A stretch of 64,000 nt of DNA, taken from contig CAVTRY010000016.1 in assembly GCA_963737265.1 (NCBI GenBank), positions 32,001 to 96,000 of the forward strand, written 5' to 3'. This DNA is from an uncultured delta proteobacterium (GTDB lineage: Bacteria; Myxococcota_A; Polyangia; Fen-1088). Below, in pieces: positions 1 through 64,000 of the stretch. The position numbers and the translations under genes are program-made. The number at the start of each line of letters is the position of its first letter. Positions within the stretch are counted from its first letter, which is position 1. Below the pieces are notes generated by a model. It did not search any database. It was not told where the DNA came from and saw nothing but the letters and a program-made list of their open reading frames with translations.

Positions 1-1
1 G

Positions 2-292
2 GATCCCTACACCCCCGTGACCGGGTCGTTCTACGACGCGGTCTCCAACAGCTACATGCCCATCGCCGGTGCCACCAACAGCGCGCGCCTCGGGCCCTTC
101 AACCAGCTCGACCTGCGGGTCGACAAGGTCTTCACCTTCGACCGCTGGCGCCTCTCCTTCTACCTCGACGTCCAGAACGTGTTGCGTGCCGACAACCCCG
201 AAGCGGTCGGCTACAACTACAACTACACCATCGCGCATCCCATCACGGGGTTGCCGCTGCTGCCGATCCTCGGGATCCGGGGGGACTTCTGA
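2..292 (+). CDS. TonB-dependent receptor, C-terminal part (5' end outside window)
   Basis: Open frame from base 2 (DPYTPVTG...). Contains QLDLRVDK and YLDVQNV beta-barrel C-terminal motifs and ends in Phe (GIRGDF). exbB/exbD/tonB follow. Confidence 0.85.
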   Translation, partial: DPYTPVTGSFYDAVSNSYMPIAGATNSARLGPFNQLDLRVDKVFTFDRWRLSFYLDVQNVLRADNPEAVGYNYNYTIAHPITGLPLLPILGIRGDF

Positions 293-1146
293 TGTCGCCC
301 GCGCGGTCGCCGTTGCGGATTCTGGCTCCTGTGTGCGGTGCGGGCTGCGTCCTCGTCTGGCTCGGCGGATGCCAGAGCTTTACCGATCCACCGGTCAGCT
401 TCGTGGCCGGACTGCGGGTGCTCGGCATGAAGGCCGAGCCTCCGCAGATCGCCCCGGGCGCGAGCACGACGGTGACCGCGCTGGTGGTCGACACCGACGG
501 CGGAACGCCCACCTCGTCCTGGAGCCAGTGCCTCCTGACTCCGTTGCCGGGGCAGACGGTCAACCCCGCTTGCGTCGACGGGGCAGCGGGCGCCGAGCTC
601 CAGCCGGTCGGCGCCGGTCTGACGATCCCCTTCGTGATGCCGCAGGTGACGGCCGCGTCCCTGGGTGCCCCCGACGCGACGGGCGGCGTCTATCTGCCGC
701 TCGTGGCCGCGGTGAGCGCGAGCCCTCAATCGCTCACTGCCGTCTATCGGCTGCGCCTCGCCGACGCGGCCCCGGCCAACACCAATCCCACCATTGTCGA
801 CATCTTTTCTGTCGACGCCACCGGAGCGATGTCGGCGCTCGACGCCACGGCGCCGACGCCGGTCCAGGCCGGTGGGGCGCTCAGCCTGACGGTGACGTTC
901 GCGCCCGACAGCGCGCAGGTCTACACCGCCGCCGACGGAACGGTGACGACCGAGACGCTCACCACCTCCTGGTTCTGCACCGCCGGCGACCTGAGCTTCG
1001 AGAAGACCAGCGCCACCCAGCCGGTGACGGTGCTGCACCTCGATCAGCGCCTGCCGTCAGCCGGCGCGCAGATCGATCTCTACGCTGTCGCCCACGACGA
1101 ACGCGGCGGCACCGACTTCGCACATCGCACCCTGCTGCTCCAGTAA
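292..1146 (+). CDS. Lipoprotein associated with TonB-dependent receptor
   Basis: TGATG overlap with the receptor; lipobox LGGC; LRVLGMKAEPP motif typical of myxobacterial receptor-linked lipoproteins. Confidence 0.75.
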   Translation: MSPARSPLRILAPVCGAGCVLVWLGGCQSFTDPPVSFVAGLRVLGMKAEPPQIAPGASTTVTALVVDTDGGTPTSSWSQCLLTPLPGQTVNPACVDGAAGAELQPVGAGLTIPFVMPQVTAASLGAPDATGGVYLPLVAAVSASPQSLTAVYRLRLADAAPANTNPTIVDIFSVDATGAMSALDATAPTPVQAGGALSLTVTFAPDSAQVYTAADGTVTTETLTTSWFCTAGDLSFEKTSATQPVTVLHLDQRLPSAGAQIDLYAVAHDERGGTDFAHRTLLLQ

Positions 1147-1170
1147 AGGAAGGAAAAGGAAGTAACGAAG

Positions 1171-1782
1171 ATGGATGTTTCGGGAAGGTTCCTCGCGTTC
1201 ACGCTCCACGGCGCCGGATGGGTGCTCTGGCTGTTGATCGCTCTTAGCGTGATGAGCATGGCCGTCATGCTCGAGCGGCTCTGGTACTTTCGAGCCCACC
1301 GGGTCTGCCGGCGCCAGCTGGCGGCGGAGATTCGGACGCTGCTGCGGCAGGGTGACGAGCAGGGGGAGGCCGGGGCGGCCACCTGTATCGAGATGACGGC
1401 GGCGATCGAAGGAGCCAAGACGCGCGAGCGGCTGCGGCTCGAGCGGCGCCTCCCTTTTTTGGCCACGCTCGGGTCGAACGGGCCCTTCGTCGGTCTCTTC
1501 GGGACGGTGCTGGGGATCATCAAGGCCTTTCACGATCTGGCCGCCACGCAGGGGACGGCCGGCGCGGGCGCCTCGACGGTGATGGCGGGGATCTCCGAGG
1601 CGCTGGTGGCCACGGCGATCGGCCTCTTGGTCGCCATCCCAGCCGTCGTCGCCTTCAACTACTTCAGCCGGCGGGTCCGGGTGCGGATGGCGGAGGTCGA
1701 CTGGCTGGCGCACCTGGCGGCGGAGGATGTTCAGGGCGGCTGGACGCGGACCGAAGAACGGCCGCTGCGGCGGAGCGCCTGA
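1171..1782 (+). CDS. exbB: MotA/TolQ/ExbB proton channel protein
   Basis: LATLGSNGPFVGLFGTVLGII and AGISEALVATAIGLLVAIPA signature helices. Confidence 0.92.
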   Translation: MDVSGRFLAFTLHGAGWVLWLLIALSVMSMAVMLERLWYFRAHRVCRRQLAAEIRTLLRQGDEQGEAGAATCIEMTAAIEGAKTRERLRLERRLPFLATLGSNGPFVGLFGTVLGIIKAFHDLAATQGTAGAGASTVMAGISEALVATAIGLLVAIPAVVAFNYFSRRVRVRMAEVDWLAHLAAEDVQGGWTRTEERPLRRSA

Positions 1783-2216
1783 TGGCGGCCGGAGGTCAGG
1801 ATCGCGACGACGGCTGCGGCGGGATGTTCGCCCACATCAACGTCACGCCGATGGTCGACGTGACGCTGGTGCTGCTGGTCATCTTCATGGTGGCCGCGCC
1901 GCTCATCGTCGCCAACCCGTCGATCAAGGTGGCGCTCCCCAAGGCGACGACAGGCGACGAGACCAAGCGCTCCACGTTGGCCCTCACGCTGGAGCGGGAA
2001 TCCACCGGCGGCTACAAGCTCTTCCGCAACGGCCAGCCGACCGACGAGCCATCGGTGCGGGCGCTCGTGCCTGGCCTCCTGAAGAGCGATCCGGAGCTGC
2101 AGGCGATCGTCGCGGCGGATCGCGGGATCGCCTACGGCGACGTCATGCACGTCGTCGACTTCATCAAGGCGCTCGGCGTGACGAAGTTCGCGCTCAACAC
2201 GCAGTCGGGCCCGTAG
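1782..2216 (+). CDS. exbD: Biopolymer transport protein ExbD/TolR
   Basis: INVTPMVDVTLVLLVIFMV and AD..IAYGDV motifs; overlaps the exbB stop. Confidence 0.93.
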   Translation: MAAGGQDRDDGCGGMFAHINVTPMVDVTLVLLVIFMVAAPLIVANPSIKVALPKATTGDETKRSTLALTLERESTGGYKLFRNGQPTDEPSVRALVPGLLKSDPELQAIVAADRGIAYGDVMHVVDFIKALGVTKFALNTQSGP

Positions 2217-2227
2217 GGAGACCGTCG

Positions 2228-3001
2228 GTGTCTCGCCGGGCCGATCTGGTCACCGTGACGGTGGCGGTTGTCTTTCATGCCGGGTTCGCCGTGGCGATCG
2301 CGCGCCAGCATGTCGACAAGCGACCCGCCAGCAGCACGGTCGAGCTGGAGTTCGCGAAGCAACCGCCGCCCACGCTCGCCACGCACGCGCCGGCCCCCGC
2401 CGGCCCGGCGCCCGCGGCCCTCGCGCCCAGGCCCCGGCGCCAGCTGGCGTTGCGCACGCGGGCCGCGCCCCCGAGCCACCCGGCCGCGGAGACCGCCGCG
2501 CCCGCCGCGCCGACGCTGGCACCGCCAAAGCCGATCTTCGGCGTGTCGATGGCGTCGACGAGCGAGGTCGCGGTGGGGGTCGCTGTCCCGTCAGGCTCGA
2601 CCACAGCGGCCGATCCGTCGCGGGCCGGCGGTGCCGCGGTGGGGCACGCCGCCGGGAGCGCGCCCTCCGGTGACGGCGAGGGGGCCTACCAACCGGCGTC
2701 GGAGTCGGACGTCGCCACCATGCCCGAGATCGACACGGATGCTTGCGGAAGGACCATCGCCTACCCGGACGAGGCCGAGCAGGCGGGGATCGAAGGGGAC
2801 GTCCGCCTGCGCGTCGCGCTCACGCCCGAAGGACATGTCTACGCCGTCCGCGTGCTGTCCGGGCTGGGGCACGGGCTCGATCGCGCCGCCAGCGAGGCGC
2901 TGAAGCACCGCTGCCGCTTCTCGCCCGCCATCGGCAAGGGGGGAAAGCCGGTGGCCTTCGTCATTCAGTCGTACACATTCCACTTCCAGCTCCCGCGCTG
3001 A
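2228..3001 (+). CDS. tonB: Energy transducer TonB
   Basis: GTG start after AGGGAG. N-terminal TM helix with His (VVFHAG), Pro/Ala-rich linker, C-terminal YPDEAEQAGIEGDVRL TonB_C domain. Confidence 0.88.
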   Translation: MSRRADLVTVTVAVVFHAGFAVAIARQHVDKRPASSTVELEFAKQPPPTLATHAPAPAGPAPAALAPRPRRQLALRTRAAPPSHPAAETAAPAAPTLAPPKPIFGVSMASTSEVAVGVAVPSGSTTAADPSRAGGAAVGHAAGSAPSGDGEGAYQPASESDVATMPEIDTDACGRTIAYPDEAEQAGIEGDVRLRVALTPEGHVYAVRVLSGLGHGLDRAASEALKHRCRFSPAIGKGGKPVAFVIQSYTFHFQLPR

Positions 3002-3064
3002 GCGGGCGAGGACTGCCGAGGGAGGCCTTGCGAGCGGTGAAGGCATGACCACCTTCGCGCTTGT

Positions 3065-4186
3065 TTGTCGTTCCTGGGGAAAACGTCGATTGGGCAGGCG
3101 CTCTGGCTCGTCCTGTCCGTCGCGGCGTGCGGGCAACGCCGCGCCGCCGGTTCGGGGCCGCCGGCGGGGCCGCCCCCCATGCCGGTGCAGATCGAGGCGG
3201 TCAAGTCGGTTCCCCTCCGCGATGCCACGGAGTACGTGGGCGTTTTGCGATCCCGGCAGTCGGTGCAGATTCAACCGCTCGTCGAAGGTCATGTATCCAA
3301 GATTCTGGTCTCCTCGGGCGATGAAGTTCAGGCCCGTGCGCCGCTGATCGACATCGACCCGTCGCGCCAGCGCGCGGCGGTCAGCAGCCAACGCGCGATC
3401 CAGGAGGCGAACGTCGCCAGCCTCGACCTGGCGCGCAAGCAATACGCGCGGGTCGAGCGCCTCTTCAATCGGGGCGCCGCCACCCGTCAGGACTTCAATC
3501 AGGCTCAAAATGGCCTGCAGCAGGCGCAGGCGAACGTGAGCGCGACCGAGGCACAGACGCGCGTGCAGGCGGTCCAGCTGCGCTACTACGGGGTGGTGGC
3601 GCCGGTCGACGGGACGGTGGGCGACATTCCGGTGCGCGTGGGCGATTTCGTGACGTCGCAGACGTTGCTCACCACGCTCGACGACAACAGCTCTCTCGAG
3701 GCGTACATCGACGTGCCGCTGGAACGGGCGGCGGGTTTGAAGCTGGGGACGTTGGTCGAGATCGTCGACGCCGCCGGCAACGTCCTGGCGCCGAGCGAGG
3801 TCAGCTTCGTTTCGCCGCGCGCAGATCCGGCGACGCAGATGGTCCTGGTCAAGGCGCGGGTAGACAATCGGGATGGCAAGTTGCGGGCGGCGCAGTTCGT
3901 GCGTGCGCGGATCGTCTGGCGCCGATACGACGGCCCCGTGGTTCCGGTTCTCTCGGTCGAGCGGCGTGCCGGGCAGTCCTTCGTCTGGGTCGTGAGCGGC
4001 CCAGACGGCGCCCTGACCGCCGACCAGCGCGCGGTCCAGATCGGGCCGATTCAAGGACAAAGCTATCCGGTCACACACGGGCTGCAGGCGGGCGATCGCA
4101 TCGTCGCCTCCGGCGTGCAAAAGCTCCGTCCCGGCGCCCGCGTCGCCCCGCTCCCCGCCGCCCCGGCGGCGCGAGGGGGCGGCTAG
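3065..4186 (+). CDS. RND efflux periplasmic adaptor (MFP) subunit
   Basis: Lipobox VAAC; APVDGTVG and GL..GD.IV.SGVQKLRPG motifs; immediately upstream of the RND permease. TTG start is uncertain. Confidence 0.9.
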   Translation: MSFLGKTSIGQALWLVLSVAACGQRRAAGSGPPAGPPPMPVQIEAVKSVPLRDATEYVGVLRSRQSVQIQPLVEGHVSKILVSSGDEVQARAPLIDIDPSRQRAAVSSQRAIQEANVASLDLARKQYARVERLFNRGAATRQDFNQAQNGLQQAQANVSATEAQTRVQAVQLRYYGVVAPVDGTVGDIPVRVGDFVTSQTLLTTLDDNSSLEAYIDVPLERAAGLKLGTLVEIVDAAGNVLAPSEVSFVSPRADPATQMVLVKARVDNRDGKLRAAQFVRARIVWRRYDGPVVPVLSVERRAGQSFVWVVSGPDGALTADQRAVQIGPIQGQSYPVTHGLQAGDRIVASGVQKLRPGARVAPLPAAPAARGGG

Positions 4187-4202
4187 TGAATTGCGTGAGG
4201 GA

Positions 4203-4261
4203 GGACGAGCTTCGCTCGTCCGAACTCGTCGCGGGGGGCGCGGGACCCCTTGGGGGTCCCG
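4203..4261. repeat. Two GC-rich hairpins (REP-like) between MFP and RND genes
   Basis: GGACGAGC-ttc-GCTCGTCC (4203-4221) and CGGGACCCC-ttg-GGGGTCCCG (4241-4261). Confidence 0.6.
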
Positions 4262-4267
4262 AATAAG

Positions 4268-7200
4268 ATGTTTGCGGAATTTTTCATCAAGCGTCCGATC
4301 TTCGCGTCGGTGTGCGCGATCGTCATCGTGATCGGGGGGGCGGTCAGCATCCCGACCCTGCCCATCGCCCAGTACCCCGAGCTGGCGGCGCCGCAGGTGC
4401 AAGTGCAGAGCGTCTATGTCGGGGCCAGCGCGCGGGCGGTGGAGTCGGCCGTCACCACGCCGCTCGAGCAGGAGATCAACGGCGCCGAAGGGATGCGCTA
4501 TCTCACCTCGACCAGCGGCAGCGACGGGACCAGCAGCATCGTGGCCACCTTCGACGTCGGGCGGGACAAGGACCTGGCCGCGGTCGAGGTGCAGAACCGC
4601 GTCAACACGGCGCTGCCGAAACTCCCGGCGGAGGTCAAGAACACGGGGGTCACCGTCATCAAGACCTCGCCGGCAATCGTGATCGCGGCGGGCGTCTACT
4701 CCGACGACAACTCGCTCAGCAACATCTTCATCAGCAACTATCTCGATCTCTACGTGCGCGACGAGCTGAAGCGCATCCCCGGCGCGGCCGACGTGCGCAT
4801 CTTCGGCGAGCGCAAGTACGCCATGCGCCTCTGGCTCGATCCGGTGCGGCTCACCGCGCGCGGGCTGACCGCCGCCGACGTCGTCGCGGCGCTCCGCGAG
4901 CAGAACGCGATCATCGCGGCAGGCCAGGTCGGCCGCCCCCCGGCGCCCGCGGGGCAGACCTTTCAGATTAGCGTCACCGTGGCCGGCCGCCTGACCGATC
5001 CGCACGAGTTCGAGCAGCTGGTGCTGAGGCGCAGCGACAACGGCGGGCTGGTCTTGCTGCGCGACGTCGGCACCGCCGAGCTCGGCGCCGAGGACTACTC
5101 CCTGAACCTCCGCTTCGACGGCCGCGACGCTGTCGGGTTGGGCGTGTTTCAGCAGCCCGATGCCAACGCGCTCCAGCTGGAGGCCGCCATCCGGGCGACG
5201 CTGAGCCGCCTCGCCGTCAGCTTTCCGCCGTCGATGAAGTACGAGATCGCGTTCGATCCGACGACCGCCGTGCGCGATTCGATCCGCGAGGTGCTGAAGA
5301 CCCTGTTCGAGGCGATCGGCCTGGTCATCTTGGTCATCTTCCTGTTCCTGCAGGACTGGCGCGCCACCGTCATTCCCTGCGTCACCATCCCGGTGTCGTT
5401 GATCGGCACCTTCGTCTTCATCAAGGCGTTCGGGTTTTCGGTCAACACACTGACGCTGTTCGGGATCGTCCTCGCCACCGGTCTGGTCGTCGACGACGCG
5501 ATCGTCGTCGTGGAGAACATCGCCCGCAACCTGGGAGAGACCGAGGGGGATGCCCGGGCCGCCGCCGGCCGGGCGATGGGCGAGGTGGCCGGCGCGATCA
5601 TCGCCACCTCGCTGGTTCTGGTCGCCGTCTTCGTTCCGGCGGCCTTTCTCGCGGGGACGACCGGCCGCCTCTACCGGCAGTTCTCGCTCACCATCGCGTT
5701 TTCGGTCGCCATCTCGGCGTTCAACGCGCTCACCTTGTCGCCCGCGCTGGCGGGACTCCTGATGCGCCCCGAGCGCCCACATCGCTTCGTGCTGTTTCGC
5801 TGGTTCAACCGCACGTTCGACGCCACCCGCGAGGGCTATCGGCGCGCGCTCGGGTGGCAGCTCCACCACCTCGGCTGGGCAGGCGGAGCCTTCGTCGCGG
5901 GCCTGGCTCTGACGTTCCTGGTCTTCCGCGCGGTCCCCACCGGGTTCGTCCCCGACGAGGACCAGAACTACTTCATCATCCAGATGATTGGACCGCAGGG
6001 CGCCTCGCTCGACTACATGACCGGCGTCGCCAAGCAGGTCGAGGACCGCCTGAAGAGCCGGTCGGAGGTTCGCCACATCTTCTCGGTCTTGGGGTTCAAC
6101 TTCGCCGGCAACAGCTCCAACCGCGCGATCATCTTCGCCAGCTTGGCGCCGGTCGGCGAACGCGCGGGGAGTGCGCACTCGGCGCAGGCGGTGATCGCGG
6201 AGATGCAGCGGAAGCTGGGGGCCATCCCGGGCGCCATCGTGGTCCCCTTTCTGCCGCCGCCGATTCAGGGGCAAGGCTCGACAGGCGGGTTCACCTTCGA
6301 GCTGCTCGATCGGAGCGGGGGCACTGACTTCGGCCCCCTGGCCGAGACCAGCCAGCGTCTCACCGGCGAGGCCATGCGCAGCGGACGGGTCGGCGGGCTC
6401 TTCTCCACCTTCAGCGTCGACGATCCCCAGCTCGCGGTGTCGATCGATCGCGAAAAGGCCAAGAGCATCGGGGTGTCGATCGATCAAATCGGCGACGCGC
6501 TGGGCGTCTATCTCGGCTCCCAGTACGTGAACGACTTCGACTTTGGTCCACGCGCCTACCGCGTCTACGCGCAGGCGGCCGCCGCCTACCGCGACCAACC
6601 GCGCGACATCGGTGAGCTCTACGTGCGCTCGCAGGCCGGCGCGCTGGTCTCGCTCGACAACCTGGTGCGGGTCAAGACCGCCTCGGGGCCGCCCGTCATC
6701 AGTCACTACAACCTCTACCGATCGATCGAGCTCGCCGGGACCCCGACGCCAGGGACGTCCAGCGGCGAGGCGATCGCCGCCATGGAGACGGCCGCGCGCA
6801 ATGTGCTGCCGGCGGAGCTGGGGTTCGAATGGTCCGGCATCTCCTGGGAGGAGGTGCGCGCGGGCAGCCAGGCGCTGGTGATCTTCGCGCTCGGTCTGAC
6901 CTTCGTGTTCCTGGTGCTCTCCGCTCAATACGAGAGCTTCACGCTGCCGTTCATCATCATTCTCGCCGTACCGTTGGCGCTCTTGGGAGGGCTGGTCGCT
7001 CAGAAGCTGCGGGGCCTGAGCAACGACGCCTTCTGTCAGATCGGCCTCCTCATGCTGATCGGCCTGGCCAGCAAGAACGCCATCCTGATCGTCGAGTTCG
7101 CCGAGCAGCTCCGCGCCAAGGGGGCCAGCGCCGTCGACGCAATCGCGGAGGCGACGCAGCTGCGCCTGCGCCCCATCCTGATGACCTCCTTCGCCTTCCT

Positions 7201-7402
7201 GCTCGGCATCCTGCCCCTGGTGTTCGCCAGCGGCTCGGGGGCCGCCGGCCGGCACTCCATGGGAACGGCGCTCTTCGGCGGCCTCCTGTTGTCGACGGCG
7301 CTGAACCTCTTTTTCACGCCGGCGCTCTATCTGTTGATGCAGGACGCCCGCGCCCGGGTCTCCGCCTGGCGACGTCCGGGCGGGCAGGAGCCCGCGCGCT
7401 GA
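4268..7402 (+). CDS. RND efflux permease, AcrB/HAE1 family
   Basis: FFIKRPIFA start, GLVVDDAIVVVENI, KNAILIVEFA and RLRPILMTS motifs; about 1044 aa. Confidence 0.96.
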   Translation: MFAEFFIKRPIFASVCAIVIVIGGAVSIPTLPIAQYPELAAPQVQVQSVYVGASARAVESAVTTPLEQEINGAEGMRYLTSTSGSDGTSSIVATFDVGRDKDLAAVEVQNRVNTALPKLPAEVKNTGVTVIKTSPAIVIAAGVYSDDNSLSNIFISNYLDLYVRDELKRIPGAADVRIFGERKYAMRLWLDPVRLTARGLTAADVVAALREQNAIIAAGQVGRPPAPAGQTFQISVTVAGRLTDPHEFEQLVLRRSDNGGLVLLRDVGTAELGAEDYSLNLRFDGRDAVGLGVFQQPDANALQLEAAIRATLSRLAVSFPPSMKYEIAFDPTTAVRDSIREVLKTLFEAIGLVILVIFLFLQDWRATVIPCVTIPVSLIGTFVFIKAFGFSVNTLTLFGIVLATGLVVDDAIVVVENIARNLGETEGDARAAAGRAMGEVAGAIIATSLVLVAVFVPAAFLAGTTGRLYRQFSLTIAFSVAISAFNALTLSPALAGLLMRPERPHRFVLFRWFNRTFDATREGYRRALGWQLHHLGWAGGAFVAGLALTFLVFRAVPTGFVPDEDQNYFIIQMIGPQGASLDYMTGVAKQVEDRLKSRSEVRHIFSVLGFNFAGNSSNRAIIFASLAPVGERAGSAHSAQAVIAEMQRKLGAIPGAIVVPFLPPPIQGQGSTGGFTFELLDRSGGTDFGPLAETSQRLTGEAMRSGRVGGLFSTFSVDDPQLAVSIDREKAKSIGVSIDQIGDALGVYLGSQYVNDFDFGPRAYRVYAQAAAAYRDQPRDIGELYVRSQAGALVSLDNLVRVKTASGPPVISHYNLYRSIELAGTPTPGTSSGEAIAAMETAARNVLPAELGFEWSGISWEEVRAGSQALVIFALGLTFVFLVLSAQYESFTLPFIIILAVPLALLGGLVAQKLRGLSNDAFCQIGLLMLIGLASKNAILIVEFAEQLRAKGASAVDAIAEATQLRLRPILMTSFAFLLGILPLVFASGSGAAGRHSMGTALFGGLLLSTALNLFFTPALYLLMQDARARVSAWRRPGGQEPAR

Positions 7403-7437
7403 GGGGGGCCCACGCGACCGGCGCCGGTCTACTTGGC

Positions 7438-7971
7438 TCAGTATCTGGGCGGCACTACCGTCAGATCATTCTCCACACGCGTGACCCCCTCGGAACCGCG
7501 CACGATGCTGAGAACCTGCTTCAGCGCCTGCCCGTCGGGGACCGAGCCGGTCAGCGTGACCACGCCGTTGTTCGTCGTGACCGACACGTCGCTGAACCGA
7601 GTCATTTCGCCCTCCACCAACTTCCCTTTGATCTTGGCCGTCAGCGCGCTGTCGGAGACGGTCTGCCGGATGCCATTGCTGCCGACATCGAGCCGGTTGT
7701 CGACGCCCACGATTCCGTTCACCAGCGCCAGTCGCGCCGCATCGGATTTCTCGGCCTGTGTATCGACCGTTCCGGTCAGCGTGGCGACGCCGTCGCTGAC
7801 GGTCACGCTGATTGTGTTGTCCCTGAGGTCCGGATTCTTTTGCAGTCGCATCTGGATCTGCGCCACCTGCTGCCGCGCCTGATCCGATCCTGCCTGTTGC
7901 GCCAGCGCCGGAGCAGCTGTCCCGGCCGACATGATCCAGATGGTCATCGCTCCTAGACTCTTGGTCTTCAT
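7438..7971 (-). CDS. OsmY-like protein with two BON domains
   Basis: Signal peptide; two V.V..GV.TL.G.V ... V.GV..V.N.L repeats; GGAGG RBS. Confidence 0.9.
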   Translation of the reverse strand: MKTKSLGAMTIWIMSAGTAAPALAQQAGSDQARQQVAQIQMRLQKNPDLRDNTISVTVSDGVATLTGTVDTQAEKSDAARLALVNGIVGVDNRLDVGSNGIRQTVSDSALTAKIKGKLVEGEMTRFSDVSVTTNNGVVTLTGSVPDGQALKQVLSIVRGSEGVTRVENDLTVVPPRY

Positions 7972-8152
7972 CTCTTCACCTCCTCCACTCTCTCGCTACG
8001 AGCCGTTGATCTGGCGATCCCCCTTCCCGGCCCAGTTCCTCTCTTGTCAGTAATCTGATTACGTCCCCGGAACATCCAAGCTCGGCAGGAGGCGGCACGG
8101 GCGCTGGGCGATTTTCCGCGTCCGATTGCGCCCGGGCGCCGTAGATCGGGCG

Positions 8153-8491
8153 ATGGCCCGAAGACATCTCGCCCTCGCGGCGGTGGCGCGTCCGCCGTCC
8201 AAGAACAAAAAGAGGCGCTCCCAGGGGACCAAACGCGCGGCTCCCGCCTCCGCGGCTCGAGGCAACGGAACGGAGTGGAGTGACCTCGAGCAGGCCTTTT
8301 TTGCGTCCGCGCCCCCGGATGAGCCCGAGACCGTCGCCGAGCTGGAGTGCTTCGATGATCTGCTGGCGCCCATTGCTGAAAGGGGGGGACGGGTCCGGGC
8401 GCTGGGACAGGCGGCAGCGACCGCCTGGGGGGCGATCCGGCGCCTCATCTTCGGACCCTCCGGGCGTTCGCGACCAGCCTCGCCGCGTTAG
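8153..8491 (+). CDS. Hypothetical protein
   Basis: ORF with protein-like core WSDLEQAFFASAPPDEP; start uncertain. Confidence 0.5.
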   Translation: MARRHLALAAVARPPSKNKKRRSQGTKRAAPASAARGNGTEWSDLEQAFFASAPPDEPETVAELECFDDLLAPIAERGGRVRALGQAAATAWGAIRRLIFGPSGRSRPASPR

Positions 8492-8536
8492 CGGCGCGTT
8501 TGACGGGGCGCCGCCGGGGCGCGCATCATTGGATCG

Positions 8537-9019
8537 ATGCAGTGTCCAAGGTGCGGGCTCATCAACCCCGAGACGGCGATCGAATGCGACTGTCGGTACG
8601 ACTTCCAGGCAGGCGCGCTGGCGGTGGGGACGTCGCGCGCCTTGGGGATGCCGCGGGCGACGCTGGGTGAGCGGTTCGCGGCGCATTTCATCGACTCGGC
8701 GGTGTCGTGCGGTGGAATGATTCTCGGCACGCACATCGGGACTTCGCTCGGCGTGGGCGCGGCGCCCGCGGTCATCATGTTCGTCGGCTACCTGCTCTTC
8801 TCCGACGGCCTCGGCCAGGGGCAGAGCTTCGGCAAGAAGATGGTCAAGATCGCCGTCGTCGATCAGACCACGGGCGCGCCCTGCAGCTACGGGGGTTCGC
8901 TGTTGCGAAATCTGGTCAGGATGTTCGGCGTGTTCGACTGGGCCTTCGCTCTGGGCGAGCGGCGCCAGCGGCTCGGCGACAAGGCGGCGAACACCATCGT
9001 CATCAAGTTGCGCGCGTAG
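8537..9019 (+). CDS. RDD family membrane protein with N-terminal zinc-ribbon
   Basis: CPRC...CDC; R..A..ID, GQSFGKK and QRLGD..A.T.V RDD motifs. Confidence 0.88.
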   Translation: MQCPRCGLINPETAIECDCRYDFQAGALAVGTSRALGMPRATLGERFAAHFIDSAVSCGGMILGTHIGTSLGVGAAPAVIMFVGYLLFSDGLGQGQSFGKKMVKIAVVDQTTGAPCSYGGSLLRNLVRMFGVFDWAFALGERRQRLGDKAANTIVIKLRA

Positions 9020-9076
9020 CGCATTGCCAAGCCGGTCGTGAAACCTTCTCCCGCCGCGTAGGTGAGAGGAGCGGGC

Positions 9077-9272
9077 ATGGCGCGGGCATGGGCGACGTTG
9101 GGAGTGGGCGTGCTCCTGGTCGCCGGTGTGGGCACGGATCTCGCGCGCGCCGAGGAGAAGAAGCCCGGGATGTTCGACTTCGAGACCTGGAAGTCGTCCG
9201 TTACCCGCAAGCGAGAGGCCGCCGGACAGATTGCGCCCAAGGGGCTCGACTTGACGCCCGCGGTTCCGTCCC
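9077..9272 (+). pseudogene. Probable 3'-truncated secreted-protein gene
   Basis: Strong RBS (GAGAGGAG) and a signal peptide ending ARA-EE. Protein-like sequence stops where the convergent minus-strand gene ends (9273). Confidence 0.45.
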
Positions 9273-9656
9273 TCACGTCGTCGCGAATCGGTTCGCCCGC
9301 AGCCCCTTCCAGCCCACCAGCGCCAGGAGCAGCCCGAACAGCAGGTGGGCGACGTGGTCTCCAGGCCTGTAGTGGAAGACGCCGGCGGGGAAGATGCCGA
9401 GCAGCCCGGCTGCGGCCTGGTAGAGATCGACGAGGCCGAACGCCAGATTGAAGGTCGCGATGCCGCGCGCGTTCCTCGCCAGCACCAGCGTCGTGCCAAG
9501 AAGCCCGCACACGATGTGGAAGAGGTCGTAGGGCGCGGCGCCGCTCATGAGCGCGAGGCGCGGCGGTAGGAGAAATCCGCCCAGGCCGGTGAGGATCAAG
9601 AGGGGGCCGAACAGGCCCAGGAGACGGGCGTTCCAGCGCGTCACGTTCGTTGTCAC
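9273..9656 (-). CDS. Small membrane protein (DUF4383-like)
   Basis: Four hydrophobic segments with H-containing motifs (LFHIVCG, AHLLFG). GTGA overlap with the upstream gene. Confidence 0.65.
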   Translation of the reverse strand: MTTNVTRWNARLLGLFGPLLILTGLGGFLLPPRLALMSGAAPYDLFHIVCGLLGTTLVLARNARGIATFNLAFGLVDLYQAAAGLLGIFPAGVFHYRPGDHVAHLLFGLLLALVGWKGLRANRFATT

Positions 9657-10189
9657 GCCGTCCTTTCCAGGCCGAAGTAAAGAACCAGGATCTCGCGCTT
9701 CTTTGTCTTCAGGTACGCCTGACCGAGGAAGAGCCCGGGGCGAATCTGGCGGACCTCGTCTTTGATCGCGCGAATGAAGAATGGATTGTCGGAGTTGTCG
9801 TAGTCGAGCTGGAAAGCGCCGAACGCGCCGGCGCGAGACGGTCCGATGAAGGTGTCGAAGCGAAACCAACGTGTCCTGTCGTTGAAGACCCGATTGATCC
9901 CGGTGCCGCGCTCGGCAGCGGCCCCTTCGGCGCGGAAGCTCTTTCCGAGCCAGGGAAAAAAGCGGGTGCGCGCCCACAGCTGCGCCCACCAAAAAAACCA
10001 GCGGGGGGCCGCGACCAGCGCCAGCATGCGCCCGCGCAGATCGCCCGAGAGGTCGGCGATTTCCGGCGTGCCACCGCCAACATAGAGGTTCCTCAGTGTC
10101 TCGGCGTCCGCCCGAAGCAGATCGTCGAGGCGCGAGGGCGACACCGCCGTGGTCGCCGAAATTGCCAGCTCGCTCGCAGATATGGCCAT
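9653..10189 (-). CDS. Hypothetical protein resembling the C-terminal accessory domain of some GMC/cholesterol-oxidase-like proteins
   Basis: W.GKSF...GINR and LDYD...NP..IR.I.DE...I.PGL.LG motifs; GGGAGG RBS. Confidence 0.65.
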   Translation of the reverse strand: MAISASELAISATTAVSPSRLDDLLRADAETLRNLYVGGGTPEIADLSGDLRGRMLALVAAPRWFFWWAQLWARTRFFPWLGKSFRAEGAAAERGTGINRVFNDRTRWFRFDTFIGPSRAGAFGAFQLDYDNSDNPFFIRAIKDEVRQIRPGLFLGQAYLKTKKREILVLYFGLERTA

Positions 10190-10511
10190 CGTGACCCTCC
10201 CCTTTGCTCTCGGATAGGCCGGCAGCGGCGATTCGGATCTCTCGAAAACCGTGGTGATCGAGGACGGCAGCTGTGGCAATATCCTAAAGCTGCCCGACGA
10301 ACTCGGATTCGGGATCTGGCCCAGGGCAAACGCCTGCGATGCTCTGACTGCGCGGCGACGGTTTGGATGCGCTCTGCGCCACAAATGAGAGCTTCGCGCC
10401 AGGAATGCGGAGATTTTTGCGTCGACCCCTGAGACTGTCCGCCTGACTCGCGCGCAGAAGAGCGCCCGCGATTTGTCACTCCACCGTTTCTCCCCCCAGG
10501 AGGTGAAGAAG

Positions 10512-11810
10512 ATGATGTCGCGAATCTCGCTCGTTGTATGTGCTCTTGCTCTTGCGGCCGGCGTCGCCGGTACCGCTCGGGCGGAAGACGTCCCGCCGCC
10601 GCCCCCGCCTGCGCACGAAGTCGTGCCGGCCGCGCCGCCGATGGCCGAGCCTGCCGCAGCGCCGATGGCGCCACCGCCAGCCGCGCCAGCCCCGGCCTGG
10701 CCTCCGTCGGTATCGTTCAAGAGCGAGCCCTCGAGCGGCAATACGATCAAGATCGGGCTGCTGGTGCAGCCGCAGTTCCAGTTGCTCGGCAGCAACGAGC
10801 TCGACGGCAATGCGTACAACCTCTATATCCGCCGCACGCGGCTCCTTGTTGCAGGAACGTTGTTCGGCCAGTTCGAGTACTTCTTCGACACCGACTATCC
10901 GAACCTGTTCCTGGCGACGAGCGAAGCGCCCACCGCCGCGGCCGCCGCGACGACCACCAAGGCCACGCCGGGAATGAACATCCAGGACGCCTTCATTACC
11001 TGGAAGCCCATGGGCGACATGATCAAGATCGACGCCGGCTACATGCTGCCGCCGATGGCCCACAACGCCGTCCAGGGAGCGGGGACGCTCTACTCCTGGG
11101 ACTACTTCGCGTTCTCGTTCCTGAGCACCGCCAACACGCTCCTCGGCAGCACGGCCAGCCCGGTCGGACGCGACGCGGGCCTTCAGTTCCGCGGGTTGTG
11201 GCTCGACGGACATATCGACCTCCGCCTCGGCCTGTTCCAGGGCCTGCGCGCCACCGATCAGCCGGGGGCCGCGGGTGACACCGCGACCACCGTCGGCTCG
11301 AACAACTTCTTCCGCGCTACCGGCCGCCTCCAGATCAACCTGCTCGATGCGGAGCCGGGATTCTTCTACGCAGGCACCTACCTCGGGAAGAAGAAGATTC
11401 TCTCCCTCGGCATCACGGGCGACACGCAGAAGAGCTACCACTACTATGGCGGCGACGTCTTCGCCGATCTGCCGCTCGGGCCGGGCATCTTCACGGCGCA
11501 GGTCGACGTGGTGCACATGACCGGTGGGACGTTCGTCCCGGGGCTGGCCAAGCAGACCGCGCTCATGAGCGAGATCGGCTTCAACTTCGCCGGGTTCAAC
11601 ATCTCCCCGATCTTCCGCTTCGAGCAGCTGTGGGGCGGAACCAACGGCGCGACCACCAGCGCGAATCAGACGCGTGCCGGCGGCGGCCTGGCTTTCTGGC
11701 CGTACGGACACAACACCAACCTCAAGGCGTTCTACATGCACGACGCCGTGACCGGAAGCCCGCACGCCGCCAACCAGGTCAACGTGCAGTGGCAGCTCTA
11801 CTTCCTCTAA
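10512..11810 (+). CDS. Outer-membrane porin (OprO/OprP-like)
   Basis: GGAGGTG RBS, signal peptide ARA-E, Pro-rich linker, IRRTRL and GRD.G motifs, C-terminal QWQLYFL. Confidence 0.75.
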   Translation: MMSRISLVVCALALAAGVAGTARAEDVPPPPPPAHEVVPAAPPMAEPAAAPMAPPPAAPAPAWPPSVSFKSEPSSGNTIKIGLLVQPQFQLLGSNELDGNAYNLYIRRTRLLVAGTLFGQFEYFFDTDYPNLFLATSEAPTAAAAATTTKATPGMNIQDAFITWKPMGDMIKIDAGYMLPPMAHNAVQGAGTLYSWDYFAFSFLSTANTLLGSTASPVGRDAGLQFRGLWLDGHIDLRLGLFQGLRATDQPGAAGDTATTVGSNNFFRATGRLQINLLDAEPGFFYAGTYLGKKKILSLGITGDTQKSYHYYGGDVFADLPLGPGIFTAQVDVVHMTGGTFVPGLAKQTALMSEIGFNFAGFNISPIFRFEQLWGGTNGATTSANQTRAGGGLAFWPYGHNTNLKAFYMHDAVTGSPHAANQVNVQWQLYFL

Positions 11811-11828
11811 AGTAGGGGTGGAACACAA

Positions 11829-13457
11829 ATGGGGGTGAGCGCCATGACCACGGGTTCAACGGCAACGACACCGGGGGGGGTGCTGAGCAATGCGGAGGCC
11901 CGGAAGGTCATCTTCGCCTCCTCGCTCGGTACCGTCTTCGAGTGGTACGACTTCTACATCTACGCCACTTTGGCGCCGTTCTTCGCGACGCTCTTCTTCC
12001 CGAAGGGGAACGCGACGGCGGCGCTCATGGCCAGCTTCGCCACCTACGCGGCCGGATTCCTGGTCCGGCCGTTCGGCGCGTTGGTGTTCGGGCGCATCGG
12101 CGATCTCGTCGGGCGGAAGTACACCTTCCTGGTCACCATCATGGTGATGGGCCTGTCGACCGCGGCGGTCGGCATGTTGCCGACCTACGCGAGCGTGGGG
12201 ATGTTGTCGCCCACCATCCTGGTGCTGCTGCGGCTGGCGCAGGGGTTGGCGCTCGGCGGCGAGTACGGCGGGGCCGCGACCTACGTCGCGGAGCACGCGC
12301 CCGACAGCAAGCGGGGTCTGCACACCAGCTGGATCCAAACCACCGCCACGTTGGGATTCTTCGTCTCGCTGGTGGTGATCGGGGGCTGCCGGGCCAATAT
12401 GTCGGAGGACGCCTTCAAGAGTTGGGGCTGGAGAATCCCGTTCCTCCTCTCGCTCGTCCTGCTGGTGATCTCGGTCTACATCCGGCTCAAGCTCAACGAG
12501 TCGCCGGTCTTCTTGGCGATGAAGTCGCAGGGCAAGGGGAGCAAGGCGCCGCTGCGTGAGAGCTTCACCCACTGGCCCAACGCCAAGCTCGTGCTCATCG
12601 CTCTCTTCGGCGCGGCGGCAGGGCAGGGGGTCATCTGGTACACGGGGCAGTTCTATGCGCTCTTCTTCCTGACCGGGACGCTGAAGCTCCCCTGGAAGAC
12701 CGCTTACCTGATCATCGCGGTGGCGCTGGCCCTCGGCACCGGCCTCTTCCTCTTTTTCGGCTGGCTCTCCGACAAGATCGGCCGCAAGAAGATCATGCTC
12801 GCCGGCTGCATTCTCGGCGCGCTGACCTACTTCCCGATCTACCGGCAGATGGTGCACTTCGGCAATCCAGCGCTGGAGGCCTTCAACGGCAACACGAAGA
12901 TCGCGCTCACGGCCAGTAGCTGCCAGATGCACCTCTTCCCCAACCCGAAGACGGTCTACAGCGAGTGCGACAAGGTGCAGGACTTCCTCTCCAAGAAGAG
13001 CCTCTCGTACGAAACGGTCGAGGGGGAGGCGAGCGCCAAGCCGATCACCCACATCAACGACGCCGTCATCGTCGGCTGGGACGAGGCCAAGCTGGGCGCC
13101 GCGCTCAAGGCGGCGGGCGCGCCAGGGGCGCCGAAACCGGAGGACGTGAACGTCCCGGTGTTGATCTTGCTGGTGTTCATCCAGCTCATCTACGTGACGA
13201 TGGTCTACGGTCCAATCGCCGCCTTCCTGGTCGAGCTGTTCCCGGCGCGCATCCGCTACACCTCGATGTCGCTGCCGTACCACATCGGCAACGGCTGGTT
13301 CGGGGGGATGTTGCCGCTGACCGCCGCGGCGCTGGTCGCCGCGAAGGGGAACATCTTCGCGGGTCTCTGGTATCCGGTGATCGTCGCCAGTATCACCGCG
13401 GTGATCGGCCTCATCTTCATCCGCGAGACCCGGGACCACCGCATCGGCACGCTCTAG
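11829..13457 (+). CDS. MFS transporter, MHS metabolite:H+ symporter family
   Basis: ASSLGTVFEWYDF, GDLVGRK, QGLALGGEYGGA and ELFP.RIRYT motifs. Confidence 0.95.
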   Translation: MGVSAMTTGSTATTPGGVLSNAEARKVIFASSLGTVFEWYDFYIYATLAPFFATLFFPKGNATAALMASFATYAAGFLVRPFGALVFGRIGDLVGRKYTFLVTIMVMGLSTAAVGMLPTYASVGMLSPTILVLLRLAQGLALGGEYGGAATYVAEHAPDSKRGLHTSWIQTTATLGFFVSLVVIGGCRANMSEDAFKSWGWRIPFLLSLVLLVISVYIRLKLNESPVFLAMKSQGKGSKAPLRESFTHWPNAKLVLIALFGAAAGQGVIWYTGQFYALFFLTGTLKLPWKTAYLIIAVALALGTGLFLFFGWLSDKIGRKKIMLAGCILGALTYFPIYRQMVHFGNPALEAFNGNTKIALTASSCQMHLFPNPKTVYSECDKVQDFLSKKSLSYETVEGEASAKPITHINDAVIVGWDEAKLGAALKAAGAPGAPKPEDVNVPVLILLVFIQLIYVTMVYGPIAAFLVELFPARIRYTSMSLPYHIGNGWFGGMLPLTAAALVAAKGNIFAGLWYPVIVASITAVIGLIFIRETRDHRIGTL

Positions 13458-13493
13458 CCAGCAGGACAGCCGCCGGGGTGGTAGCCTGGTCTG

Positions 13494-13757
13494 ATGGAGC
13501 CGGACGACGACTCGCCTGAGTTCTTCGAAGACGAGCCGACCCACCTCGACGAGATGCAACCGCTCGGCGCCTCCGAGCGGAAGACCCGTACCTACAAGAG
13601 CGAGGAGTTTCTGGCGGGGCGCGAGGCCGGGCTGAAGGAAGGGATGGACGCGGCCGTCGCGGCGCTTCGCGTGGAGCTGGTTCGGGCCGGCTGCACCGAA
13701 GACGAGATCAAGCACATCGTGGCCCGCGTACGCGCGGGAGCTGGCCCGGCCAAGTAG
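13494..13757 (+). CDS. Hypothetical protein
   Basis: 87-aa ORF with high GC3 codon usage, filling the gap. Confidence 0.55.
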   Translation: MEPDDDSPEFFEDEPTHLDEMQPLGASERKTRTYKSEEFLAGREAGLKEGMDAAVAALRVELVRAGCTEDEIKHIVARVRAGAGPAK

Positions 13758-13842
13758 GGGCCAGCCCCGAAAACCTTCAGCAGCTTCCGCATTCTGCGGT
13801 CGTGGTTAACGTTTCCTGTGAATCACAAAGTCAGGAGACCGC

Positions 13843-14145
13843 ATGAACAGGATTCGCGCAGGGGTGATAGCGACGTTGTTGGGGGTTTGGTGCTTTCCGA
13901 TGGTGAGCTCGGCGAAGGCCTTGTCATCCGAGCCGGAGTCGCCGGCCGCCATGATCGTCAGGGCCGGGACGACAGGCAGGACGACGACAGCAACGCCGGC
14001 GCATGCTTCCGAGGCGGCGAGTCTGGCGACGCGCGAACAGCAGACGCGGAATCTTCAGGACTTCCGAGGCGGCGGGGTGACCATCTACATCGGCAGCGGT
14101 GTTCTGCTCATCGTGCTGATCATCCTTCTCATTCTGCTCATCTGA
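13843..14145 (+). CDS. PA2779-like secreted peptide with Gly-Gly motif and hydrophobic C-terminus
   Basis: AGGAG RBS; signal peptide; LQDFRGG followed by a 23-aa Ile/Leu/Val-rich tail; TGATG overlap with the C39 peptidase. Confidence 0.8.
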   Translation: MNRIRAGVIATLLGVWCFPMVSSAKALSSEPESPAAMIVRAGTTGRTTTATPAHASEAASLATREQQTRNLQDFRGGGVTIYIGSGVLLIVLIILLILLI

Positions 14146-14747
14146 TGACGCATCGGGCGCGCGCGGCCCTCTGGCTGGTTCTGCTCGGGCTGTCGGTCTC
14201 GGGCTGTTATGCGGGAGAGGCGCGCGCCGTCTCGCCGCAAAGGGCGTCGGCCCTGGCCGCCGATCCGGCCTGGACGTTCGTGCCCGACGTTCCGTTCATC
14301 GCGCAGCGCTCCGATTCGGATTGCGGTCCGGCGGCGCTGGCGATGGTGCTGGCCCACTTCGGTGTCCCCGCGTCCCTCGCAGAGGTGGTGGCGGCTGATC
14401 CACCCCGCGACGGGGGCGTGCGCGCCGGAGACCTGCGCGACCTGGCGCGCGCGAAAGGGCTGTCGGCGTTCGTCGTGGCGGGGACCTTTGCCGATCTGTT
14501 CGAACAGCTCGGCCTCGGGCGTCCCGTCTTGGTCGGCCTCGCCAAGCCGATGACGGCAGGACGCGCGATGGCGCACTACGAGGTCGTCGTCGCCATCGAC
14601 CGCCGCGATCACCGATTGTTGACGCTCGATCCGGCCCGGGGGCTGAGCGAAAACAGCCTGGAGGCCTTCGCGCGAGAGTGGGTGCCCACCGGTCAGGTCA
14701 CGCTCATCGTGTTTCGGCCTGGGTCGGCCGACCGTAAAGCTTCCTGA
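14145..14747 (+). CDS. Stand-alone C39-family cysteine peptidase, lipoprotein (PA2778-like)
   Basis: Lipobox VSGC; Q....DCGPAALAMVL, AHYEVV and LDPARG catalytic Cys/His/Asp motifs. Confidence 0.88.
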   Translation: MTHRARAALWLVLLGLSVSGCYAGEARAVSPQRASALAADPAWTFVPDVPFIAQRSDSDCGPAALAMVLAHFGVPASLAEVVAADPPRDGGVRAGDLRDLARAKGLSAFVVAGTFADLFEQLGLGRPVLVGLAKPMTAGRAMAHYEVVVAIDRRDHRLLTLDPARGLSENSLEAFAREWVPTGQVTLIVFRPGSADRKAS

Positions 14748-15009
14748 GCTCGTCCTTGGCACGGACGAGGATCTTCTTCTCGGCGGCCGGCAGGTTCTTG
14801 CCGCCGCGGTTCAGGTAGAAAGTCAGCATCGACATTGCCGACCGAAACGGCGGCGACTTGCGCCGGGTGCTCCGCTCCGCCGAGCGCTTGACCGAACGCG
14901 CGATGGCGCCGGGGCTCTTCTTCTTGAAGACGCCCCGCTCCAAATCCATCGCGTCGCTGGTCTCGGTCACCCTTTGCGACCAGCGGTTGGTCGGCCTGGC
15001 GGCGGCCAT
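14704..15009 (-). CDS. DUF3175 family protein
   Basis: WSQRVTETSDAMDLE.GVF and SAMSMLTFYLNRGGKNL motifs. Confidence 0.85.
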   Translation of the reverse strand: MAAARPTNRWSQRVTETSDAMDLERGVFKKKSPGAIARSVKRSAERSTRRKSPPFRSAMSMLTFYLNRGGKNLPAAEKKILVRAKDELRKLYGRPTQAETR

Positions 15010-15016
15010 CGAAGCG

Positions 15017-15226
15017 TCACCTCTGCGGGTGGCGTCTCTCGGGCGACGGCGACAGCTCGCCCGGTTGGCGCAGGGCATCGTTTGGAAGCGGCCAGCGTCG
15101 GGTATGTGTGCGCTCTTGCCAGTCGAGCCGTCGCGCGGCGCGCCGCGCGTCCTCTTCGGGCGTCTCGATTCGAGGCTCGACCGTCGCCTCTTCGGGAACG
15201 CCGTCGTCGTCCGGTTTCCTAGGCAT
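15017..15226 (-). CDS. Hypothetical small protein
   Basis: Short ORF on the same strand as its neighbours, filling the gap; no motif. Confidence 0.35.
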   Translation of the reverse strand: MPRKPDDDGVPEEATVEPRIETPEEDARRAARRLDWQERTHTRRWPLPNDALRQPGELSPSPERRHPQR

Positions 15227-15264
15227 GTCCAAGAAGGTGGACACTGGAAGCGAATCCGCCAGCC

Positions 15265-15603
15265 CTACGGCCAGCCCGGCTTGCAGACCACCACGACCGT
15301 GTCGTCGACGGTCATCAGGCCCCGCGGCACCATCTGCTCGAGCTCGGGGAGCAGTCGATCGACGCGCTCGGGCGTATCGATCCACTCGATGACCATCGGC
15401 AGCTTCTCGACCAGGTCCCCCAGGTTCACGGTGTGGACCACCCCCGAGCCGCCGAAACCCTCCAGCCCCCTCAGCACGGTCGCGCCAGCGGCGTGCTCCC
15501 GCCGCAGGAGACCCACGACCGCTACGTAGGTCGCCTGGTGCCCGACATGGTCATCCTCGCTGACGTAGATGCGAAGGCGCTTGGCTTTTCGGCCTGGGTG
15601 CAT
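15265..15603 (-). CDS. DUF190 family PII-like protein
   Basis: LRIYVSEDD and AGATVLRGLEGFG...LP.VIE.ID motifs; GGAGGA RBS. Confidence 0.9.
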   Translation of the reverse strand: MHPGRKAKRLRIYVSEDDHVGHQATYVAVVGLLRREHAAGATVLRGLEGFGGSGVVHTVNLGDLVEKLPMVIEWIDTPERVDRLLPELEQMVPRGLMTVDDTVVVVCKPGWP

Positions 15604-15677
15604 CGGGTCCTCCCCCCCATGGAATATGGGTCCGAGCAGGTATTCGGATCGGGCGCCAGCTGCGGTATACGGGGGGC

Positions 15678-16316
15678 ATGTCAGTTGAACGCTCAGTCAT
15701 TCCAGCGGCCGAGGCGCTGGCGCGACTCAAAGAAGGCAACGGCCGCTACGTGAAGAACGTCCGCAGCGTCGACGCGATGCTCAGCCATAGCCGGCGCGAC
15801 GACCAGGCGCCTCAGCAGCCGATCGCCATCGTGCTCGGCTGCTCAGATTCGCGCGCCCCGGCGGAGATCGTGTTCGATCAGGGGCTGGGCGATCTGTTCG
15901 TCATTCGCGTCGCCGGGAACATCGTCGCGCCGTCGCAGATCGGCAGCGTGGAGTTTGCCGCCGAGCGCTTCGGGACCCGGCTGGTGGTGGTCATGGGGCA
16001 CACGCAGTGCGGCGCCATCCACGCCACCATCGAGGCGATCGCCGGCGAGCAGGGCACGGCCTCGCGCAACCTCATGTCGATCGTGAACCGCGTCCGCCCC
16101 GGCATCGAGGGGCTGATGGCGACCGAGCTGGCGCGGGATCCCCTGCGCCTCCATCGCGAGGCGATGCGCGCCAACGTGCGCGCCTCGGTGAACCACCTTC
16201 GCCACGGCTCCGACGTCATCGAGCGGCTGGCCGGCGAGGGGGGCCTGGCGGTGGTCGGCAGCGAGCTGGATCTGTCGACCGGCGAGGTGAACTTCTTCGA
16301 CGACCTGGCCGGCTAG
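15678..16316 (+). CDS. Beta-class carbonic anhydrase
   Basis: GCSDSR, FDQGLGDLFVIRVAGN and GHTQCGA Zn-ligand motifs. Confidence 0.95.
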   Translation: MSVERSVIPAAEALARLKEGNGRYVKNVRSVDAMLSHSRRDDQAPQQPIAIVLGCSDSRAPAEIVFDQGLGDLFVIRVAGNIVAPSQIGSVEFAAERFGTRLVVVMGHTQCGAIHATIEAIAGEQGTASRNLMSIVNRVRPGIEGLMATELARDPLRLHREAMRANVRASVNHLRHGSDVIERLAGEGGLAVVGSELDLSTGEVNFFDDLAG

Positions 16317-16990
16317 GAGCCGCCGCGCTCGTCGCGGCGGTCGCGGTAAGGCTCGTCCATCTCCACGTAGTCCTGTTCGGCGAGCGCCGCGGTCATCCAG
16401 GCGCGCATCGCGGGGAGCGCGTCGACGGCGGCCATGTACTTGCCGACCACCTCGGGGACGGCGACGCCGAAGCCCAGGAATCGCCGGACCACCGGAGCGT
16501 AGTAGGCGTCGGCGGCCGAGAACGCGTCGAACAGGAACGGCCCTCCGGCACCGTATCGCTCGCGGCAGTCGGTCCAGCTGGCGACGATCCGCTGGATGTC
16601 GCGCTTCACCGCGCGCTCGAAGGGCACGTTCTGCAGGCGGAGCTCGCAGTTCATCGGCAGCCGGTCGCGCAGCGCCCCGAAGCCGGCATGCATCTCGGCG
16701 CAGATGGCCCGGGCCCGCGCGCGCGCCCGTGCATCGCGCGGCCAGATCCCGCGCTCGGGGAACTTCTCGGCCAGATATTCGACGATCGCCAGGCTGTCCC
16801 AGACGACGAAGTCTCCATCCACCAACACCGGAACCTGGCCGACCGCCGAGACGGCCCGGACCCGCGCCTTGAAGTCCGGATCGTTGAACGAGAGCTTTTC
16901 TTCCTCGAAGGGAATCTGGAGCTGCGTGAGCAGCAGCCAGGGGCGCATCGACCATGACGAGTAGTTCATGTTCCCGATGAGCAATCTCAT
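16313..16990 (-). CDS. Glutathione S-transferase family protein
   Basis: IGN.NYSSWS.RPWL, GQVPVL.DG...WDSLAI.EYL and AEMHAGF motifs. Confidence 0.93.
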   Translation of the reverse strand: MRLLIGNMNYSSWSMRPWLLLTQLQIPFEEEKLSFNDPDFKARVRAVSAVGQVPVLVDGDFVVWDSLAIVEYLAEKFPERGIWPRDARARARARAICAEMHAGFGALRDRLPMNCELRLQNVPFERAVKRDIQRIVASWTDCRERYGAGGPFLFDAFSAADAYYAPVVRRFLGFGVAVPEVVGKYMAAVDALPAMRAWMTAALAEQDYVEMDEPYRDRRDERGGS

Positions 16991-17042
16991 GTCGCGAAGA
17001 TAGCTCATTGTCGGTCTCGCCGGGCGCCCAGCGGCGACCGGT

Positions 17043-19292
17043 CTAGCTCCCGCCGCGCGCGCCCGTGCTCGCGGCGATGACGCCGTGGAGCTTGTCGATG
17101 CTGGCCGGCTTGGCCAGATGACGATCGAATCCGGCCGCGCGCGCCTTGGCGACGTCCTCGGCCTGCGCATAACCGCTGAGCGCGACCAGGAAGGTGACCC
17201 GCAGCGCTTCGTCGGCGCGGAAGGCCCGGGCCACGGCGTATCCGTCCATGCCGGGAAGTCCGATGTCGCACAGGACCGCGTCGGGCTTGAACGCGCGGGC
17301 CTTCTCCAGGCCACTTCGGCCGCTGCGGGCGATCTCGACGACGTGGTCGTCGACCTGCAGAGCGGCCCGCAGCCCCTCGGCGATCTCGACGTCGTCCTCG
17401 ATCACCAGGACGCGTTTCCTCGCGCCGGCCTCTGCTTCATCGGCAGCGCCGTTGTCGGGGAGGGCGGCCCGCCCGAGCGGCAAGCGGACGACGAACTCGG
17501 CGCCCTGGCCGCGTCCCCCGCTGCTTGCGGTGACGTCGCCTCCATGAAGCTCGACGAGCCCCTTGACCAGCGCCAACCCCAGGCCCAACCCTCCGGCCGT
17601 GCGCTCCAGGCTGCGGTCCCCCTGCATGAAGGGCTGGAAGAGATGGGGGAGCAGGGAAGGCTCGATGCCGGTCCCCGAGTCGGTGACCGTCAGAACGGCC
17701 CAACGGCCTTCGCCCGGACCGACGGAGACCCGCACCGTCCCCCCGGAGGGCGTGAACTTCGCTGCGTTGGTCAGCAGGTTCGTCACCACCTGCGCGATCC
17801 GGGCGCCGTCGGCGTCGACGTAGAGCGGTCGCTCCACCAGAGGCGCGCTGAAGGTGACGCCGCCCCGTTCGAGGTGAGGGCGGTTGTCTTCGAGCGTCTC
17901 GCGCACCAGAGCATTGACGTCGAGTCGCTCCCGGCGGAGTTGAATCTTGTTCTGGGTGATGCGCGTGACGTCGAGCAGGCCATCGACCATCCCGACCAGG
18001 TGACCGATCTGCCGGTCGATGACCTTGGTGGCCCGGGCGGCCGGCTCGTTGCCGGGCGTAAAATGCTCGAGCACATAGAGGTTGGTCCGGATCGCGGCCA
18101 ACGGATTGCGCAGCTCGTGCGAGAGCATGGCAATGAACGCGCTCTTGCGCTCATCGGCCTCGCGCAGCTCGTCGACCAGCCGATGCTGGGCGGTGATGTC
18201 GTGACTCATCGCCAGGATCTGGCGAATCTCTCCGTCCGGATCGCTGAGCGGAACGACCGTCCACTGGCGCACGGACCGTCGCCCATCCGGGAGCGTCACG
18301 GTGAGGTCGTAGGTCTGGCGCTCCCCGGTCGCGACGGCACGCTCGCTGTGAGCGTGAAGCGGGAGCCAGATCGTCGCCGGCCAGACCTCTTCTCCCGGCT
18401 GTCCCAGGATCTCGGCCGCCGTTCGTCCGCACATCGCCGGACAGATCCGCGCCAGCGCCGGGTTGATGTAGACGATGCGGCCGTCGCGGCTGTAGAGGAT
18501 CAGATTGTCCGGCATGTTTTCGACGGTGGTCCGAAACAGCTCCTCGGTCTCCCGCAGCTTGTCCGCCTGGGCGCGCGCGCCGAGGAGGTTGTGGGCGTCC
18601 GTCGATGCGGCGCGCTCGATGGCGTCGGTGCACTGGCGAGCGACCAGATCGAGGAGGTGCAGCTCCTTCTCGCGGGGGCGCCAGGGTTGGCGGTGCTGGG
18701 TCGTCAAAAGGCCAACCAGCTCTCCGTCGGCGGACCGGAGCGGCGTCGACTGAAACGCGCGGATGTCCGCTGTCGGCAACAGCTCCCGGACCGGGTCCGG
18801 CACCTGGTCGACGAGCGTGTCCGCGATGAGGATCCGTTCGCCTCGTGTGAGATGCGCCTCGTGGAGCGCCTGCGCCTCGTGGAGCGCCTGCGCCTCGTGG
18901 AGCGCCTGCGCCTCGTGGAGCGCCTGCGCCTCGTGGAGCGCCTGCGCCTCGTGCAGCGCTTGATCGCTCCGCAGGCTCCCCGGTGCGTCCGCGCGCTCGC
19001 CCCTCCGGTGCGCTGCCACCTTCAGCGCGGCGGGGCTGCCCGCGAGCGTGGCGATGAAACCGATGTCCGCACCGACGATCGCCATCGCCGCATCGATCGC
19101 GTCCGCGAGCAGAGCCGGGAGATTGCCCTCACGAACGAAGCGGCTGGCCATCCCGTGCAGTCGGCGCATGGTATCGAGCTCGACGATCAGACGAGAGTTC
19201 CCCTGCCCATCGCGCCCACCTTGCCCCGAAATCATGCGCGCGCATTTTAGGGCCCGTCCTCGCTGGAGAAGAAGACTTTCCTTACTCTCCAA
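17043..19292 (-). CDS. Hybrid histidine kinase GAF-PAS-HisKA-HATPase-REC
   Basis: [10 protein letters not shown]-box, [17 protein letters not shown]-terminal REC (LCDIGLP...AKP). Start uncertain. Confidence 0.92.
18853..18960. repeat. In-frame 18-bp tandem repeat, 6 copies (QALHEA)
   Basis: tgcgcctcgtggagcgcc five times perfect plus one degenerate copy. Confidence 0.95.
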
Positions 19293-19918
19293 CGATCACA
19301 GCAACGCCCTGCGATATCGAACGTTGGCGCCAGGGGCGGCGGCACGCTCGATGCGCCGCTTCGACAACGGGCCCGTGATCCAGGATCGCTGGTGCGAAAA
19401 CGGAGAGCGGCGCTTGCTGAAGCGGTCGCGGGACACACCTTTGTCGCATGGCGACGAAGGCGGAACGGTACCGGAGCGCGGCCGAACGGTCGGGACCCAA
19501 GCGAACGCCGCGACTAAAAAAAACGCATCCGTCGCGCGGAACACACAACCAGGCGGCGCGGGTTTCGGCACACGCCGGCTTCCAACTGGAAGAAAAAACG
19601 GCGGCGGGGCACCCATCGCGGAAGTCGACCCGCAAGGCGGCCAATCGACAGAAGGCCGGTGTGTCGCTGGGATTGCGGCAGACCGCGCGGCTGGGCTCAC
19701 CCAAGGGCCGCAGCACAAAAAAGCGCTGATCCGCGATCACCGAGATCGCACCTCCGGGGCGCGTCTGGGCTAGGCGGTCCCGGTGACAGCGCGCGCCCGT
19801 GGTCCGAAGCGGGCCCGGTAGGCCAGCGGCGGCGCGCCGGTGTGCCGAACAGCCAGTCCTGCGCCCGACGGATCTCCTCGTCGTCGTGACCGGAGCGCGG
19901 CGGCGTGGCGCCGTAGCC

Positions 19919-20044
19919 TTCCCGTTTCGCGCCGGCATCCACGTTCACTACCAGGAGACGGTGCTGCACCTCGACGACGGCGTCCCCAAGCAGAAGGATC
20001 TACCGGCCGAGATGGGTGGCTCGAACCAGCTCATCGCAGCCTGA
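19919..20044 (+). pseudogene. 3' remnant of a GFA (glutathione-dependent formaldehyde-activating) family gene
   Basis: FPFRAGIHVHYQETVLHLDDGVPKQKDLPAEMGGS resembles GFA-family C-termini. No upstream Cys motifs in this frame. Confidence 0.6.
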
Positions 20045-20060
20045 CGGCGGCGGGCGCCGC

Positions 20061-22160
20061 TCAGTCGGCGCCCGTCACGCGCGCGGGGAGGACCACCATC
20101 GTCGCGCCGGCCCAGTAGAGGCGCTTCTGGATCGAGAGCGCGGTCTCGTTGTGCAAGAAGCGCTGGTACCAGCGCTCGTGCTCGAACACCACCTTGCCGG
20201 CGAAGAAGGTGACCACCGAGTAGTTCCGCATGATCGAGAGACAAAGCTTCTCGGCCTCCGCCACCGCGTCGGTGCCGACGGTGAAGTGATATTCGGACGG
20301 GATGCCCAGCTCGGTCGCCACCGCGCCGTAGCGTTTGAGCATCGCCTCGGTGCTCGCCTCCAGGGATTCGACCGCCTCCGCCCCCTTGAAGCCCCCGGAG
20401 TCGATCACGCCGACCGAGACGAACACCAGGTTCTTGAAGTGCGCCGGGAAGGCGCGGAACACGTTGAGGATGGTGTGGATGCCGATGCCGCCGAAGTTCG
20501 GCACCAGCACGGCCGCGGTCGGCGCGCGCCGGTCGGCGATCGGGATGGGCCTCAGGTCCGGCGAAGCGCCGATGTGCTTCACGTCTTGATAGAGCTGCGC
20601 CAATTTGAGGCGCACCCGCCGGTAGTGACCACGAATGACGAAGCAGAGCCCGATCACGGCGCCGGTGCAGAGGAGGGTGATCCAGCCACCCTCCTTGAAC
20701 TTCTCCATCACGGTGATGGTCAGGATCGTCGCGCAGAGCGCGAAGCCGACGCCGAACAGCAAGATCTTGCGGTGCCAGTGCCGCGCCTCGCGGCGGGTCT
20801 TCCAGGTGTGGCGGAGCATGCCGAACATCGACAGCGAGAAGGTCAGGAAGACGTTGATGCTGTACATGACGACCAGCGTTCCGACGTCGCCCTTGGTGTA
20901 GAGCAGCGCCACCAGCGAGGTCGCGCCCATCAGCACGATGCCGTTGTGGGTGGTCAGCCGATCCGACAGGGCGGCGAACCGCCGCGGCACCCAGGAGTCG
21001 ACCGCCATGTTCGCCAGGACGCGCGGCCCGTCGATGAAGCCGGCCTGCGCGGCGACGACCAGCAGAATCCCTTCGGACAGCATGGTCACCACGACCAGCA
21101 CGCGGCCGAGCGGGAGGTGCTCGGTCATGCGCTCGGCGAGCACGGCGTTCATCGTCTTGCCGTTTTCCGGCGTGATGTGCCAGAGCAGATAGCAGATGAG
21201 GAGCCCGGAGGCGGTGAAGGCCAGCGACGTCGCCATGTAGACCATCGTCCGCTTGGCGGTCTGCACGCGCGGCTCGCGCATGATGGGCAGGCCGTTCGAG
21301 ACCGCCTCGATCCCGGTGTAGGTCCCGCCGCCGAGGGAGTAGGCGTGCACGAACAGCAGGAGCATCCCGCCCATCCCCAGCGTGCCGAGGCCGTGGTGAA
21401 AGCCGGTACCGACGGCGCGCGCCGTGGCGGGCAGCTCGGGGGCGTGGACCAGGATGCCTCCCACGATGAGCGCCAGGTGGGTCACGCAAAACAGCAGGAA
21501 GACCGGCGCCAGCGCCATGGCCGACTCCTTCGCCCCGCGGAGGTTGAGCGTGGTGAGCGCGGCGATGAAGGTGATCTCGAGCGGCATCTTGAGCGCGATC
21601 CACCCGGGGGGGAGAAAGCTGAAGATGGCGTCGCCGGCCGCGGCGATCGAGACGGTGATGGTGAGGATGTAGTCGACCAGCAGCGCGGAGCCCGAGGTGA
21701 CGCCGGCCGCCTTTCCGAGCAGCTTGGTGGCGACCACATAGCCGCCGCCGCCGTGCGGGAACTGCTCGATGATGCCGCGATACGCGGCCGAGATGATGAA
21801 CACCGTCATCGCCATGACCGCGGCGAGCGCGACCGCCAGGTAGGTGTGCTCGTGGAGGTTCCGGAACGCCTCCTCAGGACCGTAGGCAGACGAGGAGAGC
21901 CCGTCGGCCCCCAGGCCCACCCAGGCCAGGAACGGGATCAGCGAGATGTGGTGGAAGATCCGCGAGTCGTGGAGGTCGCGCGGGCTGCCGAACAGCGCGC
22001 GTTTGACGCGCACGCCGAACGAACGGTCGCTTTCATAGCTTCCGGAGATCTCCGAGGTGACCGAGGTTGCCCGCGGAACGCCGTCCGCGAGCGGGGGGGG
22101 GACTGCTCGGCCGGTGCAGCAACAGACGACGAAGACTCCGGTTGACTCATGCGAAGGCAT
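20061..22160 (-). CDS. APC-family transporter, YdaO/KimA-like K+ (or amino acid) permease
   Basis: DGLSSSAYGPEE, GGGGYVVA and TGIEAVSNG motifs, multiple TM helices and a cytosolic C-terminal domain. 5' end ambiguous (poly-C tract). Confidence 0.88.
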   Translation of the reverse strand: MPSHESTGVFVVCCCTGRAVPPPLADGVPRATSVTSEISGSYESDRSFGVRVKRALFGSPRDLHDSRIFHHISLIPFLAWVGLGADGLSSSAYGPEEAFRNLHEHTYLAVALAAVMAMTVFIISAAYRGIIEQFPHGGGGYVVATKLLGKAAGVTSGSALLVDYILTITVSIAAAGDAIFSFLPPGWIALKMPLEITFIAALTTLNLRGAKESAMALAPVFLLFCVTHLALIVGGILVHAPELPATARAVGTGFHHGLGTLGMGGMLLLFVHAYSLGGGTYTGIEAVSNGLPIMREPRVQTAKRTMVYMATSLAFTASGLLICYLLWHITPENGKTMNAVLAERMTEHLPLGRVLVVVTMLSEGILLVVAAQAGFIDGPRVLANMAVDSWVPRRFAALSDRLTTHNGIVLMGATSLVALLYTKGDVGTLVVMYSINVFLTFSLSMFGMLRHTWKTRREARHWHRKILLFGVGFALCATILTITVMEKFKEGGWITLLCTGAVIGLCFVIRGHYRRVRLKLAQLYQDVKHIGASPDLRPIPIADRRAPTAAVLVPNFGGIGIHTILNVFRAFPAHFKNLVFVSVGVIDSGGFKGAEAVESLEASTEAMLKRYGAVATELGIPSEYHFTVGTDAVAEAEKLCLSIMRNYSVVTFFAGKVVFEHERWYQRFLHNETALSIQKRLYWAGATMVVLPARVTGAD

Positions 22161-22168
22161 GCTACCTA

Positions 22169-22185
22169 CGCAATGTGTATGCCTT
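22169..22185 (-). promoter_or_regulatory. Putative sigma-54 promoter of the APC transporter
   Basis: Minus strand reads aGG-CATACACATT-GC (GG-N10-GC). Confidence 0.6.
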
Positions 22186-22238
22186 GTTTCCGCGACGGTA
22201 ATTGCCTGTAAAAATCATGCGTTATGCTTCATCCCGCA

Positions 22239-22286
22239 TTGCAAAACACAACGAACCAGGGTGGTCAGGGTTGCATATTGAAACGA
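22239..22286. promoter_or_regulatory. Putative activator (bEBP) binding sites
   Basis: TTGCA-N6-AACGA at 22239 and 22271, 32 bp apart, upstream of the sigma-54 motif. Confidence 0.45.
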
Positions 22287-22310
22287 TTCGCCTGACCGCG
22301 ACCGCGGGGG

Positions 22311-23201
22311 CTATCGCGTTCCGCTGAACCCCTCTTTGGCCAGCGCCTCCTGGAGAGCTGCCAAGCTTCCATCGCAGGCAGCCACCAGCTCCGGCGCGCG
22401 GCGAAGCGCCAGCGCGAGCGAGCGAACGTTGCTGTTGCGGCGCGAGAGCGCGACCAGCTCGGCCGAGAGCTTGTCGAAGCGGCCGAGAGCCGCGCTGGCC
22501 GCGTCGAGCTGCCGCACCAGCGGGGCGCTGGCGCCCGCGCCGAGGCCCTTGAGCGCGTCCCGCGCGACGCCGAGCCGCTCCGTCATCTGCTTTTCGATCT
22601 TCGTCATCGCCGAATCGTCGGACTCCGCGATGTGCGGGGCCTGCAGGATCTGGATCTCGCGCACCGCCAGCTCGGCGCGCGCCACCAGCCCATCGACGCG
22701 ACAGCAATCCTTCGCCGGCGCCAGCTGCGCGGCGGTCTGCAGAGCGTCCCGGAATCCGTCGGCAGTCTCTCGAACGGGGCCGAACGAGAGGCGCTGCGCC
22801 TTGAGGTTGGTGTTCTGGACCGCCAGGTCGAGGACCTCGTGGTCGAGCTTGCGGTAGGCGGCAAAGTGATCGCTGAAGTCCTGCAGCGCTCGCTGCTCGG
22901 GGGCGTAGCCGAGACTCTGCAGCCGCCCCGAGAGCGCCGTCGAGTCACTTTCGATCGCGCCCACGGCTTTGTCGGCTTCGCGGGCGAACGCGACCGACTC
23001 CTCGTCCGTGTCGGCCATGACGGCGCGATCTGAGGCGTTCGAGGTCTTGGCCAGCTGAACGCGCAGATCGTCGGCCAGGCGGCGCGCCTCGGCGAGCTGC
23101 GTGAACGCCGGATCGGGCGCGTTCCGGCAACCGGGAACCGCCAAGCCGAGCGCGAGCGCGACGACGGTAGGGATGAGCCTGAGCGCGGCGATCCTGTTCA
23201 T
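22311..23201 (-). CDS. Lipoprotein with chemoreceptor-like four-helix-bundle domains and no signalling domain
   Basis: Lipobox VPGC; all-helical; two internal repeats (..LAVQNTNLKA / ..LSRRNSNVRS). Confidence 0.7.
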   Translation of the reverse strand: MNRIAALRLIPTVVALALGLAVPGCRNAPDPAFTQLAEARRLADDLRVQLAKTSNASDRAVMADTDEESVAFAREADKAVGAIESDSTALSGRLQSLGYAPEQRALQDFSDHFAAYRKLDHEVLDLAVQNTNLKAQRLSFGPVRETADGFRDALQTAAQLAPAKDCCRVDGLVARAELAVREIQILQAPHIAESDDSAMTKIEKQMTERLGVARDALKGLGAGASAPLVRQLDAASAALGRFDKLSAELVALSRRNSNVRSLALALRRAPELVAACDGSLAALQEALAKEGFSGTR

Positions 23202-23469
23202 GCGGCCTCACCTTCGCAAGCAGGGAACGAATTCGCAAGTCGGGGACGCCGACGGTCGGCGGCGGCGCCACCGCCACCGCCTGGGCGATCCTTCGGCTGC
23301 CGCCATTCTGCTGCGTTGGAGGTTTCGAAATAGGAAGATCGTGCGATTAGAAATATTTGAGGACGCTCGTTGTCGACGGGTCGAAACAATCGCTTGGGAT
23401 CCATTTAACCGCGAAATGCGTTCTAACCGAGGGTCGAGCAGATAGTGTTCGAGGCATGGAGGACTCAAG

Positions 23470-25092
23470 ATGACCTCGGCGCCCACCACTGGAATCCTCG
23501 GCAAACCCAAGCTCTGGGTGCCGGGTGACTGGAACGCCTTCTTCGGGTTCGGCACCAACATTCTCGTGAATCTGCTGACGCTCAGCGCGTTGCTGAGGTT
23601 CGTCCTGCAGATGCCCGACGAGCTGGTGTTCAAGCGCATCCTCCCCGCGTCGGGGCTCATGATGTGTATGAGCACCTTCTATTACGCGTCGCTGGCCTAT
23701 CGGCTGGCGAAGAAGACGGGGCGCTCCGACGTCTGCGCGCTCCCTTCAGGGATCAGCGTTCCGCACATGTTCATCGTCACGCTGGTCATCATGTTGCCGG
23801 TCAAGCTGGCGACCGGTGATCCAATGAAGGGCTGGCAGGCGGGGCTGACCTGGGTGTTCATTCAGAGCTTCGTGCTGATGGCGGGCGGCTTCATTGCCCC
23901 CATCATCCGCCGGATCACGCCCAAGGCCGCTCTGCTCGGCGCCCTGGCAGGCGTCTCCATCACCTTCATCTCCATGAAGCCCGCGCTGGAGATGTTCCTG
24001 ACCCCGATGGTCGGGATCGTCTGCTTCGCGATCATTCTCGTCAGCTGGTTCGGCGGCGTGAAGTTCGGCGGCATTCCCGCCGGCCTGGTCGCGATCGCCG
24101 CGGGCACCATCATCGCCTGGGGCTCCAATCTGTTTGGCCTGCATTTCGGCGGAATGAGCGCCGAGGCGCTCAAGGGTTCCTTCCAGACGTTCAGCTTCTC
24201 CGTTCCGCATCCGGTGATTGGTCTGGTGCTCGGCGGGCTGCACTGGTCGTTCCTGAAAATAATTCTCGTCACCGCCATCCCCTTCGGCATCTACGACCTC
24301 GTCGAAGCGATGGACAACGTCGTCAGCGCCTCGGCGGCCGGCGACGAATATCCGACGACCCGCGTTCTGACCGCCGACGGCGTGGTCAGCCTCATCGGCT
24401 GCTTGATGGGAAATCCCTACATCAATGCCGTCTACATCGGGCATCCCGGCTGGAAGGCGATGGGCGGGCGCATCGGCTACTCGGCCGCCACGGGGGTGAT
24501 GGTCATCATCCTCTCCTGGTTCGGCATCATCTCGCTCATGACGGCGCTGATCCCGGTGGTGGCGATCTCGCCGATCTTGCTCTACATCGGCATGCTGATC
24601 GGCTCGCAGGCGTTTCAGGAGACGCCACGTCGCCACGCACCGGCGGTGGTCATCGCGCTGTTCCCCTCGCTGGCGGCCTGGGGCAAGCTGCAGATCGACA
24701 ACTCGCTCAGCGCCATCTCCGGCATCCACCTGGTGACCCCCGAGATGATCGGCAAGATGCAGCAGGTCGGCATCATGTACCACGGCCTGTCGATCCTCGG
24801 CGGTGGGTCGATCCTGGCCGGCGTCATCCTGGGGGCCACCACGACGTTCATCATTGATCGCAACTTCTCGAAGGCCGCGGGGTTCGCGGCCGCCGGGGGC
24901 GCGCTGACGTTCCTCGGCCTCATGCACGGCGAGGAGGTGGGCGCGTTCCAAAATCCCACCGTGGTGGTCGCTTATTTCGCGGTCGCCACCGTCCTTTACG
25001 CCTGCAGTCGCTTCTCCGCTGTGGTTCCGCTGCCGGCGTCGGCGCACGAAGAGCACGAAGAGCACGCGGAGCACGCGCTGGCACTGGAGTAG
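23470..25092 (+). CDS. NCS2/AzgA-like nucleobase-type permease
   Basis: GDWNAFFG, ALPSGISVP and YIGHPGWKAMGGR motifs; many TM helices; His/Glu-rich tail. Confidence 0.8.
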   Translation: MTSAPTTGILGKPKLWVPGDWNAFFGFGTNILVNLLTLSALLRFVLQMPDELVFKRILPASGLMMCMSTFYYASLAYRLAKKTGRSDVCALPSGISVPHMFIVTLVIMLPVKLATGDPMKGWQAGLTWVFIQSFVLMAGGFIAPIIRRITPKAALLGALAGVSITFISMKPALEMFLTPMVGIVCFAIILVSWFGGVKFGGIPAGLVAIAAGTIIAWGSNLFGLHFGGMSAEALKGSFQTFSFSVPHPVIGLVLGGLHWSFLKIILVTAIPFGIYDLVEAMDNVVSASAAGDEYPTTRVLTADGVVSLIGCLMGNPYINAVYIGHPGWKAMGGRIGYSAATGVMVIILSWFGIISLMTALIPVVAISPILLYIGMLIGSQAFQETPRRHAPAVVIALFPSLAAWGKLQIDNSLSAISGIHLVTPEMIGKMQQVGIMYHGLSILGGGSILAGVILGATTTFIIDRNFSKAAGFAAAGGALTFLGLMHGEEVGAFQNPTVVVAYFAVATVLYACSRFSAVVPLPASAHEEHEEHAEHALALE

Positions 25093-25107
25093 GTTTAGCG
25101 ACTACAG

Positions 25108-25476
25108 GTGCGGCGCGGGCGCGTCCGAGGAATCGTTCGGTTCAGGGATTCCCTGGACCGTCGATGCTATCTTCCAGGCGCCTTGTCGATTCGCAAAGCG
25201 ATTGCCTGGTTGTTGGACGTCGGGGACGGAAGCGAGGTCGCCGCGCTCGAGGCGGCGCGCTCTCGCGATCGGCGAGAAGAGACCCGCCCGCATCAGACCC
25301 TCGAAGGCCCCCTCTACGGAGAGGCGGAGGCGATTCGCGTTCTCTATCAGACGGGCATTCAGGAAGAGAGCCCCCCGAAGCCGCCGCGTCCGAAGAGTGG
25401 GCGTGGATTGTGGGTCGCGCGCTACGTGAATTCGTTGAGCTCCTCGCTGCCCGAGCCCGCCGCGGCGAAAGCCTAG
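25108..25476 (+). CDS. Hypothetical protein
   Basis: ORF filling the gap between same-strand genes; no motif. Confidence 0.4.
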   Translation: MRRGRVRGIVRFRDSLDRRCYLPGALSIRKAIAWLLDVGDGSEVAALEAARSRDRREETRPHQTLEGPLYGEAEAIRVLYQTGIQEESPPKPPRPKSGRGLWVARYVNSLSSSLPEPAAAKA

Positions 25477-25552
25477 GTCGGCGTCAGCGGCCAGTCGGGT
25501 CCGAGCCCGGTTGTCGCGGAGGCGCGCGGCGCGGGTGTAGCCTCCGGGGCAA

Positions 25553-27223
25553 GTGCCCACGACGAGAGCCCCCGCGCAGCCGGAGAGGCCGGAGCCCTGG
25601 CGCCGGGCCTTGCTGGTCTCGTTGCCCGGCCTGGCGTTCCTGCTGGGCTGCTTCCCCCTGGCCGACTTCGATGTCTGGTGGCACCTGCGCACCGGGCAGC
25701 TGATCCTCGCAACCCACACGGTCCCGCGCTTCGACCTCTTCACGTACACGAACGCCACCCGGCCCTGGATCGACGTCTACTGGCTGTACCAGGTCGGGAT
25801 GGCGCTGCTCTACCGCGCGGGTGGCGCGTCCGCGCTGGTGCTGCTGAAAGCGATCGCTGGCGCGGGGATCGTCGGCCTTTCCCTGCTGGGGCGCCGGCCG
25901 GGTCACCGTGCCTGGCCCGTGGCCCTCGCCTGGCTCCCCGGCGTGTTGATGGTCTCCGGGCGCCTCTCCGAACGGCCGGAGGCCGCCGCGCTGGTGTTGC
26001 TCACCGCCTATTTGGTTCTGCTGGCGCGCGCGCCCAGGGCACCGCGTGGGCTCTGGCTGCTGCCGATTCTTCAGCTGCTGTGGGTCAACTGCCACGGGTT
26101 CTTCGTGCTCGGTCCGTTCGTGCTCGCGGCCTACGCGACGGAGTGGGTGGTCGAGCGGCTAAGACCCGCCGCGCTGCCCGCGGACCGTCCCCCAGCGCGC
26201 ACCTTCGTCGCCGCCGGCCTCTTGTCCCTGCTCGCCTGTTTGATCAATCCGTACGGGGCCAGGGTCGTGACATTGCCCCTCGAACAGTTCCTCAAGCTCG
26301 GCAGCGCCGCCGGCCTCTATCGCGGCACCATCGGCGAGCTGAAGACGGCGGGGGACTTCATTGCCGCCGCTGGTCTCTGGAACCCCTACCTGCTCGCCTA
26401 TTTCGCCACCATCCTGCTGGGCTTGGTCAGCTTCGTCGTGTGCGCGCGGCGCGCCCAGCTGCGCCTGTTTCGGGCGCTGCTCTTCACCGCGGGTGCCTAT
26501 CTCGCCTGGCAGGCCACCCGCAACAACGGCCTCTTCGGGGTGCTCGCCGTGCTCGTCACGACGTGGAATTTCGACGACGCCCTGGCTGCCCGCCCCCCCG
26601 CTGACGCCGCGCCCGCGAAGAAGGCGCGCCGGCGAGCTCCCGCCGGCAAGGCCGCGAAGGAATCAAGAGCCTCGAAGGCCCGCCGTCGGCCAGAACCAAA
26701 CGCCGTCTTGCTCCTCGCTGTCGGCGCGCTCGGATTGGCCGTCGCGACGGGCAGGCTCTATGCCTGGTCCGGCGAAGGTCGTCGGGTGGGATTGGGCGAG
26801 CGGCCCCGCTGGTTCGCCCACGACGCCTGCGCGTTCCTGGCGCGACCGGATCTCCCCGCGCGCATCGTCGCCTACAACATCAGCCAGGCCGCGGTTTGCA
26901 TCGCGCACAGCGCGCCCCAACACAAGCAGTTCATGGACCCCCGGCTGGAGGTCAACACGCAAGAGACCTTCGAACGCTACCTGGCCGGAATCCGACGGCT
27001 GTGGAACAACGACGTCAGCTGGGAAAACGCCCTGGGCATCGACTACGGCCGGCCGGAGGAGATCCCCGCCATCCTGATCGAGCGCGGGCCTCTGGGGCGC
27101 GCCGCGGAGATCCTGGGCCACGATCCGCGCTGGCGCTGCGTCTTCGCCGATCAGCTGGCCACGGTGTTCGTGGCGACGCGCTTCGCCGAGCAGCACCAGT
27201 TGCCGGCGGTCCCCCTTCATTGA
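25553..27223 (+). CDS. Integral membrane protein, probable GT-C glycosyltransferase-like
   Basis: DFDVWWHL.TG, RPE, LWVNCHG.F, INPYG and F.DPR.E motifs. Confidence 0.7.
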   Translation: MPTTRAPAQPERPEPWRRALLVSLPGLAFLLGCFPLADFDVWWHLRTGQLILATHTVPRFDLFTYTNATRPWIDVYWLYQVGMALLYRAGGASALVLLKAIAGAGIVGLSLLGRRPGHRAWPVALAWLPGVLMVSGRLSERPEAAALVLLTAYLVLLARAPRAPRGLWLLPILQLLWVNCHGFFVLGPFVLAAYATEWVVERLRPAALPADRPPARTFVAAGLLSLLACLINPYGARVVTLPLEQFLKLGSAAGLYRGTIGELKTAGDFIAAAGLWNPYLLAYFATILLGLVSFVVCARRAQLRLFRALLFTAGAYLAWQATRNNGLFGVLAVLVTTWNFDDALAARPPADAAPAKKARRRAPAGKAAKESRASKARRRPEPNAVLLLAVGALGLAVATGRLYAWSGEGRRVGLGERPRWFAHDACAFLARPDLPARIVAYNISQAAVCIAHSAPQHKQFMDPRLEVNTQETFERYLAGIRRLWNNDVSWENALGIDYGRPEEIPAILIERGPLGRAAEILGHDPRWRCVFADQLATVFVATRFAEQHQLPAVPLH

Positions 27224-27260
27224 GGCCGTCCGGTGGAACCCGAAGCGAGGACGGTGGACC

Positions 27261-28634
27261 TCAGATGGTTCTCGAGAACCGCCGCTCGTCTTGACCGAGG
27301 TACGCGTCGAACGTCATCGCCAGATTGCGAATCAGCAACCGCCCTGTGTCGGTGACGGTGAGCGCGTTGTCGTCGATGGTCACGAGACCATCCGAGGCCG
27401 GGCCAGCGAAGGCCGCGAGCTCCGGGGCGAAATGATCAGCGAAGTCGACGGCGAGGGTCTTCGAGAGAGCCCTGTAGTCCAGCGACAGATCACACATCAG
27501 GCGCATGATCACTTCGCGGCGCAGGATGTCCTCGTCGCTCAAGAACCGCGCTCGACTGACGGGCAGCTGGCCGGAGTCGAGGCGAGCATAGTAGGCGTCG
27601 AGCGTCTTTTCGTTCTGCCGGTAGTGCGTGGTCGTCTGCGAGATCGAAGACATCCCGAAGGCGTAGATATCGACGCCGGCTCGCGTGCTGTAGCCCTGGA
27701 AGTTGCGCTGGAGTGTGTGCGCGCGTTGCGCGACGGCGAGCTCATCGTCTTCACGCGCGAAGTGATCCATCCCGATGTAGACGTAGCCCCGCTCGGTCAG
27801 CGTCTCGATTCCCTGTTTCAGCATGGCCAGCTTTGCTTCGGGGCTCGGCGCCTCCGCCATCGGAAGCAGCTTTTGCGCCGGTTTCAACCGAGGCATGTGG
27901 GCGTAGCTGAACATGGCGAGGCGATCGGGCTGGAGCTCGAGCGCGAGGTCCAGCGTGCGCGCGAAGGAGGCCGGCGTCTGGCGAGGTAGACCGTAGATGA
28001 GGTCGAGGTTGAGCGATCGGTAGCCGGTCTGGCGGATCCACTCCGCCGCGCGATCACTCACCTCCTTCGGTTGAATCCTGTGGATCGCTTGCTGGACGGC
28101 AGAATCGAAGTCCTGGATACCAAAGGAGGCGCGATTGGCGCCGAGCTCGCGGAACGCCTGCACCTGTTCGAGGGTCAGACGCCGTGGATCCAGCTCGACG
28201 CCAATCTCGACTCCCGCTTCCAATGAGAAGTGCGCGCGAAGCATGGCCGCCAGGCGCGCGATCTGTCGGGGCGAAAGAAAATTGGGCGTGCCTCCTCCGA
28301 GGTGGACCTGCACCACGCGGCTGTCCGGGTGCAGCTCCTTCGCCGTCAGAGCGAGCTCCTTGTCGAGGTAGTCGAGGTAAGTATCCGCGCGACCGCGGTC
28401 GCGACCGATGATGGTCGTGCACCCGCAGAACCAACAGAGCGACTCGCAGAACGGCAGATGGAAATAGAGCGACATCGGTCGCGCGCTCCGACTGCTCGCG
28501 CGAAGGTCCTGTAACAGCGCGTCGCGAGAAAAGTGCTCCGTGAATTCCAGCGCGGTCGGATACGAGGTGTAGCGCGGTCCCGGCACGTCGTACTTGCGGA
28601 TCAGATCGAGGTCAACGTGAAGACGGGCGGTCAT
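27261..28634 (-). CDS. hemN: Oxygen-independent coproporphyrinogen III oxidase (radical SAM)
   Basis: GPRYTSYPTA, CESLCWFC, GGGTP, IGMDHFA and RNFQGY motifs. Confidence 0.96.
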   Translation of the reverse strand: MTARLHVDLDLIRKYDVPGPRYTSYPTALEFTEHFSRDALLQDLRASSRSARPMSLYFHLPFCESLCWFCGCTTIIGRDRGRADTYLDYLDKELALTAKELHPDSRVVQVHLGGGTPNFLSPRQIARLAAMLRAHFSLEAGVEIGVELDPRRLTLEQVQAFRELGANRASFGIQDFDSAVQQAIHRIQPKEVSDRAAEWIRQTGYRSLNLDLIYGLPRQTPASFARTLDLALELQPDRLAMFSYAHMPRLKPAQKLLPMAEAPSPEAKLAMLKQGIETLTERGYVYIGMDHFAREDDELAVAQRAHTLQRNFQGYSTRAGVDIYAFGMSSISQTTTHYRQNEKTLDAYYARLDSGQLPVSRARFLSDEDILRREVIMRLMCDLSLDYRALSKTLAVDFADHFAPELAAFAGPASDGLVTIDDNALTVTDTGRLLIRNLAMTFDAYLGQDERRFSRTI

Positions 28635-28676
28635 GGTTCTCGATTCAGCGAGGTCTGGGACACGGGCTGGCCTGAC

Positions 28677-28692
28677 TGCAAGAGAGGAGCCA
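28677..28692 (-). promoter_or_regulatory. Putative sigma-54 promoter of hemN
   Basis: Minus strand reads TGG-CTCCTCTCTT-GCA. Confidence 0.6.
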
Positions 28693-28706
28693 CGGACGGC
28701 TGGGCG

Positions 28707-29330
28707 TCAAGCGAAGGCGGAGTGCGGCGCGCCTGGCCCGACCCAGGATCGAAGCGCTGCCAGCGTCACGGGCGGCGAGGCCGCCACCGGGCTCTCGAGA
28801 GTGGCTTCGACGCGCGCCACGATGGTGATCGTCTCTCCGAGAAGTTGATCGCTCAGCCAGTGTCCCACGCCCCACTTCTTGTGCAGGCCGAGCGCTTTCC
28901 GATCGATGGACGCCCTGGCCGTACAGACGAAGCGGGGTGTTCCGGCGGGGTCGATCTTCATCGCGTATGTGTCGACAACGACGGAGATCTCCTTCCGATA
29001 GGCGCGGAGACCGAGCCACCCCACGAGGGTGAGCCGATCCGAGCCGTCGATCTCCAGGCGCTCGCCGTCGAAGTCCAGGGCCGGCTCCCAGCGCTGATCG
29101 AACAGCTCCGTGCGCAGGATCGCGTCGTCGCGGTTGGGCGACCCCGTGTCGATGCTCGAGAGCTCTACCCAGATCCTCGCTGCGCCCCTTCGAGGATTTG
29201 CCTCGTCAATCAGGACCTGACCACCCCAACAACGGAACTGCCCGGCAATCTCGCCGAGCAGCTTGTGGTGGAGGCCGAATCCCAACGTCGATCGTTCCAC
29301 ATCGATCTTCCAATGCTCCTGAGTCTCCAT
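28707..29330 (-). CDS. YceI family protein
   Basis: W.ID...S..GF...H, SIDTG...RD..L and IDR..G motifs; GGAAGG RBS. Confidence 0.85.
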   Translation of the reverse strand: METQEHWKIDVERSTLGFGLHHKLLGEIAGQFRCWGGQVLIDEANPRRGAARIWVELSSIDTGSPNRDDAILRTELFDQRWEPALDFDGERLEIDGSDRLTLVGWLGLRAYRKEISVVVDTYAMKIDPAGTPRFVCTARASIDRKALGLHKKWGVGHWLSDQLLGETITIVARVEATLESPVAASPPVTLAALRSWVGPGAPHSAFA

Positions 29331-29392
29331 CGCGAGCCTTCCTTCGATCCAGATGGACGTCGTGCCAGATGGACGTCGCGGGCGCCCCTCCG

Positions 29393-29968
29393 TCAGACCG
29401 GGAATTCCTTGGTGCTGATCTCCCGATGTCCGCCGGTGAACACGCTCGGGCGTGGGGTGGCGTCGTCCGGCGGTTGGGGCTGACTGCGCGCAATCGGATC
29501 GTCCTTGAGCAGCGCCGTGCCTCTGGCGGCGCCGCCACGCGGGCCGACCGCCTCGCGCCACAGGATGGAGCGCACCGTCTCCAGTGCCTGCCGCCCGGGC
29601 GCCTTTTCCACCAGGTCGGCCAGGCTCAGGATCCCGACCAGCGTTCCGCTGGGGTCGGTGATGACCAGGCGCGCTCTGCGCTCCTCGACCATCAGTTGCT
29701 CGGCGTCGCGAACGTCGGTCGTCTCCAGGCAGGTGAGGGCCGGAGAGGTCATCACCATGGCGGCGGACGTCGTCTCGGCCGCCAGCCTCTTGGCCAGGGC
29801 GCGCGTGGTGAGGTCGCGATCCGTCACCACGCCGATGATGTGTTTGCGCGCGTCGCAGATCGGCAGAAAGCCGACGCCTGCCTCCGCCATCACCGTGGCC
29901 GCCCTGAGGATCGTGTCCTTCTCGTTTAACCACTCCAGGTTCCTGTTCATGATGTCAGCACATTTCAT
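29393..29968 (-). CDS. CBS domain protein
   Basis: GFLPIC, IGVVTDRDL and LVGILSLADL motifs; GGAGGAG RBS. Confidence 0.9.
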   Translation of the reverse strand: MKCADIMNRNLEWLNEKDTILRAATVMAEAGVGFLPICDARKHIIGVVTDRDLTTRALAKRLAAETTSAAMVMTSPALTCLETTDVRDAEQLMVEERRARLVITDPSGTLVGILSLADLVEKAPGRQALETVRSILWREAVGPRGGAARGTALLKDDPIARSQPQPPDDATPRPSVFTGGHREISTKEFPV

Positions 29969-29993
29969 GACGTCTCCTCCTGCCGGGCTCGAC

Positions 29994-30010
29994 TGCATCG
30001 GTCGTACCAG
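29994..30010 (-). promoter_or_regulatory. Putative sigma-54 promoter (CBS-yceI)
   Basis: Minus strand reads CTGG-TACGACCGAT-GCA. Confidence 0.55.
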
Positions 30011-30139
30011 TTTGGCGGGCAGCGGACCGCCGCCAACGGCGGCCCGTCAAGCGCGCGAATTCTGCGCGCTCGGCCGGTTGCCTCGGAATCCTTGCGCGCC
30101 GGCCGGGCGAGCAGCGCGACGGGCCTCGGCCGCCGCCAT

Positions 30140-30155
30140 TGGCATCAGACTTGAT
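30140..30155 (+). promoter_or_regulatory. Putative sigma-54 promoter (CBS-ptsI-AI-2E)
   Basis: TGG-CATCAGACTT-GAT; the -12 element is GA rather than GC. Confidence 0.45.
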
Positions 30156-30183
30156 TGCTCGCCATTCCGAGGGGGGTCGAGCG

Positions 30184-30618
30184 ATGAACACCACAGCAAT
30201 CATGACCCGGGACGTCGTCGTGGTATCACCGACGGTCAGCGTGGCCGGGGCGACCCACATGATGGAGAGGCTCAAGATTCGTCACCTTCCGGTCGTCGAA
30301 GGGGGGCGCCTGGTCGGCATTTTGTCCGACCGCGATCTGGCCAGACACGGAAGCGGGGTTGCCTGTGCGGAAGCGATGACCGTGGCCCTGGTGACCTGCT
30401 CGCCCGAGTCGTCCGTTGGCCGTGTCGCGCAGCTCATGCTGGAACACAAGATCGATTCGATTCCCATCGTGAGCGCGTCGGGGGCGCTCACCGGGCTGGT
30501 CACCTCGACGGATCTGCTCGGGCTCTTGGTGGACCGCGAGCAAGCCCAAATCTTGCCGTTCGATTTTCGCTTGCGGATCGCTCACTCCGAGAGCGACGCG
30601 CGGGCCCTCGCCGCGTGA
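30184..30618 (+). CDS. CBS domain protein
   Basis: IRHLPVV.GG.LVGILSDRDL and GLVTSTDLL motifs. Confidence 0.9.
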   Translation: MNTTAIMTRDVVVVSPTVSVAGATHMMERLKIRHLPVVEGGRLVGILSDRDLARHGSGVACAEAMTVALVTCSPESSVGRVAQLMLEHKIDSIPIVSASGALTGLVTSTDLLGLLVDREQAQILPFDFRLRIAHSESDARALAA

Positions 30619-30625
30619 GGATCGC

Positions 30626-32344
30626 GTGCTGCTGAGAGGAACCGCCGTTTCTCCCGGAATCGGCCGGGGCTCGGCCTTCGTGCTCGCATTCGCCAGCGGC
30701 GCGGCGGCCCCCCGCCGGGGAATCTCGACGGAGGAGGTCGACGTCGAATTGGCTCGCCTCGAGGAGGCGCTGGCTCGCGCGGAGGAGGAGCTCGCAGCGG
30801 TCAGGAGCTCCGTGAGCGACAAGATTGGTCCGCGCGAGGGTGAAATCTTCACCGCCCAGGCGCTCGTCGTTCGCGACCCCATGCTTCGGAGTCAGATCTC
30901 CGCCCTGATCCGGGACCAGAGGATCAACGCCGAAGCCGCGGTCGCCGAGGTGGTCGAGAGCTTCACCAAGACATTTGGCGAGATCCCCAATCCCTACCTC
31001 CGCGAGCGGGCGAGTGACATTCGCGACGTGGGCCGGCGGGTTCTGGCCGCGCTGGTGGGGACGCATGAGCAGCTGGAGGTGCCAGAAGGCGCCGTGGTCG
31101 TCGCAGAGGAGTTGCTTCCCTCCGTGACGGCGCGGCTCGAGGTCGGCCACATCCGGGCCTTCGTCAGCGAGCACGGAGGTCGATTCTCGCACGCGTCGAT
31201 CATGGCTCGCTCGCAGGGAATGCCGGCGGTCACCGGGATCCCGGGCGCATCACGGGCGATCGAGACCGGCAATCGACTGATCGTCGACGGCATCACGGGG
31301 GTGGTCTTCGTCAATCCATCCGACGCCGTCGAGCGGGAGTACGAACGGCTCGAGACGGAAATCAGAGCCGACCGGGACCGACTCCGCGAGACCGTCGACT
31401 TGCCCGCCGTGACCCTGGATGGGACCCAGATCGGCCTCCTGGCCAATGCGGGAAAGCTCGCCGACACGGAAGCCGCCCTGCTCTACAAGGCCGACGGGAT
31501 CGGGCTCTACCGAACCGAGTTCGCGTACGCGATCCGGGACGACTTCCCGACCGAGAACGAACAGTTCGAATTCCTCGAACGCGCCGCTGCGCGCCTCCAT
31601 CCTCGTCGCGTGGTCTTCCGGTTGCTCGACCTCGGGGCTGACAAGCAGCTCCCCTATTTCCCCCTGCCGCTCAGGCGCAATCCATTGTTGGCCGAACGTG
31701 GCATCAGGCTTCTGCTCAACCACCCGGAGCTCCTCAGGCGACAGCTGCGAGCGTTCCTGCGGGTCAGTGCCTCGCATCCCGTGTCGATCCTTCTTCCGAT
31801 GGTCAGTGGGGTCGAGGATGTTCGCCGAACACGCGAAGTCCTCCGAGACGCGCAGGAAGAGCTTCGTGCCGCCGGGCTTCCCTTCGATCCGCGGGTCTTG
31901 ATCGGAGCGATGATCGAGATTCCGGCGGCAGTGCTGGTGGCGCGCGACCTGGCAAAGGAGGTCGACTTCTTCAGCCTGGGAACGAACGATCTCGTGCAGT
32001 ACGTGCTCGCCGCGGACCGCGAAGATGAATCCGTGGCGCCGTACTACCAGCCACTGCATCCCGCTGTCCTGCGCCTGATCAGCTCACTTGCCGACGTCGC
32101 CAGCCAAACCGGACGGCCGCTCACGATCTGCGGCGACATCGCGGGAGATCCTCTCTACACCGAGCTGCTCCTGGGGCTCGGTCTGCGCGCGCTCAGCGTG
32201 GCGCCCGGAGAGATCCTGGGCGTCAAACATCGAATCCGCACCATCGAGCTGGGAGAGGCGCGGGCATTCGCCCGAACGGTGCTGGAGCTCGGATCCGCGG
32301 CGGAGATCGAGAACCTGGTGGGGAATCGCCTCCCGCACCGGTGA
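30626..32344 (+). CDS. ptsI: Phosphoenolpyruvate-protein phosphotransferase (PTS enzyme I)
   Basis: SHASIMAR phospho-His motif; GLYRTEF, MIEIP, SLGTNDL and ICGD motifs; no GAF domain. Confidence 0.93.
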   Translation: MLLRGTAVSPGIGRGSAFVLAFASGAAAPRRGISTEEVDVELARLEEALARAEEELAAVRSSVSDKIGPREGEIFTAQALVVRDPMLRSQISALIRDQRINAEAAVAEVVESFTKTFGEIPNPYLRERASDIRDVGRRVLAALVGTHEQLEVPEGAVVVAEELLPSVTARLEVGHIRAFVSEHGGRFSHASIMARSQGMPAVTGIPGASRAIETGNRLIVDGITGVVFVNPSDAVEREYERLETEIRADRDRLRETVDLPAVTLDGTQIGLLANAGKLADTEAALLYKADGIGLYRTEFAYAIRDDFPTENEQFEFLERAAARLHPRRVVFRLLDLGADKQLPYFPLPLRRNPLLAERGIRLLLNHPELLRRQLRAFLRVSASHPVSILLPMVSGVEDVRRTREVLRDAQEELRAAGLPFDPRVLIGAMIEIPAAVLVARDLAKEVDFFSLGTNDLVQYVLAADREDESVAPYYQPLHPAVLRLISSLADVASQTGRPLTICGDIAGDPLYTELLLGLGLRALSVAPGEILGVKHRIRTIELGEARAFARTVLELGSAAEIENLVGNRLPHR

Positions 32345-32404
32345 TCGTCGAGCCGTTCGAGCGGTCGTCGCAACAGGCGGACCGGCGGTGATTACCTTAC
32401 GCGC

Positions 32405-33472
32405 GTGGAGGACGGGGGGGCACGGCGCCGGGCGCAGGTGGTCGTGACGGGCGCGGCGACGGCGCTCATCATCGCCGTCGGGTTACCGCTCTGGCGCCCG
32501 TTGCTGGTCGCCGCGGTCCTGGCGGGCGCGCTGTCACCGCTCTACGAATCTGCGGTGCGGCGCCTGGGCGGCCGGCGCTCCTTCGGCGCCGGGTTGTTTA
32601 CGGCCGCCACTGTCATCCTGATCCTGATTCCAATCGCGTTACTCGCGATCATTGCCGTGCGCGAGGCAACCCAGGCGGTCGGGCTCGTTCGCGACACCAT
32701 CGCGTCCGAGGGGATCCGGGGCCTCATCGCGGAGGCGCCCGATCCGCTCGAGGGCTGGTTGCGGCGGTTGATGAAGCTGCTGCCGACCGAGAGCGGCCCC
32801 GCGGCGTCACAGCTCGGTGCCGGCGGGCGCTGGGCGCTGGGCGCGCTGTCGGGCGCGCTGTCGGTGCTGGCCCAATTCGGAATCCGGTTCGTGTTGATGT
32901 TGATCGCGCTCTTCTTCCTGCTGCGCGACGGCCCCGCGCTGGTCGACTGGTTCGTCGGCGCGACGCCGCTGGCGCCCGAGCGCGCGCGAGAGATGATGCG
33001 GGAGTTCCGGCTCGTCGCCCGTTCCGTGCTGGGCGCGAACTTCATCACCGCCGCGGCGCAGGCGGCCGTCGCCACGATCGGATTCGCCATCGCCCGCGCT
33101 CCGAGCCCGATCTTCTTCGGCCTGCTCTCCCTGTTCTCGTCGCTGATTCCGTCGGTCGGGACGGCGCTGGTGACGTTCCCCGTCGCCGGGCTGATGCTGC
33201 TGCTCGGTCACCCCTGGTCGGCCCTGTTCCTGGCCGTGTGGGCGGCGCTGGCGGTGGGCCTCGTCGACAATCTCCTGCGGCCGATGCTGATCCGTGGCCA
33301 GGGCCAGCTGAACGGCGCGCTGGTCTTCTTTGCGCTCATCGGCGCGATGAGCGCGTTCGGCGCCGAGGGCCTGTTCGTCGGACCGCTGGCGCTCGCCTTC
33401 TTCCTCGCCGTCGTGCGCACCAGGCGACGCCAGCGAGAGACGCCCGCCGGAGGGGCGATCGGGATCGGATGA
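32405..33472 (+). CDS. AI-2E family transporter
   Basis: FFLLRDG, IP.VGT, VDN.LRP.L and GLFVGP motifs. Confidence 0.9.
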   Translation: MEDGGARRRAQVVVTGAATALIIAVGLPLWRPLLVAAVLAGALSPLYESAVRRLGGRRSFGAGLFTAATVILILIPIALLAIIAVREATQAVGLVRDTIASEGIRGLIAEAPDPLEGWLRRLMKLLPTESGPAASQLGAGGRWALGALSGALSVLAQFGIRFVLMLIALFFLLRDGPALVDWFVGATPLAPERAREMMREFRLVARSVLGANFITAAAQAAVATIGFAIARAPSPIFFGLLSLFSSLIPSVGTALVTFPVAGLMLLLGHPWSALFLAVWAALAVGLVDNLLRPMLIRGQGQLNGALVFFALIGAMSAFGAEGLFVGPLALAFFLAVVRTRRRQRETPAGGAIGIG

Positions 33473-33482
33473 CGGGCCCGGG

Positions 33483-34094
33483 TCACCTGCCGGTGCTCGT
33501 GCGCAGGCCGACGGCCACCGGCTCGGCGTAGGTCACCTCGACCCTGTCCCCGGGGCTGAGCGACCGCAAGCGCCGCCGCTCTGCCCGATCCTGGACCAGC
33601 AGAGTCTGTGGGCGCTTGTCTGGTGTCACGATCTGAAGCGCCCCCTTGTCGTTGTCGACCGCGGTCACGCGCGCCGCGGTGGTGATGAGCTGCGTGTCCG
33701 CCGCCGCGCCCAGGGCTGGGGCGTTGGCCCGCGTGGGTGCCTCTTGCTCTTGAGCGGCCGGGGCGTCGGCTGGAGCGAGAGACACGACGGAGGACATGTA
33801 GTAGTCGAGCTCGACCTGATCGCCCTTTTGGAGCTGCTCGAACCCCTCGACAGTGGGGGCGACCTTGACGGTCATCCGAGAGCCGCCAGGGCCTTGCACG
33901 ACCAAGGATCGGTTCGAGCGGTCGACCTTTTCGACCGAGAACGAAGCGGTGGTCGTCTCCTGTTGCTGCTCGGCCGACGACGATGGTTCTGCCGTCGCGG
34001 TCACCGAATTGTCGGCGTCGGCGTAGGCATCAGCGCCGACGGGAAAACCGACACCCAAACTCAACAGCGCCGCCATCACACTGGCCCCGCTCAT
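33483..34094 (-). CDS. Secreted protein with two small beta-barrel (OB-fold-like) repeats
   Basis: GGAGG RBS; signal peptide; two V..VD...R/G.L.. ...L..GD.V repeats. Confidence 0.7.
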   Translation of the reverse strand: MSGASVMAALLSLGVGFPVGADAYADADNSVTATAEPSSSAEQQQETTTASFSVEKVDRSNRSLVVQGPGGSRMTVKVAPTVEGFEQLQKGDQVELDYYMSSVVSLAPADAPAAQEQEAPTRANAPALGAAADTQLITTAARVTAVDNDKGALQIVTPDKRPQTLLVQDRAERRRLRSLSPGDRVEVTYAEPVAVGLRTSTGR

Positions 34095-34147
34095 GAGTGC
34101 CTCCGTTGTCAATATGTCCGCGGGCGGGTTTTCGGCAAGCAGAGGCG

Positions 34148-34177
34148 CAAATCGGCACAAATCGGCACAAATCGGCA
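34148..34177. repeat. 10-bp tandem repeat, 3 copies, in a divergent intergenic region
   Basis: caaatcggca three times perfect. Confidence 0.9.
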
Positions 34178-34305
34178 ATCGATGGTCTGTGCGCGCTCGA
34201 GCTAGGGGGTTGACGAGATCCCGCCGGCTTCGTCAGACTGAGGCAAACCGACTGGGATCCGTGTCTAGGGGGGAGCGGGTTCCGAGGCCAAAAAGGCGAA
34301 ATGGA

Positions 34306-35976
34306 ATGACCCCTCTCAGTCTGCGCCAACGACCGCGGGTGCGCCTCGCGCCGCCCGACTTCGCGAATCCTCCCTCGCTCGACCCGCCGAGCGAAGGCGC
34401 GCGCCGTTCCCCTCGGCCGGGCGCCGCCCGTGAGCGGATTCTCCTGGTGGAAGACGACCGGAGCATCCGGGCCGCGCTGCAGGGGATTCTGGAGGACGAA
34501 GGTTACGCCGTCACGACGGCCGAGAACGGACGTCAGGCCCTGGAGCGGCTTCGATCGAGCCCGGTGCCCGAGCTCATCGTCCTCGATCTTCGAATGCCCG
34601 TCATGGACGGCTGGGAGTTCCGCGCCGCGCAGAAGCAGGACCCCGCGCTGGCGCGGATTCCGGTGCTGGCCGTGTCGGCCGACGGGAGCGCCAAGGCTGC
34701 GGCGATCGACGCGCAAGCCTACCTGCGCAAGCCGCTCGATACCGACGCGCTTCTCAACGCGATCGGCCGGATCCTGGGAGAGGCCGATCGGCAAAATCTG
34801 TTGCGGCGGCTCGAAGAGGCGGAGCGTTTTGCCGCGCTCGGCAGGCTGGCCGCGAGCGTCGGCCACGAGATCAACAACCCGCTCGCTTATGTCTCGATGA
34901 ATGTCGATCTCGCGGCCGCCCAGCTGGATCGGTTCCTCGGGCCAGACGTCAGGGGTGCCGTCTCCTCGGCCGGCCTGGCCAACCTTCCCGGCCTCTTCCG
35001 TGAATGTCGCGTGGGGCTCGACCGCATCCGCGACGTGGTCAAGGATCTGCAGCGGCTCTCCCGCCAGTCCGAAGTGACACGCGAAACGTTCTCCCTCAAT
35101 GATCTCCTGGACGAGTCGCTGGCGATGGCGAGAAATCAGGTCGCGCATCGTGCCCGGGTGCGCAAGCTCTACGGGGAAGTTCACGCGGTCGTCGGGGATC
35201 GCTCCGCCCTCGGGCAGGTTCTGCTCAACCTCATCCTGAACGCCGCCCAGGCGCTCCCCGAGGGGCAGGCCGACACGAACGAGATCACACTGCGGACCTC
35301 CACGGAGGGAGCGACGGTCACCGTCGAGGTCAGCGACACGGGCGCGGGAATCCCGCCCCAGGTGCTGCCGCACATCTTCGATCCCTTCTTCACGACGAAG
35401 CCAATCGGTGAGGGGACTGGGCTGGGGCTGGCCGTCTCTTGCCGCATCGTCGCCGACCACGGAGGTCGAATCGATGTCGAGAGCGACGTCGGTCGCGGCT
35501 CGGTCTTCCGGGTCATTCTTCCTCTCGTGCGACCCGAGGTCCCACAGACGCCCCGAGACGAGGACCAGGGCGCGCGAACCGAACGGGCGATCTCGCGCGC
35601 GCGGATCCTGGTGATCGACGACCAGCCGACCTTCGGCCGAACGATCTCGCGGGCGTTGACCGAGCACGACGTCACGGTGGTGGCAAGGGCGGTCGAGGCG
35701 TTCGCGCTGCTGACGGCAGGGGAGGAGTTTGACGTCATCCTCTGCGACCTCTTGATGCCCGAAATGGGGGGACGCGGCGTATTCGAGCGAATCAAGGCCG
35801 ACTGGCCGCATCTGGCCCCCCGAACGATCTTCATGACCGGCGGCGCGTTCACGCCCGAGTCGCGCCAGTTCCTCGAACGATCGCAGCAGACGGTTCTCAC
35901 CAAGCCTTTCTCTTTGGACGTGCTGCGGGCCGCTGTCTACGCGTTGATGGAAGACCGCACCGACGGTCCCAATTGA
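34306..35976 (+). CDS. Hybrid kinase REC-HisKA-HATPase-REC without a sensor domain
   Basis: LLVEDD...LDLRMP; GHEINNPL; LNLILNAAQA; FFTTKP.GEGTGLGL; second REC (CDLLMP...TKP). Start approximate. Confidence 0.92.
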   Translation: MTPLSLRQRPRVRLAPPDFANPPSLDPPSEGARRSPRPGAARERILLVEDDRSIRAALQGILEDEGYAVTTAENGRQALERLRSSPVPELIVLDLRMPVMDGWEFRAAQKQDPALARIPVLAVSADGSAKAAAIDAQAYLRKPLDTDALLNAIGRILGEADRQNLLRRLEEAERFAALGRLAASVGHEINNPLAYVSMNVDLAAAQLDRFLGPDVRGAVSSAGLANLPGLFRECRVGLDRIRDVVKDLQRLSRQSEVTRETFSLNDLLDESLAMARNQVAHRARVRKLYGEVHAVVGDRSALGQVLLNLILNAAQALPEGQADTNEITLRTSTEGATVTVEVSDTGAGIPPQVLPHIFDPFFTTKPIGEGTGLGLAVSCRIVADHGGRIDVESDVGRGSVFRVILPLVRPEVPQTPRDEDQGARTERAISRARILVIDDQPTFGRTISRALTEHDVTVVARAVEAFALLTAGEEFDVILCDLLMPEMGGRGVFERIKADWPHLAPRTIFMTGGAFTPESRQFLERSQQTVLTKPFSLDVLRAAVYALMEDRTDGPN

Positions 35977-37451
35977 TGAAGCGCGAGGCTTGGTCCGGGC
36001 TGGCGCGAGATCTGGATTGGGACTTCACCTACGTTCGGCAGGAAGAGGTCTTTCCGACCGCGGTGAGCGGGCGCCCCTGGCTTCCGCACGAAGAGTGGAA
36101 AGGGTGGGAGGAGCCCTACAAGACGACCTACGCAGACTACGTCGCCAACCAGAGCGAGAAGGAGCGCGCCCTCGGGGCTGTGCGCGCGGCGCTCGGTCGG
36201 ATCTCGGACTTCAAGCGGCTGCCCCGCACCTGGTTGAGCGCGCTCAAGCTCCACAATGCGACGCTGCCGCTGGCGGAGTTCGCGGCGGTGATTGGCAACC
36301 TGCGCGCCGCGCGCTTCGGCCGCACCGCCGCCTGGCGCACGGCGGCCAGCTTCGGGGCGCTCGACGAGCTTCGTCACACGCAGATTCCCCTTCTGCTCAT
36401 GCATCCGCTGGTCGCCTGGGACGAGCAGTTCGACTGGACGCATCGATTTTTTCACACCGACAACTGGGTGGCGATCGCGGCCCGCCACCTCACCGACGAG
36501 CTCCTGCTGGGGGCCGATCCGATCGAGTTCGCCGTGGGGACCAACTTCGTGTTCGAGACCGGCTTCACCAACCTGCAGTTCATCGGCCTGTCGGCGGTGG
36601 CGCACGACGTGGGGGATCGCCTGTTCGAGACCCTGCTCGGCAGCATTCAGAGCGACGAGGCGCGCCATGCCCAGATCGGCGGGCCGGTGTTGGCCAAGTT
36701 GGTCGAGAAGGATCCCGAGCGGGCCCAGCGCCTCGTCGACAAATGGTTCTGGCGGAGCTGGCAGCTGTTCGCGATCGTGACCGGCTTCGCGATGGACTAC
36801 CTCACGCCGCTCGCCGAGCGCGGAGCGTCGTTCAAGGAGTTCATGCAGGAGTGGGTGGTCGACCAATTCCTGCAAACGCTGCGCGCGTACGGGCTCGAGC
36901 GCCCCTGGTACTGGGAGACGTTCCTCGGCGCCCTCGAGCACTACCACCACATGGTCTACGCGAGCGCGTACACCTATCGGGCGTCGGTCTGGTTCGACCT
37001 CGTCGTGCCTGGGCCCGACGAGCGCGCCTGGCTGCGCGGCAAATATCCCGCCTCCTGGCCCTCGCTGGAGCCGGTCTGGGAGCAGATCACCGCGCGCTGG
37101 CGCGAGGCTGATCCAGGGAACGACTTCGCGGTGCACGGCGCCGCCATCGTCGGTTTTTGCGAGCTGTGTCAGCTGGTCCTTTGCGGCGGGACCCCCGCGC
37201 GGAACAGCGCGGTCGTCGCCGAGCATGGGGGGCGCCGGCGGATCTTCTGCTCGGAGCCCTGCCGCTGGATCTTCGAGAGCGAGCCCGAGCGCTACGCGGG
37301 GCACGCCGGGATCGTGCAACGGGTCCTCGCCGGGAAGGCGCCCGCCAACATCCTGGCGCTCTTGCGACAGACCTTCGGCCTCACCTACGACAGCTGGGGC
37401 AAGGACGCCTTCGGCGGCGAGTATCCCTGGCTGGTGCGGGAGCGACCATGA
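35976..37451 (+). CDS. tmoA: Soluble di-iron monooxygenase alpha subunit, toluene-4-monooxygenase TmoA-like
   Basis: W.LAR.LDW..YV N-terminus; iron ligands LAEF, DELRH, FETGFTN, DEARH; C..CQ and YHS-like FCSE.C.WIF C-terminus. Confidence 0.93.
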   Translation: MKREAWSGLARDLDWDFTYVRQEEVFPTAVSGRPWLPHEEWKGWEEPYKTTYADYVANQSEKERALGAVRAALGRISDFKRLPRTWLSALKLHNATLPLAEFAAVIGNLRAARFGRTAAWRTAASFGALDELRHTQIPLLLMHPLVAWDEQFDWTHRFFHTDNWVAIAARHLTDELLLGADPIEFAVGTNFVFETGFTNLQFIGLSAVAHDVGDRLFETLLGSIQSDEARHAQIGGPVLAKLVEKDPERAQRLVDKWFWRSWQLFAIVTGFAMDYLTPLAERGASFKEFMQEWVVDQFLQTLRAYGLERPWYWETFLGALEHYHHMVYASAYTYRASVWFDLVVPGPDERAWLRGKYPASWPSLEPVWEQITARWREADPGNDFAVHGAAIVGFCELCQLVLCGGTPARNSAVVAEHGGRRRIFCSEPCRWIFESEPERYAGHAGIVQRVLAGKAPANILALLRQTFGLTYDSWGKDAFGGEYPWLVRERP

Positions 37452-37702
37452 CGGTGATGCCGCTCTACGGATTCGTGCAGGGGGACACGATGGGCGTCGT
37501 GGTGCTGGGACGGCTCGACGCCCCCGTCGCCCAGCTGGGCGCCGACCTCCTGCGCGCGGTGGGGGTGCGGATCAACCGCCAGGGGCCCTACCAGCTGCGG
37601 GCTGGCGCGCGCCGGCTCGATCCCGATGCCACCTTGCGGACAGAGGCGCTCGCGCCGCTCGACCGGATCGATCTCGTTTGGGACCAGGGAGCGTCCGCAT
37701 GA
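37448..37702 (+). CDS. tmoB: Monooxygenase gamma subunit TmoB-like
   Basis: PLYGFVQGD...V.VR...PLDRIDL; ATGA overlaps at both ends. Confidence 0.85.
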   Translation: MTVMPLYGFVQGDTMGVVVLGRLDAPVAQLGADLLRAVGVRINRQGPYQLRAGARRLDPDATLRTEALAPLDRIDLVWDQGASA

Positions 37703-38010
37703 CCTTCAAGTCTGTTCTCCGGCAAGACGACCTCTGGATCGGCGAGATGACCGGAGTGAAGGTCGAGGGGTGCCCGGTCCTTCTGGTCAACGTCGAGGGG
37801 ACGGTGTGCGCCTACGAAGATCGCTGTCGCCACCTGGCCCGCCCCCTCAGCGAGGGAAAGCTCACCGGCAATCGGCTGGTCTGCGCGGCCCACGCCTGGG
37901 AGTACGACGCTTGCACGGGCCGCGGCATCAACCCCGACAACATGGCGCTCCGCCGCTACCCGGTCCGGATCGCCGACGGCGAAATTCTGGTGGATCTCGA
38001 TGCTGTCTGA
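37699..38010 (+). CDS. tmoC: Rieske [2Fe-2S] ferredoxin TmoC-like
   Basis: DDLW.GEM, CRH...C.AH.W and TG.GINP motifs. Confidence 0.93.
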   Translation: MTFKSVLRQDDLWIGEMTGVKVEGCPVLLVNVEGTVCAYEDRCRHLARPLSEGKLTGNRLVCAAHAWEYDACTGRGINPDNMALRRYPVRIADGEILVDLDAV

Positions 38011-38299
38011 GCGTCTGGCCCCGAGCGAGGTCGGGCCGGTGCTGCTCTGCGGCCGCGTCTCGGACGCGATCGTCGCCGCCATCCGGCAGCAGAACGCCGG
38101 CGTGCGCCTGTCGCAGCGAGGCTCCTACCTGCGCGTCTCCGTCTCCACGCGGTGCGAGGTCCGCGCCGACGCCGTCGCCACGCTGCTGGGCGAGCCGTTC
38201 CGGATCCCGCAGGACCTCGAACGGGTCATGCCTTCGTTTCGCGGTCGGCTGTTCCTGTCGGAAGAGATGGCCGCCTGGGAGGCGAGCGCGCTGCCATGA
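38000..38299 (+). CDS. tmoD: Monooxygenase effector protein, MmoB/DmpM (TmoD-like)
   Basis: VGPVL, GSYLRV, LG.PF.IP.DLE..MPSF.GR motifs. Confidence 0.9.
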   Translation: MLSERLAPSEVGPVLLCGRVSDAIVAAIRQQNAGVRLSQRGSYLRVSVSTRCEVRADAVATLLGEPFRIPQDLERVMPSFRGRLFLSEEMAAWEASALP

Positions 38300-39246
38300 A
38301 ACCTGCGCGCAAGACCTACTGGCACCTCGGTGCCGGGCGACGGTTGCCGTCGGACTACGAGATCGCCACGTCGCGGCTCCTCTATTACGTCGACCGCGGT
38401 GGATTCGCTGTCGATCTGCCGACCTCGGACTTCTACCGGCGCCATCAGACGGGGTCGTTGCTCGTCTCCGATCGCTGGGACGAGCTTTGCGATCCGCGCG
38501 CCACGACCTACACGAAGTATGTCGACATCGAACGAGAGCGGGAAGCCTATGTAGGCCGGCTGCTGACCACCATCGAGGAGTCGGACTACGATCGGGGGCT
38601 CCCCGGCGCCTGGCTCGGGACCCTGGGTGGCGCGCTCTCTCCGCTCCGTTTCCTCTGTCACGGCCTGCAGATGGTGGCGGCCTACATCGGACAGATGGCC
38701 CCGAGCGGACGCATCGCCGTCGCGGCGCTGTTCCAGTGCGGCGACGAGATCCGGCGCATTCAACGCTTCGCCTACCGGCTGGCGCTGCTCGCGCGGTGCA
38801 GCCCCGACCTCGGGACGGCAGGACGCGGCCTCTGGCAGTCCGATCCCCGCTGGCAGCCGTTGCGACGGGCGATCGAGCGACTGCTGGTCGCCTACGATTG
38901 GGGCGAGGCGTTCGTCGCCCTCAATGTCTGCCTCAAGCCGATGATCGACGACCTCTTCCTGGTTCAGTTGGCCGAGCTTGCGGAGCGCTCGCGCGACCAC
39001 CTGGACGCGCAGATCCTCCGCTCGCTGTTCGAGGACTCCGAGTGGCACGTCGCCTGGACGGAAGCGCTGCTGGCGCACGCCTACGCCGACCGGTCTGACA
39101 ACCGCGCCGTGGTCGCGGGTTGGATTGATGCTTGGGCGCCGACCGTCGAGGCGGCCGCCGTCGCCGCCGCCGCGCTCTTGGGGACGGAACGGCAATCGAC
39201 GGCCGCCGTCATCGGGCGACAAAAAGAGGGGGGTGCGTTTGGCTGA
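38296..39246 (+). CDS. tmoE: Monooxygenase beta subunit TmoE-like
   Basis: KTY.HL...RR.PS.YEI.T..L, DP..TTY..Y, HGLQM and LL.AYDWGE.F motifs. Confidence 0.92.
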   Translation: MKPARKTYWHLGAGRRLPSDYEIATSRLLYYVDRGGFAVDLPTSDFYRRHQTGSLLVSDRWDELCDPRATTYTKYVDIEREREAYVGRLLTTIEESDYDRGLPGAWLGTLGGALSPLRFLCHGLQMVAAYIGQMAPSGRIAVAALFQCGDEIRRIQRFAYRLALLARCSPDLGTAGRGLWQSDPRWQPLRRAIERLLVAYDWGEAFVALNVCLKPMIDDLFLVQLAELAERSRDHLDAQILRSLFEDSEWHVAWTEALLAHAYADRSDNRAVVAGWIDAWAPTVEAAAVAAAALLGTERQSTAAVIGRQKEGGAFG

Positions 39247-40732
39247 CGGAGGGACGTTGCCGACGGCGTGGCGGGCGACCGCGTTCGAGCAGCTCGCCGA
39301 CGAGAGCTTGGACGGCGTCTGGGCCTGCGACCGCGAGCTCCGCTGTCTCTACTGGAACGCGACCATGGAGCGGCTCTCCGCCCTGCCGGCGGCGCGCGTC
39401 CTCGGCTATGGAATCAACGAGGTTCTCTCGCGGCTCGGCGACCGCGACGAGACGTCCTCGATCCGCGCCGTGCTCGAGGGAACGGCGGGCGTGTCGTCCG
39501 AGCGACGTGCCGCCACCCGCGAGGAGGCCCCGGGGACGTTCCGGACGCACTATCTGCCGATTCGTTCGGAGGTCGGGGAGGTGGTGGGCGTCGCCGCCAT
39601 GGTCCGAGACGTCACCGAAGAGGACCTGATCCGCCAGGCCCTGCGCGAGACCGACGCACGCTTCCGAAACATGGCGGACGCCTCGCCGGTGCTGCTCTGG
39701 ATGTCGAGATCCGACGGGCTCTGCACCTTCTTCAACCAAACGTGGCTGGCGTTTACCGGACGGACGATGGAAGAGGAATGGGGCGTCGGCTGGGCCGAGA
39801 ACGTCCACTTCGAGGACCTCGAGTCCTGCCTGGAGACCTACCGGGCGGCCTTCAACCAGCGGCGGCTGTTCGAGATGGAGTACCGCCTTCGCCGAAAGGA
39901 CGGTGCCTACCGCTGGATCCTCGACCGAGGGACGCCCCGCTACGTGCCGGACGGCCAGTTCGCGGGATACATCGGCTCGTGCGTCGACATCACGGAGCGC
40001 CGCGAGCTGGAGTCCGAGCTGCGCGGCGCCATCGAGGCGCGCGACGATTTTCTCTCCGTCGCCTCGCACGAGCTCGGGACGCCGCTCACGGCCCTCAAGC
40101 TGCACGTCGAACAGCTCCAGCGCACGCTCGGCCCCGCGCCTGCGGGCCCGGCCGGTCCGCGGTCGCTGGAGGGACGCGTCGAATCCATCGCCCAAGATGT
40201 CCAGCGCCTGGGGCATCTGGTGGAGACGCTGCTCGACAGCACGCGCCTGGCCGTCGGCGCCTGGAAGCCGCAAATAGAGCGCGTCGATCTCGGACAGCTG
40301 GTCGAACAGATTGTCGGAGAGCTCGCGCCCGTGGCGGAGGCGGCTGGATGCGCGGTGAAGCTTCGGAGCCAGGCCGGTCTGCTCGGACACTGGGATCGCG
40401 GCAGCCTGGAACAGACAGTGACCAACGTCCTCGGCAACGCTTTCAAGTTCGGCGCCGGCGCACCGGTCGAGATCGAGCTCGAGGGGGACGGCGCCTCGGC
40501 GACGGCGCGCATCCGCGACCACGGCGTCGGCCTTCCGGTGGAGCAGCACGAGGTGATCTTTCAGCGGTTCGGCCGGGCACCACACACGCGCGGTTACGGG
40601 GGCTTGGGTTTGGGGCTCTGGATCGCCCGTCAGTTTCTGGAGGCGATGGGCGGATCGATTCGCGTCAGGAGCACGGCCGGCGCCGGTGCGACGTTCGAGA
40701 TCGCGTTGCGCTGTGAGCCGGAGCGCTCATAG
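39233..40732 (+). CDS. Cytosolic PAS-PAS histidine kinase
   Basis: Two PAS domains; ASHELGTPL; NVLGNAFKF; GGLGLGL. GTG/TTG start (39233/39239) overlaps the tmoE stop. Confidence 0.9.
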   Translation: MRLADGGTLPTAWRATAFEQLADESLDGVWACDRELRCLYWNATMERLSALPAARVLGYGINEVLSRLGDRDETSSIRAVLEGTAGVSSERRAATREEAPGTFRTHYLPIRSEVGEVVGVAAMVRDVTEEDLIRQALRETDARFRNMADASPVLLWMSRSDGLCTFFNQTWLAFTGRTMEEEWGVGWAENVHFEDLESCLETYRAAFNQRRLFEMEYRLRRKDGAYRWILDRGTPRYVPDGQFAGYIGSCVDITERRELESELRGAIEARDDFLSVASHELGTPLTALKLHVEQLQRTLGPAPAGPAGPRSLEGRVESIAQDVQRLGHLVETLLDSTRLAVGAWKPQIERVDLGQLVEQIVGELAPVAEAAGCAVKLRSQAGLLGHWDRGSLEQTVTNVLGNAFKFGAGAPVEIELEGDGASATARIRDHGVGLPVEQHEVIFQRFGRAPHTRGYGGLGLGLWIARQFLEAMGGSIRVRSTAGAGATFEIALRCEPERS

Positions 40733-40782
40733 GGACGGGCTCGCGGATCGAGATTGAGGGCTCTCGAACGCCGGTCGCTCAA

Positions 40783-40816
40783 GGTTTCGAAACCGCTTGG
40801 TGCAAGTTTCGAAACT
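40783..40816. promoter_or_regulatory. Tandem palindromic operator-like sites
   Basis: GGTTTCGAAACC (40783) and AGTTTCGAAACT (40805), 22 bp apart. Confidence 0.55.
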
Positions 40817-40930
40817 CGTTCCCAATGAGTGACCCAGAAGGTATCCAAAGTGCCAGTTTCCCTTGAGTCTCTCGAATTCGATGAACATTGATTCTTGAGC
40901 TAAACCAGCGTTCGTGAAACCATTTGGACC

Positions 40931-42094
40931 GTGGACGGGGCGATCGGGGCAAACGAACAGCCAACCGTCTTGGTTGTCGATGACGAGCCCTCCATCGCTC
41001 GAGCGACCGAGAGGGTCCTCACCAAAGAGGGCTACAGGGTCGCGATTGCGGCCGGGGGACTGCAGGCGATCGACCTGGCTCGTTCGACGAGGTTCGACGC
41101 GATCGTCAGCGATCTCGCCATGCCGGACATGGACGGGCGGGCCTTGCTGCGCGCCGTCCGAGCGTCGGATCTGGATGTCCCCTTCGTCTTTTTGACCGGC
41201 AGCCCGGACCTTCAAAGCGCGATCGAGGCGATCGAGTACGGGGCCTTCCGCTACCTCATCAAACCCGTTCCGATAGACGAGCTTGCCGACGTCGTGAACC
41301 GAGCGGTCCGATGGCATCGTTTCGCCGTCGCTCGGCGAGAGGCTGCGCCCGAGATCCAGGGTCGGCCGATCGGCGATCGTGCGGGTCTGGAGGTGCGCTT
41401 CGCGGCCGCCCTCGAGCGGCTCTGGATGGCCACGCAGCCGATCGTCTCGTGCGGTCAGCGATCCGTGCTGGCCTACGAGACGCTGGTTCGTACCGACGAG
41501 CCGACGTTCCGAGGCCCACCCGACCTGCTCGATGCCGCGGAGAGGCTGGGGAGGACCGCGGAGCTCGGGCGACGGATTCGTCGGTTGGTCGCCGACCTCA
41601 TACCGGCAGCGCCCCCGTCGGCGTTGATATTCGTCAATCTGCATCCCGCCGACCTCGAAGATGACGAGCTGTCTGCGAGGGATGGGGTACTCACTCCCTT
41701 TGCGAGCCGGGTGGTCCTGGAGATCACCGAACGGGCCGCCCTCGACGGCATCCGTGGTCTTCGTGATCGGGTGGAGCATCTTCGGGCGCTCGGGTTTCGG
41801 ATCGCCATCGATGATCTCGGCGCGGGCTACGCCGGGCTGTCGAGCTGTGCCGCTCTGGAACCGGACGTCATCAAGGCGGACATGTCGCTCGTGCGCGGGA
41901 TCGAGACCTCGCCGATTCGACAAAAATTGATGCGCGCGATCGTCGCGCTGTCGAACGACCTCGGCGTGCAGCTGATCGCCGAAGGGGTCGAAACAGCCGC
42001 GGAGCAGGACTGCGTCGCCGCGCTCGGCGCGCACGCCGTGCAGGGCTACTTCTTCGCGAGACCAGGTCGTGGGTTTCCTTCGATTGCAACCTGA
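40931..42094 (+). CDS. REC-EAL c-di-GMP phosphodiesterase
   Basis: REC domain followed by YETLVR, FVNL, LEITE, DDLGAGY, AEGVET and QGY motifs. Confidence 0.92.
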   Translation: MDGAIGANEQPTVLVVDDEPSIARATERVLTKEGYRVAIAAGGLQAIDLARSTRFDAIVSDLAMPDMDGRALLRAVRASDLDVPFVFLTGSPDLQSAIEAIEYGAFRYLIKPVPIDELADVVNRAVRWHRFAVARREAAPEIQGRPIGDRAGLEVRFAAALERLWMATQPIVSCGQRSVLAYETLVRTDEPTFRGPPDLLDAAERLGRTAELGRRIRRLVADLIPAAPPSALIFVNLHPADLEDDELSARDGVLTPFASRVVLEITERAALDGIRGLRDRVEHLRALGFRIAIDDLGAGYAGLSSCAALEPDVIKADMSLVRGIETSPIRQKLMRAIVALSNDLGVQLIAEGVETAAEQDCVAALGAHAVQGYFFARPGRGFPSIAT

Positions 42095-42148
42095 GAGAGG
42101 GGCGTGGATGGAGACCTTGGATGGTCGCGGGCGTGGACCCCGTGAAAC

Positions 42149-42433
42149 GTGAAGCCCTGCACCGGCCGGATGGTCGTCGCGACCTGGGTGGCAATCGCGG
42201 TCCTCACGGGGGCGACGGTCGCCATGTTGAAGTTGACGAACGTGCCCGGCGAGCAGCTCTACGATTCCGTCATCGATGGCGGGGGGGTGGAGGTCGCCGC
42301 CACCATCTTTGTGTGGTGGTCCGTTGTGACCTTCGCGTGCGGCGCCTCTCTCACCTGGGCTGCGTTGGCGTTGCGAGCTCGTGTCGTGGCGCGCCGACTG
42401 CAGCGCGACACCCGTGAGCCAGATGCGCGATGA
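42149..42433 (+). CDS. Hypothetical small membrane protein
   Basis: Two hydrophobic segments; start uncertain. Confidence 0.4.
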   Translation: MKPCTGRMVVATWVAIAVLTGATVAMLKLTNVPGEQLYDSVIDGGGVEVAATIFVWWSVVTFACGASLTWAALALRARVVARRLQRDTREPDAR

Positions 42434-42452
42434 CCGGAGCGACGCTTCGCCC

Positions 42453-42560
42453 ATCGAGATGCCTAAGGACGAAGTCGATGCGATCGCTGCCTGGATGCGC
42501 TCGATGACGGGCGCGCCGGATCCCGCCTACATCGCGGCTCCCCGGCTGCCCCCGGGTTGA
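42453..42560 (+). pseudogene. 3' remnant of a cytochrome c peroxidase paralog
   Basis: IEMPKDEVDAIAAWMRSMTGAPDPAYIAAPRLPPG* matches the C-terminus of 44164-45186 (LEISEEEVYAIADWMRSMTGEPDPDYIAAPELPPGG*). Confidence 0.85.
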
Positions 42561-42566
42561 GGACGG

Positions 42567-43958
42567 CTAGGTCTCGAAGTCGCGGGCACGAATCCCGAGG
42601 CTTTTCATCTTCACGTGCAGCGTCTTGAAATCCGTGCTGAGGCTGCGCGCGGCCTCGCTCTTGTTGCCTTGCGCTGCCCTCAGCGCCTCGCAGATCACTT
42701 GACGTTCCGCTTCGCGGGCCGCTCGATCGGCGACCTCCTTGAGCGTTTGGCCGGGCAATCTCGTCGCGATCGCTGCGGAGGCTGTTTCGACCACACCGAG
42801 ACATCTCTGGATCGTTGCGCGCTCCAGGAGCAAATCTTTTGATTCGAGAACCGCCTGCCGGATCACGTTGCGAAGCTCGCGGACGTTGCCTGGCCAGGAA
42901 TGACGCTTGAGGAAGTCCAGAGCTTCGGGCGCGATCCCCTGCATCGGATGGCGCAACTCGACGCTCACCTCGCGCATGAATCGCTCGGCGAGGTGAGCGA
43001 TGTCTTCGGGCCGATCCCGCAGCGGGGGAAGATGGATCGTGTACTGGGCGAGCCGGAAATACAGGTCTGAGCGAAACTGTCCTTCCTTGACGCGGGCCTG
43101 CAGATCGCTGTTCGTGGCCGCGATGAACCGCACGTCAATGGACGTTGGCTGGCTGGCTCCAACCACCTGGAGCTTCCGCGACTCGAGCACCCGGAGCAGC
43201 TTGGCCTGGAGACCGAGGGGGAGGTTGCCGATCTCGTCGAGAAACAGGGTGCCGCTTTCGGCGAGGTGAAAGTGTCCGGTCCTCCGCCGGTCAGCGCCCG
43301 TGAAGGCGCCCTTTTCATGTCCGAACAATTCGGATTCGAGAAGCGCCTCCGGGATGGCGCCGCAGTCGAGAGCGATGAACGGCTTCGTACGCCGTTCGCT
43401 TTCGCGGTGGAGCGCGCTGGCCACCAAGTCCTTGCCCGTTCCGGTCTCTCCCAGAACCAACACGGAGAAGTTCGTGGCGGCGACGGTCGTCACCTGTTCA
43501 ATGATTCGTCCGACGATCGGGCTCGGACCCATCAGCGTGTCCAGTCCCCCGGCGCCGGTCCGGCGCCGGAGCTCTTCGACCTCGCTCAAAAGGGCGCGCG
43601 CTTGCAGAGCACGCCCGACCACCAGACTGATCTCGGTTGAGTCGAATGGCTTGGTGAGATAGTCGACCGCTCCGAGTTGCATCGCGCGCACGGCCGTTTT
43701 GACGTCGTCACAGCCGGTGAGCATGACCACCGGAAGGCCGGGCTTGGCGACCTTCAGTCGCTCGAGCACCTGGATGCCGTCGAGCCTGGGAAGCTCGAGG
43801 TCCACGATGACGATGTCGGGTTCGCGGGCGGTCACCAGGGCAAGCCCGCCCTCACCGTCCTCGGCGGTCAACACCTCAAAACCCTCCTTGACGAAGATCG
43901 CCGTCAACAGCCGAAGAATGGCGGGATCATCGTCGACCGCCAGTAGCCGCCGACCCAT
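42567..43958 (-). CDS. Sigma-54-dependent response regulator (NtrC family)
   Basis: REC, GETGTGKD, GAFTGA, WPGNVREL, Fis-type HTH. Confidence 0.95.
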   Translation of the reverse strand: MGRRLLAVDDDPAILRLLTAIFVKEGFEVLTAEDGEGGLALVTAREPDIVIVDLELPRLDGIQVLERLKVAKPGLPVVMLTGCDDVKTAVRAMQLGAVDYLTKPFDSTEISLVVGRALQARALLSEVEELRRRTGAGGLDTLMGPSPIVGRIIEQVTTVAATNFSVLVLGETGTGKDLVASALHRESERRTKPFIALDCGAIPEALLESELFGHEKGAFTGADRRRTGHFHLAESGTLFLDEIGNLPLGLQAKLLRVLESRKLQVVGASQPTSIDVRFIAATNSDLQARVKEGQFRSDLYFRLAQYTIHLPPLRDRPEDIAHLAERFMREVSVELRHPMQGIAPEALDFLKRHSWPGNVRELRNVIRQAVLESKDLLLERATIQRCLGVVETASAAIATRLPGQTLKEVADRAAREAERQVICEALRAAQGNKSEAARSLSTDFKTLHVKMKSLGIRARDFET

Positions 43959-44134
43959 GTCAACCTCGCCGACCACCGTAACAGACCGACGCGACCATCA
44001 CCAGCGATCGTCGGTCCAGACTGGTCTGGATCGAGGCGAGATCACCAGGACTGTGGCACGGGCTCCAGAGAGCGCGCGCCGACAAATGGCCACCGGCACG
44101 CACAATCCCCGCACTTCGGTCTGGTCTTTGGTGT

Positions 44135-44150
44135 CGGCACGCCGTTCGCA
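44135..44150 (+). promoter_or_regulatory. Putative sigma-54 promoter of cytochrome c peroxidase
   Basis: cGG-CACGCCGTTC-GCA. Confidence 0.55.
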
Positions 44151-44163
44151 GTGGGCGAGAGGT

Positions 44164-45186
44164 ATGAGGGCTTGGTTCAAGAAGAGGTGGTGGGTTGGTG
44201 CGTACGCGCTCGCGCTCGCGCCATCGTTGGGATGTGCGGCAGGTCCGGCTCGAGCTCCGGCCCCGCCCAAGTACGTCGACGATGTCCCGCAGATGGTGGC
44301 GGATAGAGTTTCCCCCCCGCAGGACCCGAACCGGGTCGCGCTGGGACGGCTGCTGTTTCACGACCCTCGGCTTTCGAAGGGTCGCCAGGTCTCTTGCAAC
44401 AGCTGTCACGTCCTGACGAGGTTTGGCATCGACGGCCAGACGATCTCCACCGTTTGGGGGGCCCAGGCCGGCAGGCGCAATGTCCCGAGCATCTTCAACG
44501 CTGCCACGCACCTCGCCCAGTTCTGGGACGGTCGTGCTCTCACCGTGGAGGCGCAGGCTGGCGAGGCGATGACGAACCCGGTCGAGATGGCCATGCCCAA
44601 CGAGGAGGCAGTCGTCGACGCGATCTCCCGGGTACCCCGATACGTCGAGATGTTTCAGACGGCGTTTCCCGATGACAACCAGCCCATCTCAGTCCGAAAC
44701 GTCGGTGAGGCCATCGGCGCGTTCGAACGCGGCCTCGCGACCAAATCACGCTGGGACAAGTTCATAGCGGGCGACCACGCGGTGCTCACCTCGCAGGAGA
44801 AGCGAGGATTGAACGTGTTCATGCAACGCGGATGCATCGTGTGCCATGCGGGACCCCAGGTCGGCGGGACCAGCTTACAGAAGGTCGGCGCGGTGTTCCC
44901 TTGGCCGAACCAGACGGACAAGGGCCGCCTCGAAGTCACCCACTTCGAACCGGATCGAATGGTGTTCAAGGTGCCCTCCCTGAAGAACATCGCCGAGACC
45001 GGGCCGTACTTCCACGACGGTTCTACCTCGAGCCTCGAAGTGGCCATCAAGCTGATGGCGTTTCACCAGCTCGGGCTCGAGATCAGCGAGGAAGAGGTCT
45101 ACGCAATTGCCGATTGGATGCGTTCGATGACCGGGGAACCGGATCCGGACTATATCGCGGCTCCTGAGCTCCCCCCGGGAGGTTAG
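44164..45186 (+). CDS. Di-heme cytochrome c peroxidase (lipoprotein)
   Basis: Lipobox SLGC; CNSCH and CIVCH; QFWDGRA, FKVPSL.NI and PYFHDG motifs. Confidence 0.94.
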   Translation: MRAWFKKRWWVGAYALALAPSLGCAAGPARAPAPPKYVDDVPQMVADRVSPPQDPNRVALGRLLFHDPRLSKGRQVSCNSCHVLTRFGIDGQTISTVWGAQAGRRNVPSIFNAATHLAQFWDGRALTVEAQAGEAMTNPVEMAMPNEEAVVDAISRVPRYVEMFQTAFPDDNQPISVRNVGEAIGAFERGLATKSRWDKFIAGDHAVLTSQEKRGLNVFMQRGCIVCHAGPQVGGTSLQKVGAVFPWPNQTDKGRLEVTHFEPDRMVFKVPSLKNIAETGPYFHDGSTSSLEVAIKLMAFHQLGLEISEEEVYAIADWMRSMTGEPDPDYIAAPELPPGG

Positions 45187-45245
45187 AGAGAGACAGTCGT
45201 TTGGGCTTGGCGAGGCGCGCGGCCGGACCGGTGTACACTCGACCT

Positions 45246-46625
45246 GTGGATACCTTGATCGTCGACGACGATCCCGCTGTTCGAGCGGTCTTGCGCAAGC
45301 TCCTGACCCGACGGGGCGACAATGTCCTCGAAGCGGAGGATGGGAGGCAAGCGATCGATCAGCTCGGCGCCCGGGCGGTCGATCTGGTCATCACGGACCT
45401 GCTCATGCCTCGTGCGAACGGGCTCGAGGTTTTGCGCCACGTGCGCGAAAGAAGACCGCAGATCCCCGTGATCATGCTGACCGCTGAAGGATCCATCCGG
45501 GACTGCGTCGAAGCCATGCGGGCCGGCGCATTCAATTTCCTGACCAAGCCGTTCCACACTGACGACCTCGAGGAGATCATCCGCCAGGCAACCTGCGCTC
45601 GGGGGCTACGACCCGCATCGGGTGCTGGCGCCTCGGGCCCGGCAACACCCGCCGAGCCTGGGCAGCCGCAGATCGCGCTGGTCGGCGAATCAAATGCTCT
45701 ACGGGCCGTCATCGACATGGTCGAACGGATCGCGGGAAGCGGTTCCACCGTGCTCATCACCGGAGAAAGCGGGACAGGCAAGGAGGTGGTCGCGCGGCTG
45801 CTTCACTATTCCTCGCCGCGGGTGGGGCAACCGTTCGTCGCCGTGAACTGCGGGGCTATTCCCGAAACCCTGATCGAAAGCGAGCTCTTCGGCCACGTCA
45901 AGGGGGCCTTCACCGGAGCCGTCGACTCGCGCCCGGGGCGGTTCGCCCAGGCCGACGGTGGAACGTTGTTTCTCGACGAGATCGGCGAGCTGGCGTTGCC
46001 CCTTCAGGTGCGCCTTCTGCGCGTCTTGCAGGAGCGGGTGATCACCCCAGTGGGTGACTCACGGGTCCGCGCGGTCGACGTCCGGATCATCGCCGCCACC
46101 AACCGCGACCTCGAGGGCATGGTCAAGGAGGGGAAATTTCGGCAGGACCTCTTCTATCGGCTGGAGGTCTTGCCCGTCAGGTTACCCGCTCTTCGCGAAC
46201 GTCGCGAAGACATCCCGCTTCTGGCCGCACATTTCCTCGAGTCGACGAACCAACGCTTGGGCCGCCAGATCGCCATATCCGAGGGCGCGCTGGCAGTCAT
46301 GCGGCTCTATGACTGGCCCGGCAACGTGCGCGAAATGGAAAATCTGTTCGAGCGTCTCGTCGTTCTTTCACGTGGAGGCGCGATCAGTGCCTCCGACCTG
46401 CCAGAGCGCATGCGCTCTGGCCCGGCTGCGGCACAGATCGCCGACGCTTCGGCGTCTCTTGCCCTCGGCGCCTTCAACCTCGTCGCGTCAATGGCGGCCA
46501 TCGAAAGTACGCTGATCGAACAGGCGATGCGGCAAGCGAGCGGCAATAAGACCCGTGCGGCGGAGCTTCTCGGCATCAGTCGGACGACCCTCCTCGACAA
46601 GTTGAAGCGGGGGAATGGCGATTGA
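45246..46625 (+). CDS. Sigma-54-dependent response regulator (NtrC family)
   Basis: [39 protein letters not shown]. Confidence 0.95.
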
Positions 46626-46685
46626 ACATGCCCGGCCGCGCGAACAGATACCCCTGCATCAGATCACGGCCGCTGCCGGCGACGC

Positions 46686-48683
46686 TCAATGTCCCTCTCC
46701 CTGCGGAGGCAGTCGAATTCTTGTCGAGACATCCTCTCCGTCGAGGACCTCTCGAACCTTCCGGCTGAGCAGCGCGGGCGTGATCGGTTTTTGCACGAAC
46801 GCCACGCCCGTCTCGAGCACACCATGGCGGACGATGCTGTCGTCGGTGTATCCCGACATGCAGAGGACCTTCATGTCAGGCCGGGTCCTGCTCAACCGCT
46901 TGGCCAGCTCGGGACCGCTCATCTGCGGCATGACGACGTCCGTGAGCAGGAGATCGATTCCGCCGAGATGTCGTTCGCAGATGAGGAGCGCCTCTCCTGC
47001 GTTCTGCGCCGAGATCACTTGATACCCCTGCCGGCGCAGAATATTCATGGCGATCACACGCACCTGCTCCTCGTCTTCGACGAGCAGGATGGTCTCCGAA
47101 CCGCGAAGGGTGGCCGGAGCGATCGGCGGTCTCAGCACATCGACTTCGTCATCCACCCGCGGGAGATAGACCTTGAACGTCGTGCCTTTGTTGGGCTCGC
47201 TGTAGACCCAGATATTGCCGCCGCTCTGTTGGACAATCCCGAACACGGTCGAGAGTCCGAGGCCGGTTCCCTTCCCCATCTCTTTGGTCGTAAAAAACGG
47301 CTCGAAGATCCGCTTCTGCGTCTCGCGGTCCATTCCGATCCCAGTATCGGTCACGGCCAACATCACGTAGGGGCCGGTCTTGGTGGGCAGGTGGCCAAGG
47401 GCGTAGGAATCATCCAGGACGACGTTTCCGGTCTCGATGGTGAGCTTGCCGCCCTTCGGCATGGCGTCGCGCGCGTTCACGACCAGGTTGAGGATCACTT
47501 GCTCGATGTGGCTCGGATCGGCCTTGACCCTGCCAATCGATTTCGGAGGCAAGGAGACCAACTCGACGTCCTCACCGAGAATGCGCTGGAGCATCTTGTC
47601 CATCCCGGTCAGCACCTCATGCAGATCGAGGACCTTCGGCTCGACGACTTGCTGGCGGCTGAACATCAACAGCTGACGGGTGAGCCCCGCCGCCCGGGTG
47701 GCGGCTTTGCGGATCTCCTCGACGTCGGTTCGCAGGGGATCGGTGGGCTTGAGGTCCGCCAGAATGAAGTCTCCGTAACTGAGGATCACGGAGAGCACGT
47801 TGTTGAAGTCGTGTGCCACGCCGCCGGCCAAGCGGCCCACCGCTTCCATCTTCTGCGCCTGGCGCAGCTGCTCTTCGCTCTGGCGAAGCGCGTCTTCTGC
47901 CTGCCTTCGTCCGGCTTCCGCGCGCTTGCGTTCGGTCAGATCGGCGATGAACGCGATGGTCATCGGATACTCAAGCATCGCCACGCCAACCAGGATCGAA
48001 ACGCGGCTCCCGTCCTTGCGAAACGTTTCGGTTTCCCAGGGGGGGGCGACACCGGTTGTTCGCAGCTGGTCGACGGAGCGCGCACCCCGACCGCGGAACT
48101 CGTCCGGGGTGAGGTCCACCCACCGCACCGCGCCCTGGAGGATCTCCTCACGCGAGTAGCCGACAATGGCCAGATAGGCGTCGTTCGCTTCGAAGACCTG
48201 GCCGTGGACATCCGCGGTTACGATTCCGACGACGCCGGACTCCGAGAGCCTTCGAAACCGCGCCTCGCTCTCCCGCAAAGCTTTCTCGGCCAGCCGCCGG
48301 GCCGAGCGCTCCTTGGCCTCGCGAACCTCGCGTTCGATGGCCGGCAACAGTCGACCGAGCTTGTCCTTGAGGACGTAGTCGTGCGCTCCGGCGCGCATGG
48401 CCTCCACCGCGGTCTCTTCGCCAATCGTTCCCGACACGATGATGAACGGCAGGTCGATCCCGCTCTCTTTCAAGATCGCCAGCGCCGCCGGAGCGGTGAA
48501 CCTGGGCATCGACCAGTCCGAGGTGACGACGTCCCAGTTGCGTTGGAGCGCCGCGCGCATCGCCTCGGCCGTCTCGACCCGATCGAACTCGACGAGCTGT
48601 CCCGCGCGACGCAGCTCACCGACGACCAGCTTCGCGTCGGTCGCCGAATCCTCCACCATGAGAACGCGCAACGGGTTCGTCAT
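46686..48683 (-). CDS. Hybrid kinase REC-PAS-HisKA-HATPase-REC
   Basis: QAQKMEAVGRLAGGVAHDFNN, NARDAM, FFTTK.GKGTGLGL, C-terminal REC. Confidence 0.94.
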   Translation of the reverse strand: MTNPLRVLMVEDSATDAKLVVGELRRAGQLVEFDRVETAEAMRAALQRNWDVVTSDWSMPRFTAPAALAILKESGIDLPFIIVSGTIGEETAVEAMRAGAHDYVLKDKLGRLLPAIEREVREAKERSARRLAEKALRESEARFRRLSESGVVGIVTADVHGQVFEANDAYLAIVGYSREEILQGAVRWVDLTPDEFRGRGARSVDQLRTTGVAPPWETETFRKDGSRVSILVGVAMLEYPMTIAFIADLTERKRAEAGRRQAEDALRQSEEQLRQAQKMEAVGRLAGGVAHDFNNVLSVILSYGDFILADLKPTDPLRTDVEEIRKAATRAAGLTRQLLMFSRQQVVEPKVLDLHEVLTGMDKMLQRILGEDVELVSLPPKSIGRVKADPSHIEQVILNLVVNARDAMPKGGKLTIETGNVVLDDSYALGHLPTKTGPYVMLAVTDTGIGMDRETQKRIFEPFFTTKEMGKGTGLGLSTVFGIVQQSGGNIWVYSEPNKGTTFKVYLPRVDDEVDVLRPPIAPATLRGSETILLVEDEEQVRVIAMNILRRQGYQVISAQNAGEALLICERHLGGIDLLLTDVVMPQMSGPELAKRLSRTRPDMKVLCMSGYTDDSIVRHGVLETGVAFVQKPITPALLSRKVREVLDGEDVSTRIRLPPQGEGH

Positions 48684-49129
48684 GGCGCAGGGCGGGGCGT
48701 CGGCGCCGGTTCGTTCAAGAGCAGCCAGAAGAGCCCCAACGTCTTGGCAGCTTCCACGAACGCCACGAACTCCACCGGTTTCCTCACGTAGGCGTTTGCG
48801 CCCAGGGTGTAGCTCTGCATGACATCCTCCTCCTCCTTGGAGGCCGTCAACACGATGACCGGCAAGAGGCGGGTGCGCTCGGCGGCGCGAATGCGGCGGA
48901 GAACCTCGAGGCCATCGATCCGCGGCAGGTTCAGGTCGAGCAAGACGACGGTGGGGAGCGCGTTCGGGTCGCGCCCCGCGTGCTTCCCGGTTCCGAAGAT
49001 GTAGTCGAGCGCGTCCGCCCCGTCGCGCACGACCACGACCTCGTTCGAGACGCCGCACTTCTTGAAGGCCAATACGGTCAGCTTTTCGTCGCTGGCGTTG
49101 TCCTCGACCAGCAGGATGACCTTGTTCAT
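48680..49129 (-). CDS. Single-domain response regulator (Rcp1-like)
   Basis: LLVEDN..D, LLDLNLP..DG and GANAYV.KPV.F motifs; ATGA overlap with the upstream kinase. Confidence 0.94.
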
Positions 49130-52100
49130 GTCGTCGTCTCCGAGGCTCGTGCAGGAAGCGTGAAGTAGAAGGTGGCGCCGGCATCGACCACCCCTTCGGC
49201 CCAGGTTCGCCCCCCGTGTCGGCGGACGATCCGTTGCACCGTCGCGAGGCCGATCCCGGTGCCGGGGAACTCGGCCACCGTGTGAAGCCGTTGGAACGGG
49301 GCGAACAGCTTCCGGGCGAAGGCCATGTCGAATCCGGCGCCGTTGTCGCGCACGAAGAAGGCCGGAGCCCCGTCCTTCTCGATCGCGCCGAACTCGATGC
49401 GTGGCGCTGGGACCTTGGAGGTGAACTTCCAGGCGTTCCCGAGCAGGTTGTCCATGAGCGCCCGGGTCAGGACCGGGTCGGCGTGCGCGTCGAGATGATC
49501 CTGCACGACCATCACGACGGTCCGCTGCGGCTCGCTGGCGCGCAGCTGGGCGGCCGTCGCACGACAGAGCTCGGACAGGTCGACCGGCTCACGCCTCATC
49601 TCACTCCTGGTCACGCGCGACAGGGCCAGCAGCGAGTCGATGAGGGCAGCCATCTTGTGGGCGTTGAGGAGAATTTCCTGAAGCCAGTCCTTCCCCTCCT
49701 CGTCGAACTTGTCCCTGTAGGTGTCGAGGAGCAGCTGCGCGAAGCCGTTCATGCCCCGCAGCGGCGACCGCAGATCGTGAGCCACCGAGTAGCTGAACGT
49801 TTCGAGCTCGCGGCTGGCGTCCTCGGCGGCGTCCCTGGCGCGCGCCAGAGTCTCTTCGGCCCGTCGCCGGTCGGTGATGTCACGCGCGACCTTGGAGATG
49901 CCGACGATGCGGCCCGACTGGTCACGCACCGGAGAAATCGTGACGGAGACGTCGATCAATCGCCCATCCTTTCGCCGCCGTACCGTATCGAATCGCTCGA
50001 CCTCTCCCTTGGCGAGGTGATCCAGAATGACCGCCTCCTCGGACGTCCGATCCGGCGGAACGAGCACGGAGATGGGCGAGCCGACGATCTCCTCCGCCAA
50101 GTAGCCAAAGATCTGCTCGGCACCCCGGTTCCAGCTGGTGATCACACCCTCGAGAGTCTTACCGATGATAGCCTCCTCGGAAAACTCGACGATGGCCGCG
50201 AGACGGACCCGCTGTTGCTCGGCTCTCTTGCGCTCCGTGACGTCGCGAATCGCGGCCGACACGAGCAAGCCCTGCTCGGTCTCGAGCGGGCTCAAGCTGA
50301 CTTCGATCGGGAATTCGGCGCCGTCCTTGCGCCGCCCGTAAAGCTCCTGGCCGGCACCCATCGGGCGGACGCCCACTTTTTGAAAGTAGCCGGCCCGATG
50401 CGATGGGTGGGTCGGCCGAAAACGTTCCGGGATGAGGAGCTCGATTGGCTGGCCGACGATTTCGATGCGTGTGTACCCGAAGATCGCTTCGACCTGACCG
50501 TTCACCAGAGAAATGAGGCCGCTCTCATCGACGATGACCACCGCGTCGGGAGCCGCCTCGAGAAGCCCCCTGAACTTGGCGTCGGCCGCTCGTTCGTCGC
50601 GCAACCGGGAGATCGCCGCCTCGGCCTCCTTACGTTCCGTGAGATCGAGGACGAAGGAGATGCACTCCGTGCTTTCGCCGTCCAGCATGGTCGTACCGAC
50701 CAGAACGGGGACCCGCCGTCCGTCTTTGCGGAGATATTCTTTCTCGCGGAGGCTTGCCACACCCGTCGTCGTCAGTTGCTCGACGGCCCGGGCGTCCAAG
50801 TCCTTCCATTCTGGCGGCGTCAAATCCTTCCAAAGCGCTCCCCCAGAAAAGAGATCGTCCCGCGAATACCCCAAGAGCGCGAGGAGCGCGTCATTGATCT
50901 CGGAGATGTGCCCGTCGAGGTCGCTAACGACAACGCCGATGATCGACGACTCCGAGAGGCGGGCAAACCGACCCTTGGCCTGTCGAACGGCCTCAGTCGC
51001 CCTCTCCGCGGCGTCGCGCGCCGCCCGCTCAGCGGCGTAGGAGCGGGCGTTGGCGATGGCGAGCGCCGCGTGCTCGGCCACGCTCTGAACCAGATGAAGA
51101 TCGGCCTCCGTATATGGACGGTCCGAACCGCGGCGCATGAGACTTGCGACGCCGACAACCTTCCCTCGGCAGAGCAGCGGCAGCGTGATCGAGCTGCCGA
51201 CGCCCAGTCGCTCGAGGAGCGGCCGGTATCTGGGCTCACTCGACGCGGCAAAGTCAGAGGTGCTGATCGTCGGGGTGAGGAGCGGTTGTCCCGTCGCCGC
51301 CACTCGCCCAGAGACTCCCTCTCCCACGCGCTGGCGGCCCGACAGCATCACCTCCCGCGTTGCCGCCAGGAGCGCCGGATCTCGGTGATAGGCGGCGCCC
51401 GTTGACTCCAGCCATTCTCCGTCCTCGGCGACAGGCCTGATCACGCACATATCACCGACAAGCTCGCCGAGACGACGTGCCACCGCCTCCAGCAGGCGAT
51501 CCTGGTCGTAGGTCATCGCGGAAAACTCACGGGAGGCGTCGGCCAGGATCCGGAGACGCTCGGCCATCCGCGTTCTTTCCGCAGCTTCCAGCCGAGTCTC
51601 CGCGAGCAGGCGGGTATTCGAGATGGCGATGGCCGCCTGGCTGGCGAGGTTCTGCGCAAGGTCGAGATCGTGCTCGTCAAAGGGCGAGGCTTCTGGCCGA
51701 AAACGCACCAGGATGAGCTGTCCCAGGGATCGATCGTGAACGCGGAGTGGAACGATCAACACGCCGTGCGCCCCGATCCCGCGGATGAACGCGAAGTACC
51801 GTGCCGCGGTCGCGGGCGGGTGGGGGAACTGCCCGAAGTCGAGCACCGGGGCAAAAAATGGCTGGCCGGTTTCGAGAACTCGGCGTGTCACCGGGTGGTC
51901 CTCGAGGCGGAATGGTTCGAGGAGCGCCTCGCGAAGCCCGCCGAGAATGTCGGGATCGGTGTCGAACATGGCGGCCGGTCGAAGGCTCAGCCCATCGTCG
52001 GAGAGAAGCAGAACGACACATTGGTCTTTGATCACCTCGGCGGCTCGCCGAGCGACGGTGTCGAGTAGACGTTGCGAATCAGAGGCCGCCTCCGAGAACG

Positions 52101-52221
52101 CGCTCATTGTCTCAGAGAGAACGTGGAGACGTTCCTCGAGGCGCCGGCAAGTTGCGACCGTGCCTTCCAATGAATTCGCCGGCGCCTTCTCCTTTGAGGC
52201 GGGTGCGGACGGAGAATTCAT
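49126..52221 (-). CDS. Cytosolic GAF-GAF-PAS-PAS-PAS histidine kinase
   Basis: [34 protein letters not shown] motifs. The middle PAS is FixL-like. Start uncertain (52221 or 52326). Confidence 0.93.
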
Positions 52222-52480
52222 TGCAGCGCCCGCGGTGTCACCGGACCACCGGACCGAGACTCGCGCACTGGCCGCGAAACCGACTTCACTCGTCCCGCCG
52301 CCCTTTTGTCTGCCAATGTCTCTCACTCTCCCCCCGTGTTCGACCTTTTAGGCCAACGCGTTTCCCACCGCGAACCGCCCGGCGCAGGCGGGCCTTTGGA
52401 ATTGTGGCGCTACATTAACATCTCTCGAAAGGTCCGGGACCGTTTTGCTCGCAGCTCATTGTCCAACGTGGCCTTGCCTT

Positions 52481-52552
52481 CCACTCTCGGGCCTCGGGCC
52501 ACTCTCGGGCCTCGGGCCACTCTCGGGCCTCGGGCAACTCTCGGGCCTCGGG
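52481..52552. repeat. 18-bp tandem repeat, 4 copies
   Basis: ccactctcgggcctcggg three times plus caactctcgggcctcggg. Confidence 0.93.
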
Positions 52553-52821
52553 CAGTGGTCGCGATCACATCTACTTCCTTCCGCGTCCGAGTCTTTGGGG
52601 ACCGGTCGGGCGACAATCTGCAGCGCAGGTGATCGTCGAGCCATTTCGCGAGCTCCGTCGGGACACCGTTGCCGACAGCACCGCATCAGTGGGCAGGGGT
52701 AGGCGGGAGGAACCGAGGGCATTCAATGGCGCCGTCGGTCCGCCGACGGTCGAACCACATGCGCGATGTCGCCACGCCGACGGCGGGCGATCCAAAGCTC
52801 GGAGGCGCGGGCGAATCCTCG

Positions 52822-52838
52822 CTGGCAGGAGGCTTGCT
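52822..52838 (+). promoter_or_regulatory. Putative sigma-54 promoter
   Basis: CTGG-CAGGAGGCTT-GCT. Confidence 0.6.
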
Positions 52839-52873
52839 TTGTCCCTCGTCGTCACTTGGAAAGGGAGACGACG

Positions 52874-53665
52874 ATGGCGACAAAAAGCTGCGTGCTGATC
52901 ATGGGTCTCACTGGCGTCATGGCGATCGGCTGTGCCTCGATGCCCCTCCCGGGCGCCGAGGTGAGCCAGTTTGAGACCAGCGTCGCCACCGCCATGCACA
53001 TTGGCGTGTTCAAGGTTCGACCCGACAGCTATCACCGGGGCGCGTTCGGCATGCCCCAGGCCGAGGAGCACCTCTTGTTGGCCCTCGACCAGTTCGATCT
53101 CGCGAAGACCATGGCCTCCAAGGGCAACCCGAGGTCGCGTTTCCTGCTGGCGCGCGCGCAGTCGGACGTCGATCTGGCCCTCTGCCTCACGGACGAAGTG
53201 GCGGTTCGCTTGCAGGCGCTCGGTTTGAACACATTCCGACTCCAGTCACCGTTGGCGACCACTCTTTGTGAGGAGACCGGACTGAGGACTTACATCCGCA
53301 AGCCCAGCCCGAAGCCAGTGCCTCCCGTCGTCGCCGGTCCGACGAGCTCGCCTGCGACCCCGGTGCCCGGCATGTTGATGGAGGCACGCAGCTCTTTTGT
53401 CGCCTCGACCACCAGCCCGGCGGCTGGTCTGGCCACAAGTCATCTGGAAGAAGCAGGGGCGGCGCTGGAAAAGGCGAATCGGGAGTTCGCCGGAAGTGGC
53501 TACAGCGCCGCGTGCCAAGACTACTCCTACATCGCCGAGAACAAGGTGCAGCTGGCGGACATCGTGGCCCGCATCGAGTTGGAGCAAGAGATGCTCGGAG
53601 ACGTGAATCGACCGGTGCCTCCCCAGCATTTCCAAACCAATGAGCCCGTGGCCTTCGCGCGCTGA
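52874..53665 (+). CDS. Lipoprotein with two DUF4398-like domains
   Basis: AGGGAG RBS; lipobox AIGC; A.EHL.LA...A...L.RAQ.D..LA and HL.EA..AL..A...SYIA..K..LA repeats. Confidence 0.65.
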   Translation: MATKSCVLIMGLTGVMAIGCASMPLPGAEVSQFETSVATAMHIGVFKVRPDSYHRGAFGMPQAEEHLLLALDQFDLAKTMASKGNPRSRFLLARAQSDVDLALCLTDEVAVRLQALGLNTFRLQSPLATTLCEETGLRTYIRKPSPKPVPPVVAGPTSSPATPVPGMLMEARSSFVASTTSPAAGLATSHLEEAGAALEKANREFAGSGYSAACQDYSYIAENKVQLADIVARIELEQEMLGDVNRPVPPQHFQTNEPVAFAR

Positions 53666-53901
53666 CGTTGGATTTCAGACGCACCTGACCAAACCCGCCC
53701 GACCGACGTAGGAGTTTCCGCGGGTCGGAGCCGACGTTGAAGGGAAAACCTTACGGGTCTACCGGGGAATCCTGCGTGGTCGTGGTGCGCGATAGCCGAT
53801 ACCTTGCTCGCGCGCCAAGGCGGTCACCTCGGTCATCGCGAGTTGCGCACAGGAATCGAGGAAAATTGAAGTCCCAAAGCCAGTCTCCTGTCGACCTCGC
53901 A

Positions 53902-54204
53902 ATGGACCTGCCGCCGGCGCGCGAACGCCCAGTGCCACTCTCGGTACGCATCGGAATAGCCAGGGAATTGCTGATTGCTCTGACAGAGGCGACCCGCTCG
54001 GGCCAGCGTCACCTCATGTGCCGCGTGTTGGACATCCTCCGAGGCGACATCCTTCAACCGACCGTCCGACTGACCCCACCGCAAGTTGCCGCGGTCATGG
54101 CGGCCGTGACGGAGCTCCAGCACGAAGCAGCGCGGGCCGCGCCTGACATCGCTCTGTTCTCCGCCCGCGCCAGGCTCGTCATCGACGTCCTCATGATCGC
54201 GTAG
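53902..54204 (+). CDS. Hypothetical helical protein
   Basis: 100-aa ORF ending at the hairpin shared with the convergent gene. Confidence 0.5.
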   Translation: MDLPPARERPVPLSVRIGIARELLIALTEATRSGQRHLMCRVLDILRGDILQPTVRLTPPQVAAVMAAVTELQHEAARAAPDIALFSARARLVIDVLMIA

Positions 54205-54228
54205 GCGCGCGCGGGGGGCGGCGCCTAC
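54201..54228. terminator. Hairpin between convergent genes
   Basis: GTAGGCGC...GCGCCTAC; the arms contain both TAG stop codons. Confidence 0.5.
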
Positions 54229-54395
54229 AGTGGGGCCCTCGGGGGGCGGCCGACCTGGCGGACGTGGATGAAGTGCACCAGCACGCTCACCCCCGCTCCA
54301 AACACGAGGGTGTGGATTGCAATCGTGCTCACGTGGAGCACGAAGAACGCCAGTATCCAGCCGAGAGCGAGAAAAGCGGCCAGTGCGATGAGCAC
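54225..54395 (-). CDS. 56-aa membrane protein, lmo0937/DUF5670-like (not in ORF track)
   Basis: GGAGG then GTG; MLIALAAFLALGWILAFFVLHVSTIAIHTLVFGAGVSVLVHFIHVR... Confidence 0.7.
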   Translation of the reverse strand: MLIALAAFLALGWILAFFVLHVSTIAIHTLVFGAGVSVLVHFIHVRQVGRPPRAPL

Positions 54396-54536
54396 CAGGG
54401 ATCCTCCGTAGGCCTGAGGTAATCACCGAACGCCTCTGCCGCAAGCGTCTTGGCGATCCTACGGCCCGAGGTGTGTTGCGGCCCCAGACGACGGCAAAGG
54501 CCGTTGCGAAAATACGGATCATCCCTAGGTTGGGGC

Positions 54537-54770
54537 ATGAGCACACCTCGGGAGACGAGCTGGGGCCTGAAGATTGCCGAAATGGGCAACGGCAGGCGAG
54601 CGGGAATCATCGGGACGGCCGCGGTCGGACTCGTAGCTCTGGTGGGGCTCATGGTCGTCGGATTCCGCGGCAGGCACATCGGGCGAAATGCCGCTGCGCT
54701 GACGACGCCCCTCGTGGGGCACATCGAGTCCGAAGTGCCGCGCCCTGCAGCCGCCCGACCTCCCCTCTAG
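54537..54770 (+). CDS. Hypothetical single-TM protein
   Basis: One hydrophobic helix; directly upstream of the CBS gene. Confidence 0.4.
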   Translation: MSTPRETSWGLKIAEMGNGRRAGIIGTAAVGLVALVGLMVVGFRGRHIGRNAAALTTPLVGHIESEVPRPAAARPPL

Positions 54771-54787
54771 CCAAAGGTCCCACCTCG

Positions 54788-55222
54788 ATGAGAATAACCA
54801 GGGTGAAGGACGTCATGACAGACGTCGTCGAGACGTTGCAGGTCGGGGACACGCTCGCTCTTGCGCGGCGCCAGATCGAGCGCGGACGAATTCATCACTT
54901 GCCCGTCGTCGACGCCGACGAGCATGTCATCGGCCTCCTCACCTACCACCGGATCTTGGAGGCGTGGATCGGTCAAGGCCAGCCGGACACGAAGCCCGTC
55001 GGTCAGGTCGCTGGAGACATTTTCATCGAGACGGTCATGGAGAAGGATGTCCTCACGGTGGACGCGGAGACCAGCGCGGCGGAAGCGGCAGGGTTACTCA
55101 ACACCAACAAGTTCGGCAGTCTTCCGGTGACAAGAAACGAAAAACTCGTTGGCATCGTCACGGCGGGAGACTTCATGCGCGTCGCGCTTCGATATTTGGA
55201 CAGAGAGCTGCACGAGCCGTGA
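54788..55222 (+). CDS. CBS domain protein
   Basis: VKDVMT, IHHLPVVD and GSLPV...KLVGIVT motifs. Confidence 0.9.
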   Translation: MRITRVKDVMTDVVETLQVGDTLALARRQIERGRIHHLPVVDADEHVIGLLTYHRILEAWIGQGQPDTKPVGQVAGDIFIETVMEKDVLTVDAETSAAEAAGLLNTNKFGSLPVTRNEKLVGIVTAGDFMRVALRYLDRELHEP

Positions 55223-55266
55223 GACTCCGAAAAACTCCCCGGCAGGTCAGCAAGCGGGCCCGCGCG

Positions 55267-55536
55267 TCATAGCCTCCGCGGGGTGCCGCGCCTGATCAGC
55301 CTGAGCACCAGCAGGAGGACGACCGCACCCACGAAGGCGACGAAGATGGTCGCGACCACGCCGTGAAACGGTGTCCCGATGTGTGCCGTGCGGAAAATCA
55401 GCCCGCCGAGGAACGAGCCGACGATGCCGATGACGATGTCGCCGGCCACCCCCAGCCCGCCGCCCACGACCGCCGATGCCAGCCAGCCGGCGATGAGGCC
55501 GACGACCAACCAGATCATAAAGGTTTCTCCGCTCAT
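55267..55536 (-). CDS. GlsB/YeaQ/YmgE family stress-response membrane protein
   Basis: WLVVGLIAGWLA...G.VGS.LGG...A.VGAVVLL pattern; GGAGG RBS. Confidence 0.92.
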   Translation of the reverse strand: MSGETFMIWLVVGLIAGWLASAVVGGGLGVAGDIVIGIVGSFLGGLIFRTAHIGTPFHGVVATIFVAFVGAVVLLLVLRLIRRGTPRRL

Positions 55537-55665
55537 GATTTTCCTCCGAGCACCTAGCGTGGGTACGAATTGTCGCCGAGCAAAGCCCTCGTCGCACAAG
55601 TGGATGCGCTCGGCCTCACTTTGTCGAACGAACGCGGGCTCTTAGGCGGCTTGAGCCTTTGTGCT

Positions 55666-56541
55666 TTATTTGGCAATGACCGCTGATGCCCTGGCGAAGG
55701 CGAGGAGGCGCTCCCCCAGCCGGGCTGGGTCGTCGAGGTGCGGGGAGTGACCGAACCCCGCCGGCTCCTCGACGATCGCGTGCTGGGGCAGATGGCGTCG
55801 GAAGTAGGCGAGCGCGCTCGGCGGGAGAAGGCGTTCCGACTGGCCCCACAAGAGGAGAATCGGCATCTGCAGTGCGCTCAGGCTGTCGGGCATGGGCAGG
55901 TTGTCGAGCGTCGCAGAGTCCACGACGTCGCGGACGGCAGCGCCCTTCATGATGTCCTGCAGTCCAGGTGCGAGCGCTGCCAGGTACCAAGGGGCACGGT
56001 GGTAGAGGCGACCCAGCAGGCGCCGGGCGTCGGCGGCAGAATCGATTCTGAACGCGTCGAGGAGCTCGTCCCATTCGCTCGGCGAGGTCCGGGCCCCGGC
56101 GGGGGAGATGAGGGCGAGCGCCACCAGCCGCCCGGGACGTTCCACCGCGTACCGGAGGGCGAGGGCGCCACCGAGGGAGCTCCCCACCAGGATCATCGGC
56201 TCGGAGACCAGACTGTCGAGCAGCTCCGACACGGCACCAAACAACCGCTCGGGGGTCAGCCGGCCGGAGGGAGTCTCGCTGAACCCGTGCCCCGGCAGAT
56301 CAGGCGCGACCAAGCGACCCGCCTCGGGAAGCATGCGGATGAGAAGCGGTCCGAAAGCCGAGGCCGTCGAGCCGAGCCCGTGCAACAGGACGACCGTCGG
56401 TAGCGCGGCCGGTCCCCGCGCTTCGTACACCTGGAGCGCACCGGCTTCGGTCGGTGCCGTGAGGCTCCTGAAGCCGCGGCGGTTCAGCACGAAGCGGGCT
56501 CCGTGCTGGACCAGCGAAAATAGACTCAGTTTCCTACCCAT
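55666..56541 (-). CDS. Alpha/beta hydrolase (lipase/esterase-like)
   Basis: LLHGLG, DLPGHG, GSSLGG nucleophile elbow and GHSPH motifs. Confidence 0.9.
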   Translation of the reverse strand: MGRKLSLFSLVQHGARFVLNRRGFRSLTAPTEAGALQVYEARGPAALPTVVLLHGLGSTASAFGPLLIRMLPEAGRLVAPDLPGHGFSETPSGRLTPERLFGAVSELLDSLVSEPMILVGSSLGGALALRYAVERPGRLVALALISPAGARTSPSEWDELLDAFRIDSAADARRLLGRLYHRAPWYLAALAPGLQDIMKGAAVRDVVDSATLDNLPMPDSLSALQMPILLLWGQSERLLPPSALAYFRRHLPQHAIVEEPAGFGHSPHLDDPARLGERLLAFARASAVIAK

Positions 56542-56548
56542 GGCTTGC

Positions 56549-57967
56549 CTATCCGCGACGAAGCTCGTCGATTGCGACTTGGAACGCCACCACGAGCTCT
56601 TCGGGGCAGTCGATCACCGCGCTGTCTGTCAGGACGCCCAGGCGGATCGCTCCTGCGTATCCAAAGAGAGTGATGCTGAGGCCGATGGTGGCCGCCGCCG
56701 GCGCCCAGATGACGACGGCGCCGAGCGGCTGCCCGGCGATGGACAACGGCATCTTCGGACCGGCCAAGCTGCTGACGACGAGACTCGCCCGGCGCGCCCC
56801 CCAGCGCATCGCCCGACGTTCGATGCCCGGGGCCACGCTGCCGGCCACCCTCATGAGACTGCTGGCGATCCCCGACTGCCCACTCGACCGCAGGACCGCC
56901 ATGTCGCGCGCGATGGTCGCGAGCCGCGCCTGTGGATCGTCGGCGGCGGCGGGGAGAGATACGAACACGGAAGCGTAGTGGTTCCCCAGCTCGGTGGCGG
57001 ATGCTGTCGAAGGCGCCGCCACCGGCAAGAGCGCGTGGACCGATCGCGGGACCTCCCCATGCTCCCGCGCGTAACGATCGAGGGCTCCGGCCACGCCCGC
57101 CAGCAGCACGTCGACCAGGTGATACCCCCCGGCTGCCGCGATCGCCTTGAGGGCGTCGAGCGGGATCGCGTCCGACCAAGCGACGCATTTGCGGCCATCG
57201 AGAGGACGGCGCAGCAAGCTGACCGGATCGCCTGACAGCGTGAAGAGCCGAAGCAGGCCGGCGAGCTGTCCAAAGAAGCGATGAGCTCGCTTCGGTTCGG
57301 AGGAGTTTCGGATCGGCGAGGGTTCTTGTTTCACCCCGGAGCCTTCGGCCGAGCTTTCGTCCGAGCCTTCGGCCGAGCCTTTGTCCGAGCCTTTGTCCGA
57401 GCCTTCGTCCGAGCCTTCGTCCGAGCCTTTGTCGGCCAGCTGCTCGAGAAGGGCGACCAGCGCCCGCCCGTCGGCGATGCAGTGGTGGATTCTCACCAGG
57501 AGCGCCGAGCCGCGCGGAAGGAGATCGACCACCTCGAAGGTCCAGGGGGATTCCTCGGGCGGCAGCGGCGCATTGAGCCGCTCGGTGACCAGACCGATCA
57601 AGGTCTTTGCGTCGACGGGCCCCGATGGATTCAGCCGGCGGACGTGCTCGTGGAGGTCGAAGGCAGCGTCGTCGAGCCAGCGGGGCGCGCCAAACCGATG
57701 CGTGGACTCCACCACGTGCTGACGGAAGCGCCGATGCGGGATCAGCTTGTCCCGAACCATCGCCTCCAGCGCCTCGAGAGTCAGCTGCCGATCGAAGAGC
57801 AGCAGCGCGCCGATGACCATGGAGTTCGTCGGCGTACCCATGTGCCAGCGCGCGGCGTCCGCACGCGACAGCTGCTCGGTTGCTGAGGCGCTTCGACCGT
57901 TAATCGTCTGACTTCTTCCCGCCTTCCGTGGACCGCGATCCGAGCGGCAGCTCCAGCGAAAAGACAC
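56549..57967 (-). CDS. Wax ester synthase/diacylglycerol acyltransferase (WS/DGAT)
   Basis: LS.AD....M.TPTN.MVI, IHHCIADG catalytic motif, GN...VF..LP and S...GP motifs. Start uncertain. Confidence 0.9.
   Translation of the reverse strand: MSFRWSCRSDRGPRKAGRSQTINGRSASATEQLSRADAARWHMGTPTNSMVIGALLLFDRQLTLEALEAMVRDKLIPHRRFRQHVVESTHRFGAPRWLDDAAFDLHEHVRRLNPSGPVDAKTLIGLVTERLNAPLPPEESPWTFEVVDLLPRGSALLVRIHHCIADGRALVALLEQLADKGSDEGSDEGSDKGSDKGSAEGSDESSAEGSGVKQEPSPIRNSSEPKRAHRFFGQLAGLLRLFTLSGDPVSLLRRPLDGRKCVAWSDAIPLDALKAIAAAGGYHLVDVLLAGVAGALDRYAREHGEVPRSVHALLPVAAPSTASATELGNHYASVFVSLPAAADDPQARLATIARDMAVLRSSGQSGIASSLMRVAGSVAPGIERRAMRWGARRASLVVSSLAGPKMPLSIAGQPLGAVVIWAPAAATIGLSITLFGYAGAIRLGVLTDSAVIDCPEELVVAFQVAIDELRRG
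57337..57432. repeat. In-frame 12-bp tandem repeat, 8 copies (GSDE/GSDK/GSAE)
   Basis: ccgagcctt(c/t)g(t/g) units at period 12. Confidence 0.93.
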
Positions 57968-58237
57968 AACCCGCCTACGGTAAGCACTGATTCCATCGAA
58001 CGGTTCGCTCCGAGACAGGATTGAAGCCGCTCGTGACCCCGGGCGTCAGTGTCGCCGGTAGGTCAAAGACCAAGGCAGGTCAAAGAAGTTGGGCAGGCCT
58101 GCCGATCGTGACTACGTTCGAGCGCATTCGGGGGCGGACCGTCTCGGTTGGGCCGGCTGCACTCGGGCGGCCATGCGTGATGCCGCCCTGCGAGATGCAT
58201 CGGCGCGCGTGACCGCACGAGGCGAAGGGTTGGCGGT

Positions 58238-59755
58238 ATGGAGACGGTGGAAACGGAACAACGACTGGCGGGCGAAAGGGGAAATCTCGAGCGACTGGTC
58301 GGCGAGGTCGGACGGGGCGGCCGTGCCCTCGTTGGCGAGGCCACCCGTGCTCTGGTCAGGCGCTTCGGTGATCGGGGGTCGTTCGTTCTGGTCGACGACC
58401 GCGCCCGCGTCGTGCTGTCGACGGACGCGCCCAGCCTGAGTGACCTGCGCATCGATCTCGCTCGTTATCCGGAGATCACCGCGTCCCTCGAGAGCCACGA
58501 GATCGTGTGCATCGAGGATGTGCGACGATCGACCACGCTGGAGCCGGTCGCGAATCTCCTGCCGAATCACCTGGGCGCTGTGGTGGTGATTCCGCTGGTG
58601 GCCGGGCCACGCTGTCTGGGCGTCATCGTGGTTCGGTCGGAGCGGCCGCGCGAAGTCCTTCAGACTGACGTTGTGGCGGCGCGTTTCGAGGGTCGACTGC
58701 TGGCGACTTTGCTCGAGCTCCAATTCGGAAACGACCTCAGCAACGAGCTAAAGCTGGTGCCCGGGGCGCCAGTGGGCCTCGTCCCGCTGGCCACCCGGCC
58801 TGCGCCGCTGCCGATCGGCAAAAGGCGGCGAATTGTCGTGGCCGAGGACGACCTCGACCAGGGAGCAACGATCGAAGACCTTCTGATCGCCGAAGGCTTC
58901 GATGTGGTGCTGACCCAGAACGGCGAGGAGCTCCTGCAGGAGGTTCAGCGCGCCCCACCTGATCTCATCCTGCTCGACGGACACATGCCGGTTCTCAACG
59001 GCTTCCACGCCGCCGAAAGCCTTCACGCCGATCCCCGAACCTCCAGTGTTCCCATCCTCTTCCTCTCGGCGGCCGAAGACCTGCTGTTCCGCCTCCGGGA
59101 GCTGAAACCCGACACGATCGATTTCTTGCGGAAGCCGTACGCTCCCGCAGAGCTGCTGGAGCGTATCGAACGAGCCCTGAACCGGGGGCTGGTGTACGAA
59201 GAGCTGCGCGCGGAGGCGGAAGTCGATGCCCTGACGGGGCTCAGCAACGCGCGCGCGCTGCTCAGAAGCCTGACCGTCGAGCAGTCCCGCATCTCGAGGT
59301 ACGGTGCCACGTCAGTCGTCGTCATGATGGACGTCGACAAGCTCAAGACCATCAATGATCGCCATGGGCACGTCGTGGGGAGCCGGATCCTCCAGGCCAT
59401 CGGAGCGCTGCTGCGCGGGATGATTCGCGAGACTGATCTCGCGGCCCGCTATGGGGGCGACGAATTCGTGGTCATCCTCGCGCACTCGAGCACCGCTGAA
59501 GGGTGCGCGTTCGCCGAGCGCTTCCTCGGCCAGATCCGTCAGCTCTGGCCGGAGGGGATCGATGTCTCCATGAGCATCGGGATCGCTTCCCTGGGGGGAT
59601 CGGACGATCAATCGAGCGACGTGCTCCTCGCCAACGCGGACGCGGCGGCCTATCGGGCCAAACGACTGGGTGGGAACCGCGCCTGCGTCTTCGACAGCGA
59701 GCTCGACGTGATGATGCCGCTCGGCCGCCAGCAGGGTGCGGAAGGTGCCGCTTGA
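58238..59755 (+). CDS. GAF-REC-GGDEF diguanylate cyclase
   Basis: DALTGL.N, DVD.LK.IND.HGH, RETD I-site, RYGGDEF, AD.A.Y.AK..G.N motifs. Confidence 0.93.
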   Translation: METVETEQRLAGERGNLERLVGEVGRGGRALVGEATRALVRRFGDRGSFVLVDDRARVVLSTDAPSLSDLRIDLARYPEITASLESHEIVCIEDVRRSTTLEPVANLLPNHLGAVVVIPLVAGPRCLGVIVVRSERPREVLQTDVVAARFEGRLLATLLELQFGNDLSNELKLVPGAPVGLVPLATRPAPLPIGKRRRIVVAEDDLDQGATIEDLLIAEGFDVVLTQNGEELLQEVQRAPPDLILLDGHMPVLNGFHAAESLHADPRTSSVPILFLSAAEDLLFRLRELKPDTIDFLRKPYAPAELLERIERALNRGLVYEELRAEAEVDALTGLSNARALLRSLTVEQSRISRYGATSVVVMMDVDKLKTINDRHGHVVGSRILQAIGALLRGMIRETDLAARYGGDEFVVILAHSSTAEGCAFAERFLGQIRQLWPEGIDVSMSIGIASLGGSDDQSSDVLLANADAAAYRAKRLGGNRACVFDSELDVMMPLGRQQGAEGAA

Positions 59756-59826
59756 TGCACGGAGGCCGACAGCACTGAGGACAATCGGCGCACGCGGGGC
59801 GAGATTCCGCTTAGATTCGGAGCGGC

Positions 59827-61354
59827 GTGAACGATCCAGAGGTGGTGGTGATTGGCTCTGGGCCAAACGGTCTCTGTGCCGCCAACAGCATGGCCCGCCG
59901 GGGCTTTCGGGTGCTGGTGCTCGAAGCGAACCCGCGCCGGGCCGGCGGCGCGCTCGGAACCGAGGAGCTGACGCTGCCCGGGTTCCGGCACGATGTCGGG
60001 GCGGGATTCTTTCCGTTCGCCGCCAGCAGCCCGGCCTTCATCGAGCTGGATCTGCCGGGTGTCGGCGTCGACTGGCGCCGCGCCACCTACGAGAGCTGCC
60101 ATCCCGCGCTCGACGGCAGCGTGGCTGTCATTGGCCGCGCCGACGCGACCGGGACGGCGCCGTTCGGCAGTCCGCGCGACGCCCGGGCGTTCGCGGATTC
60201 TGGCGCGCTTTCACGCCGGCATCGAACGCGAGCTGCTGGCGGTGCTCCTGGGCCCGTTTCCGTCGCTCCGGCCCCTGCTGCGCCTGGGCCTCGGCAACTT
60301 GTTGAAGGTCGCGCGCCTGCTCGCTGGCAGCCCGCGCCGGCTGGCGTGTCGCCTGTTCGAGAGCGAGGCGGCGCGGCGCGTGTTGCCCGGCCTTGGGATG
60401 CACGTCGACGTCGGGCCCGACGACACGCTGGGCGCGGCACTCGGCTACGTGCTCGCCCTGACCGCGACCACCGGGGGCTTCGCCGTCCCCGCCGGAGGCG
60501 CGCAGCGGGTGGTCGAGGCGATGACGGCGCGACTCGCCGAGCGCGGCGGTACGGTGCGCCTCGGCGCGCGCGTGGCCCGGATCATCGTTCGCGGCAGGCG
60601 CGCGTGCGCTGTCCAGCTCGACGACGGCACCGAGATCGCGGCGCCGCGGGCGATCCTGGCGGACACCTCGGCGGCGGCGCTGCTGCTGTCCATGCTGGAC
60701 CCGCGCGACGTGCCGTCATGGGTGCGCGCGTTCATGTCCCGGTTTCCGCAGGGGTGGGGCACCTTCAAGGTCGACTGGGCGCTCTCGGGTGCGGTTCCCT
60801 GGCAGGTCGAGGCCGCCAGCGGCAGCGCGGTGGTGCATGCGGGCGAGAGCCTCGACGATCTGGCGCGGTTCACCCGCGAAGTCCGGGCGGGCCGTCTCCC
60901 GGAGCGGCCCTATCTGGTGATCGGTCAGCAAGCGCTCGCGGATCCGAGCCGCGCGCCGCCGGGGAAACAGACACTCTACACGTATACGCACGTGCCCTCG
61001 GTCGTCGAGGAGGGCTGGGCCAACGCGCGCGAGCGGTTCGCCGACGCAATCGAGCGGCGCATCGAGGAGCTGGCGCCGGGATTTCGCGCCCGGATTCTGG
61101 GACGGCATCTGACGGCACCACCGGAGCTCGAAGCCGGCAACGCCAACCTGGTGGGTGGGGACCTCGGCGGCGGTTCGAATGCCTGGCACAGGCAGCTGCT
61201 GTTTCGACCGCTGTTTCCTTACTTTCGCTACCGCATGCCGGTCGCGGGCCTCTACCTCTGCTCGAGCTATGCGCACCCGGGCGCAGGCGTTCACGGGATG
61301 TGTGGCGCCAACGCGGCGGACATCGCGGCGCGCGATGCGGAACGCCGCCGCTAG
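59827..61354 (+). pseudogene. Phytoene-dehydrogenase-family FAD oxidoreductase with a +1 frameshift
   Basis: VVIGSGPNGL N-terminus in one frame; N.NL.GGDL.GG and LYLCSS..HPG.GVHGM.G..AA C-terminus in another. Removing one T at 60198-60199 gives FADLARFH. Confidence 0.85.
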
Positions 61355-61417
61355 GCTGCACCGCGGCCTGAACCGGCGATGACCGCCGCCGAGCGCAGCT
61401 GGCGGAGATCGATCGGG

Positions 61418-63154
61418 CTAGGAAGAGGCCGTGGCCGAGCGGTCGGCGAGGCCCTCCGGATGTTCCGTCACGCTGGGCTCGCTCGCTTGGAACGGGCGCG
61501 AGTCTGAAGGCAGGTCGATGATGAAGGTCGTGCCCGCTTCTTCGCTGCTCTCGCCGATGCTGACCCGGCCGCCGTGCGCCTCGGCGCACGCCCGAACCAA
61601 CGCCAGCCCCAGCCCCCATCCTGTTCCGGACCCTTCTCGAAGCCTCGAATAGAGGTCGAAGAGGCGACCCCACTTTTCGGGCGGGATTGGGTCCCCGTAG
61701 TTGTGAACGGACGCTCGGACGCCGTCCGGGGTTCGCTCGATCCGGGTGGTGATGGGGCGGTCCGACGCGCCATACTTCACCGCGTTCGTGCCGAGATTCC
61801 ACAACGCCCGGTGGAGCTCCTGGCGGCTCCAGATCCCGACAGCCTCGTCGCTCTTTGCCAGCTGGAACCGGTCGCCGTGGGTGGCGGAGAGCTCTTCGAT
61901 GACCTCCTGCGCGACGGCGCCCAGATCGCAGCGGTCGAGCCGGAGTGGGAGGCGCTGTCCCCCGCGGACGCGGCTGACGTCGAGGAGATCGTGGATCATC
62001 CGATCCATGCGATCCAGGCTGCGCTCGATCCGGCCGGCGAGGCTTCGTTTCTCATCGAGCGGATCCGCCCGGCGGATCAGCAGCGCGGAGCTCATCTTGG
62101 CGGTGGAGAGAGGGCCGCGAAGATCGTGCGCCAAGATGGATACGAATCGCTCCCGCAGCTCGCGCTCGATTCCGAGCTCCTCGACCTGCTGCCGAAGATC
62201 GGTATAGAGCTTGGCGTTGTCGAGGTGAAGGGTCAGCCGGTCGCCCAGCGCCTGCAGTCGCCTCAACTCCCGCGTGGTCAAGGAGCGATCGTCGTGGAGC
62301 CCGATGTACAGAACGCCGAACAACGTGTGATGCGGCGGAAGCCGGATGGCTTGCAGCGATTGGATGCCGTGTTGCCGAAGCGAGTCGGTCAGCGTCAGCT
62401 TGATCGCCTCGGCCTCCGCGTCGTTCGTCCGCTCTGCCCACAGCTCCATCGAGGTCGCGAGCCGCTCGACTTCTTCGCTGGCGACCCCCGCGGAGGCCGC
62501 GGCGATGAGACGCTCCGTCTGCGGCTCGTACAAGACGAGGGCGGCACTCCGCGCGCCCATGGCCTCCAGGATCAATACCAGCAATTCCTCGAGACGCGCT
62601 TTGATGGGCGCTTCGGGTGCGCGGAGCGCCTCGTCGGCGACGGTCTGAAGCAGGCGCATGTATCGCTTCTCGTGATCACTCTCGGCCAGATCGACCGTGC
62701 GCGAACCCACTTGGCTCTCCAATGCCTGGCTGTATTTGTCGAGATAGTCGCCGTACGCCTTGAGCCGCAACAGGTTCCTGACCCGCATAGACAGCTCGGC
62801 GCGATTCACCGGTTTGGTCAGAAAGTCCTCGGCGCCTGCTGCCAGCCCGTGCATCATGGCGTCGCGATCGTGGAGCGCGGTCACCATGATGATCGGGATC
62901 TGCTTGGTGGCGGGGTTGCCTTTGATCTTTTCCGCCACCTGGTAGCCGTCCATACCGGGCATCATGACGTCGAGCAGGATGAGGTCTGGCGGTTGCAGGG
63001 CCACCATGCCGATGGCCTCCTCGCCGCTCGCGGCCATGAGGAGGACAAAGCCCTCCGGCCCGAGCATGACCTCCAGCAGCTCTCTGTTGTGCCGCTCGTC
63101 GTCGACGATCAGGATGCACGCTGGGCGGTCGGCGATGTCGGCCATCGGGTTCAT
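61418..63154 (-). CDS. Hybrid kinase REC-GAF-HisKA-HATPase
   Basis: ILIVDDE...LLDVMMP; LAHDLRGPL; NL.TNAVKY; GWGLGL. Confidence 0.92.
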   Translation of the reverse strand: MNPMADIADRPACILIVDDERHNRELLEVMLGPEGFVLLMAASGEEAIGMVALQPPDLILLDVMMPGMDGYQVAEKIKGNPATKQIPIIMVTALHDRDAMMHGLAAGAEDFLTKPVNRAELSMRVRNLLRLKAYGDYLDKYSQALESQVGSRTVDLAESDHEKRYMRLLQTVADEALRAPEAPIKARLEELLVLILEAMGARSAALVLYEPQTERLIAAASAGVASEEVERLATSMELWAERTNDAEAEAIKLTLTDSLRQHGIQSLQAIRLPPHHTLFGVLYIGLHDDRSLTTRELRRLQALGDRLTLHLDNAKLYTDLRQQVEELGIERELRERFVSILAHDLRGPLSTAKMSSALLIRRADPLDEKRSLAGRIERSLDRMDRMIHDLLDVSRVRGGQRLPLRLDRCDLGAVAQEVIEELSATHGDRFQLAKSDEAVGIWSRQELHRALWNLGTNAVKYGASDRPITTRIERTPDGVRASVHNYGDPIPPEKWGRLFDLYSRLREGSGTGWGLGLALVRACAEAHGGRVSIGESSEEAGTTFIIDLPSDSRPFQASEPSVTEHPEGLADRSATASS

Positions 63155-63519
63155 GCCCGGACCAACTGAGCCGCGACGGTCGTCAGAAAGTCCTGGTAGC
63201 GCATCGGCTTGGCGATGTAGCCATCACAACCGGCGGTTCGAATGCGCGCTTCGTCGCCCTTCATCGCCAGGGCGGTCAGCGCGATCACCGGAATGTCGCG
63301 CGTCGCCGGGTCCCCCTTGAGCAGCACGGTGGCCTGGAGGCCGTCCATGCCCGGAAGCTGAATGTCCATCAAGATGAGCTCGGGTTGCTCTTGGCGCGCC
63401 AGCGCCAGCCCCGCCTCGGCATCCGTCGCGCTGAGCACGGAATGCCCCGCCGATTTCAGCAGAAATGTCGCCAACGTCATGTTGGTGGCGTTGTCCTCGA
63501 CGATCAGGACTTTGGCCAT
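63151..63519 (-). CDS. Single-domain response regulator (DivK-like)
   Basis: VEDN..N, MDIQLPGMDGL and TA.AMKGDE....AGCDGYIAKP motifs. Confidence 0.93.
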   Translation of the reverse strand: MAKVLIVEDNATNMTLATFLLKSAGHSVLSATDAEAGLALARQEQPELILMDIQLPGMDGLQATVLLKGDPATRDIPVIALTALAMKGDEARIRTAGCDGYIAKPMRYQDFLTTVAAQLVRA

Positions 63520-63520
63520 G

Positions 63521-64000
63521 TCAGCCGATCAACTGGCGACGCGACATGGCCCGCCGCACTTCGGCGGCGATGCGGTCGCTGTGGAACTCGGCCTTCTCCA
63601 CGATGGTCGTTACGTAGCCATTGAGCCGGGTGCGGTCTTCGGCCGTGACCTGTTTGGCGGTGACCACCATGATCGGAATGCGGGCCGTATCGGGCTGTCG
63701 GTTGAGCGCCTCGACCACGTCGAAGCCGCTCACCTCCGGCATCATCAGGTCGAGCACGATCAAGTCCGGGAGCTCCCGGCGCGCGGTATCGATGGCCTCC
63801 CGGCCGCCAAAAGCGCGCAGCACCGTGCTTCCCAAGGTCGGCAGGTAGGCGGCAATCAGCTCCACCGCCTTGGGATCGTCGTCGACCACCAGGACTTTGA
63901 GCGTCTGACCCTGCGCGACGGGGACCAGGCCGAGCTCCCGGAGCGACTCGTAGAGCTCCTGGCGTGAAATCGGCTTCTGCATGACCGCCGCGGCGCCGAA
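63521..64000 (-). CDS. C-terminal REC domain(s) of a probable hybrid kinase (5' end outside window)
   Basis: QKP.SR end of one REC, then VLVVDDD...LDLMMP REC; the frame runs to the window edge. Confidence 0.85.
   Translation of the reverse strand, partial: FGAAAVMQKPISRQELYESLRELGLVPVAQGQTLKVLVVDDDPKAVELIAAYLPTLGSTVLRAFGGREAIDTARRELPDLIVLDLMMPEVSGFDVVEALNRQPDTARIPIMVVTAKQVTAEDRTRLNGYVTTIVEKAEFHSDRIAAEVRRAMSRRQLIG

Follow-up and report, generated by a model that had tools for sequence, protein, structure and literature searches.

A reductase-less tmoABCDE-like operon that carries a PAS histidine kinase gene in the tmoF position, and its possible role in signalling

Organization of the locus

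The window, i.e., the whole 64 kb stretch of DNA analysed here, contains seven genes that form one overlapping chain on the + strand. Pfam matches and junction sequences identify these as a REC-kinase-REC gene, five genes similar to tmoA, tmoB, tmoC, tmoD and tmoE, and a PAS-PAS kinase gene. The features of the region are as follows.

34210..34239, + strand: sigma-70-like promoter candidate, TTGACG-N18-CAGACT, read from the sequence upstream of HK1
34306..35976, + strand: HK1 (Pfam Response_reg twice, HisKA (weak), HATPase_c)
35976..37451, + strand: tmoA-like hydroxylase alpha subunit with diiron centre and C-terminal Cys4/YHS (Pfam Phenol_Hydrox 5e-63, YHS)
37448..37702, + strand: tmoB-like small (gamma) subunit (Pfam TmoB, 24.5 bits, cut-off 25)
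37699..38010, + strand: tmoC-like Rieske [2Fe-2S] ferredoxin (Pfam Rieske 1e-17)
38000..38299, + strand: tmoD-like effector, MmoB/DmpM (Pfam MmoB_DmpM 4e-16)
38296..39246, + strand: tmoE-like hydroxylase beta subunit (Pfam Phenol_Hydrox 2e-55)
39239 (TTG) or 39233 (GTG)..40732, + strand: HK2, PAS-PAS-HisKA-HATPase_c kinase in the tmoF slot (Pfam PAS twice, HisKA, HATPase_c)
39644..40024, + strand: PAS2, the sensor domain of HK2 that travels with the enzyme genes (conserved in related loci)
40931..42094, + strand: REC-EAL protein (Pfam Response_reg, EAL)

The initial annotation had described seven ORFs in a single overlapping chain, and every overlap that it listed is present in the junction sequences: a stop-start overlap, TGATG, between HK1 and tmoA, ATGA overlaps at the tmoA/B, B/C and D/E junctions, 11 nt between tmoC and tmoD, and 8 nt (TTG start, 39239) or 14 nt (GTG start, 39233) between tmoE and HK2. 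Six terminators were predicted against 4.2 expected, none of them convincing within the chain or after HK2. The arrangement is not due to chance, since the same tmo order and a kinase gene following tmoE recur in dozens of other genomes.

We called 49 ORFs in the window and scanned them against Pfam; nine had no match. No FAD_binding_6, NAD_binding_1, Fer2, ring-cleavage dioxygenase or epoxide/alcohol pathway domain was detected among them, in line with the initial report that the 64 kb hold no reductase or catabolic gene, and the same scan detected no MEDS or PucR gene. The ORFs coming closest to a reductase or catabolic function encode a flavoprotein with an Amino_oxidase domain (59993-61354) and, on the - strand, a plain alpha/beta hydrolase (55666-56541).

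The monooxygenase proteins and related loci

The products of the five tmo-like genes comprise, according to Pfam, the diiron alpha subunit, beta and gamma subunits, Rieske ferredoxin and MmoB/DmpM effector of a TMO-type SDIMO, while the NADH oxidoreductase usually encoded by the sixth gene (Fer2, FAD_binding_6 and NAD_binding_1) is missing. The TmoB-like protein scores 24.5 bits, just below the cut-off, though its size and position fit a gamma subunit, and tblastn places matches to it at the equivalent position in most loci of the main clade defined below. The motif CRH...CAAH is visible in the translation of the tmoC-like gene.

For comparison we used 80 related loci, 66 belonging to a main clade and 14 to a sister, actinobacterial clade; nearly all carriers are metagenome-assembled genomes and the gene calls in these loci are rough. 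The main clade is separate from the canonical enzymes (SH-aLRT 100) and 38-42% identical to plasmid-borne representatives of these. In their record titles, 37 of its 66 carriers are labelled Myxococcota and three Bdellovibrio-like.

The alpha subunit contains two E...EXXH diiron motifs and aligns with T4moA (3dhg_A, E 2e-115) at all six iron ligands, E101, E131, H134, E194, E228 and H231 matching E104, E134, H137, E197, E231 and H234 of T4moA. These six ligands are invariant in 78/78 relatives (64/64 in the main clade, 14/14 in the sister clade), as are the equivalents of T201, N202 and Q228 (64/64 and 14/14). The equivalent of Q141 is a proline in all 78 and the Cys4 site is kept, and position 192 is occupied by threonine, the residue of the Xanthobacter alkene monooxygenase, in 59 of 64 relatives. 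Invariant ligands and catalytic residues favour a working monooxygenase over a degenerate sensor shell; judged by these residues, the hydroxylase looks catalytically intact.

The sister clade has a reductase-less cluster too, with a gene for a MEDS sensor directly upstream of tmoA in 12 of 14 loci, along with genes for PucR-type regulators in the vicinity. Among the canonical relatives, 4/5 loci have a reductase as sixth gene and adjoining catabolic genes. By comparison, no catabolic or pathway gene recurs in the 277 flanking ORFs of about 60 loci related to the window cluster. These ORFs are instead rich in signalling domains, both downstream (REC in 26/139, HATPase in 15/139) and upstream (REC in 20/138, HATPase in 18/138).

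The downstream kinase and its PAS2 domain

HK2 is a single kinase of 497 residues whose gene overlaps the tmoE stop, with AAGAGGGGGG upstream. Both HK1 and HK2 match HisKA and HATPase_c and are classical two-component histidine kinases, with the H-boxes SHELGTPL and GHEINNPL visible in their translations; H277 is nearly invariant among the downstream kinases of related loci.

The initial annotation had placed a kinase in the tmoF slot of this one cluster, and the comparison extends that observation to the clade. PAS2 was found in 58 of 66 main-clade loci at 54-91% identity, the other eight being cut off by a contig edge where the cluster ends or earlier. In 54 of the 58 it lies directly after tmoE, on the same strand and within 1500 nt of the stop. 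By the start codons picked here, tmoE and the kinase gene overlap by 4 nt in 20/57 loci. The gene after tmoE encodes HATPase_c in 49/58 and PAS in 48/58, and its transmitter varies in type (HisKA 38, HisKA_2 11, HWE 6 of 58); the nine HATPase_c-negative cases include L061, L062, L076 and L086, where the gene was picked in the wrong frame and tblastn detects kinase-like matches. Even where the cluster is split and reads D-E-kinase followed by A-B-C (L042), the kinase adjoins tmoE.

Enzyme and sensor domain have diverged together. The identity matrices of TmoA and PAS2 correlate (r 0.55, matched by 0/2000 permutations), and PAS2 is about as conserved as the catalytic subunit, with mean pairwise identities of 65% and 66% respectively against 46% for the beta subunit. 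The best PAS2 match lies within the tmo locus in 43/43 carrier genomes, and the window's own genome holds no PAS2 paralog above 27% identity. PAS2 is the sole input domain in at least ten loci. It has 33 invariant positions, including Cys162 and His190, and overall three conserved cysteines (100%, 92% and 97%) and one invariant histidine; many of the invariant residues are presumably general hallmarks of the PAS_3 fold.

PAS2 is part of a wider PAS_3 subfamily, and the idea that it is exclusive to tmo loci was ruled out by relatives of up to 57% identity in 34 of 399 enzyme-less genomes of a phylum sample. A narrower statement survives: the tmo-linked copies form a clade of their own, a branch with SH-aLRT 83 separating 58 of 59 linked domains from all 40 unlinked relatives. 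No oxygenase occurs near the unlinked relatives in the four neighbourhoods inspected, and one of these relatives sits between a CHASE sensor and a kinase, where it may only relay a signal. Consequently, PAS2 need not bind a product of the enzyme.

Electron supply

The rest-of-genome search for a TmoF-like reductase proposed in the initial annotation returned none in the 6.55 Mb genome, as in the window. The genome has one FAD_binding_6 match, which lacks a Fer2 domain, and XamoF matches just its FNR part. No XamoF match was obtained by tblastn across the 80 related loci; the motif control for the reductase search recovers XamoF in its own locus. At 1e-12, 27 of 43 carrier genomes give no XamoF match, and the full-length matches, in about 8/43, are never within the tmo locus.

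Two candidate donors are encoded in the window's genome: an FNR-like protein and, on a different contig, a fusion of Rieske, Pyr_redox_2 and Reductase_C. The fusion was rejected as a universal missing reductase, as full-length orthologs occur in only 17 of the 43 carriers and never near the cluster. A reductase acting in trans is possible, and T4MO retains part of its activity in E. coli when tmoF is absent. Whatever the function of the clade, its biochemical question is what reduces the Rieske ferredoxin.

HK1, the upstream region and REC-EAL

HK1 is a hybrid kinase of the order REC-HisKA-HATPase_c-REC. Upstream orthologs of it (50-76% identical) are confined to six related loci, L015-L018, L035 and L036, and HK1-like genes lie elsewhere in about ten further loci. 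The initial annotation had reported a kinase gene at each end and proposed that recurrent HK-tmoABCDE-HK synteny without tmoF would support a system. The downstream half of this synteny holds, with PAS2 in 58/66 loci and no reductase in the 80; the upstream half fails, a same-strand upstream kinase occurring in only 13/55, and kinases at both ends are not characteristic of the system.

The TTGACG-N18-CAGACT candidate at 34210..34239 may serve as promoter. A block reading TTGACG...TCGTCAGA(A/C)T is also seen when the upstream regions of L016 and L017 are aligned, and part of it in L015; a consensus promoter scan did not list the candidate. Three copies of CAAATCGGCA upstream of HK1 were considered as an operator and rejected, the repeat not being kept in four close relatives. 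A sigma-54 scan (TGGCAC-N5-TTGCW, up to two mismatches) gave 21 matches against 18.8 expected, with no match close to the operon start or ahead of REC-EAL. Nearby NtrC-type activators were consequently dropped as drivers of the operon.

The REC-EAL gene begins 198 nt past HK2, and its translation displays ETL, DDLGAG and related motifs. An ortholog, 67% identical, lies upstream of the cluster in L015. REC-EAL is a possible output, as a c-di-GMP phosphodiesterase, and probably belongs to the system. Such an output would not be universal, given that GGDEF was found in just 5/139 downstream ORFs.

Possible function

We tentatively favour, at a little under even confidence, a self-contained module that oxidises and senses, in which the dedicated PAS kinase reports substrate or product of the enzyme into a phosphorelay. 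One transcript would provide a competent TMO-type hydroxylase (alpha, beta and gamma), Rieske ferredoxin, effector and a dedicated cytoplasmic PAS kinase. The enzyme would take electrons from a donor encoded elsewhere and oxidise a small hydrophobic molecule, most likely an alkene or aromatic. The kinase would sense this chemistry via the conserved PAS2, whose most likely ligand is either the oxidised product or the substrate, and phosphate would enter a relay (here HK1 and probably REC-EAL) that alters behaviour or gene expression instead of feeding catabolism. Ligand, electron donor, signal direction and output are what we infer. The initial annotation had likewise suggested that the locus may be a signalling and not a catabolic one, in which the enzyme could make a ligand for the kinase or report O2 or redox state. 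This reading is partly supported, by the clade-wide placement of a kinase gene where tmoF would be and by the missing reductase and recurring catabolic genes; a kinase at each end is not supported. Retention of the arrangement in many, mostly myxobacterial, soil bacteria suggests that the enzyme feeds signalling, not a food pathway. Yet linkage of a sensor kinase and an oxygenase would equally be expected of an ordinary substrate-responsive regulator.

The main alternative, which we consider unlikely, is an ordinary hydrocarbon or aromatic monooxygenase, be it catabolic, detoxifying or co-metabolic, that uses a reductase in trans and has HK2 as operon-inducing sensor in the manner of TodS/TmoS or EtnR1/R2. 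It would account for the full conservation of the catalytic residues and is consistent with the candidate donors in the genome and with L096, a canonical-type cluster on a Paraburkholderia plasmid that also has no reductase within 6 kb. Sensor or regulator genes beside SDIMO operons are, moreover, the rule (PMC11197473; for TodS, PMC4861429). However, the Rieske-FAD fusion is missing as a full-length protein in 26/43 carriers, and the flanking ORFs lack recurring pathway genes, in contrast to the reductase and catabolic genes of 4/5 canonical loci. DNA-binding regulators are seldom linked (sigma-54 activators in 2/139 downstream and 4/138 upstream ORFs), the sigma-54 scan has no match close to where the operon begins, and the kinase gene overlaps tmoE within the operon and is not a separate regulatory unit.

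That the hydroxylase itself is the receptor appears quite improbable to us. Here the PAS kinase would dock at the diiron hydroxylase or the Rieske ferredoxin, where a reductase acts, and read redox state or turnover (O2, peroxide, substrate flux) by contact, with no diffusible ligand. The kinase does occupy exactly the reductase slot, adjoining tmoE even in the split cluster, and PAS2, the only input domain in some loci, matches the catalytic subunit in conservation and has cysteines and an invariant histidine that could bind a metal or provide redox-active thiols. The kinase-enzyme contact is putative, though, many of the invariant residues are shared by the PAS_3 fold in general, kinases that carry unlinked PAS2 relatives lack an oxygenase in their neighbourhood, and the intact effector and ferredoxin indicate normal catalysis.

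Least probable of all is that the enzyme acts by hydroxylation or epoxidation on a volatile signal (such as ethylene, isoprene or indole of plant or prey origin), creating the actual ligand or removing a signal whose level the kinase tracks: a kinase of the ethylene-receptor type (ETR1_N 3e-37, C-G-x-x-H motif) encoded immediately downstream of tmoE in L045, the threonine at position 192, the EtnR2-like MEDS sensors of the sister clade, an epoxide hydrolase downstream in one actinobacterial locus and the carrier labels are in its favour, but each hint comes from one or few loci or a single residue, and it differs from the module proposed above only in the molecule named.

The usual view of SDIMOs is that of catabolic or biocatalytic enzymes composed of hydroxylase, coupling protein and reductase. 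A large clade across several phyla has given up the linked reductase and consistently pairs the enzyme with a dedicated sensor domain, and its sister clade has done likewise with a different sensor. If the proposed module indeed serves perception, it would be a new bacterial way to sense inert volatiles, by converting them first, and it would account for a large set of soil-metagenome genes annotated as 'toluene monooxygenase' that do not represent a potential to degrade pollutants. Were the hydroxylase the receptor, volatile hydrocarbons (ethylene, isoprene, prey indole) or O2 would be perceived through the enzyme reaction, and this would be the first case of a soluble diiron monooxygenase turned sensory receptor, having spread as a mobile module through soil bacteria that are mostly predatory.

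Comparison with known systems

The five proteins of the window cluster also occur, encoded in an identical order (alpha, gamma, Rieske ferredoxin, effector, beta), in T4MO (TmoABCDEF), ToMO, XamoABCDEF of Xanthobacter and the isoprene monooxygenase IsoABCDEF. Unlike these four-component toluene/alkene monooxygenases, the window cluster has neither a reductase as sixth gene nor catabolic genes at its flanks. Such enzymes are classed as 'group 1 SDIMO/TMO' in a 2025 review (PMC11825192), where TMO operons have six genes including the reductase; the review counts entire SDIMO subgroups as uncharacterised, and the term 'histidine kinase' does not occur in it. Our literature search found no published description of such a reductase-less, kinase-linked tmo operon.

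TodS/TodT and TmoS/TmoT similarly include a PAS-containing histidine kinase that is genetically tied to a toluene-oxidising system. TodS and TmoS are large double kinases (PAS-HK-REC-PAS-HK) encoded in separate regulatory operons and have a DNA-binding partner, whereas HK2 has PAS-PAS-HisKA-HATPase_c only, is not a double kinase and is encoded inside the enzyme operon. The PAS domain of TodS is the one that binds the hydrocarbon (PMC4861429); no TodS chain is among the PDB sequence matches of the HK2 PAS region (E 1e-3).

MmoS/MmoQ of the soluble methane monooxygenase (sMMO) locus resembles HK2 in having a tandem-PAS sensor kinase beside an SDIMO operon. PAS-A of MmoS binds FAD, and the kinase is regarded as a redox sensor. 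In contrast to the situation of HK2, sMMO retains its reductase MmoC and MmoS lies outside the reductase slot of the enzyme operon; no MmoS chain matched the HK2 PAS region in the PDB at E 1e-3.

EtnR1/EtnR2, a CdaR/PucR-type activator and a MEDS sensor, correspond to the MEDS and PucR-type regulators of our sister clade. EtnABCD is accompanied by a reductase and by catabolic genes of its own. EtnR1/EtnR2 differ from HK2 in relying on MEDS instead of a PAS fold and on a transcription factor instead of a kinase output. For the actinobacterial ethene monooxygenase that they regulate, it is the epoxide product and not the alkene to which EtnR1/EtnR2 respond (PMC11197473), which provides a precedent for product sensing.

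Operon organization

The window (G000:C16:32001-96000) belongs to an assembly of 6.55 Mb in 25 contigs, 99.5% complete with 7.6% contamination. Seven genes on its + strand, from HK1 (the kinase gene before tmoA) to HK2 (the PAS kinase gene in the tmoF slot), form one overlapping chain, and a receiver-EAL gene lies 198 nt beyond its end (domains from Pfam).

34306-35976, + strand, HK1, REC-HisKA-HATPase_c-REC
35976-37451, + strand, tmoA-like alpha subunit, Phenol_Hydrox and YHS
37448-37702, + strand, tmoB-like, TmoB (24.5 bits for a cut-off of 25)
37699-38010, + strand, tmoC-like, Rieske
38000-38299, + strand, tmoD-like, MmoB_DmpM
38296-39246, + strand, tmoE-like beta subunit, Phenol_Hydrox
39233/39239-40732 (two possible starts), + strand, HK2, PAS-PAS-HisKA-HATPase_c
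40931-42094, + strand, REC-EAL

The overlaps described in the initial annotation can be read in the junction sequences (TGATG, ATGA three times and 11 nt between tmoC and tmoD), as can that of tmoE with HK2, which measures 8 or 14 nt depending on the choice of start codon; a purine-rich ribosome-binding stretch lies directly 5' of HK2. A promoter-like element, TTGACG-N18-CAGACT (34210-34239), is partly common to close relatives and was not listed by a consensus promoter scan. A search for RNA datasets covering the operon returned none. Three tandem copies of CAAATCGGCA are found upstream of HK1 (34148-34177), a repeat that the four closest relatives do not conserve. Between HK2 and REC-EAL there are two copies, 22 nt apart, of a palindrome with the core GTTTCGAAAC (40783-40794 and 40805-40816), which may be an operator pair. 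Further downstream, a gene for a di-haem cytochrome c peroxidase (CCP_MauG) is flanked by two NtrC-type sigma-54 activators (42567-46625); no link was found between this group, 2-6 kb downstream, and the operon. The best sigma-54 promoter match of the window (28677-28692, - strand, one mismatch) sits directly upstream of a HemN-like radical SAM gene (27261-28634, - strand).

Relatives and conservation of the hydroxylase

The 120 best matches listed in a protein search, mostly metagenomic, are 67-90% identical to the query, and some metagenomic relatives among them (P0026, P0037, P0096) are TmoA-TmoB fusions of ~595 aa (PF06234 and PF02332). When one genome per species was scanned, 284 relatives emerged, the best 80 of which were retained as loci and annotated with our own GC3-based script and tblastn. 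These 80 comprise a main clade of 66 loci (58-90% identity) and a sister clade of 14 (47-51%), Actinomycetota throughout; identity between the window's enzyme and canonical plasmid-borne ones is only 38-42%. The main clade is labelled as Myxococcota lineages (37), "delta proteobacteria" (6), unspecified proteobacteria (4), Acidobacteria (4), Bdellovibrio-like (3) and eight other groups with one or two loci each; carriers are nearly all MAGs with uncertain binning labels. The cluster is rare: of 401 genomes in a sample of the window's phylum, two carry it, the window's own being one of them. In a quick maximum-likelihood tree of 84 rows (three partial rows excluded), each of the three sets occupies one side of a branch (SH-aLRT 100, 99 and 100); as identity bands served to define the sets, these supports show that the sets are distinct but do not test this independently.

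The alpha subunit matches T4moA (3dhg_A) with an E-value of 2e-115, and the six iron ligands and the equivalents of what we take to be T201, N202 and Q228 of T4moA are all aligned. In an alignment of 84 alpha subunits, these positions are invariant in 64/64 members of the window's clade and 14/14 of the sister clade. Both clades carry Pro in place of Q141, four C-terminal cysteines are kept, and 59 of the 64 window-clade members share Thr at position 192 with the Xanthobacter alkene enzyme. Judging from these residues, the enzyme looks functional.

Association with a PAS sensor kinase

The second PAS domain of HK2 (PAS2, 39644-40024) was found in 58 of the 66 main-clade loci among the best 80 of 284, at 54-91% identity, and the eight loci without it all stop at or before the cluster end. 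In 54 of the 58, PAS2 is encoded on the strand of tmoE, no more than 1500 nt past the tmoE stop; it also follows tmoE in L042, where the cluster is split, and is upstream in L045 and upstream and divergent in L067 and L068. The genes picked after tmoE (n=58) encode HATPase_c in 49 cases and PAS in 48, at least four of the nine HATPase_c misses being wrong-frame picks. Transmitter types differ among the 58 (HisKA 38, HisKA_2 11, HWE 6), and 33 of 127 PAS2 positions are invariant, including Cys162 and His190, with Cys197 kept in 92% and Cys248 in 97% of the sequences. The initial annotation envisaged a recurrent kinase-tmoABCDE-kinase synteny; the downstream kinase recurs, whereas only 13 of the 55 loci with enough upstream DNA have a kinase core on the same strand in the 2.6 kb before the cluster (adjacent in 9 of the 13). 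Hybrid kinases resembling HK1 are present at one place or another in about 16 loci, in many of them on the downstream side of the PAS kinase. The upstream kinase is outside the conserved core.

No PAS2 paralog in the genome of the window exceeds 27% identity, and in 43/43 carrier genomes the best PAS2 match falls inside the tmo locus (coordinates compared with contig ranges). PAS2 is not unique to tmo loci: relatives (36-57% identity) occur in 34 of 399 enzyme-less genomes of the phylum sample, with no oxygenase gene near them in the four neighbourhoods viewed. In a tree of 99 PAS2 domains (59 linked, 40 unlinked), a branch with SH-aLRT 83 separates 58 of the 59 linked copies from all the unlinked ones. 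TmoA and PAS2 are correlated in their pairwise identities (r 0.55, reached by 0/2000 permutations), as are TmoA and TmoE (r 0.72); common species history may contribute to both values.

Electron supply and proposed function

Pfam scanning of the 49 ORFs called in the 64-kb window, nine of them without any match, revealed no Fer2, FAD_binding_6 or NAD_binding_1 domain and no ring-cleavage enzyme or epoxide/alcohol pathway domain, in agreement with the initial annotation, which had seen neither reductase nor catabolic gene there. A TmoF-like reductase was not found elsewhere in the genome either: PF02332 matches the tmo cluster only, PF00970 a single 240-aa FNR-like protein without 2Fe-2S domain and PF00175 additionally one CysJ-like and two PyrK-like proteins, none of six Fer2 matches lies at the FAD_binding_6 gene, and tblastn with XamoF, the reductase of the Xanthobacter alkene monooxygenase, matches only the FNR part of the 240-aa protein (27% identity). 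At E 0.01, XamoF has no match in any of the best 80 of 284 loci; as a control, a motif screen detected XamoF in its own locus. In four of five canonical loci the sixth gene is the reductase, accompanied by genes for aldehyde dehydrogenase, meta-cleavage or epoxide hydrolase; the fifth shows no reductase within 6 kb. This fifth locus, L096, is a canonical-type tmoABCDE, ~40% identical, on a Paraburkholderia phenoliruptrix symbiotic plasmid, with a 2.3-kb unannotated stretch 3' of tmoE. Main-clade flanks are heterogeneous and rich in signalling domains (REC 26, HATPase 15 and GGDEF 5 among 139 downstream ORFs; REC 20 and HATPase 18 among 138 upstream), and no recurrent catabolic family is among the 25 commonest families tallied, eight long ORFs being excluded.

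Our analysis shows an intact TMO-type enzyme in which linkage to a reductase has been lost and which travels from one lineage to another along with a dedicated PAS sensor. We tentatively favour an oxidise-and-sense module in which the kinase would report substrate or product into a phosphorelay, a reading to which we give somewhat less than even odds. In the window this relay would be HK1, perhaps also REC-EAL, in which what we take to be the active-site motifs appear intact in translation. The main rival, a normal monooxygenase fed by a reductase in trans with a regulator embedded in its operon, is possible and rather less probable. A possible electron donor in trans, encoded on another contig, is a 552-aa fusion of Rieske, Pyr_redox_2 and Reductase_C domains (G000:C23:269093-270751; L098:4594-6252, - strand), whose reductase part is a glutathione-reductase-type ferredoxin reductase and which has full-length orthologs in 17 of 43 carrier genomes. 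Full-length Fer2-FNR matches occur in about 8 of the 43, never within the tmo locus, and 27 of these 43, MAGs whose completeness is not established, have no XamoF match at 1e-12.

The boldest reading, in which the kinase docks directly on the enzyme, seems unlikely.

Sister clade, substrate hints and comparison with known systems

In L045, a deltaproteobacterial MAG locus with the PAS2 protein upstream of tmoA, tmoE is directly followed by an ethylene-receptor-type hybrid kinase (L045:13686-16127; ETR1_N 3e-37; ETR1_N-HisKA-HATPase-REC-REC-Hpt) with a C-G-x-x-H motif. The sister clade (L077-L083 and L088-L094, Mycolicibacterium iranicum included) has tmoA(B)CDE clusters with no reductase seen within ~10 kb. 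In 12 of the 14 loci (e.g., L080:9210-10028) the gene immediately before tmoA encodes a MEDS protein and overlaps the tmoA start, the remaining two loci being without upstream DNA, and PucR-type regulators are near the cluster in the three loci inspected. According to the accessible text of one study, ethene monooxygenase is controlled by a MEDS/CdaR pair, EtnR2/EtnR1, which responds to ethylene oxide, not ethylene (PMC11197473). Together, this analogy and the L045 kinase hint weakly at small alkenes and their epoxides. That the enzyme makes or breaks a named signalling volatile, which overlaps with the oxidise-and-sense module, is the least probable reading.

Our literature search covered diiron monooxygenases with MEDS/PucR, histidine kinase or missing reductase and toluene monooxygenases in Myxococcota, myxobacteria or Bdellovibrio, and returned no description of a reductase-less tmo cluster with a kinase. 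A 2026 MAG survey, in its accessible part, counts full tmoABCDEF operons only (PMC13603553). In the accessible part of a 2025 SDIMO review, the term "histidine kinase" is absent, TMO operons have six genes, reductase included, and TMO subgroups A and B are called uncharacterised (PMC11825192); the clade described here could be one of these two subgroups.
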